DNA of 63,886 nt, filler included, from Reclinomonas americana ATCC 50394 (GCA_048213135.1; 20 parts of 20 records of this genome joined end to end with filler, not necessarily neighbours in it); one strand, 5' to 3'; counted from the first letter of the whole stretch, positions 1 to 63,886 are shown. Notes: generated by a model not told the origin, from the letters alone. A program made the numbers and translations.

Positions 1-3000
1 CTTGTTGGTACCATGGTGGTGTGACTGGCTGACCTTTTGTGTGCAGCTGAAGGGTACTTCTCGGTCTTGCATATTGCGGTCGCTGCAATCCCAAATGCAG
101 CAGGCCCGGTCGCGGGAGAGGCTGACGCAGAGGCTCGAGGTGCGTTTTGCGTGTTCGACTTGTTGGTGTTGCGCCATTTGCATGGATGTCTTACAATTAA
201 CACACGTGCAGCCTTGATGAACAACTTCTGGGGTTCGTTCCGCAACGCACTTTGTCTTTGCGCTCTGTTTGTGGGGGAGCCCGACGCCAATCACGAGACA
301 CACGAATGGCTTGCCACTCTGCCCGTGCTGTCCGACATCATTGGCATCGATGCCGAGATGCAAGCGAAGCTGGATGACGGCTTCCGTGGCACGAACAGCG
401 TGCTGCGCAGCATGCTCGCATTCGTTGCTCGTCTCACGTTGCTCCAATGTGGTGCGTGTGTCTCTCCAGCTGCGCCGATTTCGCTCGCTGTTCTTCCTGC
501 ACTTATCACCGAACTTGGAGTAGACTTTGACCGAAGACCGGCCGTCGACGCTGCATTCGTTGCGGTGGCCGAGGAGACGCTCCGTCACCTCAGTGCTGTG
601 TTTGTGGAACAGCGTCGACAATTGAGTTGCGTTAATCCGTGCGAAGTCAAGCTGGTTACATTGCACCAGCTAGCAGTGTCTCATCATCAGTACTGCTCGT
701 GACCATTTATAGGGAAAGCGTGGAGGGCCGTGCTCCACGTTGCCACAGCAGCGCAAAAACGCCACTATTCGCCGCCGATTCCTGCTGCACCCACTGCTGC
801 TGCACCTGCGCTGGAGGCGATGGGTGCGTTGTCGCGCGTGTGCTTGCATCCCAGGCCTGGATTGCGTGACTGAGTTTTTGTAATGTGTCATGCAGACGCT
901 GTCGACTGCCAATGTGATGTAATCTCCCTCTACTCATTCCGCTGCGAGGACGATTTGGTGGCGATTGCTGGTCGGCTGAAGCAACTTGTCAAGACACAAT
1001 GCGACAGCCGCGAGAATGTGTCAGAGTCGAAGCGGCTGACACTGCGCAAACGGCGGTTGGTCTTCCGAGGCCTGGTGGCCACCATCGCTGATCGTGCACT
1101 TCCACTTCAACTGGAGCGTGGCGGCGTGATGCATCCAACTGTTGACTACACTCTTGACGACCTTCACGTGTTCTCCGCGACTCTTCAAGAATTGCGCGTG
1201 CCACACGATGTGCTCGTACAAGCGGCGGCCTCGGCGGCGATCGCAATGGCAACGGCGGTGGAGGATGGTCATGACGACAGTGACACCGATGAACTGGACT
1301 TTACTGCCGCTGCCGACAGTGTGGCGGACGCTGTAGAGGAAGGCGCCGACGTGGCTGCGACAGGGCACGCCGAAATCGACATTGACGACGGTGATGAGCT
1401 GGACGACAATGACGACGGCGGCAGTGGAGACGAGGACGAGGAAGGAGAGGAGGCAGCGCCACCTGCTGCTCCTGCTGCTCCTGCTGCTGCAGGGAGTGCA
1501 TGCGCACCGCAGGCGAAGAAGAAGAAGACAGTCAAGCGCGATGACACGGCTGGTGTGTTCATTACGATCGATTGATGCACTCCGTGCTGCACGATACACT
1601 TACTTCTCGTTGCTCGTTGCTCGACGCATGCGCAGTTGTCTCGGCGCTGGCGTTGCTCGCTGATCTCACGCACCAGTTGAATCGCGCAGCGCGGACGCTT
1701 CTGGTTCACAGTGGCGCACGTTCTCGGGTGTCTATATCTGGTGCTCCCGAACTGGACTCCAACATCGAGGAGTTGCTGCGGGCGGCATCGGTGGACTTTG
1801 GTGCCGAGTCGGTCGACACGCTGACACCTGAACTGTGAGTCGTTGTTGTTCTCGTTGGTGCATGCTGCTCAATCGCCCTTGTTGCAATTGTCTCACTGTT
1901 TCGTTTCATATTTGTTCTTTTCAGTCGCACGTGCGTGAGGCGTTGCCTGGAACGATGCCGGAATGATTTGTGCATGTCCATGCGTGCTGATGTCGAGACG
2001 CTCTTGGCCTTGTCGCATGAACGTGACGTTGCTGCCATCGTAGCTTCGGAGAAGCTGGTCGCCCACAACAGGCTTGTCCTGCTTCGAGCACGCCGTGAAC
2101 AAGGGCAGCAGAGGCCAACGTGCGCAATGCGGTCGCCAGTTATCGACTGTAGCGCGTGGACATCGCGTGGAGAAGACATTCACCGCTGGAGGTCGTCGAC
2201 AGATGCCGCTGAGTTCTTGCGTTCGTACGTACCGGGTGTGCGACTGCAGGACGCACAGCTCACTGCCCTGGCACCACTTGTTGTCTCGTTTGTGCGAGGT
2301 GAGTTGTGTGTCTGTTCGTTGTGTCAGTGGTGCAGCGAGAGAGTGTGGGAGATGAAGGGTACCGCGCCCGATGTTGGTTTTCGTTTCTTTGGAAGTCATG
2401 AATGTCGTCTCCTCTCAGCGCACTGACGGTGTTGTTCTCTAGGTACTGCTGCTCGCCTTGCCGCCGCACTTGACCCACACGACATTGCGCACGTACGAAA
2501 ACGTGAACTGCACATTGTGTCGCACCTCATCCGCTGTGCTGTGTTGGAGGTGGAGGAAGGAGAGGTGCAGGAGCGCCGACTGTGGCCTCCGGCCCTGGAC
2601 GGCGCCGACACTCTGATGAAGTTGGAGGAGACTGTGGTCGCGTCGACGACATTTGCTCGCTCGGCAAAATTGGTCGACAAGCTGGCATGCGAGGTTGTAC
2701 GAGAGGCGATACATCTCCTGCGGCCATTTATCGCACCTGCAGTGGTTTACGGTGGAGCCAGCGTTGCTGGGCGTTTCCAACGAATTGTTGGCGTGCTTGA
2801 CGAGTTGTGGACCCACTCGCTGTCTGTCAGTCGTTTTGTGAACGCGCATCTGTTCCACGGCCGTCCACGTGATGGAGGCGCGGCACCCGGTGACGGAGAC
2901 GGAGGCATGGTTGCAGATGTTGAACAGTCACTCAAGAGACTGACGGCGTTCACGGATCACGAGTACGACGAGTTTTGTGTGACGAGGGCGAGTCAGTCGC

Positions 3001-3543
3001 TGAGGGGACTCTTGTTGTCGCTGTTGGAAACTGTTCCAGCTGTTGTGCACACGCTGGTGGCACGTGCACCCGGTGGCGCCAATGCCGACGCACGCCTGTC
3101 AGTTCTCAACGACGTGCGTCAGCTGATGGTCTCGGCTGTTTACTTCGCTGGTGTGGCGTTGCCCGGCACCTCTGAACAATTTTCGGCTGCGGCATCTCTC
3201 TGTGGTGAGTACATGTATCTCCAGCAGCTAGCTCCGTCATTCACTCACTTTTCTTTGTACACATACAGAACAACACTTGGACGCGTTTGAGGCGGAGTGG
3301 TTGATCAAGAGCGACTCGGTGGGTCCAGCAGCAAGCAGTGCCGCTGAATTTCTGCACTCCGTCTTGTCCTGGCTCTGTGTCGCATTCGAGAGAGAGGCAC
3401 AGTTGCTCGCTGCGCTCTACAGCGACCGCGACATCGGCGGCAAGCCGCTCATTTACACGCAGCACGGGGGCTCCAACTTCAATTCCCGGACTCGCCGCCT
3501 TGGTACCAAGAGCTGCACAGACGAAGGTGAGAACGCATATATA
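1..3543 (+). CDS. Partial multi-exon eukaryotic gene, large mostly helical protein of unknown function
   Basis: Long + strand coding blocks (ORFs 37-702, 883-1575, 2517-3290, 3277-) are linked by GT..AG introns that restore frame, e.g. 626-712 (GTTGCGT..TATAG) and one starting near 3205 (GTGAGT..ACAG). Acidic tract DDGDELDDNDDGGSGDEDEEGEE followed by a KKKK basic patch. No family recognised. The last ~60 nt may be read-end noise. Confidence 0.5.
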
Positions 3544-3643
3544 NNNNNNNNNNNNNNNNNNNNNNNNNNNNNNNNNNNNNNNNNNNNTTAATTAATTAAN
3601 NNNNNNNNNNNNNNNNNNNNNNNNNNNNNNNNNNNNNNNNNNN
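3544..3643. other. Artificial contig linker (N44-TTAATTAATTAA-N44), first of 19
   Basis: Identical 100-nt spacers with stops in all six frames start at 3544, 6767, 8343, 10685, 12345, 14023, 15855, 18317, 21813, 33626, 36782, 38718, 40828, 43466, 48429, 51516, 59575, 61107 and 62580. Confidence 0.98.
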
Positions 3644-3685
3644 CTTGATTCTCATTTGGCGTACGCGTTGCGTTGGATGTTACAG

Positions 3686-4933
3686 ACAAATTTCCTTCTG
3701 TCTTCGTCTATGGACAAGTGCGTCCGATTGTGGCACATTGCGGAGAGCAGCTGTCTCGCCAAGTTCGTACATCCAGATATGGTTACAGCTGTGTGCTTTC
3801 ACCCAACAGTGCGTTCCCGCGACGTAGTTGTATGGTTATTTGTGTGATGGTTTCCGTCTGGTGCCTGACTGCCTCGACGTGAGCAGGACGACGGACTTTT
3901 CCTTACAGGTTGCTTCGATGAGTATCTGCGATTGTACAAAGTCGTTGGCAAGGAGCTTATTGATTGGACTGAGACTCGTGGTATTATCACATCAGCTCGC
4001 TTCAAGTTTGGTGTGGCGTGATAACTGCGTTTACCCAAATGTGGTGGCTGATTGCGCTTTTGTGCAGCGCCGATGGATCACTCGCCGTGGCCGGTTCGCA
4101 CAATGGACAGCTGAGTTTTTTCAAGATGCCGGTTCGTGTCGGAACGTGGCCTCGAGCACTTATTGTTACTTCCGGAACTCATTGTGTCGCAGCATCTGGA
4201 GTTTCACACTAGAATTGATGTTCGGTCTCGCCGTGGTCGCAATGCGAGAGGTCACAAAATTACAGGATGCGATCTCGTCGGCGGAGAACGAGTGCGTATC
4301 GGCCGTTGTTGTGCATGCCGTCTGCTCAATTATCTCACGGTCGCTGGATGTATGTGCAGGTTCTCGTGACAACAAATGACTCACGGATACGACTTTATAA
4401 CCTTGCCAATTTTTCGGAGACCTGCAAGTTCAAGGGGTACACAAATCACGACAGTGTTATCCGCGCGTCACTGAGGTGCGGGCGTTGGAAGCTGGTTAAC
4501 GGATTCTGTTGTGTCCGATTGTTGACTCCCCGTGTTGCAGCCCACGGCATCGATATATTATCAGCGGCTCCGAAGATCGCCGCGTTTACATCTGGAATAC
4601 GACGAATGCTCACCAAGCGCGAGGTGGTATCTTTAGTCGGTCCAGAAATGACCGCAATGACTCGTTTGAATCGTGGATTGGTACGCATTTGCTTCCCGAT
4701 GGCTGCTCACAGCTGATGGTGCCACCCACGTTTGCACGATGCTGTTTGCAGCGCACAGACACACTGTCACTTGCGCCAGGTTTGCGCCTGTGCGCCCCCC
4801 GAGCGTCGACGAGCAAGTGGTACCTTCCGCTACTGCAGATGCGGGCGAAAGCCCACTTGGCTTGTTGATGGTCACTGCTGACAGGCGTGGAGAGATTCGC
4901 GTGTGGCTCAATTGTCACGCTCCTTCTTCTTGA
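3686..4933 (+). CDS. WD40-repeat protein, WDR44-like, 3' part (7 exons seen)
   Basis: Spliced product TNFLLSSSMDKCVRLWH..FVHPDMVTAVCFHPT|DDGLFLTGCFD..RSRRGRNARGHKITG..|VLVTTNDSRIRLYNL..CKFKGYTN..IISGSEDRRVYIW. The LVTxNDSRIRLY and KITG motifs are typical of WDR44. Stop TGA at 4931-4933. Confidence 0.85.
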
Positions 4934-5004
4934 CGTGAACCCGACGACCATTGCGTCGCAGCCATAGCGTTCACTCTCACCAATTCTTTCGCCTCTTGCT
5001 TGTA

Positions 5005-6603
5005 TCAAAATGATTTGCTGGTGAATGCGGCAACGCCGTTCTCGGAGTATTCCTGGCGGGAGACCCACATTTTCTGGAACGTCTCAAGCGCCGCCAACAC
5101 CGATCCACCAATCCAAGTCGTGTACTTGCACTCCGGAGGAACCTGCAATACCAGTCCTGCTGTGAGTGCAATGATCGTATTGGTCTGTGAAGTTGCAATA
5201 GACCTTGATTTTGATTTTCATGTCACGGGGAGCGAGCCGACGCATCTCCGCGAGAAGGCGATTCGGGAAGTCTGCAAAACAAAACTGTATGTCGACGAGA
5301 AGGGCACAAAGTTGTGCATTGCAAGCCACTCCACCTTTGAGAAGGGTGGTTCCACCGGCAAGGAAGATCTCCTGATATAGCGTTCGTCGGAGATCGAGAT
5401 CCGCCTTTTGAATACACGTGTTCAGGCACTCCTGCACACCCATGTACTCCGAGCCCATTAGCGATGGACTGAACAAGACTTCCGGTGCCTGATGTCGCTC
5501 CTCGCAAATCTATTGCACGAGCAGCACATTGATTGCATGAATAGCCATGATTCGCGCACCAACCGGCCACTCCACCCCCCCCCCCCCCCTGCCCCTTCTC
5601 TCCCCCACATCGTGAGTGGAAGAAGGAGGGGAAGAAGGGCGAGGGGGAGAAAGAGAACAAGGAACGAAAAGATGAAGGAAGAAGAGAAGAAAGAAGAAGA
5701 GATAACAACGGTGGGAGAAACGGTCGCCTACTCACGGTGATCTGCCGTCCATCCGGAAGCCGGTAGTCGACAGCTTCCGGTCGAATGTCGTCGGAGAACG
5801 AATGCGCAACACAACAAGCCTCTTCCTTGATGATCCTTACCACTTCACTGCAGCAAGAAGGACACACGAAAAGTGAGTGTATAGCACATGGAGCAGCAAG
5901 ACGGCTAAATTATTCGTCACTCACCGCTCGGCAGTGGTGTGGAAGATGTATCCGGCTTGGCGGAGAAGAAGCACAAGCTGGTCAGTGACATCGCGGCCGG
6001 CAATATCAATGCGTGTCACTGCATGTGGTATGGAGTAGCCCTGATAGACAGGGACAGCGTGCGTGACGCCGTCGCCGCAGTCGAGTACGACGCCTGTGGT
6101 CTTGCCACTTGCATACCTAGTTTGATCCACAGCAAGAGGTGAGTACACAATTTGGGTAAAACAATTGATGCGGTAGCGTTGTGACGCAACAAGCTGAGGA
6201 TAGCCTGGAGTGAAAAGAAGAGCGCAGGAACGTTCATCTTCTCGAACATAATCTCCGCAGCTTTCTCCCGGTGTTTGCGTGGATTGAATGGCGGTTCTGT
6301 CAACAACACTGGGTGCTACAGGAATTGTATCAGCGGCAGATGCGTGTAGGTACAGAGAGAGGGATTTTTGCTGTTAAGGAAACATGCAATAACTACGACG
6401 TCACCTCAGCCGCTGTCACACCAAGCTGATCGTAGGTGTACTCCCACAGGTGCTCCAGATCTTCCCACGACTCAACGATGCCGTGGTTGAGTGGATGACA
6501 GATTTTGAGCACACCACGCATCTCCTCCGCCTGCTTGCCGACGTAGCACTCGGCCGCGAGACCAGTTGTGATCACAGCCTTCTCATGTTTGGGATATCCA
6601 ACA
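5005..6603 (-). CDS. ARP1: Actin-related protein 1 (centractin, dynactin Arp1), 5' end missing
   Basis: Spliced product [112 protein letters not shown]. The [16 protein letters not shown] and KMWVS forms fit Arp1 rather than conventional actin. Confidence 0.85.
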
Positions 6604-6618
6604 CTAATGTCAAGCATG

Positions 6619-6763
<145 letters not shown>

Positions 6764-7842
6764 GAGNNNNNNNNNNNNNNNNNNNNNNNNNNNNNNNNNN
6801 NNNNNNNNNNTTAATTAATTAANNNNNNNNNNNNNNNNNNNNNNNNNNNNNNNNNNNNNNNNNNNNTCATATCACACTAACCGGGAAGAGCTCACACAAA
6901 ATGCCCGGGATCCAACCTATGTTGGCAGTCTCGATGAATTGTGGGCTGAGCAGCTGCGGGCGCGTCAGGTATTGAGTGACATGATAGGTGTCCACGTGAC
7001 AACTCGTAGGCGCAGTTCCCACCGACGACACTGACGTGATGATGTCTTCCGCAGCTGACTGCGTGGCTTGCGTCGACGGCGCAGTGTGCGTTGCGTCTAA
7101 CTCGAACACGGCAGCTGACAAGTGCGGTCAGTTAATTGTGTGGGTAAGACGGAGCGGAACAGATTATCTGTGATCACACCTGTATGGGAGGTAGATTCGT
7201 GCAGAGGCGCACCTAGCGACGGCAGCAGGTGATTGGCGGCCAACTCTCGCATTACAAGCACAATCTGAACACCAAATGTGGGTCGATTACCACCGGCACA
7301 GCGATTCCCCCAGAGCAGCTTTGCCACTCACCAACCCGAACTCTTGCAGGTCGTCCTTGTGTTTCGCATCAAGGGTGCGCTGAATATAGAGCAACAGCCG
7401 AGACCAAGCATCGGCGTAGAGTGCTGTATGCTGGGTAACATAACCGGCGCTATGGATACAGCTGATGAGAAAAAACAGACATCAGTGCAGGTGGGACTCC
7501 GTCGTGCTCACCGAAACTCGTCACCCGACAACACTGGAGAATCTGGATTCGCCGACCACGGGGCAAGCAAAATGCGGAAAAGCTGAAGTCCTCGTGCAAA
7601 TGAGAGCTCCTTCGGCCATTCTCGGAATGCGTGCACGAAAAAGTGATACGCAATTGTGCGCAGTGAGCTGTAAGAGAGTGAGCAAATCTACGCTGCAGAT
7701 ATATACAGAGCAGGCGCGCTCGACGAAACTGCCAAGAGGCTGCAAGACGCATTGTCGATGGCAGCGCTCGACTTGCGTCGCGTGCTTGCATTCCGGCAGC
7801 CGACGGGAACGAGCGATGCGCGACAAAGAACCGAACGAGTTG

Positions 7843-8313
7843 CTCGGTCATGAATAGTGATGCGCGAATGTTCTCCACGTAGTGTTCGTCGCGCGCCTGG
7901 AATATCGAAGGGAAGCGTCAGAACAACGCAGAAAGCAACAACGATGCTCAGACAACGGCTCTGCTCAGATGCATATACAAAGCATGTCATACCTTTCGAG
8001 GATCCATGTCGTACGAGTTGAGCCACATGTCGCACATGATCTGCACTGCCCGCACGCCGTGGTCGCGAGTGGCGTTGTGCACTGCTGCAGAAATACCTCT
8101 GCCATAGGAGGGCATAGAGGGCTCGACCTCCGGGAAAAAATCATCCAGATACTGAAAGAGGAGTGTAACATACAGGTCGCGACGGATCCCGTGCTTGCTT
8201 CTGGGTGCCGGATATGCATACGGAAACATGAGATCAACCACATGTGGGTCGATCTCCGGTGTCACGAAGCCGGGGATTCCCGGATACAGCGGTTGTCCTC
8301 CTCTTGTCTCCAC
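7843..8313 (-). CDS. Fragment of an unknown multi-exon gene
   Basis: ORF 7987-8313 (..FPYAYPAPRSKHGIRRDLYVTLLFQYLDDFFPEV..DPRK) ends at a GTATGA donor. A downstream CTGAC..CAG acceptor continues in frame as ARDEHYVENIRASLFMTEQL. No family recognised. Confidence 0.4.
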
Positions 8314-8466
8314 TCGGTCCTCGGCGGCGACTCCACCGCCAGNNNNNNNNNNNNNNNNNNNNNNNNNNNNNNNNNNNNNNNNNNNNTTAATTAATTAANN
8401 NNNNNNNNNNNNNNNNNNNNNNNNNNNNNNNNNNNNNNNNNNACGTCGACGAACAAAACAAATAAC

Positions 8467-8529
<63 letters not shown>

Positions 8530-8550
8530 GAACAAACACAGTGCACTGAC

Positions 8551-8942
8551 CGGCAGCATAGTACGCGGCAGACTGATGGCGTGCGTACCCTGCGCTCCTC
8601 CGTTGCTGCGCAGCGTCTGCAGCAGAATACCGCGTGCAGACAGCAGCTGTTTGAGGGCGCGTCGCAATGTGCGGTCAGTCACCGCCTTGTCGAGCCAGTT
8701 GCTGCAGGCAAACACAACCAAGTCACACTCCTGTTTCTTTGCGCGCCCATTCTTTACCTGCACACACACACACACACTTACCGTGCATTCTCAAACCCAA
8801 ACATGCGACGAAGAAAGTGTTCCAATGGAGGCGCCAAGCCTCGCGCAAGCTCAGAGCGCCGCGTCTCCAGCAACTCCTCAAAGTGCACGCACACTTTGAG
8901 TGCATCTTGCTCCTCGCTCACAAGTCGCAGCAACTGATCCAT
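8551..8942 (-). CDS. SMPD4 (nSMase3)-like protein, N-terminal two exons
   Basis: MDQLLRLV..HFLRRMFGFENAR|NWLDKAV..ALKQLLSARGILLQTL..ISLPRTMLP resembles, by eye, the SMPD4-family N-terminal pattern (IFG..GW..LLSPxGxL..FPxxxLP). Intron GTAAGT..CCTGCAG restores the frame. Confidence 0.5.
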
Positions 8943-9052
8943 GGCGTGCACACTCGTTGCGCGCGCGCGTGTGTCGGTGTCGTTGTGTGTGTGTGTGGGA
9001 CAAGTCCTCACAACTTCTTTATTACGTTGTTGTTGTTTGTGTCACATCAAGA

Positions 9053-10502
9053 ATGGATCCTCACGTGCTCAGTGTGCAGTCGCACGTTGTGCGTGGATAC
9101 GTCGGCAATCGCGTGGCCACACTGGCCCTGCAAGTGCGTGCTGATGTTTTTTTGTGCGCTTCATTTGAGCTCGTGTGCACAGTGTCGCGTGCAGATGCTG
9201 GGAGTGGAAGTGGACCCGCTCAACACTCTGCAGTTCTCCAATTCGACGGCGTATGCGTCGTTTCCTGGGCGCAGTTTGGACGCGGATGACATGATGCGAC
9301 TAATGCAGGGCTTGACAGAGGTGAGCTGTCCTCTGTGTTTTTGCTCCCTCACTTACTAACTTACTCACTCATTGTGTGTGTGTGTGTGTGTTAGAACAAG
9401 TTTCTGGCGGATTATACGCACCTGTTGACGGGCTACATTCGGCAGCAGTCGTTTGGATTGCAAGTGGTCACTCTGCTCGATCGCATTCGCCTCGAGTCGC
9501 CCTCTGTTGTCTATCGTGGCGTTCTTCTCTCTGTGAGTGTCGCACATACGCGTGGCGTGCCACTCATGGAGTGTGTGCAGTGTGCGATCCCGTGTTGGGC
9601 GACAACGGCAAGTGCTATGTTCCCGAGGAGGTTGTGGAGTTGCAGCGCAGCACGCTGGTTCCGCTGGCCGATATTATCACCCCGAATCACTTTGAGTTGA
9701 CGTTGCGGAGCAAGTGGCCTGTTGTTTGTCTGTGTCGTTGTGGTGGCATTCACTCGTGATGTCAGTCTGCTGGTCGGTGGTGACGAGGCACGCACTGTAG
9801 ACGAGGTGTTTGCGGCGGTCTGTGTGTGTGTGTCTGTGCGCAGATTTTTTTCTGTTTTTTGCTCATAGAGTTCGCGCTGCTGTGCAGTGTGATGTGTTGC
9901 ATTCCCGTGGACCACCGTATGTTATTGTGACGTCGGCGGAGCTGGAGTCGACTCCTGGCGTGTTGACGCAATTCGTTGCGTGAAACATGTTGCATCTCAC
10001 GTTTGTGACGAGGACGGTAGGCGATGCTGACTGCGCGCGCATGTGTAGATTTCATGCCAACCGAACCGGGCGGAGCCACCGCGGAGGTGCACCATTACCT
10101 TCCCGAAGCAGGAGGGCGTCTTCAACGGGACCGGAGACTTGGTGAATCCGTTGGTCGCCATCGTGTGTGTGTGTGTGTGTGTGTTGCTGGCTGACTTCCG
10201 TGATTGCCTCAGTTTGCGTCGTTGGTGTGCGGCTGGTGTGCACTGAGTGGGGAGTTGTCCACCGACACACTCGTTGCAGTTGCGTGCTTTTTGTTGTTGG
10301 CGGCGATGGGTTTCCGTGTTCTGACTGCACTCGATGACAGGCCTGTGAGAAAGCAGTGACGGCGCTGCAGGATGTGCTGCGGGTCACTCGCGAGCGTGCA
10401 CGCGGTCGTGAGCTGCAGTTGGTGGCGGCCCGCGCTCACCTCTCCGAAGGTCGTGTCGATTACCGTGCAGAGCCATGGATCCCACCATCGTCCCCTCAGT
10501 AA
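9053..10502 (+). CDS. PDXK: Pyridoxal kinase, complete, 9 exons
   Basis: [74 protein letters not shown]. All hallmark PdxK/PdxY motifs are present. ATG at 9053, TAA at 10500-10502. Confidence 0.93.
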
Positions 10503-10784
10503 AACAGAGAGAAGCAAAAACACACCATCATTTAGAGGAACTACATTATGCGGGAACAGCGTGCGCATCAGGAGAGGCGTCGGATTTGGTGCGGCTGACA
10601 GCCGTCGCCGCGGTCGGCGACGTGGGCACGCTGCGCAGTTCCTCGAGGAGCTGCAGGTAGGCCGCTGTACTGGTTCCGGTCCCANNNNNNNNNNNNNNNN
10701 NNNNNNNNNNNNNNNNNNNNNNNNNNNNTTAATTAATTAANNNNNNNNNNNNNNNNNNNNNNNNNNNNNNNNNNNNNNNNNNNN

Positions 10785-12344
<1,560 letters not shown>

Positions 12345-12587
12345 NNNNNNNNNNNNNNNNNNNNNNNNNNNNNNNNNNNNNNNNNNNNTTAATTAATTAA
12401 NNNNNNNNNNNNNNNNNNNNNNNNNNNNNNNNNNNNNNNNNNNNGGCTGCTCCGGCGCACGTGCATCTGCAGGCATGGCCTGCAATGGTCATCACCAGTA
12501 CAACGAGTGAGCATACTTGGCAGCAACCACGTTTCTTCCTGCCTTCTCACTCACTTCGTCTCTCTCTCTCTCTCTATATATATATAT

Positions 12588-14022
12588 AGCTATCGCGCAG
12601 GCATACCGGCATGTCCGCTTCGTTGCGAACGCGAAGACGCTCGGCTGACGCGGACCGCGACCGGAAGAGTGCCCTGTCCGCCTGTTTTAGAATATCCTCG
12701 ACGTTTGTTGTGGCGCGCAGTTGCACGGCACCAGCGGGGGCCTCGCCGATCGAATTCGCAGGCTGCCGTGGCAGACATCAGATCGCTGTAAGTGCGATTG
12801 AACAGAAAAACAAACTCACCGATCCACTCTGCACCAACGAGTCCGAGTCTAACAGGCGCCGTGTATCCACCAAGTCCGGGTTGCACTTGAGCAAGTCAAG
12901 CAAGCGCTCCCGACGATCGTCAGCTGCACAAGCAACGAATGAGCACGACAAGCGAGAGATTTACATACTGCGATGCTACACCGACCCGTGGCAGCTTGTG
13001 AGGGCGTCTTGGGTGTGCGCGGGGTCCTCGGTGTGCGCGCTGACCGCGGGCTCACTATTTTCTCTGCAGCAACACAAAAAAAGACGTCAACAAAACAAAG
13101 CATCCCGTTGCTGCCTCTCCATGCAAGTCCACGCACCGGACGTCATGTAGAGCGCGGCGAGGTCGGTGAGACGATTCGAGAGCGCAGCAGGCTCCGCCAC
13201 TCCACCAACATATGTGCGCGGGCGCGGTGACCGATCACGGAATTTGTCCACCATTCGCTTCGGCTGCATGGAAGCCACACGAGGCAAGTTGTTGATCTGC
13301 CATCAACAACCCCGTGAGCATCTATGTGCTCTCTCGCTCCGCCACACAAGGACACATACGTACCCGCGGTGTTGCACCAGCAGACCCGACTCGCCGGTTG
13401 GAGAGCGCTGTCGGACTCAGATCTGGTAATTGTAAGTTGCGGTAGGAAATTCACAGAAAGTCACTACACACTCATAAAGAAACAAACCCTTGCCAAGCTG
13501 TAGCCGAAGAGACGGCAGCGATGCGGCGGTTTCCGTGCGAGCGCCTACAGCACACGACAAAAGTGAGACGTGTGTTCGCGGAGCAAGAGCACAGCTGCAC
13601 ACACACCGTCAACTGCACTCTCGTACACCGACGCAGGGGTATTTGAACTGTGCAGCCAAACGTATGAGAACACCGAATCACGCACTCAGAGCAAGACAAG
13701 TAACACCACACGCAACTTGATGTTCGTGAGAACTCGCTGGCCATCGCGGGAAAACGGTGGGTAAACAGCCGTCGGAGCGCTGCACATCGACAGTCAACAA
13801 TCGGGGGAGGGGAGCACACGAAAAATTACAGCATCGACCAAGCGCGGAACACGCAACGACTCGCATCGTCGTGGACATGACAGCACTTCCAACCTCGGCG
13901 TGATGCCACGGAATTTTTGACGACGCTTCAACAGCGTCTGTTCATGAGCCTCTAGGCGACGCTCAGCGCCCTGCACGTCGGCCTTGGAGCTGCGCATTGC
14001 ATGAGTCTCCCTCAACAAACAT
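12588..14022 (-). CDS. Internal exons of an unknown multi-exon gene (second allele/paralog; same exons in 10911-12344)
   Basis: Minus-strand exons such as LRETHAMRSSKADVQGAERRLEAHEQTLLKRR, SPRSARTPRTPRTPKTP, DDRRERLLDLLKCNPDLVDTRRLL and NVEDILKQADRALFRSRS are bounded by GT..AG introns. Differences between the two copies cluster in the inferred introns. Confidence 0.45.
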
Positions 14023-14123
14023 NNNNNNNNNNNNNNNNNNNNNNNNNNNNNNNNNNNNNNNNNNNNTTAATTAATTAANNNNNNNNNNNNNNNNNNNNNN
14101 NNNNNNNNNNNNNNNNNNNNNNG

Positions 14124-14276
<153 letters not shown>

Positions 14277-14335
14277 TATTGTCGGCGGCTAGGAAGTGGT
14301 GCGCGGGTCACTCATTATTGTATGCGTGCGTGCAG

Positions 14336-15854
14336 GAGGTGACCGCCGATGGCGAGACCTACGAGGGCGCCTTTGTGGACGGTTTCCGTCACGGCAGCGG
14401 CAAGTCCATTCGACCAAACGGCGACAAGTACGAGGGCAACTGGAGCGAGGGCTACGAGTCTGGTGCCGTATTCTTTTGCTGCGCTGATTCCGCATGTTTT
14501 GCATGTCGTCTTACTCTTGGCGAATGCGATTGCAGGCGAGGGCTTGGTGCTGTACGCGAATGGCGACACGTACCAGGGTCATTTCAAGCAGGGCATGCGC
14601 AGCGGCTTTGGTGTGCAGACGTACGCCAGTGGTGCCGTGTATCGCGGCGAGTGGTCGGAGGACAAGCGCCACGGCAAGGTTTGCACGCTCTCTCCTCATA
14701 ACCGTTGTCATTTGTCGCGTGAGCTCAGCCGTCTGCGACGCATCCCGCAGGCCATCCTGAACTTCCCGAGTGGCGACAAGTACGAGGGCAGCTTTGATTC
14801 GGACCAGCGTGTCGGCATTGGTTTCCTGACACGCTCCAGCGGTCTTACGCTGCAACTCGAGTGGCTGAATCCCACCACTTGCCGCATCACGTATCCCAAC
14901 GGAGACACGTACGAGGTGTGTTGTTCGCCTCTTGCCTCCTGCTGCTTGCGTGAGACTAAACCTGCGGCCTCCTCTCCAGGGCGACTACAATCTGTGGGGT
15001 CAGTCGTCGGGTCGCCACGGACGTGGCACACACTGGTACCAAAATGGAGACATCTACACCGGTTTGTCGTGCTTCACGTTTGATGATACCTCCCCTCCAC
15101 CTTGCGCATCTCATTTGTACATGTGCGTGCAGGCGAGTGGGACAATGATGTGCGTGAGGGCCAGGGCTCGCTCACTGTCAGCGCCGACAACATTCCTCCG
15201 ATGCTCAGCGCCACTGAAATGGTGAGCGAGATGTGAGAGATGCGCTTTCGCGGTGCACTTCAAGTCACTCATTATCATCAACCCAGCTCCAACCGACTCA
15301 CGGCGTCGTGTACATTTCGCAAAACATCCTCGTCAAGTACGTTGGTCACTGGCACGAAGATATCTTCCACGGCGACGGCACAGCCACATTCACCGACGGT
15401 CACTATGACGGGGTGCGTCTGCCTCCATTTCATTTTTCCGTCTTTGTCCTCCTGCTCACGTACGAGTGTGGCTCTCGCTGCAGGAGTGGGTCAATGGTAT
15501 CGCCGAGGGTCACGGTATCCGCGTCTATTCAGACAACTCCAAGTACGAGGGCGAGTTCACCAATGGCTACCGCGAGGGCGCTGGCACTCTCAACTTTGCC
15601 GATGGCAGCTGGATCAAGGGTCAGTCACTACTGTGGATGGTGTTTGTGAGTGTGTGTCGCTTACTTTGTCACAACTCGCGCAGCTCCGTTTGTGGGCGAC
15701 ATGGCGAATGGCGACGGCGAGATGCACGATCCCAAGAAGGGCCACTATTTGGGCCACTTTGAGAATGGCGTTCGCAGTGGCCTCGGTCGCTTTGTCTTCT
15801 CCGCCAACGGCGACGTCTACGAGGGCGAGTGGGCCATGCATTTGGTTCGTCTCC
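14336..15854 (+). CDS. MORN-repeat protein, partial
   Basis: Repeated YxGxW/F..xxHGxG units (YEGAFVDGFRHGSG, YQGHFKQGMRSGFG, YRGEWSEDKRHGK, YEGEFTNGYREGAG, YLGHFENGVRSGLG) across about 8 exons. Confidence 0.92.
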
Positions 15855-15954
15855 NNNNNNNNNNNNNNNNNNNNNNNNNNNNNNNNNNNNNNNNNNNNTT
15901 AATTAATTAANNNNNNNNNNNNNNNNNNNNNNNNNNNNNNNNNNNNNNNNNNNN

Positions 15955-16754
15955 AGCTTGGGGCTTTTCTTCAGCTCGGCCGCGTCGCTCGGCAGGATCT
16001 CGGCCATGTCGAGCGCGCCGGAGATCAGGCCGGCCTTCACCGTGGCGGGATCCTTGACGACCAGGAACTTGACCTCCTTGAGCAGCGGTCGCTTGGAGCC
16101 GACATAGCCGTCGCGCTGCCCGCCCGATGGCGATTTGTAGCCCTCGAAGGCGGTCATGGTGAAATACTCGCCGCGCTTCCACTCGCCGAACTTGTAGGGG
16201 CCGGTGCCGATCGGCTTGTCCCAGGAGCCGTCGGCCTTGACCGAATCCTTGTGCAGGATCGCGGTCATCGCGCAGTCGGTGCGGGCGAGCGTGTCGAGAA
16301 AGAGCGCGTTCGGCTTATCGATCTGCATGACCACGGTGCGGGCATCGGGCGCCGTCACCGCCTCGACCTTGAGGCCCGAGCGCCCGTCGAATTCCGAGGT
16401 GCAGCGCCAGTCGGTCTTCGGATCCATGTAGCGATTCCAGCTCCACAGCACGTCGGCCGAGGAGAGCTCGGCGCCGTTGTGGAACTTGACGCCCTGGCGC
16501 AGCGTGAAGGTGTAGGTCTTGCCGTCTGCCGAGAGATCGACCTTCTCGGCGAGCAATGGCGTCGCGACGCCGCCCTCATTATAGCCGACGAGGCCCTCGA
16601 CCAGTTGCAGCGCAAAATCATCAGTGTTGTCGTCGCGGTTGACGCCGGGATTGTTGCTGCGGATATCGGCCGCGACCGCCACCGTGATGGACTGGGCTGC
16701 GGCCGGGCTGGCGAGCACCAGCAAAGTGAAGGCGGAAGCGAGCAGACGGTTCAT
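15955..16754 (-). CDS. Bacterial ABC transporter substrate-binding protein, family 5 (peptide/nickel-type), 3' truncated
   Basis: Signal peptide MNRLLASAFTLLVLASPAAAQ. Family-5 signature LAEKVDLSADGKTYTFTLRQGVKFHNGAELSSADVLWSW and PIGTGPYKF. RBS-like AAGGGG upstream. Intronless. Confidence 0.93.
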
Positions 16755-16801
16755 CGGCAATTCCCCTTGTTGTCTTGTTGTTGAGCTTGCGTTCGTTGGC
16801 C

Positions 16802-17686
16802 TCAGGCTGCCCTGGTCGCGCCGGCACGACGCTTGGCGAGCTCGTCGGCGAAGAAGTCCTCGACTCGCGAGACGGCCTTCAACCCGTCATGCGGCATGTT
16901 CGGCACGAGATCGAAGCGCACGCTGATGCCGTGCTCCTCGAAATTGCGGCGCAAGCTGTCGAGCCGTTCCGGGCGGTTGGTGCCGGCCCGGTTGGCGTCC
17001 GGCATCCAGCTGCGGTCGCCGGGCTTGTGGGTGATCTCCCAGGTTTCGAGATCGGCGGCGCCGACGATCATCTGGACCGCGACCTTGCGGATCGCCTCGA
17101 TGTCGGGCGCGGCGCCGAAGAGCTCGGCCATGTTGCGGGTGCCGACCCACCAGTCGCGCGTCGGGTCGAGCAGGGTCACCGAGCCTGGCGCGCCGATCGA
17201 GGCGGCCCAGAGTTTTTGGGGCTGCAGCATCAGGAAGCGATGGGTGAAGTGACCGCCACCGGAATAGCCGAACAGGGCGAAGCGATCGAAGCGCAGGCCA
17301 TAGTGCTGGGCGACCTCCTCGACCATGGCGAGCAGGATGTGGTCGTAACGGACCTCACCCTCCCGGATGTATTTGAAGCCGTTGCGGTTGCCGTCTCCCA
17401 TCACGCCGATCGGGAAGAGCGGCGCGAGGATGATGCAGTTGTTCCAGCGGCCGAAGGCCTCGAAGGCGTCGCGGTAGCCGGTGAAGCCGCGGCCGGTGCC
17501 GTGCATGGTGACGACGAGTTCGGGCGCCTGGCCGCCCTTCCCGAGGCTCTTGGGCACATAGAGGCAATAGCTGAAGCGCGGATCGGCCTTGCAGGCGGTG
17601 ACCGGCGTCGGGCCGAGATCGTAGAGCGCGCGGGCGATCGCGGCCGCGTCGTCCTGCTTGGCGGGCTTTGCGACGGGAGCGGTCAT
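16802..17686 (-). CDS. Bacterial alpha/beta-fold hydrolase (esterase-like)
   Basis: LVVTMHGTGR oxyanion-type motif, FGYSGGGHF nucleophile elbow, VGAAD and C-terminal H (NMPHDG). Co-oriented with and upstream of the SBP. Confidence 0.85.
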   Translation of the reverse strand: MTAPVAKPAKQDDAAAIARALYDLGPTPVTACKADPRFSYCLYVPKSLGKGGQAPELVVTMHGTGRGFTGYRDAFEAFGRWNNCIILAPLFPIGVMGDGNRNGFKYIREGEVRYDHILLAMVEEVAQHYGLRFDRFALFGYSGGGHFTHRFLMLQPQKLWAASIGAPGSVTLLDPTRDWWVGTRNMAELFGAAPDIEAIRKVAVQMIVGAADLETWEITHKPGDRSWMPDANRAGTNRPERLDSLRRNFEEHGISVRFDLVPNMPHDGLKAVSRVEDFFADELAKRRAGATRAA

Positions 17687-17708
17687 GCGGCGGTTCCCAA
17701 TTGGCTGT

Positions 17709-17726
17709 AAGATTGGCGCCAATTTT
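17709..17726. promoter_or_regulatory. Palindrome in divergent hydrolase/GntR spacer, candidate operator
   Basis: AAGATTGGCGCCAATTTT with a perfect 12-bp core ATTGGCGCCAAT (17712-17723). Confidence 0.4.
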
Positions 17727-17838
17727 GTTGCATGATATGGATGGCGCGGCAAGCCGGATTTGGACGGCGCGCGCAAACTGTGCGCGAGAGCGTCCCGATC
17801 AGTTCACAAGCATCGCTCCAATGCTCTAGAGACCCGTC

Positions 17839-18216
17839 ATGGCCACTCGTCCTAAAACCCGCCAGCGTGCCAAGGGCGAACTCGCCAACGAAATCGCCCA
17901 GGCGATCCATGTCCGTGCCTACCGGCCGGGTGAATGGCTGCGGCAGATCGATCTCGAAGAGGCCTTCCAGGCGACGCGTTTCGACGTGCGCACGGCGCTC
18001 GACGAACTCGCCGTGCGCAAGGCGATCGAGCATGTGCCCAATCGTGGCTATCGTGTCGCGGAACTCGATCGCGCCACCGACCGGGCGATCCGCGACACCC
18101 GCATCATCCTGGAGAACGCCGCGGCACGCCTGGTGATCGGCAAGATGGACGACGAGGCCATCGCGCGGCTCGATGCGCTGGCCCATGAGTTCAGCCAGGC
18201 CGTGCAGAGCGGTACG
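17839..18216 (+). CDS. GntR (FadR/FCD-type) transcriptional regulator, truncated by adaptor chimera
   Basis: wHTH pattern IAQAIHVRAYRPGEWLRQIDLEEAFQATRFDVRTALDEL..IEHVPNRGYRV, then the FCD start RIILENAAARL. Confidence 0.88.
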
Positions 18217-18316
18217 CTGCTGTACGCAGAGGCGGATGTACGGTACAGCAGTGTAGCCCTCGAACGGCGGTCGATCGGTGAAAGTACTCGCCGCGCTTCC
18301 ACTCGCCGAACTTGTA
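18217..18316 (+). other. Untrimmed mate-pair internal adaptor plus mate tag (assembly artefact)
   Basis: 18217-18251 CTGCTGTACGCAGAGGCGGATGTACGGTACAGCAG is close to the SOLiD/Ion mate-pair internal adaptor as I recall it (CTGCTGTACGGCCAAGGCGGATGTACGGTACAGCAG). 18252-18316 is an insertion-ridden copy of 16136-16196. Confidence 0.88.
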
Positions 18317-18416
18317 NNNNNNNNNNNNNNNNNNNNNNNNNNNNNNNNNNNNNNNNNNNNTTAATTAATTAANNNNNNNNNNNNNNNNNNNNNNNNNNNN
18401 NNNNNNNNNNNNNNNN

Positions 18417-20354
18417 GTGAGAAAGAAAGAGAGAGAGAGAGAGAGGGAGGGAGGGAGGAAGGGATAGAAGACGGGAAGCAGGAAGGGAGAGAGGAGAGGA
18501 GTTGCAGACAGAAATCGAAACAGACGAATCGGCGTGCAAGACACGGACATGGGAAACGAAGCAACGCGGACAGGGAGACAGAGAGCGAAAGACGGAGAGA
18601 GAAGGAAGGAAGGGAGATGATAAATGGGTGAAATAGAAGCAGAGGGAGAGAGAGAAGGTGGGGGATGGTGAAGGGAGGGAGAAGAGAAGCAGGGAGGGAG
18701 GAAGGAGAGAGGAGAGTAGTTGCGGACAGAAATCGAAAACACTCACATGGGTAACGAAAGCGATGTGGACATGGAGACATTGCGAGGGAGGTACGAAGGG
18801 AGGAAGGGAAGATGAGAGAGACGGTAGAGAGAGGAAGGGAAGAAAGAGACAGGCAGACGAGAGGTGTTGCTCAGGAAGACGATCTGCGCGTGCAAGACAA
18901 ATGATGCAACGTGGACAAGCAGACGGAGAGAGTGTGCAGGGAACGGAGACGGGGGGAGAGAGGGAGAGAAGAATGGGGAGATAAGAAAGCATAAAAACCA
19001 CACGTGTCGTTTTCAGTAATCAGAGTTGAAAATGCAACAGAGACAGAGAGAAAATGAGGGACGACGGGGAGGAAGGAAGAGGAGGGGAGAGAGAGGGGGG
19101 CAGAGAAGAAGGAAGGAAGGGTGAAAGCGAGAGGAGAGGAGTTGCTCAGGAATATCGAGCGGCGAACTCCGGGTGCAAGACAGTCACCAGGGAAACAGCA
19201 ATACGGACACGGAGACAGAGAAAGTGGGGGAGGAAGGAAGGGGGAGAGAGAGGGAGGCAGGGACAGAAGAAACATGACACGCAACGCGAGCGAGTTACAA
19301 AGGATGAGCTGCTGCGGGATATCGAAAGAGACGATATCCGACCTTGAAAGCGTGGATCGGAGACAGATAGAGAGGGCAAACAGGGCGAAGGAGAAAGAAC
19401 GGAGGGAGGGAGAGAAGCGGCAAGGAAAAGCGAGCGACGCGAGAAAGAGAGAAGACAAGGGACATAAGAAATAGACGAAACCAAACAGACACACGTGTCG
19501 TGTTCAGTAATCGGAGATGACAAACAGAGGAGAAAGGAAGCCAAGAGAGAGAATGAGGGAGATAGGGGAAAGAGAGAAGGGGGGAGGAAGGAAAGGAGAG
19601 AGGAAGAGACAGGGAGGTGAGTGGCGTTCCAGAGAAATACCTATAAAGTCGATGTTCTGGTCGACAGCAACGTGGACACGGAGACAGAGAGAGGGAGGAA
19701 GGGAGAAAGAGAGGGGGGAAGAGAGAGAGAAACGACAGGAGAGAAGCAAGCATCGCGAGAAAGAGAGAAGACAGGGGAGTGAGAATAACAAGAAAAAACA
19801 AAACAGACACACGTGTCGTGTTCAATAATCGGAGATGACAAAATGAGCGAGAAAGGGGATAGTGAGGGAGGGAGACAGAAGGAGAGAGAAGGGGGGAGGG
19901 AAAGGGGGGAGGGCAGGGGGGAATGGAGGGCGGAAAGAGTGAGGAGAGGAGTTGCAGACAGAAATCGAGAACTGACGATCTATGCAGGCAAGACACTGAC
20001 CTGGGAAACGACAGCAAGAGGAGGTGGAAGGAAGGGAGAGAGGGAAGAGAGATAGAGGGAGGGAGGGGGGAGGGGGATACAAACGACAGGAGAGAAGCAA
20101 GCATCGCGAGAAAGAGAGAAGAAAGGGGAGTGAGAAGAAGAAGAAAAAAAGACTGACACACGTGTCGTGTTCAGTTATCGGAGATTACAAAATGAGCGAG
20201 AAAGGCGATAGAGAGGGAGGGAGATAAAAGGGGAGAGGGAGAGAGAGTGAGGAAGGGAAACGGGGGAAGAGAGGAAGGGAGCAAGAGAGAGGGAGACGAG
20301 AGGAGTTGCAGACAGAAATCGAAAACTGACGATCTCCACCCTCACGACTCTCAC
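18417..20354 (-). repeat. Degenerate intronic tandem repeat (~300-350-bp units) in CT-rich intron
   Basis: Recurring blocks on +: ACACGTGTCGTGTTCA(G/A)TAATCGGAGAT near 19000, 19490, 19808 and 20157; GAGTTGCAGACAGAAATCGA near 18498, 18716, 19947 and 20303. Confidence 0.75.
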
Positions 20355-20654
20355 CTGGGAAACGACAGCAACGTCGACACCGAGAACACCACAATGTAGA
20401 CGAGCGCGACGAGCAGCGGCCTATCATCGGCCACCGTGCGCATCGATCGCGCCGCCAGTGCCATGCTCTCCAGCGAAAACATGCGATATCCACCCAGCGC
20501 AAGAAACACGCCCAACGCAGCAAGGTAACCGACAATCCACAGAAGTCGGCGTCTCCATGAAGTCGAAGACACCACAGACGCACCAGTGCCAGCTGTTAAT
20601 GATCCAGACGATGATGACAATCCAGTGACTTGCGCGCTGTTCCATCCCGTCAAC

Positions 20655-20693
<39 letters not shown>

Positions 20694-21040
20694 GATAGCA
20701 AGGGTAGAGAGGAGGCGGAGAGTGCCGCTGTCTGTGGCGTGTCGGCCTTGACTGCTCTTCTCATCATCGTCATCATCATCATCGTCCCTGCGCCACCGTT
20801 CTGATCGCTGCCACCACTGTTGTCGGCGTCGACAGTGATGGAGGCAGGCGTGGTGGTGATGGTGGATGTTGAGCGGAGGGGAGCGGCGGTGGTGTGTGAG
20901 GAGGTGGCGATGGCGACATGCAGATCGGGCTTGTTCGTGTTGTGAGCAGAGGCGCTGTGTGTGTGCGTGTGGGCGTGGGTGTTGGGGGAGCTGACAAAGA
21001 CGGCGGCGGCCATGGCGGCGGCTGCGGAGGAGGCCGCCAT
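20355..21040 (-). CDS. TVP38/TMEM64 (VTT, SNARE-associated) membrane protein, first exon
   Basis: Low-complexity N-terminus, then RRLLWIVGYLAALGVFLALGGYRMFSLESMALAARSMRTVADDRPLLVALVYIVVFSVSTLLSFP, the TM1-amphipathic helix-TM2-LSxP pattern that precedes the VTT domain. Ends at a GTGAG donor (20354). Confidence 0.7.
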
Positions 21041-21650
21041 GCGCACACACAAACGCCGGTGTTGTGTGAGGTGGAATGGACGGCGGAATCGGATCGACCC
21101 GTTACGGGCATGTTCGAATTGGGTGGGGTTCGTGACCGGAAGATTTGGAAGGGGGTGGAGAAGGGGGGCGTAGTAGGTGGAGGTAGAGAGCGACGTGTGG
21201 AGAGGGAGAGAGATGGTCCGAACAAAGATTCGGTTGTAGCATGCAGGAAAGCGCAGAATATTCGAATTCGTCAAATATCGAAAGCGTTTCGTGCAGCGGT
21301 TTGGAGGGCTGCACGTGGGGCCTCGTATGGTGAGACCAAGAGGATTCTGGTGCAGGGTAAAGTCGACTGAAGTGGAAACGATTTTCCGAATTCGAATCCG
21401 AACGCTTGAATTCGCAGAAATGCAGCAGGAAAAGGTGTTCAAAAGACGGAGGAAAAGGAAGGAGTCCTCCACCGCTGTGTTTGTCTCTCGGAAAAGCTGT
21501 CGTCTGGGACCGGCCTTCGTTGGCAAATGCATGCACATGCGCATGCGCAGTTGCGGCTGGCTAGCGCTTCGTGTTTGCCGGCAAGAAACCTGGCTTGCAG
21601 GGGACACGAGAAGGCAGCGAGTACTTGTGTTCCCACGGGGTCCGGATCTG

Positions 21651-21695
<45 letters not shown>

Positions 21696-22151
21696 GACGG
21701 AGACGACGCGCGACGACGGTCGGGTCGGACCGGTACCGGTACCGTACGTACGACGCGACGCGCGCGGTCGGTCGGTCGGTACGGTAGTTCGTCGCGTACG
21801 TACGTACCGACTNNNNNNNNNNNNNNNNNNNNNNNNNNNNNNNNNNNNNNNNNNNNTTAATTAATTAANNNNNNNNNNNNNNNNNNNNNNNNNNNNNNNN
21901 NNNNNNNNNNNNAGAGAGAGAGAGAGAGAGAGAGAGAGGCGGAGCAGCTGCAGCGGTGCGACGTCGACGTACTACGCGCAGCGCGCGTTGGCGGTCGAAG
22001 TTGTCGCGCGTATACCGGCAACTCTGTCTGTATAAGCGTTAATACTGCCGTTAGGTGAGCTCTGAGGGCTAGCTGGCGCGACCGCTGCTGCGAAGCGCGA
22101 ATCCTGCAACGAATTCGAATTCGAAGTTATTGGGGGTTACTGCGAGGTAGA

Positions 22152-25100
22152 ATGAAATTCTACCTATGTAAGTAATTATAACCCTCTCTCTATGCCAGCG
22201 CGGTGTTAGTGACTTTGTCTTTCTGTTATCCGCCATTTCGCGCCCTCCTCCTCGGCCACGCATCGCCGCACGACTCTAGCACCACCACCACACTCCTCTT
22301 TGCCTGCCATACCAGAGCCACTCAAGAGATCGCACAAAGAAGGGAGTGGTGAGGAAGCATCGAGTGTGTGGAGGTTTAAATTTGTTGATGAACGGAATGC
22401 ACTCGCGGCGTTTTCTTTGCACGAACATGCTCAGCGCCAAAAGCTGCGCAGGAATGGTGGCCCAGCGGAGTGCCAGGTGAGGAGCCAACTTGCGATGGAA
22501 ATCCTGGCCGAACTGCGCATGCCACTGCATTTGGCGCGCACTGCGATTGCGTCACATGATTGCGTCACATGATTGCGTCACACATGATTGCGTCACACTC
22601 CGTTTTACATCTGCCATGAGAGAGCGAGCAACACCATGAACATGTAAAAGCCCGTGTAACAGAAACGCCAACCGCCATTTCATTTCACTTCGCAGTAACC
22701 CCCAGCTAGCTATCCGCCCGGCGGTGCTCGCTAGTATATATTGGCGGACGCTCATCGCGTTTCACAGCTTGTTCGCCGCCACTCACGTGCACTGTGTGTG
22801 TGATTGTGGTGTGCGAGCGCGCACATATGTTGCAGCGAATGCGCGCCTGGACTGGAAGGATGGTGTCTTGTGGCATCGCGGTGAGTTGCTGCGCAGCGCT
22901 ATCAAGTGTGCTTGGTGTTCTCGCTCAACCATGTCGTCCACGTGTGTGCTAGCATGTGCAGAAGTCGATCAGCCTTGCTCACCTCACCAAGGCGGCGTTT
23001 GCAAAACTGCGAGGCCCAGCTGCTGTGCCTGAGCGGAAGTCGCTCGAAGAAACACTTTCCAGAGTGACTGCCAGCAGAAGCGAGCGGCGCCAAGTAGATC
23101 CGGAGCTTGCTTCACTCATGAAGGAGTCCATTGATCATCGCATCAACATCATTCACGAGGGCTTGGACACTGCGCTGACTGACATGAAGAACTATCGCCA
23201 CAAGCTCGCGTCTCTGGGCTATGCCGTTTACGAGCACGAAGGCGACTCACACGATGTGGCAACACCGGAGGGGCGCATCTCAGCTGCACGGGAGATGTTG
23301 TGCAAGATGGCAGATGAGTGCTCATCGAGGAGCGTCAAGTACCGTCTGCGCAATCTGGAAGTGGTGGACGTGCAGGAGACCTATGTCATTGTCGTTGGGT
23401 GCTGCTCTTGCTGCTGTATGTCACTTGACCTTTCTTTTCATCGTCTTTGTTGCGTTGATGGTGTGCATCTAGGTGGACCTTGAGCACCGTGAGGTCAACG
23501 TGTGCATCGCCGGTACCCGGGCACGCAAGGTGACAGATTGGTGGACCGATTCCAAGATTGGTCTCGGACTGTCGTTCTTCGGCGCTGTCCCGTGGCAGTT
23601 TGAGGCCGCCAAGGAGGCTCTGCGGCACGCCCTCGATGAGGTGGCTCCAGCATACGAAGCACCATTCAAGCCGTATCGCGTCAGTGTGCACGGACACAAT
23701 CTCGGCTCGGCCATCGTGCGTGTCATTGTCGCTGTCGTGTTATGCTCCTTACTCACTTCAAGGGGACAAGTGCACAGTGTGCCTGGTTGAAGCACAGCGA
23801 GCTGGCCAAGAACGCCAAACTGCCTGTGAACGCGTACTTGTTTGCCACCATTCCAGTTCCGCCTGGATGGGTGGACGGTGACACCGGCAAGGTCTGTACT
23901 CCACTTAGTGCGTGTGTGATTACCTCCCAGACTGAGCCGCGTCGCCTCCATATGCATCGCAGCACCAGGGCGGAATCGCCCCATATGCGTCAACGGCAGA
24001 AGGCAAGACGATATTCCACCGCGGAGGCGCTGTCCATTCGTACTCGAATGCCGGTGACTGGTTGGTCGGAGTGGCACAGTGGGTCGGTTCGCTTCGACGA
24101 GGCATCCTGCTGCCGGACACAATTGAGCACGACTCGCCGCTGAATGGGCATCCCATCGGGGATCATTTCAACACCACCCGCACCGGTGAGTACGAATGAT
24201 CTGGACGCAGTTGCAACCGGTGCAATGATTCTCACGTTTTTCGCGCGTATTGGGCTCTCCTCCTCAGCGATTGGGAAGAAGGATGCAGAATTTGTCGGTG
24301 ACACTGTCTCAGTGCTACGTAATGCGATGCTGCCAAGTGGTGAGCGTTTATGTCACTGGAGACTAAACTGCGGTTACAAGCCTCGAGCTCACAGCAGTTG
24401 TGCACGCAGATGTCTCATCGGTGTCTGTGGGCAAGGTGAAGCGCGCTCTTTTGAACGTGTTCAAGAAAATCAACAAGCACCATGTTGATGTGCAACAAAG
24501 TGCGCGTTTGCAAGCCACGCTCAATGACTGCCTGCAGAATTTGTGGAATGGTTCGCTATTCTCCCGACATGTACTGTCAGTGCCATACACATTCCACTTC
24601 TCTTGCAGAGATGCGAGGCCGTGTGATTGGAGTCGAGGCACAGAGATCGCTGGATGTATTAGAGTTCCTTGGCTCGCTTGTCGATGTGGTAACGGAAGGT
24701 GCGCTCGCACTCGACTTCGAGCCTCTGTAAGTCAGTAGAGATCTAGATCTCTAGAGGCTGACTTTTGGATCTTGTTCAGATGGCGATTCACCTGCAATTG
24801 CGGCGGCGACTCAGGAGATCGACAAGCACTTGGATGCTATCCACAGTTATTTTTCATTCTCTTTCGTCTGCTAGTGTTCGCTACCATGCTCATTGCGCAA
24901 CAGAAGTTCCTCGATCTGTGCTGCTTGTGTGTCTCGGAGTTCAACAGTTTTGCGGTGATAGAGTGCCTGTTGCGTGTGGCTCGTTGGTGCGGACCGGTAT
25001 GGTCATGCGATACATTATGATAATATCACATGATACAGAGGAGCACGGCAGCCGCGCAGGAAGCGCTCCGACTGTCTCGATCGTTTGCTGACGCTTTTGG

Positions 25101-27306
25101 CGATATCGATGAGGCAGTTGGTATGTTGTGAGACAAACTTCACGTGCGCGCAGCCTGATTTCTTGAGACTGAAGGCGTGTTTTGAACTGCAGGCAACAGC
25201 CAGAACAAGTTGCTGCAGTCAATGGAGAAGATTGCTGCGGCGCTCAACTCTCTTGGCAAGTACGCTGAAGCGGAGGAAATTCAGCGACGGGTGGTGGCCG
25301 ATCAAGAGCGGACTCTTGGAGTCGACCATCCGGACACCATCACCAGTCGCGCCAACTTAGTGTTAACACTCCAGTCACTTGGCAAGTATGTCGAGGCTGA
25401 GGAGATTGAGCGACGCGTGGTTGCCGACCGTGAGCGGATTCTTGGAGTCGATCATCCACACACCATCAACAGTCGTGCCAACTTGGCATCGACACTCGAC
25501 TCACTTGGCAAGGATGCTGAGGCCGAGGAGATTCAGCGACGGGTGGTGGCCGACAATGAGCGAATTCTTGGCGTCGACCATCCGCACACCATCATCAGTC
25601 GCCACATCTTGGCATCGACACTCGACTCACTTGGCAAGGATGCCGAGGCCGAGGAAATGAAGCGGCGTGTGGTGGCCGACAATGAGCGGATTCTTGGCGT
25701 CGACCATCCGCACACCATCACCAGTCGCCACAACTTGGCATCGACACTGCTGTCACTTGGCAAGGATGCCGAGGCCGAGGAGATCCAGCGGCGTGTGGTG
25801 GCCGACAATGAGCGAATTCTTGGCGTCGACCATCCGCACACCATCACCAGTCGCCACAACTTGGCATCGACACTGCTGTCACTTGGCAAGGATGCCGAGG
25901 CCGAGGAGATCCAGCGACGGTTGGTGGCCGATCAAGAGCGGATTCTTGGCGTCGACCATCCGCACACCATCACCAGTCGCCACAACTTAGTGTTAACACT
26001 CTACGCACTCGACAAGTATGCCGACGCCGAGGAGATTCAGCGGCGTGTGGCGGCTGACTATGAGCGGATTCTTGGCGTCGACCATCCGGGCACCATCAAC
26101 AGTCGTGCCAACTTGGCGATGACACTCCAGTCACTTGGCAAGTATGTCGAGGCCGAGGAGATTCAGCGACGGGTGGTGGCCGACAGTGAGCGAATTCTTG
26201 GCGTCGACCATCCGCACACCATCACCAGTCGCCACAACTTGGCATCGACACTCTACGCACTCGGCAAGGATGCCGAGGCCGAGGAGATCCAGCGACGTGT
26301 GGTGGCCGACCGTGAGCGGATTCTTGGAGGCGACCATCCAAAAACTATCACCAGTCAGCACAACTTGGCGATGACACTCCAGTCACTTGGCAAGTATGTC
26401 GAGGCCGAGGAGATTCAGCGACGGGTGGTTGCCGACCGAGAGCGGATTCTTGGAGCCGACCATCCAAGCACCATCGCCAGTCGTCGCAACTTGGCGTCGA
26501 CACTCTGGTCGCTTGGCAAGTATGTCGAGGCCGAGGAGATTCAGCGACGGGTGGTGGCCGACCGTGAGCGGATTCTTGGAGTCGACCATCCACACACCAT
26601 CACCAGTCGTGCCAACTTGGCGATGACACTCCAGTCACTTGGCAAGTATGTCGAGGCCGAGGGTATTCTGCGACGCGTGATGGCTGACTGTGAGCGGATT
26701 CTTGGAGTCGACCATCCGGGCACCATCAACAGTCGTGCCAACTTGGCGATGACACTCCAGTCACTTGGCAAGTATGTCGAGGCCGAGGAGATTCAGCGAC
26801 GCGTGATGGCTGACTGTGAGCGGATTCGTGGGGTCAACCATCCAGACACCATCACCAGTCGTCACAACTTGGCGATGACACTCCAGTCACTTGGCAAGTA
26901 TGTCGAGGCCGAGGAGATTCAGCGACGCGTGGTTGCCGACTATGAGCGGATTCTTAGAGTCGACCATCCACACACCATCACCAGTCGTGCCAACTTGGCG
27001 TCGACACTCCAGTCACTTGGCAAGTATGTCGAGGCCGAGGAGATTCAGCGACGGGTGGTTGCCGACCGAGAGCGGATTCTTGGAGTCGACCATCCGGACA
27101 CCATCAACAGTCGTGCTAACTTGGCGTCAACACTCCAGTCACTTGGCAAGTATGTCGAGGCCGAGGAGATTCAGCGGCGTGTGGTGGCCGACCGTGAGCG
27201 GATTCTTGGAGTCGACCATGCAGGCACTATCAGCGTTCGTCACAACCTGGCTTCGATACTCCAGTCGCTTGGCAAGTATGCTGCCGACAATGAGCAGGGC
27301 GGCTAG
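22152..27306 (+). CDS. Lipase_3-like (Ser->Asn) domain plus helical linker plus 16 KLC-type 42-aa TPR repeats
   Basis: Exons give VNVCIAGTR..TDWWTD..RVSVHGHNLGSAI..VNAYLFATIPVP..SYSNAGDWL..NGHPIGDHF, which is class-3 lipase motif order. Terminal exon ~25194-27306 is a TPR array. The start at 22152 (MKFYL|) is inferred from a phase-compatible intron. Linker exons are less certain. Confidence 0.75.
22545..22598 (+). repeat. 4 x 13-bp tandem repeat GATTGCGTCACAT
   Basis: Units start at 22545, 22558, 22571 (with an extra CA) and 22586. Confidence 0.92.
25252..27267 (+). repeat. Coding tandem array, 16 x 126 bp (42-aa TPR)
   Basis: Consensus LGKYVEAEEIQRRVVADxERILGVDHPxTIxSRxNLAxTLxS. 14 + 16x42 + 12 = 698 aa, matching ORF 25210-27306. 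Confidence 0.97.
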
Positions 27307-27627
27307 ATGAATTGTGTCTCGCCAGCTTTGTCGGGGACATTGAGCGTTAGACCCTGCAACTCGTGCTTCGTGATCAACTGTTACAACAACAACTGTTTAA
27401 AGTCTAACTCAATCTGCCCAGATTGACATCTTCTCCATGCCAGATGCTTGCATACAGTCGCCGAATGGCACTTTCCCACTATCTCACAATTTCATACTCA
27501 GTCCATACTTGATGTTCTCGTCCTCTTGCTGTCCTCCTTCTCCTCTCCTCTCCCCCGCACCCCTCTCAAACCTCATCTCCAGAGACACCCACCAACGAAA
27601 GCGCCTGACACTTCTCCCACCCATCAT

Positions 27628-30600
27628 TCAATACAAACTCGCCACCTTCACCCCACCCGGCCCCTCCCTCTCCAACCTCGACACCGCCTCCAACGACAAC
27701 CTCCACGCCGCCGGATCCACCACAAACGACCCAGCTATCCGACCACCCGGCCCATCCTGCGCCCCGGCACTCACCGTCGGGAAATACAGCCCCGGCGGCA
27801 ACCGCTGCTGCACCGGCACCATCCCCAGCACGCGCCCATTCAGCGACGCCAACACGTCGCCCGTCGCCGTAAACACACCGAAACCGACCCGATCGCCCGT
27901 GCCGTACAGCGGGCCCATTTGCTCGCCCGGCCCGAACGACGAGTACGCAATGCCGTCGTCGCCGTGGTAGGCCACTGAGAGGGGGTGCCAGCCCACCTTG
28001 AGAGGCAAAGTGAGCTGAAGGGAAGGAGAGATGACACGCACACTCTCCTTCTGCTCACCTGCAGCTGATGCAAATCAAACTGCGAAAACGCCACCCCTGC
28101 ACATCTCGGCACGTCGCCTTCCACTTCATCAAAGTGAATCTCAAAGTAACACAAGCTCTGCACACACTGTTGTCAACACATCGACGAGAATCACCACCAG
28201 AAGCAAATCACGCACATTGCTGTCGGCATCCACCTCAATCGGCAGCTTGAGCTGCGCACAATCTCAGCACTCAAATCATCCCTCACCACCTCCCTTTAAC
28301 CCACCCACCTGCATAACATGCGGCCCGCACAGGCACACAGTCTTGTCGTACTCAAACGACATGCCAACGGGGTGCTCGGGTGGATGCGCCCCCCGATTCA
28401 CAAACGACGGAGCAAAGCGCGCAAAACTCGGCATCGCCTGCGCGTCCCTTAGCTGGCGCAGACAGAAGCGGAACGGCGCCTCCATCCACCGTCTCTCATC
28501 GGCACCAGCCGCCGGCAGAACACTCATCACGCACGTCATGTTGCCGAGCATGTGCGCCCCTTCGTTGCCGCTGCTAAAGGTCGGAAAGTACACGCCCGGC
28601 TCCAGCGGCGGTCGCTGCAGGAAGCCCAGGAAGACGCCATTCAGCGTCGCCCACACCTCGCCCTCCTGCAAGTCGACGCCTGTGCACGAGTGAGAGCAGT
28701 GACGAACAGCAGGGGAGGGAGGTAAGGAGGACAGACCAATGCCGACAGTGTCGCCGGCACCGTACAGCGGTCCAAAGGCATTGCCGACACTCAGATCTGT
28801 GATCCAGCGATTCAGCACACACACACACACACACTCGCAGTATCTTGCCCTCCTTCTCTGTCAATCAATCGCGTTTCCAGAGCAGCATTCTTTCTCCAAT
28901 CTCAAGCAAACACTCGCAGTTTTCACTCTTACTTTTCTCTCTCTCGTACTCTCTCTCTCCCTCTCTCTCGCATACACACACTTTCTTCCTCGTCAGTCGA
29001 CCATGCACTCAGAGCAGCATGCCATTCTCTCCCCTGTGTCGCACACAAACTCGGAGCCTCTTGTCTTCCCTCTGTCGCAGACTCAGAGCAGCATCCTTCT
29101 CTCTCAAATACACACACACAGACAGACACTTGCAGTCACTCTCGCTCGCCAGTCAGTCACAGACTCGGAATAGCATCCTTCTCTCGCTCCCATATACACT
29201 CGCAGCATCTCCCTCTCTCATCATCAATCAGTCACAGACTCTGCGCAGCACCATTTTCTCTCCTAAATGACACACTCGCAGACACGATCGCACTGTCTCC
29301 TTGCTCTCTGACACATGCAGGGCAGCATAATTCTTTTCTCTCTCACGCACTCCCAGCCATTTCCTCCCTCGCTGTCAGATAGTTAAAGATTCAGAGTAAC
29401 AACCTACTCTCTCTTCTCTCACTCACACGCACACACTTACAAGCAGACTCTCTGCCTCCTCTGCCAGTCAGTCACAGACTCAGTATTCTTCTCTCGTTCT
29501 CACTCTCTGTCGATCAGAAACATATTCCGGGCAGCACTCTTCTCCCCTCTCTCACTCTCACACTCCCCTGGCCATTATCCCTCTGCCAATTGGTCACAGA
29601 TTCAGAGGGCATTCCTCTCTCTCGCTCCAGTACTCGATCTCTCTCTTTCTCTGTCAATCAGCCGCAGATTCCGAGCTGCATCCATACCTCTCTTGCCTCT
29701 CTCGCCTCTCTCTCTCTCTCTCTCCCATTCTTTTCCCTCTCCCTCTCTCTCCTCTCTTCCCTCTCTCTCTCTTCCTCTCTCTGTCTCCCTCTCTCTTCCC
29801 CACGCACACACGCCTCCATACTCGTGCCCATTGTCCCCGTGATACGCTCGACTCTCGTGCGTCCACCCCACATGCATATCGTTGAGCGGAAACGCCGCCG
29901 GCGCCACTCCCAGACACCGCGCGTCTGCGCCCGTGCACTCCTCCACCTCCATCTCAAAGTAGAAAAGACCCTGGCAGAGAGGAGGGTTGGCGACAAAGGC
30001 TCGTGGCAGAGCGAAGGACGGAAAACGCAACTCGTTCTGCTGGGCCGATCTTGATGGGCGCGTTGAGCTGCGGAAAGAGGTGAGAATGGGGATGTACAAG
30101 GCAACGCGAAGAGCGTGGAGAAAGGAAGCGAGGAGAGGACAGGGGAAACAGAGAAAGGGACAACGAGAGACGAATGACTCTGGGCGCACAAGTGAGCAAG
30201 TGTGCGAGTGAACACGTGGGAAAGTAGAAGAGCACAGCGAGGCAGTGTGCGAGCGGAGAGTGAGGGCAATGGAAGACAAGGCAGAGTGAGAAAGCGGCGC
30301 AGAAGTCTGCGAGAGGGGGAGTGTGTGACAGCGCGGACAGTGAGTCGGAAGGAGAGTAGAGTGAGGGAGAGTGAGAGCGAGGAGTGCTTCGAAGGACTTG
30401 AGGAGTGCATGCAGAAGTCTCTGAATGAACGCACTTTGAGAGCGAGAAGGAGAGCGCGATCACGCGAAGAGTGTGTGCGGAAGAGAAGAGCAGTGTGTGA
30501 GCGGAGAGCGAGGTTACTGGAGCTGAAGAGAAGAGTGAGCGAGTGCAAAAGTCTGTGAATCATCGACGAAGGAGAGGGAGAGTGAGTGGGAAGGAAGAAC

Positions 30601-31939
30601 AGTGAGGGAGAGAAGTGTGCTTTCGTAGAGTTGAGAAGTGTGATGAAGTGCATGCAGAAGTCTGTGAACGAAACTCAGTTAGAGAGCGAGAAGGACGCGA
30701 AGAGTGAGTGCGGAAGAGAAGAACACAGTGTGTGAGCGGAGAGCGAGGTTGCTGGAGCTGACGAGAAGAGTGAGCGAGTGCAGAAGTCTGTGAATCATCG
30801 ACGAAAGAGAGGGAGTGAGAGACAACGAGTGGGAAGAAGAGCAGAGGGAGGGAGCTGAGAGTAAGAGAACTGGAAGTGAAGAGAAGAGTGAGCGGACGAA
30901 AAAGGAGTGCAGCAAGTGAGCAAGTATGTGGGAAAGAAGAAGAGCACAATGAGGCAGTGCGTGAGCGGAGAGCGAGGTTGCCGGAGCTGAAGAGAAGAGT
31001 GAGCGAGTGCAAAAGTCTGTGAATCATCGACGAAAGAGAGGGAGTGAGTGACTGCGCGGATAGCGTGTGGGAAGAAGAGCAGAGCAGAGCGAGGGAGTGC
31101 TAATGCTGAGAGTAAGAGAACTGGAAGCGGACGAAAAGGTCTGAATGAGTGCAGTAAGTGAGCGAGTGTGTGGGAAAGAAGAAGAGCACAGTGAGGTAGT
31201 GTGTGAGCGGAGAGTGAGGGCAATGGAAGACAAGGCAGAGTGAGAAAGCGGCGCAGAAGTCCGTGAATCATCGACGTAAGAGGCGGAGTGAGTGACAGCG
31301 TGGGCAGTGAGTCGGAAGGAGAGCAGAGTGAGGAAGTGTCGCTGGGTCGGAAGAGAAGGCGCAGAAATCCAAAACGAACGCAGTGAGAGAGTGATAGGAA
31401 ATGCACGGCCAGGCAACGAGTATGAGTGGAAGGGAGAAGAAGAGCAGGCTGCGCAAGTGTGTGAGAGAGAGAGAGCGCGCACTGGAAGTCTGCGAATCAT
31501 CGACGAAAGAGAGGGAGAGTGAGTGGGAAGGAAGAACAGCGAGAGTTGAGAAGGTAGCGCATGCAGAAGTCTGTGAACGAAACTCAGTTAGAGAGCGAGA
31601 AGGACGCGAAGAGTGTGCGCGGAAGAGAAGAGCACAGCAAAGCAGTGTGCGACAAGGAGGAGTGCGCAAGATCACGAAACTGAATGAATGATCACAGAAT
31701 GCAATGCCTGCTTCATCACACACACACACATGCTGCTCTCCTTCTCTCTCCCTGCTCTCTCTCTCTCTCTCTCTCACTCCCTGCTCTCTCCCTGCTCCCT
31801 CTCCCACACACACCTGCACAATCCCGACACCACGCGTTCCCACAGGCAACAACAAGCGCACCCTCTGCAAGCCCGCCTCCTCCCCTCCACCACCAACAAC
31901 AACACGTTGCTCAAAGGCAGCCCACGCGCGAGACACCAT
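27628..31939 (-). CDS. Protein with two tandem SPRY (B30.2) domains
   Basis: Two copies of YFE..G(V)A..VGW..S.AYHGD(N/D)G..GPLYG.GD.VG.G..LNG..LG..PGxYFPT. ATG at 31939. The 3' end is either the stop at 27628 or further small exons ending near 27484. Confidence 0.88.
30200..31680 (-). repeat. Intronic degenerate minisatellite in SPRY gene intron 1
   Basis: Recurring AAGTCTGTGAATCATCGACGAA (near 30549, 30784, 31013, 31257, 31487) and GTGAGCGGAGAGCGAGGTT blocks on +. Confidence 0.75.
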
Positions 31940-31995
31940 TTGACAAAAGGACACAGAAGTTGTCCTGTGTCTCTTGTGTGACTGTGTGACTGAGA

Positions 31996-32571
31996 ATGAA
32001 GGTTCTGTGGAGTGTGCGTCGCTGGATGTCCACCACCACTGGTCTCTCAAAGCTTCCGCGTATCACGAATGAGCCAATGGTGAGTGTGTGTGTGTGTGAG
32101 GGTTGGCCATTGCGTGTTGTCTCTGTTGTGCGCGCTCTTGTGTGTGTGAGTGAGAGTGTGTGTGTGTGTGTTAGGGAAGGGAAGGGAAGAGGGTATGAGA
32201 GAGTGAGTGAGTGAGTGAGTGAGAAGGTGACGCAGATTGATTCACATATTCTCCGCGGTGATTGTGTGTGTATTGTGTGTGTGCGTGTGTGTGTGTGAGA
32301 GAGAGAGAGAGAGTGAGTGTGTGAGTGTGTGAGAGTGAGAGAGTGAGAGAGTGAGAGAGTGAGAGAGAAGATGCACATATTCCGAACTCTCTCTTCTGTC
32401 TCTCTCGCACGCACTCTGTTCACTCACACATACGCGCGCACACTCACACTCACCCACTCATGCACACTCATAGACATGGGAGAGTGAGCGGAGAAAGGAC
32501 ATGAGTCTGCATTCTTCCGTGAATCACTCACACTGTCCCTCTTCGCTTCCCTCTCTCCCCCTCCCTCTCCA

Positions 32572-32604
<33 letters not shown>

Positions 32605-33533
32605 TGCACACACACACATTCACACTCACTCACGCTCACTCATTCCCACACCAGGGAGATTGCAGGAGTCTGTTTTGTTGCTTCTCTCACTCACTCTCTA
32701 TCCCCGTCACTCTCCCCCCTCTCTCTCACACACACATTCACACACACACTCACTCATTCCCCTCATGTGCACTCAGGGGAGAGTTTGCAGGATTCTGCAT
32801 TCTTCCTCACTCATTCTCTCTTTGTCTCCTTCTCCCTTTACTCTCTCCCCTTCAATCTCCGCCCTTCACCTTTCACTATTTCCCTCTCTCCTTCCCTTCC
32901 CTCCATCTCTCCCCTTCACTCCCCTCTCCCCCTCACCCTTCGCCCTTCACCCTTCACTCTCTCCTACTTTCCTTCCCTCACGCTCTCTCCCCTTCACTCT
33001 CCCCTTCACTCTCCCTCTCTGCTTCCCTCATTCCTTTGTGATTTGCATGTGAGCAGAAGAACTATGCGCCTGGGAGTGCCGAACGCGAGGCCTTGGCCAA
33101 GGCCATCAAGCAGGCACGCTCGAAAGTGCATGAGATCCCCTGCATCATCAATGGACGCGAGGTCTGTGTCTTGTCGATGTCGAAGTGTGTGTTCGGAATC
33201 CGTGCATCTCTTTGCAGGCTGACTGTGTTGTCTGTGTCGTGGCAGATTTACACGGGCAAGGTGCAGCAGCAGCTGGTGCCGTATGATCACAAGTCGGTGC
33301 TGGCGAACGTGCATTGCGCGACGCCGGAGTTGATCAAGGAGGTGGGTGGCGGGTGATTCTTCTTCCCCTCATCCCTTCCCCCTCAACCTCCCTCTTCCCT
33401 TCCTTCCTCCCTTCCCCTCTTTGCAGGCCGTGGCCGGTGCCGTCGAGGCCCAGAAGAAGTGGAGCCGCACGACCTTCGAGCAGCGCGCTGCCGTGTTTTT
33501 GAAGGCCGCCGACCTGCTCGCCGGCAAGCACCG
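31996..33533 (+). CDS. ALDH4A1: Delta-1-pyrroline-5-carboxylate dehydrogenase (ALDH4), first 4 exons
   Basis: MKVLWSVRRWMSTTTGLSKLPRITNEPM|KNYAPGSAEREAL..EIPCIINGRE|IYTG..PYDHKSVLA..|AVAGAVEAQKKWSRTTFEQRAAVFLKAADLLAGKHR. Basic, acid-free mitochondrial-type presequence. Confidence 0.92.
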
Positions 33534-35001
33534 GTGCGTGTGTTTGTGTGTCTGTCTGTCTGTCTGTCTGCATGATTATCTCCCTCCTCTTTGTGTGTGT
33601 GCGGGGAAGAGGGGTGGGGAATGGANNNNNNNNNNNNNNNNNNNNNNNNNNNNNNNNNNNNNNNNNNNNTTAATTAATTAANNNNNNNNNNNNNNNNNNN
33701 NNNNNNNNNNNNNNNNNNNNNNNNNAATGATATCCACTACGCATCTGAGAGATGCGAGCTTGCACAAAAGGGTCGGCAAGGCCGGCCATGTGCAACCATT
33801 GGCGCGAGAGCGCCAACAGAACACACGCCGAGTGCAGTGTCTTTCACAAGGAAAGGGCACAACCGTCTGCCTGGTGACCTCCTTGCCTACTCCGAGAAAG
33901 AATCGGGGTTGGAGGAAGCCACCAGGTGGTTCACTCGCACGAAGGCGGCAAACCACGGGAACAATCATCCAATGGATTGCAGGACGGAGTGACAGATGGA
34001 GAGATAATCGACAGCTGTCTAACGACGTCGGCAATCCTTCTGCAATGAGCCAATCGCAATTTCGAGCTACAGGAATGCAAAGTCTGTGCCGAGGCCTGGC
34101 CTTAGAATGACCGTAGCTCACCGACAACATGCGTTAAACACCAGTCATCTTCTCCTTCAGGATCCGGTTTTTCATCATTTCGAATTTGTCGATATTGATC
34201 CGGTTTTGCATTTTTCGCTGCGATATCGATATTGCAGCCTCTGCGCGCATTTGGACCACGTATCTGTCTCTGTTTCCGGTGCTCTCTCGCAGGATGCTGC
34301 CGGGGATCATCATGAAGGAATGGAAGAATTTCTCTTGCAGGTACAGCAACGTTGTTCGACCGCGAAATCGCAGCGAATTCGAAGCTCCAGAACGCTCTCC
34401 TGACTACGTTTGGAGAGAGTTCCATACGCGCAAACCAGGTGGCTTGCTCTCGTAAGAGAGGAAGCCTACAGAAGCAAGGAACTGAAGGAGAGGACACTAC
34501 AGGTATGGATTGTCCTCGACTTCGTGTTCCGCAGCTCAACACTTCCATCACACTCGCAAGGAATTCTTCAGCCGGATTCAAGACTTATGTGTACATGTGG
34601 ATGTTTTATATGCTGGTTACGTCATCAGACACTTGTTGCAACTGCTTGTCTGTTTTTGAATTTTTTTGTTTTTTGGTCTCTCGCTGCGATTTTGCAGCCT
34701 CAGCGTGCATTCGAACCCCGCGTCTTTCTCTGTTTGTATCGCTCTCTCGCACGATACTTGCAAAGATCACCATGGTTTCTCATGCAGAAACGCCAGCATT
34801 AGCAATCGATATCTCGACTTTTTCTCGTTTTTTTCCGTGATGTTTGAGTTTCTGGTGCTCACTCAAGATGGTGATCATCATGCAGCTGTGTGCTGTTTGG
34901 AATACGTCGAAAGTTGTTGTTGTCGTGCCTTCCACAAGGTCAATTTCGCTCGCGTCTCGCATTGTCCCCGATTATCACACACACACAACGCGCGACACAC
35001 C

Positions 35002-35908
35002 ATGCCGTCGCGCTGTCGCTCCCACGTGCAGGAGCGCCCTCGCTGTCGCCCAGCCCTCTCCTACCAACTCTTTGTGTGCTCATTGGCGTTGTTGGCGGCC
35101 ATGAGTGTGCTTCTGGCGCAGGCGATTGTCACGGATGTGGACATGGAGTGGCAGCGTGGTGATCCGTATGTGTTGTTGGCCGCCTATCCAAAGGCGTTTG
35201 GGTTGGATGTCGGTTCGACGGTGGTTGGCGCGCTTAATGTCGCCTACAGTGATGTGAGCAAGGAGGGATAAAGGGGGAGAATGTCTGCATCAGTGCAGCG
35301 GCTGTGTTGTGTCTGCTTGCTTGAGCGTGTTTATGTGTGCTTCCTCTCTCTCTCTTGTGCACACACTGTCTCTCTCCTTTGCTGTGTTTGTGTGTGTGCA
35401 TTGAGTGTGTGCATTGTGGGGTCTTCTCTCTTTCTGCTTGTGTTGTTTTGGTGCATCAGTTGAGCGTGTCTCTGTCTTTTGCGAGGCAGCAGTGAGGCTC
35501 ATCACTGTGCTCTCTCTCTCGCGCCCTCTCAAATGCACACACACTGTCTTGTTTGTCTTTGTGTCTGATTGCGCGCGTTTCTCTCTCTCTCCCACTCACA
35601 CGCACACACGCCTCTCCTCTCCTCTCACTCTCTTTCGCCGTGTTTGTGTGTGCGTGTGCGTTTGTTTGTTGTGTGACATGGTCATGTCGTGTTTGTTTGT
35701 TGCTCACTCGCTTTCTCCCCCGCCTTCAGTCGTCATCACAAGTGCCGTTGGTGTTCGGCTTGGTGCCGTTTACCGATTATGTTACGCATGAGCGCATTTT
35801 TTCGTCTTCAAAAGTGTGATTTTTCTCACGTTTGTTGCATGCAGGATCGAACGCGATCGCAGCTCGGTCTCACGTTGCCGCTCATTTGTGAGGCGATGCC
35901 GTCGGCAG
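35002..35908 (+). CDS. Signal-peptide-bearing N-terminal exons, probably the 5' part of the GOST 7TM gene on the next contig
   Basis: Hydrophobic QLFVCSLALLAAMSVLLAQA, then ..AFGLDVGS..; exons at ~35002-35253, 35730-35780 and 35845-35908. Same strand as, and adjacent to, the GOST fragment. Confidence 0.55.
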
Positions 35909-35929
35909 TTGTTGCGTCTCCTCAGACCT

Positions 35930-36781
35930 CTTGGCCTCGGCTCTTTGTCTCCCCGTTTTCTCTGTCCTCCTCCCCTGCCTCTGCTTCTCCTGCCTGTGCT
36001 TCGTCCTGCATATCAGTGCCTGGCTCCTTGTCTCCCGTTTTCTCTGTCCTCCTCCTCTGCTTCTTCTTGCCATCTCCTGCCTTTGTTTCGTCCCTCCTTC
36101 TCCTCCTGCATATCAGTGCTTGGCTCTTTGTCTCGCCTCCTCTGTATCCTCGTCCGCTTCCTCTTGCCTTCTCCTGGCTGTGCTTCGTCCCTCCTTCTCC
36201 TCCTGCGTATCAGTGCTTGGCTCTTTGTCTCGCTTCGTTTCCTCCTGCCGTCTCCTGCCTCTGCTTCTCCTCTTCTTCTCCTCCTGCCTATCAGTGCTTG
36301 GCTCTTTGTCTCCTGTTTTCTCTTCTTCCTCTTGCCGTCTGCTGCCTCTGCTTCGTACCTCCTTCTCCTCCTGCAAATAAGTGCTTGGCTCCTTGTCTCG
36401 CTTCCTCTGTCCTCTTCTTCCTCTTGCCGTCTCCTGCCTCTGCTTCGTACCTCCTTCTCCTCCTGCATATAAGTGCTTGGCCACGTTTTCCCTGTCCTTC
36501 TCTGCTTCCTCCTTCCTTCTCCTGCCTGTGCTTCGTCCTTCCTTCTCCTCCTGCCTATCAGTGCTTGGCTCTTTGTCTCACCTCCTCTGTCCTCTTCTGC
36601 TTCCTCTAGCCTTCTCCTGCCTGTGCTTCGTCCTTCCTTCTCCTCCTGCCTATCAGTGCTTGGCTCCTTGTCTCGCTTCCTCTGTCCTCCTCCTCTGCTT
36701 CCTCTTGCCATCTTCTGCCTGTGCTTCGTCCTTCCTTCTCCTCCTGCCTGTCAGTGCTTGGCTCCTTGTCTCGCTTCCTCT
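35930..36781 (+). repeat. Intronic pyrimidine-rich minisatellite (~85-105-bp units)
   Basis: About 9 copies of CTCCTCCTGCxTATCAGTGCTTGGCTC(T/C)TTGTCTC with variable CT-rich spacers. Confidence 0.85.
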
Positions 36782-36890
36782 NNNNNNNNNNNNNNNNNNN
36801 NNNNNNNNNNNNNNNNNNNNNNNNNTTAATTAATTAANNNNNNNNNNNNNNNNNNNNNNNNNNNNNNNNNNNNNNNNNNNNCCTTCGCAG

Positions 36891-38531
36891 CGCGTGGCGT
36901 TCACCTCGCAAGTCACCTTCTCCTACAACATCACCAAGATGGAGGACGAGTATGCATTCTTTGTCTTCAACTGCAAGCCGACGCCGCTGCGTGTGACGGT
37001 GAGCTTGCAAGGGAGACGATGATGTGGGGTTGATTGCGAGAGAGAGAGAGAGACAGATAGAGGGACAGATAGAAAGTAAATGAGAGAGAGAGAGAGCTAG
37101 ACGGATAGATAGAGCGGGAATGCGTGTTGACGATGCGCTTTGTCATATGCGAGCTCATCCTTTTCATTTTACAGGGCACCCTCTCCTACCGCACTTCCAA
37201 CGGCAGCTACCTGGCGCTGGAGGACCAACCACTGGTATTCGCCTACGAAATCCTCGGCGTCGCCTGCCTCGTGTTCGCGGCCGTGTGGTTCTTTTTGTAC
37301 CTGAGGAGATGGTGAGCGCAGAGAGAAGAGGGAGAGGGTTCTTGCTGTTTATGTTTGTGACTGTGTGTGTGTGTGTTTGCGTGCTTGCTTGCTTGCGAAG
37401 GAGAGAGAGAGAGAGAGTGGGTTCTCGCTGTCTGTCTGTGTTGGACTCTGCGTGTACGTGCTTGCTTGCGAGCGGGAGAACACGCGCGTAGTTACAATTG
37501 CTGTCCATGCCTTCTGTGTTTGTTGTGCGTGTGTTATGGGGAGAGATGGAAGGGGCGAGACAGAAAGCGAGAGCGCGTGAGAGAGTGTTGTACTGCGCAC
37601 GTGTCTTTCCAATCATTCTAAAATTGTCCTTTCGTCTGCAAAGGGGAGAGAAAGAGAGAGCTCGTGGGAGAGTGTTTTCATGTGCATGTTTCATTCCTCT
37701 CATTCTAGAATTGACCTTGCCATCTGTGTTTGTTGTGCGTGTGTCAAAGGGGAAATATGGAAGGGGCGAGACAGAAAGCGAGCGCGTGAGAGAGTGTGAA
37801 GGAGAGAGATGGACAGGGTGCGACAGAAAGAGAGAGCGCGCGCGTGTGGGAGAGTGTTTTACTGCGCACGTGTTTTTCCAATCATCTAGAATTGTCCTTT
37901 CGTCTGCAATGAGGAGAGATGGCAGGTGAGACAGAAAGAGAGAGCGCGTGGGAGAGTGTTTTACTATTCCTCTCATTCTAGATTGACTTCGCCATCTGTG
38001 TTTGTTGTGCGTGTGAAATGGGGAGAGAGAGAGACAGAAAGAGAGAGCGCGCTGGAGAGTGTTTTTCTGTGCATCCTTCATTCCTCTCATTCTTTTGGTG
38101 ACTGAGATAAGGATAATGTGACCCGAGTTCGTTGAATGGGAGATATCTGTGGAGACAGTGTCTTTGCATGCTCGTCGTCCCTCTCTCTTCGTATGTGAGC
38201 TGACGCACATCTCTCGCACAGGCGGAGCACACGCATCCTGCAGCACATTTTCAGTGCTGTGGTCGTCATCAAAGTGATGGAAATGCTCTTCCGCTTCGTA
38301 AACCAGATCGAGATCGGCCAGACGGGCAACGAGAGCAACGGCTTTTAGTTGCGCACTTGCCCTGTCAGCCCTACACTGGCACATACTAACTCACTTTCTG
38401 TCGCAGTACGGTGTCGAGTATTCTTGGCGTTCTCTCTGTCAACACACTGCTGGCATACATTATGTTGTTGTCGCTCGGGTGGCGTGTTTTGCGCATGCAT
38501 CTCAATGCACGCGAGTATCAGATGCTGGGAG
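36891..38531 (+). CDS. GOST / lung seven-transmembrane receptor family protein (GPR107/108/TMEM87-like), internal part
   Basis: EYAFFVFNC..|GTLSYRTSNGSYLALEDQPLVFAY..WFFLYLRRW|RSTRILQHIFSAVVVIKVME..IMLLSLGWRVLRMHLNARE matches the YL..xxPL..Y, LQH and GW.xxR..L motifs of this family. Confidence 0.82.
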
Positions 38532-38817
38532 GTGAGCTTCTTCAGTCCTCGCGCTTCGGTGCTGCGTTTGCCACTCGCATTCCATCACTCTCTTGAGTTG
38601 TCTCATTCTCAACGGTTTGCCTGGCCTCTCTCGCTGTTGGTTTTCCCCGTTTTTCTTTCTTGCTTTCTTTCTTGCTTTCTTTCTTGCTTTCTTTCATTCT
38701 CTTTCTCTCTCTCTCTCNNNNNNNNNNNNNNNNNNNNNNNNNNNNNNNNNNNNNNNNNNNNTTAATTAATTAANNNNNNNNNNNNNNNNNNNNNNNNNNN
38801 NNNNNNNNNNNNNNNNN

Positions 38818-39719
38818 CCGAATGCGCCCGTCGTTCGCCATTTCAATGTGGAGCCGTCGCGAGAACAGGCACGCGATGTCATGATGCGGAGACGTGCAGC
38901 GGCGGCCAATGCTGCGGCGGCTGGTGGTGGCGGTGGCGGTTCATCCTCGTCTGCTGCGGCGCCCTCCCCCACCACCGTGTCGGCCGCTGGACGGCCAAAT
39001 AGCTCGCACGGTGGTGGTGGTGGTCGTGGAGGCCACGATGCAGCAGCAGCAGCGGGACGTGCACAGGCCGCTGCGCCGCGAGCTGACGAAGGTTCGCGCC
39101 GCTGGTGGTGAGAGAGAGGGATGGGGGATTGTGTGTGAATCGACGAGCCAGTCTGTGTGTGTGACACCACCCTTTTCCATTTTCAGATGCCATGTCGGCC
39201 CCCGGTATGCGAATGCGGCGGCGAGTCGGCGACGACATGTGGCAGGACTCACACAGCACATCGTCTTCATCGTCGTCTGGACGCCGCCTGTTGCACAGCA
39301 GCACACCGCCGCTGCCGGCGCTGCCAGAGGGTGGGCGTGGCGATGCGCTCTCCACTCATGTCGACGTGCATCGCGCCATGCCGACAGACTCACACGCGGT
39401 GCCAGTGTCGACCGGTCCCGTTACGCTGCTGTCTCTGGCGGCGAATCAGCTGCGCGGTCGTGCACGCATCGCCACTCCCGACGCCCCCGACTCCACGTCG
39501 GCGGCGGCGTATAGCGGGGCCGGCAGCGTGGACTACCGCACGGGATCGCCGTCGGGCATGTCGTCGGGTCACGGCTCGCTGGCGTCGGGTTCCGGCAGCG
39601 TGGCAGGCAGTGCGGCCGCGCAGTCATCACTCGCCAGTCTGAGTCACGTGACGATTCGGCCGCCGACGGCACCGGCCGCATCGACGATCCCGCCACCGCG
39701 TCGACCACCCACGACATGA
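38818..39719 (+). CDS. 3' end of unknown low-complexity (A/S/G/P-rich) protein
   Basis: Exon to ~39106, GTGAGA..TTTCAG intron, terminal exon to TGA at 39717-39719. Confidence 0.45.
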
Positions 39720-39764
39720 CGAATCAAACATCAATGTCGTAAATACGTTTCGTTTATTGTTTGG

Positions 39765-41024
39765 CTACGGCGGCTGTCCTCCTCCTGCGCCCTTGCGCCC
39801 TCCACCAGCAGGAGAAGCTGCTGCGGTGGAAGTGGTGGTGGTGGTGGTCGTGGAAGAAGAACCGGGGTACGTAAAGGCTGCGCCATTGGTGGATCCGGGT
39901 GGCACAATGCGCTTGCCCGGCGACTGTGGCCGCGCGAGCTCAATCTCCGGCGTCGAGCCGAGCAGGTAGGGATTGTAGTTGACGCAGGTGGTGGCGGGCG
40001 TCCACACGTCGTCCACTGGGGCACGCGTGCGCTCCAGTGCCTGGATGTAGGCCTCGGTGGTGTAGTTGGAGCGCGTAATGTCCTGCCCGAGGGTGACCCA
40101 GCCGGGTCGCAGGTTGTGGTCCTCGCCGAACAGCTCGATGCGGCGGCGGCCGAGAGAGAAGTGTTCGATGATGGAGTAGAGTTCGTCGGGTTTGCGAAGG
40201 CCTGCGTCAAGGGAAGGGATAAAAGGGGGAAGGGAAGAGGGGAAGGGTGAGCACAGGGGGTTTCACCCTTCACCTCTCGCTTCCCTTTTTCACGCAACTT
40301 CCCAGCGGCGGCTCCTCCGCCACAATCACATCCGTGTCGATATTCGCGTGCACCAAGTGTCCATCGTGGCTGCGCCGAACGGTGCCGTGCATGCCCACCA
40401 GACAGTGCTCCTTGGAGTGCTTGAACAGCGTGCCGACCTCCACCGACTCGAGCTTGTTGCGCACCTTGTTGGACTTGATCCAGCAGATTTCCTCCACGCG
40501 GCGGAAGCCCCAGCGTGTGAGGAGAAGGCGGCCTGTCGCCGAGAAGGAGAGGGAAGGAGAGGGAGGGAGAGTGAGGGACAGAGAGAAACAGAGAGGAAAG
40601 AGAGATGCAAGAGAGAGCAAAGAGGAAAGAACGAAAGAACGAGAGCAATGCAGAGAGACGAGAGAGAGAGAGAGAGAGAGAGCAGAAGAACGGAAGAGAG
40701 AGAGGAAAGAGCGCACGACAGAGAGAAGAACGAGAGCAAGACCGAGAAGAAAGAGAGCAAAACGAGAGAAGAAGAGACCAAGACAAAGAGAGGAACGAGA
40801 GCGAGGCGGAGAGAACGAGCTAGGCCGNNNNNNNNNNNNNNNNNNNNNNNNNNNNNNNNNNNNNNNNNNNNTTAATTAATTAANNNNNNNNNNNNNNNNN
40901 NNNNNNNNNNNNNNNNNNNNNNNNNNNGAGAGAGAGAGAGAGAAGAAAGAGGGCGCGGCAGGGAGAAGAATGAGAGCAACAGAGGGAGGAGAATGAGAGC
41001 AAGACAGAGAGAAGAAAGAGAGCA

Positions 41025-41055
<31 letters not shown>

Positions 41056-42590
41056 ACAAGAGAAGAAGAAAGAGAGCAGGGCAGAGAGCAAAACGAGTGA
41101 AGAAGCGAGCAAAGCAGCGAGAAAATGAGAGCAAGACTGAGAAAAGAAGGATAGCAACACAGAGACAAGGAAGAGCGCAAGGCAGAGAGAAGAAAGAGAG
41201 CAAGACAGAGAGAAGAAAGAGACCAAGACGAAGAGAAGAAAGAGTACAAGGCGGAGAGAAAGAGAGCAAGACCAATAGAAGAACGAGGAGATGAATGAGC
41301 GCAAGGCCGAGAGAAGAAAGAGAGCAAAGCAGAGAGAAGAAAGAGAGCAAGACAGAGAGACGAAAGAGACCAAGACGAAGAAAAGAAAGAGTACAGGGCG
41401 GAGAGAAAGAGAGCAAGACAGAGAGAAGGCAGGGAGAAGACAGAGAACGAGAGAAGAAGAAAGAGAGCAGGGCAGAGAGAAGAACGAGAGAAAGACAGAG
41501 AGGAGAAAGAGAGAAGACAGCGAGAAGGCAGAGAAATGAACAAAGCACAGAAGAACGAAAGAAACAGAGAGAGAAAGAACGATGAACAACGACAGATGAC
41601 AACGAATCACCTCCTTCACCACGCACGCACCCTGATCCACTCCATCGGCCGACCCCGCCCACAAAAACACAAAGCTGGCCGGCGCCGCCAGTGCACGGAC
41701 ATTGAGTCGACACATCTCCTCGTAGGACCAGCTGCTGCGCACGAGGCCGGGCAGGCGGCGCTGATACTCGGACCACGGCGGATCCACGAGAATCACATCG
41801 AATTGGCATTTGAGCGAGGCGAGATCGAAGGTGCGCAGATCGCATTTGAGCGAGAATGGCGGCGTGTTGCGTTCGGCCACCAGCGCGTCCTTGAGTCGCA
41901 CCAGCTCCTGCAGTTCGGGGTAATCGTCAAACTTGCTGGGGCCCACGTTGGTGATGAAATTCTGCGGCCGTTCGCCCGTGTCGACAAAGTGCTGCGAGTA
42001 GTCGTTGATGTGGCCGGCGGAGGGCTTGCGATTGAAGCGCTCACGCATGGCCTCCTGTGAGGGTGGGTAGGTGAGACAGAGAGAGAGGAAAGAGGAGAGG
42101 GAGGTGTGTTACCTTGCTGTTGACGAATTCCTTTCGCAGCTGCGGGTTCATCCGCTTGTTGGTGCGATCCATTTCGATTGGTGGTGCACGGCGACCGCCC
42201 ACGGGCGACTCGGACTCGGCGGCCGATCGGCCGAGCGACAAGCGAGGAATGGAGGCGGGTGGCGAGGCCACGGCGCCTGTGCCGGGAGTCGTTGGCGTGG
42301 ACGGGGAGGACGAGGGTGGGGGTGGAGACCGTGCGGAGAAGGGGCGCGGTTGCTGCTGGCCAGTTGTCCGCGTGATGATGGTTGGTGGACGTCCGCGACC
42401 GCGACCGCGACCGCCTGTGGCAAGGTGAGGATTGGTGGGGGAAAAGAAGGAGAGAAGGGGGGGCGACGCAACCGCGAAATGAGGGTTGGTGGTATGGGCG
42501 AGGTGGTGCGCCGGGGTAGTGGTCGGGAGAGGGTCGAGGGGCGGTGGCGTAGTGCGGGCGCTGACGGGGTGGGGCGAGATCGGGGTCTGC
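39765..42590 (-). CDS. METTL14: METTL14 (MT-A70 family m6A writer subunit), 5' end unresolved; spans the linker at 40828 inside an intron
   Basis: NDYSQHFVDTGERPQNFI, YPELQELVRLKD, FDVILVDPPW, WGFRRVEEICWIKSN, KEHCLVGMHGTVRRSHDGHLVHANIDTD, KPDELYSIIEHFSLGRRRIELFG, RPGWVTLG and TPEIELARPQSP are METTL14/MTB/Kar4-clade signatures. Confidence 0.93.
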
Positions 42591-43299
42591 GGGAAGGGGG
42601 GAAGGGAGGGGAAGGGGAAGGGGGGAGAGGATTGGGGAAGGAGATGTGAGATAGCATGCAGAGAGACAGTCCTTGTGGAAGGCAGAAAACAGGAGGGAAA
42701 GAGGCTGGGGCAACGCACTGCTGGATGACAGTTGTGAGAGGGGGAGAGAAGAACGTGCTGTCACAGAGGAGAGGAGAGCAGAGGTACAGGCAAAAACTGG
42801 CTAAGGAGGATGACAGCGTGTAAAATGCAGGGAGAAGGATGAAGTACAAAGATTGGCGATGAGGTTGTGGAATGGATAGAGACTGAAGGAGAAAGCAAAT
42901 GGAGGCAGAATCACAGATTAGCATGAACGAGAAGCAATGTGCCAGAAGGGCAGAAGAGAAAGCAGGCAGAAGGAGAACGAGTTGGCGCATAACAGATTGC
43001 TTGTTGGTCTTTCCTCTCTTCCTGAGTATGTGTCTGAAAGGAGAAGAGGAAGAGAAGCAGAAGAGAACGGGCAAGGAGAGGCAGAGGCGAATAGCATGCT
43101 TGCAGAAGAGAACGAGGTGGCGCATAACAGATTGTCTCTTGGTCTTTCTTCTCTATCTGTGTTCGTGTCTGTGTATGCGACACAATGCAGCGGAAGGAGA
43201 AGCAGAAGGACAGGCGAGCAGCATTGCTGCCTTTCCTCTTTGCCTGTGAATATGTCGGAGTGTGTGTCACGAGGAAGGACAGGCAGAAGACATGCAGAG

Positions 43300-43337
<38 letters not shown>

Positions 43338-43386
43338 GCATGAGTCCAGAACAGCTTGCCTCTTCGTCCATTAGCTCTCTGTGCAG

Positions 43387-43465
<79 letters not shown>

Positions 43466-43661
43466 NNNNNNNNNNNNNNNNNNNNNNNNNNNNNNNNNNN
43501 NNNNNNNNNTTAATTAATTAANNNNNNNNNNNNNNNNNNNNNNNNNNNNNNNNNNNNNNNNNNNNGAGAGAGAGAGAGAGAGCTTGAGTGATCGCGTTGT
43601 GTATTCGAGAGGGAGATGAGAAAGAGAGAGAGCGGAGTCGAGAATACGCGCTCACTCTCTT

Positions 43662-43701
<40 letters not shown>

Positions 43702-44175
43702 ACATCACATCACATCACACACACTTGCACGCGCTGAGAGAGAGTGTGTGGCGCGTGAGCTTGTGTCATCGTGTGTGATCTTGAGCGATGGAGCGGAGTC
43801 GAGAGTACGCGCTCACTCTCTCTCTCTCTCTCTCACACAGACACACACATACACGCGTGCACAGAGAGCGTGTGTGTGTGTGTGCGTGAGAGACAAGCGG
43901 GAGCCTGAGAGAACTGAGTGTGAAGACGAGAATACACTCCTGCACTTCACTCTCTCACACACCTCCGTTCACACCTGCACATACAAAGTGAGTGGTGTGC
44001 ATGTTGTGTGTTGTGTGCGTGTGAGAGAGAATGATGCTCAAATGCACACATTTGGCGCGTCGTCGTCGTCGTCGTCGGAGTTTGCGCGGTGTTGACATCG
44101 AGTTGTCGCGGATTGTGCTTTTCCTTTCGCTGTGTGTCTGTGCTGTTGATGGTGGCGATTGTGAAGAATCGATGT

Positions 44176-45875
44176 GAATGAGGCACTGATTGCCTCGGGC
44201 ATCTATTTCGCGATCGAGTCCTTCTTTTCTCGTGGCCGTGATCCGCTTGTCGGGCGTGCCTCCTCGAGCTCTGTTATCACTGGCGATGATTGGCGCGTCG
44301 GTCATCGCTTATCTCCGTCTGTCGTCCGCAGGGAGATGAAATCGAGACCGAATCGACACCAGAGCGAAGTGGAAGTGCTGCGACTCGGCGAGGTGCCCGA
44401 CATGGCACTCGTGCGACCACTGCCAGGTGCGGCAGTGTGCGCAACTTGCATTGTGTGTTGAAACTCACTACTGCGCGCAGACGGCTCCAAGTTTGTGTTT
44501 CGCAGCGTTCGCGAGGATGCTGCTCGCATCATTGTGCGTGACGGCGCCTTTACGTTTCCGCCAAAGAACCGTCTCTGTTGCGCACTCCTCACAGAGCCTG
44601 CCTATTTCCTCCTTGTGTACTCACGCATCGGCGCACAGACGTCGCCTTCCGTGGTGGCCTCGGCTTCACCACTGACTTTGTAAAGGCCGCGGCCTTTGAT
44701 TTCAACTGGGAGGGTGGTGGCCCGTTGAATATCTTTGCCACCCCGGCTCCACCGTGTGCGGTGAGTTGTGGTGTGTGATGTAATGGTGGACAAAGCGCTC
44801 ACCTTCTGAGCACAGCGATTTGAGGGCGACTTCCTGACACCCTTTGAACCGGTGAGTGTGGGGGCACTTAAAACACACACACACGCACGCACACACGCAC
44901 GCACACACATACATACACACACTCATACATACACGTACACAGAGAGAGAGTCCCTACTTTTAAGCGCGTGCTCAATCACGCTCTCACATCGTATCTCCCA
45001 TGATCTCACACTCTCATCTCCTGTCCCCCTTGATTACTCATCTCCTATGTCCCTTGATATCGCTCTCTCCTCCCTATTCCTTGCACCTTCCTTTCTCCTT
45101 GATATCTCTCTCATCTCCTGTTGTCACTCTTGATCATCCGCCATCTCCTATTACCATTCATCACTCTCTCATCTACTATCACACTTGATCACTCTCGCCC
45201 CCTTGTTCGGGCTCTCAACCCCCTTCCCTGTTGATTTTGCTCTGGCCTCCCTTCCCCATTCGATCACACTCTCGCATCCCATCCTCCTTTGCTCTCATCT
45301 CCAATCCCCTTGATCACACTTTCTCGTCGTATCCCTGTTGATCACTCTCTCACCTCCTATCACCCTTCATTACGCTCTCATCTCTCTTCCCCCTTTATCA
45401 CCCTCTTGCCTCCAATCCGCGTTGGTCACGCTATCACCTTCCCGTTATTGACGCTCTTACCCCCCTTGTTCGCGCTCTCGTCTCTCTCTGCTCTTGATCG
45501 CGATCCCACCTCCCTTCCCTATTTACCACTATCTCACGACCTCTCCCGGTGATCGCGCTCTCGCCCCTTCGATCACGCTCTGGCCTCCTATCCCCTTTGA
45601 TCACCCCTCACCTCCCTTCCCCCCCCTCTCATCGTGCAGTCACCGCCCTTTCCCCTTTTGATCACGCTCTCACCTCCCTTTGCCTCCCTTCCCCCTTCCT
45701 CCAATTGCAGACCACCGACATGTACATTTCGGTCCAACAAGCCCCGCTGTACTACAACGAGTTCAGAAAGGTGTTTAATGAGAGGGGAGAGCGTGGCGAC
45801 GACGGCGACTTGTGGAGCCCGCGACCCATTTACTGGATTCGAACACGGTCGCCCGAGGAGGACTGCAATCAGTGA
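44176..45875 (+). CDS. Unknown multi-exon gene
   Basis: Short exons (SEVEVLRLGEVPDMAL; GLGFTTDFVKAAAFDFNWEGGGPLNIF; RFEGDFLTPFEP; TTDMYISVQQAPLYYNEFRKVF..DCNQ*) separated by GT..AG introns. Start and some frames are uncertain. Confidence 0.4.
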
Positions 45876-45987
45876 AGCGTGGTGGTGTTGCTCTGTTATC
45901 CCTCATTCTGCCATTGTACACTTCTTGTCACACAATGTACACACACACACGTACACACCATTCACACACACAACACGGGCACTTTTT

Positions 45988-48061
45988 TCACATCAAGCTG
46001 CAGCCATTGCTCGGCGGCGAATTGCGGTTTTCCTGCACCGACCACCGGGTGAGGCTCCAGCACACGCTCTTCGCCCTCGTTACCCCACACACCCTCTTCG
46101 GCTCACACGCTCTCCGCTCTTTTCATCCACACGCTCCCCATCGTCGTCACTTCACACGCTCCACTCTTTTCACCCACACGCTCCACACCCTCCTCAGTCT
46201 CACGCTTCCACCATCTCTTCAACTGACACGTTCCCAACCCTCGTCACTTCATACACTCCCACCCTCTCTTTACCTCGCACGCTCTCCACTCTTTTCACCC
46301 ACACGCTCCCCATCGTCGTCACTTCACACACTCCCCACCCTCTGCACCCACACACTCCCGCCCTCGTCACTTCACACGCTCCCGCCCTCGTCACTTCACA
46401 CACTTCCCATTCTCTTCACCTCACACGCTCTCAACCCTCTTCACCTCGCACGCTCTCCATCCTATCTTCACCTCACATGCTCTCCACTCTCCACAGCTAA
46501 CACCCTCCCCACACGCCCCCACTCTCTTTACCCACACGCTCTCCACCATCTTCACCTCACACGCTCCCCACTCTCTTCACCACCAACCTCGTCACCCACC
46601 ACCCTCTTCACCCACCACCCTCTTCACCCACCACCCCCTTCAACGCCAACCACCCCCTTCGCCCCCCACACACAACGCACCTCTATTATGGTGTCCATGA
46701 ACCGCCGCCGCTCATCCCGCTGCTCCGCCAGATCGCTGAGGTAGATCGAGTTGCCGTGCGGCTCCCACACAAACGCCTCGTGATCGATGCCACTGGAGAC
46801 GAGCACGGGCCGTGTGGGGTGCGCCTCCACGCAGTTGACCACCGAGTCGTGACCTGCGTGACCATGAGACGACCATTCTTGCGCAACGTACGGGGGTAAA
46901 CGAAGAACCTTCCAGCACATTCAAGAGACGCCCAGTTCTCTTCTCCCAGATGTAGATGCGGGCATCGTCCGAGCCCGAGACCACGTACTCGGAGTTGGGA
47001 CCGAAGAAGTTGCAGGACTTGATGCTGCGGTGGTCGTAAAGTGAGCACACAATGCGAAGCTATCAAGTAGTTGCGGGATGGGCGCAACGTTCTCCGCGAC
47101 ACGTGGCCCTCGAACTTGCGCTTGTAGGTCTTGGCGTCAATGGGTAGCCGACCGCGATGGGTGGGAGCACGGCTGCCGGATGAGCCAGCTGTCGCAGTGC
47201 TGCCGCCCGAAGCACTCCCCGCCTCACTCTCTTCGTCGTCGTCCAACTGCAGACCGAGCCTGCCAATACAAACAGTCACTAAATGCACAGTCAGAGACAC
47301 AACCCCTCCCGTATCCTCACCTCGACTGCAGTAACAGGAAGCGCAGCACATTGCTCTGCGTCGGGGGAATGCCCATCTGCAACATGGTGTTCACCATGCG
47401 GTCGACCGACACGGTGCGCGGGCGGCGCCGAGGTCGCTGTCGCGTGCCACTGCTCTCCGACGCACTACTTGCTTCACCACCATGGTCGTCATCATCATCA
47501 CCATCATCAGCATCATCGCGATCGTGTCGCTCATCCGCATCCTCCTCTTCCTCCTCCTCCTCGGCGTCGCTGCTGGCCATGGCAGCGGCAGCAGCGGATG
47601 CACCACTCACGGCGCCGGCGGCAGCCGACACGGCGGGGGCACGCTCCTCCTCTTCTTCCTCTTCCTCCCGTCCAGGTCGGCGTGGTCCGTAGTCTTCCTC
47701 CTCGGCGTCACTGGCGATGGTGAAGGGTGTGAGCGGTAACGAAAAGAAGGAAAGGAAAATAGAACAACAGAAAGGCCAAGGATGAACAGAAGAGACAGGA
47801 AGCTCGAATCACATATACAGAGCATGCAAGACAAGCTGAAGCAGACATTGCACACACGACAAAAGGTCATGGGCTCGGAAGCAGCAAACACACACCACGA
47901 GCACAGAGACTCAGATACAACAAGGAGTCAAGTGAATAGAGAAAGAGATCTCTTGTGTGTGTGCGTATATCACCTTGGCTCGCTGCTCCCAGCGGCCGCC
48001 GACTCGGGAACGTCAAACGGTGAAACGGAAACCACGGGAATGGGAGTGGATGTTTGTGGCC
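45988..48061 (-). CDS. DCAF8/DCAF6/WDTC1-like WD40 protein, C-terminal part, ending in CaaX (CSLM)
   Basis: KFEGHVSRRT|IKSCNFFGPNSEYVVSGSDDARIYIWEKRTG..LEG|HDSVVNCVEAHPTRPVLVSSGIDH..WEP, preceded by an acidic loop. Last exon 46032-45988 encodes ENRNSPPSNGCSLM*. Confidence 0.85.
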
Positions 48062-48528
48062 TGTATTCAGAAGAGAGTAAACATCACATGAGTAAGAGAG
48101 AGAAAGAGGAAGAGAGAGAGAGAAACAGAGAGTGCATGAGAAGGGATATTTGCCAGAGAGTGCACGAGCAAGGGAGACAGGAAGCGAGCGAGAGAGAGAG
48201 AGACAGAGAGCGAGAGACATGCATACAGATACAGCAAGAGACAGACAGGCAGTCAGACACACCGACAGAGAGAAGGACGGACAGACAGACAGACAGACGA
48301 ACATGAAGGCAAAGCGAGAGAGACATGAATGTAGAGCGAGAGAGAGAGAGAGAGAAAAAGAGACAAAGAGAGAGAGAGACAGAGACAGAGAGGCAGAGAC
48401 AGAGAGACAGGCAGACAGACAGAGCAAGNNNNNNNNNNNNNNNNNNNNNNNNNNNNNNNNNNNNNNNNNNNNTTAATTAATTAANNNNNNNNNNNNNNNN
48501 NNNNNNNNNNNNNNNNNNNNNNNNNNNN

Positions 48529-48965
48529 TGAGCTGCGGAAGACGCCGTTCAGGTGGCCGATAATCTGGCGCAGGGTGCGGTAGTCTCGGCGCTGCACACA
48601 GAAGGAGAAGAAACCGGATGAGCACACGCGCGGTTCAGACCAATGCCCCTCCCCTTCTCCTTCCCGTAGCCCATGCCGAAAAAAAGAGGGGAAAGAAGCA
48701 TACGGAGGGTTGTGGACTGCGCACTCGCCCAAGCCGCTGGACCCACGATGTATCGGAGCAGTTCGATTTGCTGTCACAGTGAACACCCGACCGCCGTCCG
48801 CCACGGCGTGATCCGTTTCACACTCGCTGCTCTTCTGCCTCAACCACTCACCGCCACTCTCAGCTCCTCAGTGCGCCCAGCGCGGCCGCCGCCGCCGTAC
48901 GCCACCGCCGCCAAGCACACAAACAGCACCACGAACAACAGGAGGTTCTTGTTGACAGACATCAT
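48529..48965 (-). CDS. 5' exons of an unknown secreted or type II membrane protein
   Basis: MMSVNKNLLLFVVLFVCLAAVAYG hydrophobic N-terminus followed by a GTGAGT donor and further GT..AG introns. Confidence 0.45.
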
Positions 48966-49402
48966 GAAGGATTGGGCTTGCTAACTCTCCACACGACCTC
49001 GAAAACGACGACTATGCACCCAAAGTGACCAACACAACGAACAATTTTGCATGATTTTTTCCGATGCCGAAACGGACTTCTTTTGTCTCTGCGTGCGGCT
49101 CACAGCGTGTCGCCCTCCCCCATGCATCGTGCAGGGTGCAGAGGAGTGGACGAGGAGAAAGCTGAGAGGACGCGTACGGCGCAGCGAATATTTCGACGCT
49201 CGACGTTCGATGCTCGACACAAACAAAGATGCTCCGCAGCAGCTTGTGCACGCGTGTGGGTAGTGTTGTATGACAGCAACACGCAGCACTCGGCGTCGCG
49301 CGATTTGCGGCGACGTCGGAAGGGGACAATCCGCCACCATACCCGACCGAAATCGCGTGTCGGAGGGAGAGAGAGAGAGAGCTGCTCGCGAGAAAACGAT
49401 CC

Positions 49403-51515
49403 ATGGCTGAGCGTGCAAGACTGGCTGCGGAGGCGGCACGAGAGACCGACGCCGACTGGAAGCGATGGGGTGCGTGCATCTCAATTTCGTTCTTTTGCCT
49501 CACAAACATCGCCCTCACTCGCTCGTTCTCTGTCTTTTCTCCGCGTGCACAGGCCCATATGTGAGCGAGCGACAGTGGGGCACTGTGCGTGAGGATTACT
49601 CGGCGACTGGCGATGCGTGGGGTTGCGTTTTCTTCTTTTCGACCATCGGCTCTCTCTTTTCGCTTTCTGTCTGGCTCACATTTGTTGCGGAAAAGGCTAC
49701 ATTTCGCACGATGCCTCTCGATCGCGTGCGTATCGGTGGGGCGAGGACGGCATCATGGGCTTGTGCGATCGGCAGGTGCGTGTGGTGTTTTGCCGGTCGA
49801 CAAGCACGTGCGCAGTGGAGTAACTCATAGTGTGTGATGCAGGCACGCCTGTGCTTTGCGGTTGCTCTGTGGAACGAGCGCGATCCGATTCTCAAGGTAC
49901 TGCTGCTACTGCTGTTACCGTTGGCGCTGTCGATGCTCACTGCGCGCGCGTGTATGTGTGTCACAGGAGCGATTGTTTGGACTGACTCCACAGTTGCGAT
50001 GTTCCACGCGCCGGATTCTTCCGTCTCATCCGCGTCCCTCACTGTTCACGCGTGCACAGAGATGGGGCTCCGCACGGCGAAGACGTGAAGGAGCTGTACT
50101 ACTATCTCGACTCGACTCCGACCCACAGCTACATGAAGGCGTTGTACAAGGTTTGTGGTTCAATCGTCTGTTGTCTCGTCCACCCGATCGGTGCTCACCC
50201 ACCCCTGCGCAGTACCCGCAAGCTGCGTTCCCGTACCAGCAGCTCATTGATGAGAACCGGCGACGCGGACCGCGGGATCGCGAGTACGAGCTGCTGGACA
50301 CGGGCATCTTTGCCGAGCGGCGCTACTTTGACGTGCAGACCGAGTACGCCAAGGCCGGCGACAACGACATTCTCATTCGTATCACGGTCACCAACTGCGG
50401 GCCGGATGAGGCGCCCATCCACGTGCTGCCGACGCTGTGGGCACGCAACACATGGAGCTGGGGCTCGAGTGGCGAGGGTTCGTGGCCCAAACCACAAATG
50501 GGCATGGCCTGCGAGACGCACCGCAACATTGTGGAGGCCACGCATGAGTCACTCGGGCACTTTTTCTTTGCGGCCTCGCTGCACCCGTGCGGCGACCACC
50601 GAGTGCCACACTTTTTGTGGACGGAGAACGAGACGAACTGCGAGAAGCTGTTTGGTACGACCAACGAGAGTCCCTACACCAAGGACGCATTTCATCGTTA
50701 TGTTATCGACGGCGACGAGGCGGCGGTCAACACCAGCGAGATGCGTGGCACCAAGGTGGCACCGCACTATCGTGTGGTGTTGCCACCGAACGGCGGCAGC
50801 GCGGTCATCAAGGTGCACGCCTCTTTGCTTCTCTCGCTCGTGTGTGTATGTGTTCTCACAAAAAATGCATTCCAGTGCCGCTTGTGGCGTGCCAAAGACT
50901 CCGGTCCTCAGGACTTTGACAGTGCATTCACGGCCGAGAGCTTCGACAGCATGTTTGAGGAGCGCATCTTTGAGGCGGACGAGTTTTTCGAGTGCCGTGT
51001 CGACCCCAACGCGGCGGCCAGTGATGCGACCGCCGACCACAGCGCCGTGTGTGTGGTGTGTATGTGATTGTCGTCGAACAGCTGCGTTTCCGTCGTTTGA
51101 CGTTTCGATCACTGTGCACAGTTGAAGAAACTCTCGGCCGATCAGCGCATTGTGTCGCGCCAGGCACTGGCCGGACTATTGTGGACCAAGCAGTTCTACT
51201 ACTACGTGGTGAAGGAGTGGCTGGAGGGCGATGCCATGCCACCACCAGCTGAGCGGCGTCGTGGGCGAAATTCAGAGTGGACACACTTGGTGCGTGCACC
51301 CGCCGTGAATCATCTGCCAGTTTTTATGCGTAGCTCATCGTTTTGTAGCACTGTCGCGACATTATTTCCATGCCCGACAAGTGGGAGTATCCGTGGCTGG
51401 CCATGGTGTGTTTTCTTGTCAGCGCGCGCACTCGTCAGTTCCGCTTGCTCACTACGTCGTCAGTGGGACTCGAGCTTCCACATGGCCGTGATGGCAGTGG
51501 TGGACCCCGACTTCG
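49403..51515 (+). CDS. GH63/MGH1-like glucosidase (yeast YMR196W-type), 5' part
   Basis: [110 protein letters not shown]. Confidence 0.9.
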
Positions 51516-52605
51516 NNNNNNNNNNNNNNNNNNNNNNNNNNNNNNNNNNNNNNNNNNNNTTAATTAATTAANNNNNNNNNNNNNNNNNNNNNNNNNNNNN
51601 NNNNNNNNNNNNNNNAAATCGCATGTGCGTGCGTGCAATAACTATCTGACAGCTTCACAGGTACGCTTCACACTCTGCGCTGTGACCACCGGCCCCCCCG
51701 CGAGACAGTGACTGCAACGAGAGATAGAGAGAGCGACGGACGAAGCGACCATGTCGACCCACAAAAAGGAGCACTCTCGCTTTCTCTTCTCACGCACACC
51801 CTGGAACTTGTTATTCTCCACCACAAGATAGATCACCATTGTGACATCACCACGCACACGCACTATCGTCACTCAAAACAACAGCAAAGAAGAGAGCTGC
51901 AGTGGGCACACAGGACATGGCCTCGTACCACGACGCACAAGCACGCTCCACGTGCGCGCGGATGTTTGCGGCACATGCACACTACAGCCTCACTCACACA
52001 CAAATAAAGAGAGAGCGAGAGAGCGAGAGAGAGAGTGGCAGATGCACTCGTGCGACCAGAACCTATAAAAAGACGCGTCCCTGCCTGTCACTCACTCAAC
52101 TCACTCGCTTTCTCGCTCTCGACACGCAAACACACTCCTCACACAGACCACAAACACACGCGCGTCCACCACCACAACGCACGCGTGCAAGGAGAGCAGA
52201 GGGGCACGGCGCACATGTGCATGCCGCATGCACCCCACAACTTCTTCACGACTCAACCCAGACTGCGTTCTCTCTCCGCCCCCCTTCTCTCCCCCCTCAC
52301 GACTGTGTGTGCCGAGGGTCCACTGCGCCGCAATCCAAACTCACCATGATTGTACGTGTGCGCCTGCCAAAGCGATAGAAAAAGTGAGAGAATTCACCGT
52401 CCAGGCCGGCCAACGGACAATGATCGCCGTTTTGTCGACGATCAATCAATCATGCACGCCTTCCGCCGCAAGCGCAGTGCGGGCACAGGGCGGACGGCGC
52501 CACTGAGGCTCTTCCAGCCACCACGTTGCGCACCACGACCTCCAATTCTCTCGCACACGCACCTCACTCACTCACAAATCAACAGCGCTCGCCGATGTCG
52601 GTGGA

Positions 52606-54391
52606 GTGCCGGAGGTGGCCCCAGCGTCACAGCCACCATCAGTGTCGTCATCGACCGCGACACCTGCGAGTGGCGTGGGCGACAATGTCGGAGGTGGTGG
52701 AGGAGGCGGAGGAGGAGGAGATCGTGTGGGTAGCGGAGGATCACGCAGCACGTCGGCGTTCCGACTGGCGGCGCGTTCAGCGGGCTCCTCTCGTGGTGGT
52801 GTCAATGGCAGTGTGAGCACCACATCGGCAGCCGTGGCGGCGGGCATGAGAGGCGGTGCCGGTGCACGCGCGTCACTGGCGGTCGGACAGAGCGGAGGGC
52901 GCAGTGGCGGCAATCGGAATGCGCGGACCACGGTGCGCGTGCTCGATGGATTTGTCATGCTGCGAGCGTCGCGAGTCGACGATCCGCTCGACACGGTGGA
53001 GCTGGAGGTGCACGGCGATCGTCCGTACAACTCGGTGGCGGCCGAGGATTTGTGCTTCTATCAGAACCTGACGTACTTGGATGTGAGTGAGAACACGCTG
53101 CCGCTGGAGCCGTTCGCGTTCCTGCCGGCGCTTCGCGAGCTGCACATTCACTGCAACAACATTCATCGCATGCGGCCGGACCCTGCTCTCGGTTTCGCCA
53201 ATCTCGAAATCCTCAATCTGGCCTACAATCAGGTGGACCCACGCGACATTCTCGAGCTGGCCAAGCTGCCGCAGCTGCGCGAATTGGACCTGTCGTGCAA
53301 CAGTCTGCAGGCGTTGCCGTTCGACATGGCGCACTTTCGCAAACTGGAGCGACTGGCGCTGGAGAAGAACCAGCTGGCCGGCGACGCCGTCATGTACGCT
53401 CTGTCACGCATGCCGGCGCTGCGGGAGCTCAACCTCGACTACAACTTTTTCGAGCGCTTCCCTCAGTGTGAGGAGGGCTGCTTCACCGAACTCGAGATCA
53501 TCTCCATGGTCTCCAACGAGCTTGTGTTCCTCGAGGACCTGTGGGCGCTGTGTGAGTGTCCGCAACTCGTCAGCGTCAACGTGGCTGGCAACCCCATTGT
53601 GCAGCGCACGAAAGGTATGTCTCTCCTTCTTTTCAGGTAATATGTGTATGTTTGTGTTTGTGTGTTAATCACTCCTTTCCCTACCCGCACAGAACTGCAT
53701 CCGTTCATCACGGAGATGAGGGATTGTGGCATCGACGTGTTCTACACGGATGCACCGCTGGTGCCGTACGGCGTCTTCTACGCCTCACTAACGCTGTGTG
53801 AAGTCGACGATGCGTGGGAGGCCATTCGCAAGAAGACGGTGCAGCAGAGAAAACGAATCGCACGAGAAAAGGCGCAGCAGGATGGGGCCGCCGCGGCGTC
53901 GAGGTCGCCACCGGTGGTTGCACGTGCGCGCGTCGCTCCACCGCCGCCCGCCACCACAACCGGCGACTTTTTCCTCACGCAGGGTGCTGAATTGCTGGAC
54001 GAACTCACCAGTTTCCAGCAGCTGGTGGAGCCCGATGGTTTGAAGCGACACACTGTTTCGTCGCAGCGCTCATCATGCTCAATGCACGCCCAATTTTGCA
54101 GCGTCAGTGGATGACACGGATGAGTCGCTGGATCGTGTGCATCGCGTCGTGACGGACCCGTTTGCCGAGTTGCGAAGAGTGCTCGACACGCATCAGCCTG
54201 TCGAGCAGGTGGTGGCACCGAAGCGCTCATTCGCACGTGGCACCGCGCTCACTCAAGTTACGTGAATCACTCCCGAAAGCAAAGTCGGTTGCACGCCGAG
54301 AGACTCACCTCTGCTTGTTCCTTCCGGAATCGTGCAGTTACGAGACGAGAGTCGGAGTGCACCAGGCGCGGCACTGGCCGCCATGTATTGA
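52606..54391 (+). CDS. Leucine-rich repeat protein, XRRA1-like (5' end uncertain)
   Basis: VLDGFVML..VDDP..LTYLDVSENTLPLEPFAFLPALRELHI.. followed by about 8 LxxLxLxxN repeats, an LRR cap (NVAGNPIV) and a later FFLTQ motif, as I recall for XRRA1 homologues. Confidence 0.72.
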
Positions 54392-54499
54392 ATGCGTCCC
54401 TCCGGTCGTTGCTGTTAATTTGTTGATTGGAAAAAATGTAGTTGTTAGTAGTAGTCGCTTGTACAACTTCTTGGTAGTAGTACACTGCTGGCACACGGT

Positions 54500-57400
54500 T
54501 TACACGCCACGACTCTTGTCGCCGCCAGCACTGAGGCGTCGGCGTGGCGACGACCGCGATCGCGCTTGTGCAGTCACCGTGGAGGACGATGATGAATTGC
54601 TTGGTGCAGGTCGCGGCGGCCGAATGGGAGGCGAAGGTAACCGACGAGCAGAGTTGGCCGCCGACTGCACTGCCGACTGCGACATTTGGCTCAGAGGCTT
54701 GCTGGGAGGACTCGGCGGCACAGAACTGCGAGTCGACGACGGGGCCAAGTAGCTCGGCAAGCCGCCCAGAGCTGCCGCACACGCGCGCCACGATTCGTCC
54801 GGCTTGTCGTTCTCCGTATCCAAAATGGTCGTCAGCGGCATGGTGGCCGCCAACGCCGCTCCACTGTAGAGACCGTGCGGTCGCTGCTGGGGAAGTCGTC
54901 GTCGCTGCGAGTACGACACGACGGGTCCCTCCTCAGGTGACTCGTTCATCTGCGCCACGAATCAGCAAGAGACACAAGAGCGATGGATTCGTGACACACA
55001 AGTGGAGAAGCGCAACTGCCGACAACTTGAGCTCTGCGATCGCGGGACGACTGCATGCAAGATAACAACAAGAACAATTGAGAAATCTATCACAGGAGGA
55101 GAGCAAGACAACTGCTGCCCACACGCCACCTTTGCGGAGAGGCATTCTTGCTGGACGGGCGCACTCCACCGCGCGACTTGTACACGTCAGGCGACGGCGA
55201 TGCTGGCGAATCACTTCCCGACTCGTCGGTCTCCGGGGCCACGCGGCCGAGATCTGACGACGACTGCGCACCCAGCGGTACCGCTTTGCGCTTTGCCAGC
55301 GGCGGCGCATCGGCCGCGTACACAACACCCGGCACCACGCGATCACCGACCTTTTGGGCTGCCGCCGCAACTGCGGCCGCCGAGTCACGCGCACGCGCAC
55401 TCGTGTTGGAGGCAAGCAGCAGCGACGTGGCGCGTGCAGGAATGGATGCTGGTCGTGACAGCGTGCTCAGTGGTCCACTGCTGGAGCGCTGCAGACGGGT
55501 GGGCGGTGCGGCTGCCACGACGGTCGCGCCCGGCACAACCTTGCTGTCCGCCGGTGCGGGTGCTGGTGACGGACGCCGGCCTTCACTCGTCGGTCGACTG
55601 CCGCCGTACGAAGCAACGCGAGCATCCAACGACCGATTCGCACTCGTCGGCACCGTAGTCACAGCGGCGACAGCGGCGTCCGAACAACCCACGTCATCGT
55701 CGGCCGCGTCCGGCAGCGAGCCGGTGGATCGCACGCGAGACATGCCTCCGCGACGCACGGGGTACTCGGACTCGGCACTCATGGACGGACTCGACGAACC
55801 GATGATAGAAGCAGCTGCGGCGGCCACTGCTGCCACCCGCCGTGGTGACGCTTGTGGAACACCGCTGCTGCTACTGCCACCGCCGACAGCACTCTCGGAT
55901 ACTGTTCGCCTCATCTCCGCGGCCTTGACGGTGCGCGCCACACGCGAGCCACCGAGGCGCTGAGCGGCGGCCTGCTGCAGCGTGGGGACACCGTCCGAGC
56001 TGCCCGAGGCGGGAGACGGCAACGTCAAATTCACACGTCGTCGCGCATCGGCCGATCTGCAGCCGCCGTGTGGCATGAGCAAGAGAGCACACAAGTAACA
56101 AGAAGGGTCGACAGGACACGAACCGCGCGGCAGCCGTCATGGCCACCCGCGGCAGCTTCCGAGGAGCACTGCGAGAGATGCACAACTTGAGTGGAGATAG
56201 CGGGCGGTGACACGGAGACGCGCCGCCATTCAAAGCACCTTCCGTTGGTGCGGAGTCGATTGACAATCCACTTGCGCGCCTCAACCAGACTGGAGAACAC
56301 GTCGCTGCTGCCGAGACCACTGGTGACACCCGTCGGTACCGAGTCTGTCAGGCGCGACAGCGGGTTGAGACCCTCCAGGTCGAGCAGTGCCACAACGATT
56401 GCCTGAATGGACATGGTGCGTGTCACAACGTGAAAGGAATGGGACGGAGAGTTGCATGGTAAAACGCGAGCGCACCTTGCCCACATGCTCAAATGCGCGC
56501 TGGTCGTAGAAAATCGGTGCCGGCTCTTGCCTTACGGGCGACAGATTGCCCCGAGACGAGCCTATGCAAGGAGACATGCAGTGAGTGGACAGAAGAAGAA
56601 GACACACTCACATGATTGCCTTTTTTCCCTACAAACCTGCGCGAGTTGGAACCTCGATTTGTCGCACGTGATGATCGCGCGGGCCGTAATTGTAGTTGAA
56701 CTCTAGCGTGTAGCAATGCGTGATTCCGGTCAGTCGGTAGACTGCCACACGCCCCGCGCCCTCCTTGCTGGCGCCGTCCTTGTCTTTCGACATGTTCTTG
56801 TCGGAGAAGTCGCAGGCCTCGAAATCAAAGAATGGCGAGTTGACGCTAATGAGCTTCGGGTACAGCATGTTCGTCACTTGCTCCTCGGCGTCTTGCTGCT
56901 CGTGCGTGTACAAAGGAGTGGATGAGACACCTCGAGAAGCAGTAATGCGTGAGGGCAAATCCAGCAACACACCAGATTGTTGCCAAACACAAAACAGCCA
57001 GTCTTCGTCGCATGAGCATGGAGGTCCACGTACAGAAACAGTCGCTCGTCAGAACTCAGCTGCCGCAATAGCTGGAACAGTGGATGACGATGAGCAATCG
57101 ACGAAGAACAAGCGATGAGCGAGGGTGGATCTGGTACTCGCCTCACGAATGGCGTATACAGAAGGATGTTCCGCAATCGTCGGTGCATCGTAGTATCGAT
57201 TCAAGTTGCTTCCACGCGTGTCGCTGCGTACACAACTCTCAGCGAACCGTGCATACTCGGCAGTCCACGAATGGAGAGTCACACACGCAAACTCACTCAC
57301 TCTCCCACTCATTGCGCTCACTCACTCACTCACTCACATACTCACTTACTGCACTTACTGCGCTCACTCTTTCTCTCTCTCTCTCTCACCATCGGTAATG

Positions 57401-58863
57401 TCCACGAGCGACGCCGTCGGGATTGATGATTGGAACGAGCATGAATACAAAATTGTCGCGCAGAGCACGAGAGCGTGGATCATCTGCGCGCATCAATGGT
57501 CAGCCTGTCTGCACACAACAGGGCGCCAACAGAGGCAGCAAGTACTCACCCTCGTTGAGCAGCATGTCAATCACTCCGTTGAACATGTGTGACGCGGGCG
57601 TCTCCCCAGGATGCACGCGGGCACTGATGAACACCACGCGCTTGCTTCCCTCGAACTCGAACGCCCGCTCCACCGGCGGATTCTCCGAACTACCAATGCC
57701 CGCTGCACATCGGCGTGGTCAGCCAGCCATACATACTTGCACAACGTGACCATCACTGAAAAGAAAAAGCTCACCAACTTCACGATTCCTTGTTCGTCGA
57801 ATGCCATCGTACGACGAGATGGTGACGAGATCCACGCGCCGACCATCCAGACTCCGCGTCAGCAACTCACGGTGGTAGTAGATGTCCGAGTGCTCACTTT
57901 TCGAGAGTGAGGGAGTGAGTCTTGCGGTGACGTCTGGAGAAGAAGAAACGCATAACACACACCGGAACATGATATCAAAGGCCGACAACTTATGCTGCGT
58001 CTCCTCGTACGAGTACGGAACACAGAAGGCAAAGTAGGTGACGGCAAAGCAGCCGCCCTCACTTCCCAACGGCACGTCCTCGCCACCAGCTGGTCCGCGC
58101 TCGTAGCTGTGCGGTGAATACACGCCACCGCCCTCGGCCACATTGTTCCACGCCTGCCGTCTCAACGTCTTGCGATCCCACGTGCTGGTACACAGCGAAT
58201 CAACAATGAGCAATCTCCGAGAGAGAAGAGCCTTCTCCTTGAGCTCGTGACAAGCGCAACTCGGGTGGTCCACGCGCTCGACATCCGACCTCGGCCGGCG
58301 TCGGCTCACGCTCCAACATGGCCGCCCCACTGATTGTGTGCTCAAAGCGCATGGAGAACTGATTGGTGGGCTTGTCAAAGTCACTGTACACGCGGCCGGG
58401 CACACGACGCCAACCACCATCGTGCGGCACCGTGCGATAGAACGGCCGCATACCGTTCGAGTACATCTTGCTCTGATTGTTGAGATTCATGAGTCGAAAG
58501 GAGAGCGTAACGCCCTCTGGAACGCCGGCCACTCCAAAGTAGAACCACGTGCGATGCGAGGTCTGGAACGCGGTGCCAGCTGCATCGGGACTCGTCCACA
58601 GACAGAACGGCACAGCGCACGAAGAAGAGGAAGCCAGCGGCGGTTCCAGTGCATCGCCGTTCACCACTTGACCAATATCGCGCTCCACTCTACAAGAGCA
58701 CAGCGGTTGGCGGAGTAAGAGACGAGAGAGAGAGAGACCGAGTGTGCGTGTGTGTGCAACGCGCGACCAACCGTTGCAGATTGGCTGAGCAAAAGTCGGC
58801 CACAAAGGTGCACACGAACGGCTCACCCGTGTCTGGGTGATTGCACACAAACGCCTGCCGCAT
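54500..58863 (-). CDS. AGBL5: Cytosolic carboxypeptidase (M14D tubulin deglutamylase), CCP5/AGBL5-like, with long disordered C-tail
   Basis: [103 protein letters not shown] and YTLEFNYN. The Zn ligands and catalytic Glu are present. Confidence 0.9.
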
Positions 58864-58958
58864 GACGAGTGTGCCCTCTCACTCGTTGCCCAATGAGACA
58901 CTTGAATGAGATGTCACCGGAAACGACGGATGTCCCATTGAGTGTCCTGTCGAAGTGA

Positions 58959-59222
58959 ATGCGCTCATGTGCCGCGGTGGCGCTTCTCGTTAGCGCCGCG
59001 TGTTTGTTGCTGAGCGCAATCACATGCGGAGTCATTGTGCGTCTCATTCCCTCCTCTGCCAGTGAGGACGTCTCGTCTGTCGCAGCAGCAGAGGGAGGTT
59101 GGTGCGCAGTGGGTGTTCCACTGCACTGGCCGTGGTGGATGGCGTTCCCGGCAACAGCCATTGTCGGCTTCTTCTTTGTGTATGCCAACTGGCTGGCCTT
59201 TATGCTGTACAGACACAACTAA
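58959..59222 (+). CDS. PIGY: PIG-Y family GPI-GnT subunit (87 aa, 2 TM)
   Basis: Two hydrophobic segments and the family C-terminal FVYANWLAFMLYRHN* motif. Confidence 0.75.
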   Translation: MRSCAAVALLVSAACLLLSAITCGVIVRLIPSSASEDVSSVAAAEGGWCAVGVPLHWPWWMAFPATAIVGFFFVYANWLAFMLYRHN

Positions 59223-59251
59223 CACAACGCGAGAATGAAGAAAAGCATCTT

Positions 59252-59574
59252 TCACAACACCGTTTGCTGCTGTCGTCGTGCGGCAATGAGCACCGCCTCG
59301 GGTCGCACAAACGCACGCAGTACGGTGCTCACCAGTGCGTCCTCGCGAGCGTTGCTGAAGCTCGTGAGTGCATGCAGCGCAGCGTCTACTGCACGCACCT
59401 CGGCCGCCTCTTGTTCCTCTGCGGTTAGTCACCGAGTGAGATCACACACACACACAACACGTTCGCTCCCTTTCCATACTCGTCGTACCAATGTCGACCA
59501 CATGATAAAAGGTGACGGCACCACTGCGATCGCCAGTGGCCAAGTACCCGTCGGTGTCGGCGGCCAGACAGTAA
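59252..59574 (-). CDS. Last two exons of a WD40-type protein
   Basis: YCLAADTDGYLATGDRSGAVTFYHV, intron GTACGA..CTAAC..CAG, then EEQEAAEVRAV..QTVL*. Confidence 0.45.
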
Positions 59575-59758
59575 NNNNNNNNNNNNNNNNNNNNNNNNNN
59601 NNNNNNNNNNNNNNNNNNTTAATTAATTAANNNNNNNNNNNNNNNNNNNNNNNNNNNNNNNNNNNNNNNNNNNNGTGTCGTTCATGTCGCCAGCGCCGTC
59701 CACTTCGTCCTTTCGGAGCGGAGCGCCGGCGGGCGCTCCGTGATGGTCAGGTGCTGCG

Positions 59759-61042
59759 CTAAGGCTTGATGATGCGCAGGGCGTCGGCGAGCAGCTGCTC
59801 GCCGGCCTTGGTCGGGCTGAGCTGCCCGAACGCGACCTTGTCGGCGATCGACCGGAAGGAGCGCTCGTCGAATTCGGAGGTGCCGAGCGGGAAAGGCGGT
59901 GGGTAGGGACCGACCCGACTTTCGATCAGCTTGAGATAGTCGAGGACCTTGCGCTCCAGCGGCTCGATCGTCGGAGCGATCGCCGCCATGACATCCTGGT
60001 TGATCGGGGCGCCGCGCTCGACCCCGAGTACCTTGCCCGCTTCGATGTCGTTGACGAAGAAATCGATGAAGCGGGCGGCCAGCTCGGGCGACTTGGCCGT
60101 GCTCGCGATCGCCCAGTGCAGGCCGGGCCGGTAGAACAGGCCGGACGGGGCGGACTCGTTCAGGACCGGCAGCGCCGTCAGGTCGAGCGGGGATTTGGCG
60201 ACCGCCTGATAGGCGGCCAGGAGGTTGGAGTAGGACAGGGTCATCACGGCATTGCCGCGCGCCATCTGGTTGCTGTCGACATTGGCCTTGTCGAGGGCCT
60301 GGACTTCCGCGCTGGCGCAGCCGCCTGCCTTGGCGAGCGCCTCCCAATAGGCGAACCATTCGGCGCCGTCCTTGGCGTCGAAGCCCGGCCGGCCTTCCGC
60401 GGTGAAGATCAGCTTGCCGCGCTGGAGCAGCCAGGATTGGAAGGTCTGCATGTAGCGCGAGCAGTTGCCGACGGCCCAGACGTTCTTCCTGCCCATCGCC
60501 TTGGTCAGGTCGACGCAGAGCTTGGCGAACTCGTCCCAGGTCGTCTTGGGCTTCGGCGGCGCGATGCCGGTCTCCTTGAACGGCTCGGTATGGTAGAGCA
60601 GCGCGAAGGCATTGAGCGACAGGGGCATGCCCATGACCTTGCCGTCGACCGTGCCGAGCGCCAGCACGCCGGGCGAAAGCCGGTCGGTCCGGATGATCTT
60701 GCCGAGATAGTCGTCGAGCGGCCGCGTCGCGCCGCGGCGGCTGTAGTCGGGGAAGCGGCCGGGCTCGAGCTGGAAGATGTCGGGCGCGTTGCCGCCGGCG
60801 ATCATGGTCGTCAGTTTCGACCAGTAGTCGGCGCCGCCGACCTCGCCATTGATCTTGACGCCCGCATTGGCCGCCTCGAACAGCCGGACGACGCCCAGCG
60901 TCCGCTCCGTGCGGGTGGGGGTGCCCCACCAGTAGAGGCGCATCACCGTTTCAGCGGCCAATGCACGGAAGCCGGCCGACGGAGCGAGGGCCGTCGCGCC
61001 GAGCGCCAGGCCACCGCGCAGCGTATCGCGTCTGCTGAGCAT
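59759..61042 (-). CDS. Bacterial sugar ABC transporter substrate-binding protein (family 1) with Tat signal
   Basis: MLSRRDTLRGG twin-arginine leader; MRLYWWG, YWSKLTTMIAGGNAPDIFQ, GTVDGKVMGMP, AARFIDFFVND..LGVERG. RBS AGGGAGGAG upstream. Confidence 0.93.
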   Translation of the reverse strand: MLSRRDTLRGGLALGATALAPSAGFRALAAETVMRLYWWGTPTRTERTLGVVRLFEAANAGVKINGEVGGADYWSKLTTMIAGGNAPDIFQLEPGRFPDYSRRGATRPLDDYLGKIIRTDRLSPGVLALGTVDGKVMGMPLSLNAFALLYHTEPFKETGIAPPKPKTTWDEFAKLCVDLTKAMGRKNVWAVGNCSRYMQTFQSWLLQRGKLIFTAEGRPGFDAKDGAEWFAYWEALAKAGGCASAEVQALDKANVDSNQMARGNAVMTLSYSNLLAAYQAVAKSPLDLTALPVLNESAPSGLFYRPGLHWAIASTAKSPELAARFIDFFVNDIEAGKVLGVERGAPINQDVMAAIAPTIEPLERKVLDYLKLIESRVGPYPPPFPLGTSEFDERSFRSIADKVAFGQLSPTKAGEQLLADALRIIKP

Positions 61043-61214
61043 CTCTTTCTCCTCCCTGACTATCGTTCTTGTCGTCGTTGACCCCGGTTTTCAGCTGTTC
61101 AGGCGCNNNNNNNNNNNNNNNNNNNNNNNNNNNNNNNNNNNNNNNNNNNNTTAATTAATTAANNNNNNNNNNNNNNNNNNNNNNNNNNNNNNNNNNNNNN
61201 NNNNNNTGGCGGGG

Positions 61215-62267
61215 ATGAGCGAAGACGAGATCCTGGCGCCGACCTTGCGCGATATCGCCGATGCGGCGGGCGTCTCGGTCGCCTCCGTCTCCAAGGTGCT
61301 GAACAATCGCGGCGGTGTCAGCGACGAGAGCCGCCGTCGGATCCTCGGCCTGGCTGAGCAGCTGGGCTACCAGGGCAATCGCAGCGCCCGCTCGCTGCAG
61401 AAGGCCGGCGTCGACGGCGCGGTGTTGATCATCCCGGCCGAGGCCTATTCGAACTCGCAATTTTACGAGGGCGTCGTCCAGAGCATCATCGCGGAAGCCG
61501 CGGCGAACTCGCTGAAGCTCGATGTCCGGCTGACCTCGCATGCCGATGGCCGGGTCATCGCCGAGCTCGACGAATTGCTCGCCGCCCGGCCGGGTGCCGT
61601 CATGGCCGTCGGCATGGACGACCCTGCCGTCATCGACAGGCTCGTCGACTCGAAGCTGCCGGCCGTGCTGGTCAACGGCATGGACCGGACGATGCGGCTC
61701 GATTGCGTCCTGCCCGACAATTGGAGCGCCGGCTGGCTGGCGACTCGCCGGCTGCTCTCGGCTGGACACAGGCGCATCGTGCATGTGGCTTCGCGGCACC
61801 GCCTGTCGATGCAGCGTCGTCTCGAGGGCTTCAAGATGGCGCTGGAGGAGGCCGGGATCGCGTTCGACCCCGACAGGCACCTGATCGACCTGCTCCAGAT
61901 GAAGGTCGAGCTGCCCCAGGCGCAGCGGGCCATCCGGCAGGCCCTTCAGGACGGGCGCCTGGATGGCGTCACAGCGTTCTTCTGCGCGACCGACGTCGTT
62001 GCGCTCAGCGTGATGCAGGGGCTGCAGAGCGAGGGAGTCCGGGTTCCCGACGACGTCTCGGTCATCGGCATCGATGACATCTCGATCGCGACCCACAGCC
62101 GGCCGCCCTTGACCACGATCCGGATCGATCGCGGCGAGCTCGGGCGGCTCGGCGTGCAGTCCCTGATGCGCCGGATCGCCGAGCCCGAGGCCAGCGTGCT
62201 GCGCGTGAATATCGGCGTCAGGCTGATCGAGCGGGCGACCATAGGCCAGCTCTTGCACGGCGGTTAG
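61215..62267 (+). CDS. Bacterial LacI-family transcriptional regulator
   Basis: PTLRDIADAAGVSVASVSKVLN HTH, GHRRI, and VPDDVSVIGIDD..PPLTTI. Confidence 0.95.
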   Translation: MSEDEILAPTLRDIADAAGVSVASVSKVLNNRGGVSDESRRRILGLAEQLGYQGNRSARSLQKAGVDGAVLIIPAEAYSNSQFYEGVVQSIIAEAAANSLKLDVRLTSHADGRVIAELDELLAARPGAVMAVGMDDPAVIDRLVDSKLPAVLVNGMDRTMRLDCVLPDNWSAGWLATRRLLSAGHRRIVHVASRHRLSMQRRLEGFKMALEEAGIAFDPDRHLIDLLQMKVELPQAQRAIRQALQDGRLDGVTAFFCATDVVALSVMQGLQSEGVRVPDDVSVIGIDDISIATHSRPPLTTIRIDRGELGRLGVQSLMRRIAEPEASVLRVNIGVRLIERATIGQLLHGG

Positions 62268-62679
62268 CCGCGCCAGCCGAGGCATTCCGCGAATGGCCGC
62301 GAGGAGGTGCTTGGCGAGGTCGAACAGCCGCTTTGGGCTCTCGACTTGAGGATGTCATCAAGCGCTTCGTCGTTCGGCCGGGAGCAAACGGATCGCTGCG
62401 GTCCAAGACGAGTGCCGCCGCCTAGACCTTCGCCGGAGGCCGGATCGAAATATCCTGGTGCACCATCGCACCGGTATCGCCCGGCCGGAGGCTGAATCCA
62501 TCCGGTCGTTTCGGGTCGGGCTGGAGGCCGATGCAGGTACCGGGCTTATGGGCCGCTGCGGACGGGCGCGGCGAGCGGCNNNNNNNNNNNNNNNNNNNNN
62601 NNNNNNNNNNNNNNNNNNNNNNNTTAATTAATTAANNNNNNNNNNNNNNNNNNNNNNNNNNNNNNNNNNNNNNNNNNNN

Positions 62680-63269
62680 GTGCACGAAGCAGCAGCATTG
62701 CAGCTGTGGCATTTGTGGGATCCCACAGCTTCGTTTGATATCAAGGTCGATGTGGATATGGAGCACGTGCTGCCGCTCCCACCGGCCGTGTTCAGACTCC
62801 AGCTTGCCCGTGCACCTGACAACTTCCACGGGCCAGACATATTTGTCACGTTTGTGACACGCGACGGCCGATATGTGCTGCTGTGCGTCTCGTGCAAGCA
62901 GACGACCAGCAGTGAGCAAGTGCCGGCGACGTTGTCGTCAAGTCGTTGAGCACGACGCATCGGACGAACCCATTCCTGCGTCGCTGTCTGGCCGATCGGG
63001 AGCGAGTGGCCGGCTTTGTTCGTGTCCACATTGGACTGCCGACGCACGCACCTTTCCGCCAGCGTCCGGCTGCCGAGCCAGCCGAACTCTTCGAGAGCGC
63101 AAAGCGTGGCAGTCCCTTGCTGCGACTGCGATCGGGGGCCATTGTTGTTCGTTCCGAGTGGGAAGAGGACGGGGATGGCGTGCTTGCACCACCGGAAGTG
63201 GTGGTGAATATCGATCACCGCAACGCCCGCCGCAGTCTATTCTTCAAGCTGCAGCGTGATTTGCGATAG
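62680..63269 (+). pseudogene. Crinkler-type restriction-endonuclease-fold C-terminal domain, with a 1-nt frameshift near 62925-62940 (pseudogene or sequencing error)
   Basis: APDNFHGPDIFVTF..YVLLCVSCKQ (PD..xK) in ORF 62680-62949. The protein-like continuation VKSLSTTH..F..RVHIGLP..VVNIDHRNARRSLF is in the frame of ORF 62946-63269, with no intron between them. Confidence 0.5.
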
Positions 63270-63382
63270 ATGTTTGTTGACCAAGAATGAATGCATGCAA
63301 AGCGCCCACTCGCCTTAAATCTCTGTTGCGATATGTAAACCTTCCGGCAATCTCGATATCGATCACAACGCTGCGAGTTGGA

Positions 63383-63694
63383 ATGATGGACGACGACGAC
63401 ACCGGCGATTCATCCTCCGAGCTCGAGCGAGTGGCCAACCAGGCCTCGTCGTCGGGTTCCAGCGGGCGTCAACGGAAGTTGGCCATCTTGACTGCACCGG
63501 AAGAGGAATGGACCGACGACCTGCTGGATCGCGCTTTCACGATCAACGCTCTTCGTGACCATCTTGCGCAGCTGTTCCCGGCTGGCTCCTTCAAGAAGAC
63601 GAGCAAGGCAGTGGCCATCAAGAGGTTGTTGAAGTGGCGCGACGATGTTTACATAAAGGAGAAGGAGATCAAGTTGCTTCATGAGGCGGCACAG
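63383..63694 (+). CDS. First exon of a protein with a SAP/HeH-like motif
   Basis: FTINALRDHLAQLF..KKTSKAVAIKRLLKW resembles the SAP helix-extended-helix pattern. Exon ends at CAG|GTGCGT. Confidence 0.5.
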
Positions 63695-63886
63695 GTGCGT
63701 GCATGTGTATGTGCGTGGGTGTGTATGTGTGTGCATGTGTGTGAGAGAGAGAGAGAAGGAGGGAGGGAGAGAGAGAGAGAGAGAGTCTCAATCTGTTCGT
63801 TTCCCGCCAGCGACGGGCCCGCGCGTCACTCTCAGACGATGTGTCGATGAAGGCAATGAGAGGCGTGAAGCGACCTGCCGAGACTC

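Follow-up and report, generated by a model that had tools for sequence, protein, structure and literature searches.

Intracellular immune receptors of plants, animals, fungi and bacteria commonly follow one plan, effector-NOD-repeat, and in the plant EDS1 family SAG101 is not known to have the catalytic triad. The lipase-like domains of this family are described as a non-catalytic scaffold (PMC6377607), a point on which an earlier note on the DNA studied here is upheld. Fungal NLRs are reported to include lipase-type N-terminal domains and to be enriched in highly conserved 42-aa TPRs, whose variable sites lie on the concave face (PMC4986451), and a receptor role has been suggested for NB-ARC-TPR proteins in Ectocarpus and Acanthamoeba (PMC3341825, PMC4053784). 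Here, we compare these systems with a locus of Reclinomonas americana ATCC 50394 (GCA_048213135.1), for which the earlier note had proposed a pseudo-lipase fused to a TPR array. The window, i.e., the whole stretch analysed, is 63,886 nucleotides long and consists of 20 parts, from 20 records of this genome and not necessarily neighbours in it, joined end to end with filler; all positions are counted from its first letter, and all features lie on the + strand.

Results

The locus can be spliced into a continuous GT-AG model of 12 exons (22827-27306) that encodes 1247 aa. Its frame is open across 11 GT-AG introns of 38-82 nt each, and no stop or frameshift was seen in the 1247 codons. The earlier note had placed the start at 22152, which finds no support: the candidate upstream exon in that direction has a flat codon-position GC (GC3 0.51), and the earliest exon with good support has its first in-frame ATG at 22827, with no ATG in this frame between the upstream in-frame stop and that position. 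Exon 1 (22827..22880, aa 1-18, donor GTGAGT) is the least certain exon of the model. Exon 2 (22962..23393, aa 19-162) encodes an N-terminal region whose family was not recognised; its Pfam matches are all sub-threshold (e.g., DUF7856, E 0.0011, 19 bits, cut-off 30.2), a metagenome scan found no relatives of it, its codon-position GC is 0.60/0.42/0.66, and it ends in a strand, ETYVIV, that runs into the lipase-like core. Across three exon groups of the model, codon-position GC is 0.62/0.45/0.68, 0.59/0.39/0.57, and 0.67/0.40/0.67, and the introns are flat. The contig that carries the locus is 11.7 kb long and belongs to a fragmented assembly in which bacterial contigs are also present; highly conserved repeats are described as prone to error in short-read assemblies (PMC11761791). 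We tentatively read the locus, as part of the joint interpretation given below, as one intact, intron-rich gene of a eukaryote with 12 exons and a product of ~1247 aa.

The lipase-like domain is spread over three exons. Exon 3 (23473..23715, aa 163-243) carries the core, in which IAGT (23506-23517), DWWTD (23536-23550), and the nucleophile elbow GHNLG (23692-23706, residues 236-240, GGA CAC AAT CTC GGC) can be read; exon 4 (23778..23891, aa 244-281) carries the post-elbow helix and YLFATIPVPP (23835-23864), which is aligned with the family strand yTFGsPRvG in the hhalign runs on set 1 and the combined set; and exon 5 (23963..24185, aa 282-356) carries the remainder, with HQGGIAP, FHRGG, NAGD (24047-24058), and NGHP/GDHF (24143-24169). 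The motif order given in the earlier note (IAGT, DWWTD, GHxLG, YLFA..P, NAGD, GH) is therefore present as claimed. Its assignment to the class-3 lipases survives in part: the likeness exceeds chance but falls short of family membership by Pfam, in which Lipase_3 (PF01764), the sole match on the exon-3 ORF, reached E 0.068 and 13.5 bits, below the gathering cut-off of 22. Exons 4 and 5 gave no Pfam match at E≤1. An HMM of 27 bacterial Lipase_3 ORFs scored the spliced N-terminal 543 aa at 13.9 bits, against 4.7 for the best of 2000 shuffles, and aligned aa 147-245 to FRGT...DW..D...GHSLG. When the spliced domain was compared with a bacterial Lipase_3 profile using hhalign, the score was 45.3 (probability 82%, 229 columns), whereas 150 shuffles all stayed at or below 25.6, and controls with the query reversed and with an unrelated profile gave 15.4 and 10.1; the score against an Mbeg1-like profile was lower (29.3). 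Genuine Lipase_3 proteins of another phylum score 187-221 in the same test, so that the domain is a remote relative at best.

The spacing from RGT to the nucleophile position is 61 (family range 55-75). The atlas leads for exon 3 all fall in the Lipase_3/Mbeg1/DUF676 set (scores ≤0.87), and those for exon 5 are DUF726 and DUF900 only (≤0.86), both of them alpha/beta-hydrolase families. The structure model of the exon-3 fragment is unreliable (pLDDT 56), and its strand-helix-strand order fits the alpha/beta-hydrolase fold. A phmmer search of exon 3 over 1.84 billion representatives returned only two spurious repeat matches; hence, the search revealed no conservation of the N-terminal half in another organism. 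Collectively, these results suggest a very divergent domain whose lipase assignment is weak but beyond chance.

We then considered the catalytic residues. The codon at 23698..23700 reads AAT, Asn238, directly confirming the earlier note, and occupies the position of the family nucleophile, which is Ser in 45/45 bacterial Lipase_3 ORFs (27/27 and 18/18). The claim that the candidate Asp and His of the triad are kept fares less evenly. His349 of GDHF aligns with the family His column in hhalign, where the per-column confidence is low; the family Asp column, however, falls on Gly in HQGGIAP when hhalign is run with either set 1 or the combined set but on Asp313 of NAGD by MAFFT --add and by hhalign with set 2. 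The Asn-to-NAGD spacing (75) lies outside the range of set 1 (48-62), and the assignment of the triad Asp to NAGD is ambiguous. Because Asn replaces the nucleophile Ser, the domain is predicted to be unable to act as a serine hydrolase.

The C-terminal TPR array reported in the earlier note is confirmed. Exon 12 (25193..27306, ~2.1 kb, aa 544-1247, stop TAG at 27304-27306) consists of an N-cap, a divergent first unit, and then 15 full and one truncated 42-aa TPR_10 units. Pfam TPR_10 matches it in 17 stretches (E 3.2e-210, 675.6 bits, cut-off 27.5), and TRF finds a period of 126 nt in 16.1 copies (87% matches, 0 indels). Mean identity between units is 0.86 for nucleotides and 0.81 for amino acids. 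The AlphaFold2 model of aa 545-882 (pLDDT 88.4) consists entirely of helix pairs, 16 helices in all, and places the variable positions 3, 6, 9, 13, and 16 in helix A and 21/22, 28, and 35 in helix B. Between repeats, pN/pS is 0.17 at 34 scaffold codons, and pN is 0.39 at 8 variable codons, which were picked after inspection. The repeat scaffold is under selection, and variation is limited to helix stripes. On account of this pattern, the array has the look of one that is under selection and binds a ligand, of the kind seen in NLRs. Ordinary scaffolding proteins, e.g., kinesin light chain, carry TPR_10 arrays as well.

By Foldseek, the best matches of the array are cargo-peptide-bound kinesin light chain TPRs and the Podospora 42-residue repeats 4Y6C/4Y6W (KLC1 6swu, E 8e-12; 4y6c, TM 0.86 on target; KLC1/2 and 4Y6C, E 1e-10 to 1e-12). 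These data bear on a rival reading that we consider rather unlikely, namely, that the protein is an ordinary cytoplasmic TPR scaffold or adaptor, kinesin-light-chain-like, with a degenerate hydrolase fold and no part in non-self sensing, its repeat uniformity reflecting recent tandem expansion. Kinesin light chains and LGN/Pins are indeed among the top PDB matches by both sequence and structure, the overall pN/pS between repeats is 0.49 and not >1, and the locus yielded no NOD and no immune-type domain such as TIR or a death fold. However, the best single PDB match by sequence is the Podospora repeat protein (4y6c_A, E 3.7e-24), and most of the array's nearest relatives in the databases are NB-ARC/patatin/PNP_UDP/CHAT/TIR-TPR proteins from fungi and actinobacteria; its identity to the NB-ARC-TPR NLR-like relatives is only 32-54%. 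Variation in helix stripes over a constrained scaffold is, moreover, a pattern described for NLR repeats (PMC4986451).

Between exon 5 and the array lie six linker exons (24268-24339, 24410-24550, 24609-24698, 24780-24865, 24904-24996, and 25039-25120; aa 356-544), all with GT-AG junctions. They measure 72-141 nt each, and their product, ~190 aa, is short and helical, with no recognisable domain. At E≤1, Pfam matched nothing in 8 of the locus's 11 ORF pieces, among them all those of the linker, and no NTPase family in any piece. Compared with the pre-TPR regions of 112 TPR_10 proteins, the linker scored 14.5 (shuffle maximum 15.8), i.e., no likeness, and no NB-ARC/DUF7779 remnant was detected against the pre-TPR regions of relatives; nor was a cryptic TPR unit found in it. 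The earlier note's statement that the linker exons hold no Walker A, NACHT, or NB-ARC is borne out by these searches. A six-frame reading of the contig shows a single Walker-A-like string, ASTAEGKT (23987-24010), which lies inside the lipase-like exon 5 and is judged incidental; the neighbouring contig on the upstream side consists of low-complexity sequence, and no NTPase was found in it. By comparison, NB-ARC and/or DUF7779 fill ~400-600 aa before the TPRs in five fungal effector-TPR proteins (P0028, P0011, P0046, P0033, and P0103). The linker is thus too short for a NOD, and its sequence too unlike one.

A NOD-type module (NB-ARC and/or DUF7779) is carried by 5 of the 7 related TPR proteins scanned, as would be expected if the locus were a decaying effector-NOD-TPR remnant that had lost its NOD exons, suffered a mutated nucleophile, and is now neither expressed nor selected. 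The dead nucleophile, the possible loss of the acid residue, and the extreme divergence of the lipase-like domain also fit this account, and high birth-and-death rates and pseudogenes are described for NB-ARC-TPR families (PMC3341825). Nevertheless, we regard decay as distinctly unlikely given that 1247 codons run without a stop or frameshift, 11/11 introns keep GT-AG, the scaffold codons of the repeats are constrained, and the linker has a coding-type codon-position GC with no trace of NB-ARC or DUF7779. A little less probable still is that two adjacent genes were misjoined, a lipase-like gene that ends a short way past exon 5 and a gene for TPRs alone that starts in or just before exon 12. 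Retention of intron 5 would bring a stop after four codons (GEYE*), the linker exons are small and match no family, and an intron of 38 nt has to be assumed after 24865 (the alternatives are a 29-nt intron or exon skipping). Against this, the pooled codon-position GC of the linker (0.59/0.39/0.57) resembles that of the flanking coding exons, the six exons look coding in precisely those frames that connect exon 5 with the TPR exon, their sum of 564 nt keeps the frame, and the gap between the lipase-like and TPR parts is only ~1 kb.

Discussion

Taken together, these results support a predicted protein that joins a lipase-like domain lacking the nucleophile Ser, a short linker without a detectable NOD, and a conserved TPR_10 array. 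The reading that we prefer, with somewhat less than even confidence, is that the divergent pseudo-lipase, the linker, and the TPR solenoid form an NTPase-independent sensor/adaptor. The solenoid of ~17 KLC/NLR-type 42-residue TPRs would bind a peptide or protein ligand along its variable stripes, and the dead lipase fold would be a non-catalytic binding or dimerisation module, as are the lipase-like domains of the EDS1 family; a protein that combines the two may act as a sensor/adaptor independent of an NTPase, possibly for non-self recognition. We give little credence to a narrower version, a protist innate-immune receptor of a new build in which a hypervariable TPR solenoid would itself detect a microbial ligand and pass the signal on through a dead class-3-lipase fold with no NTPase switch; the fold would form dimers or bind a second messenger, either a lipid or a small molecule, like the EDS1-family proteins of plants. 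Least probable is that Asn238 stems from a wrong base call, a misassembly, or a mutation private to the strain, in a true GHSLG protein whose active lipase effector is attached to a TPR sensor: a single transition separates AAT from AGT (Ser) and the assembly is fragmented, but the codon lies in non-repetitive sequence without a homopolymer, and a long-standing loss of catalysis fits better than a single error since the remainder of the domain likewise departs widely from the family consensus and half of the alignments lack the acid residue as well.

A lipase-TPR fusion without an NTPase would be an unusual build. An NLR-type hypervariable TPR array coupled to an effector-like fold, with neither an NTPase switch nor a catalytic Ser, raises the question of whether repeat sensing can drive an output without nucleotide-driven oligomerisation. 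If the sensor/adaptor reading is true, this would be a second, independent non-catalytic reuse of the lipase fold after the plant EDS1 family; if the immune-receptor version is true, EDS1-like use of a pseudo-lipase would have arisen independently outside plants. A locus that is merely decaying or misjoined would be of little consequence.

In comparison with known systems, the predicted protein resembles the NB-ARC-TPR NLR-like proteins of fungi and actinobacteria in having an N-terminal hydrolase-type domain followed by C-terminal 42-residue TPR_10 units, with high internal repeat identity and position-restricted variation; unlike them, it has ~190 aa without any such signal where they have NB-ARC and/or DUF7779 in ~400-600 aa. 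The fungal NLR analogy of the earlier note holds for the pairing of lipase-type domains with conserved TPRs, but the fungal lipase domains are sesB-like (SERAC1-like; PGAP1-DUF676) or patatin, whereas the domain here is class-3-like without its Ser. No likeness to sesB-like/DUF676-PGAP1 (PF05057/PF07819) or patatin domains was found by Pfam at E≤1, and when the N-terminal 543 aa were searched with phmmer against 120 TPR relatives, P0103 (PGAP1 + NB-ARC + TPR) among them, the best E was 0.16; DUF676 itself occurred in only 2 of 301 genomes. With Lipase_3 (PF01764), the domain shares xRGT-x6-DW-x-D, ~61 residues, G-H-x-L-G, a yxFxxP strand, and a late D-H, but it lies below the family cut-off, has Asn for an invariant Ser, and reaches about one quarter of the profile score of true members.

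The 42-residue unit of helix A, helix B, and DHP loop is shared with Podospora anserina 4Y6C/4Y6W and kinesin light chain, which are isolated domains or motor-adaptor parts with no lipase-like fusion. NOD-less CHAT-TPR proteins likewise join a TPR_10 array directly to an enzyme-type domain with no NTPase (P0018: TPR_10 x12 + CHAT, no NB-ARC), but their CHAT is C-terminal (the reverse order) and an active-type protease effector, and metagenome records are the source of these proteins. Unlike in EDS1/PAD4/SAG101, the helical part is formed here by a TPR_10 array, and no EP domain (PF18117) was matched by Pfam at E≤1 in the linker pieces; the lineages are unrelated, and the likeness is one of architecture. 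That likeness lies in a lipase-like alpha/beta-hydrolase domain, used non-catalytically in the EDS1 family (PMC6377607), followed by an all-helical C-terminal part.

A lipase-like domain and a TPR array are joined in one predicted gene

The locus was modelled as a plus-strand gene of 12 exons that runs from an ATG at 22827 to a TAG at 27304-27306 and would encode 1247 aa; manual and scripted splicing gave GT-AG borders throughout, with introns of 38-82 nt. Codon-position GC was coding-like in the lipase exons (0.62/0.45/0.68), in the six small linker exons at 24268-25120 (0.59/0.39/0.57), and in the TPR exon, exon 12, at 25193-27306 (0.67/0.40/0.67), and it was flat in the introns. Exon 1 is placed solely by its ATG. 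The junction after 24865 requires a 38-nt intron, the alternatives being a 29-nt intron or skipping of that exon. A rival explanation is that the model mis-joins two genes, one lipase-like and one bearing the TPRs; the coding-like composition of the exons between them speaks against it, and the short intron after 24865 for it.

An earlier note on this DNA had placed the start of the gene at 22152. This start is unsupported: the candidate upstream exon has a GC3 of 0.51 and a flat codon-position GC. The upstream exons proposed at 22152-22476 were rejected on account of this flat profile and of a tandem 13-mer and a TATA-like string that intervene before the ATG at 22827. The 13-mer, GATTGCGTCACAT, which presumably holds a bZIP-type TGACGCAAT core, was found by repeat scan in 3.9 copies at 22545-22597, and the TATA-like TATATATT lies at 22745-22752, about 75 nt 5' of the ATG. 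The two elements may be the promoter of the lipase-like/TPR gene.

The lipase-like domain is at best a remote relative of class 3 lipases

That observation was otherwise confirmed in part: the lipase motifs are present in the order claimed, with IAGT, DWWTD, and GHNLG in exon 3 (23473-23715), and the nucleophile codon is AAT. Single-sequence and family searches gave little. Pfam Lipase_3 matched exon 3 only (E 0.068, 13.5 bits versus a cut-off of 22). A word-index search with this exon among longer proteins returned 52 candidates, none at E<=0.01, and phmmer against 1.84 billion representatives returned two matches, both to repeat proteins over short stretches and judged spurious. Four PDB sequences matched exon 3 at E 0.05-1.1, no lipase among them; metagenome contigs searched with exons 3 and 2 (22962-23393), and viral contigs searched with exon 3, yielded no match. 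PADLOC and NCBIfam profiles gave no meaningful match to exons 2-5, the match of exon 2 being to the JetC coiled-coil (E 0.0015). ESM Atlas look-alikes of exons 3 and 5 (23963-24185), with scores of at most 0.87 and taken as leads only, pointed toward class 3 lipases. Exon 3, modelled by itself, gave an unreliable fold (pLDDT 56).

Profile comparisons were made with bacterial Lipase_3 loci. Matches occurred in 59 of 301 genomes of one phylum and in 18 of 301 genomes of a second, and one extra locus was added. Lipase_3 ORFs were extracted from 27 of 31 loci (set 1) and 18 of 18 (set 2); the four left out had no motif-bearing ORF across the locus centre. Against the HMM of set 1, the first 543 aa of the spliced protein reached 13.9 bits, and the best of 2000 shuffles reached 4.7. 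With hhalign, residues 101-380 scored 45.3 against set 1 (probability 82%), 43.0 against the combined set, 31.5 against set 2, and 29.3 against a Mbeg1-like profile; none of 150 shuffles exceeded 25.6, an unrelated profile gave 10.1, and the reversed query 15.4. DUF676 (sesB-like) matches occurred in only 2 of 301 genomes, too few for profile comparison. Because the HMM and hhalign scores stand above those of the shuffles yet far under the 187-221 reached in hhalign by genuine Lipase_3 proteins of the other phylum, the predicted domain is a remote, strongly diverged class 3 lipase relative and not a regular member.

The Ser column of the family, Ser in 45 of 45 bacterial Lipase_3 ORFs, corresponds to Asn238 here, and the codon at 23698-23700 was read directly as AAT. 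A base-call error at the Asn238 codon is the rival explanation of this substitution; no paralogue of the gene that might be scored for Ser or Asn was found within the window. In hhalign, the His of GDHF falls on the family His column, with low per-column confidence. For the Asp column the alignments divide: in two of them it meets a Gly of HQGGIAP, and FHRGG is matched to the family Y-x-H-x-G; in two others it meets Asp313 of NAGD, whose spacing of 75 is beyond the 48-62 range of set 1.

The TPR array combines a constrained scaffold with variable sites

TRF resolves the array into 16.1 copies of a 126-nt unit, with zero indels. Among its 15 full units, identity is 79-94% at the DNA level (mean 86%) and 81% at the protein level, and amino-acid variation clusters at unit positions 3, 6, 9, 13, 16, 21/22, 28, and 35. 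Positions 6, 9, 13, and 16 we take to be canonical TPR positions 2, 5, 9, and 12, on the concave binding face. An AlphaFold2 model that covers the first eight units (pLDDT 88.4) assigns positions 2-17 to helix A and positions 21-39 to helix B, so that the variable sites are modelled as one stripe on each helix. The remaining 34 codons have a pN/pS of 0.17, which argues for selection on the scaffold of the units; the 8 variable codons, with pN 0.39 and pS 0.17, were chosen after inspection, and their ratio is descriptive only. The low ratio of the scaffold codons speaks against the rival reading of the gene as a decaying remnant, and the lost nucleophile speaks for that reading. Highly conserved repeats mis-assemble easily, according to PMC11761791.

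The nearest structures were the TPRs of KLC1/2 with bound cargo peptides and Podospora 42-residue repeats, and by sequence Streptomyces and fungal TPR proteins came closest (32-54% identity). Many of the relatives listed carry NB-ARC, patatin, PNP_UDP, CHAT, TIR, or kinase domains, and Lipase_3 occurred in none of the 120 TPR relatives listed.

No NTPase module was found between the two domains

The claim that the linker holds no Walker A, NACHT, or NB-ARC was borne out: Pfam at E<=1 gave no NTPase family in any ORF piece of the locus, and NB-ARC and NACHT were absent from all ORFs of at least 110 aa across the window. A six-frame scan of the contig gave a single Walker-A-like string ([GA]x4GK[ST]), ASTAEGKT at 23987-24010, which lies within the lipase-like exon 5 and was judged incidental. 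The linker, about 190 aa long, did not resemble the regions that precede the TPRs in 112 of the 120 TPR relatives listed (score 14.5; shuffle mean 11.2, maximum 15.8), and no cryptic TPR units were found in it. An apparent likeness of the linker to the NB-ARC side (49% probability) was rejected, as it was due to TPR overlap and disappeared after trimming.

Neighbouring sequences and make-up of the window

In the window, 38 runs of 44 N, arranged in pairs around TTAATTAATTAA, form 19 identical 100-nt linkers (e.g., 21813-21912 and 40828-40927) between 20 contigs, the locus lying on that at 21913-33625. Homologues of an MT-A70 ORF, whose best relatives in the protein collection are 39-56% identical (Klebsormidium and Cyclospora among those named), align collinearly over the linker at 40828-40927; therefore, the contigs on either side are adjacent and co-oriented. 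The contig upstream of the locus (18417-21812) is purine-rich and of low complexity, with 71% G+A on the plus strand and (GA)n runs near both linker sides; at the end of a minus-strand ORF at 20351-21856 there is a plausible membrane segment of two helices. A minus-strand gene at 27631-28860 meets the TPR gene tail-to-tail, and its part at 27631-28074 gave a weak SPRY match under the cut-off (E 0.001, 19.6 bits); a second ORF at 28279-28860 (minus) resembles the SPRY ORF by eye, and Pfam at E<=0.01 gave no family for it.

Eukaryotic gene pieces elsewhere encode actin (5087-6373, minus), MORN repeats (14075-15902, plus), the start of an aldehyde dehydrogenase (33334-33624, plus), WD40 (46715-47059, minus), a 377-aa LRR ORF (52507-53640, plus), and a cytosolic carboxypeptidase N-domain (58200-58913, minus). 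Bacterial contigs at 15955-18316 and 59675-62579 stand among the eukaryotic ones. The former carries an SBP_bac_5 solute-binding ORF (15903-16886, minus) on a 65% GC stretch, and the latter a LacI-family ORF (61236-62267) with 99% identity to Bosea vestrisii and, at its flank, a TAT-signal solute-binding protein (59759-61090, minus). Contamination or an associated bacterium is the probable origin of these contigs. Rfam and tRNA scans over the window gave no family and no tRNA.

Comparison with known systems

Taken together, the architecture, a lipase-like fold with a TPR array, is well supported at the sequence level, and the predicted protein would pair an effector-like fold with an NLR-type TPR array while lacking a NOD (the NTPase module between effector and repeats in NLRs) and the nucleophile. 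The interpretation in the earlier note is supported in part: the array looks NLR-like by sequence, and for the protein as a whole a receptor function is what we infer. A rival is an ordinary scaffold protein, against which the variable stripes modelled on the TPR helices speak. Literature searches of main texts found no class-3-lipase-like protein described that has TPR_10 repeats and lacks a NOD. Five fungal effector-TPR relatives have NB-ARC and/or DUF7779 in the 400-600 aa before the TPRs, whereas the linker here is only about 190 aa. The array resembles the repeats with which NLR-type proteins would bind ligands, as these are presented in PMC4986451, PMC3341825, and PMC4053784, and the apparently catalytically dead lipase fold invites an analogy with EDS1, as portrayed in PMC6377607.
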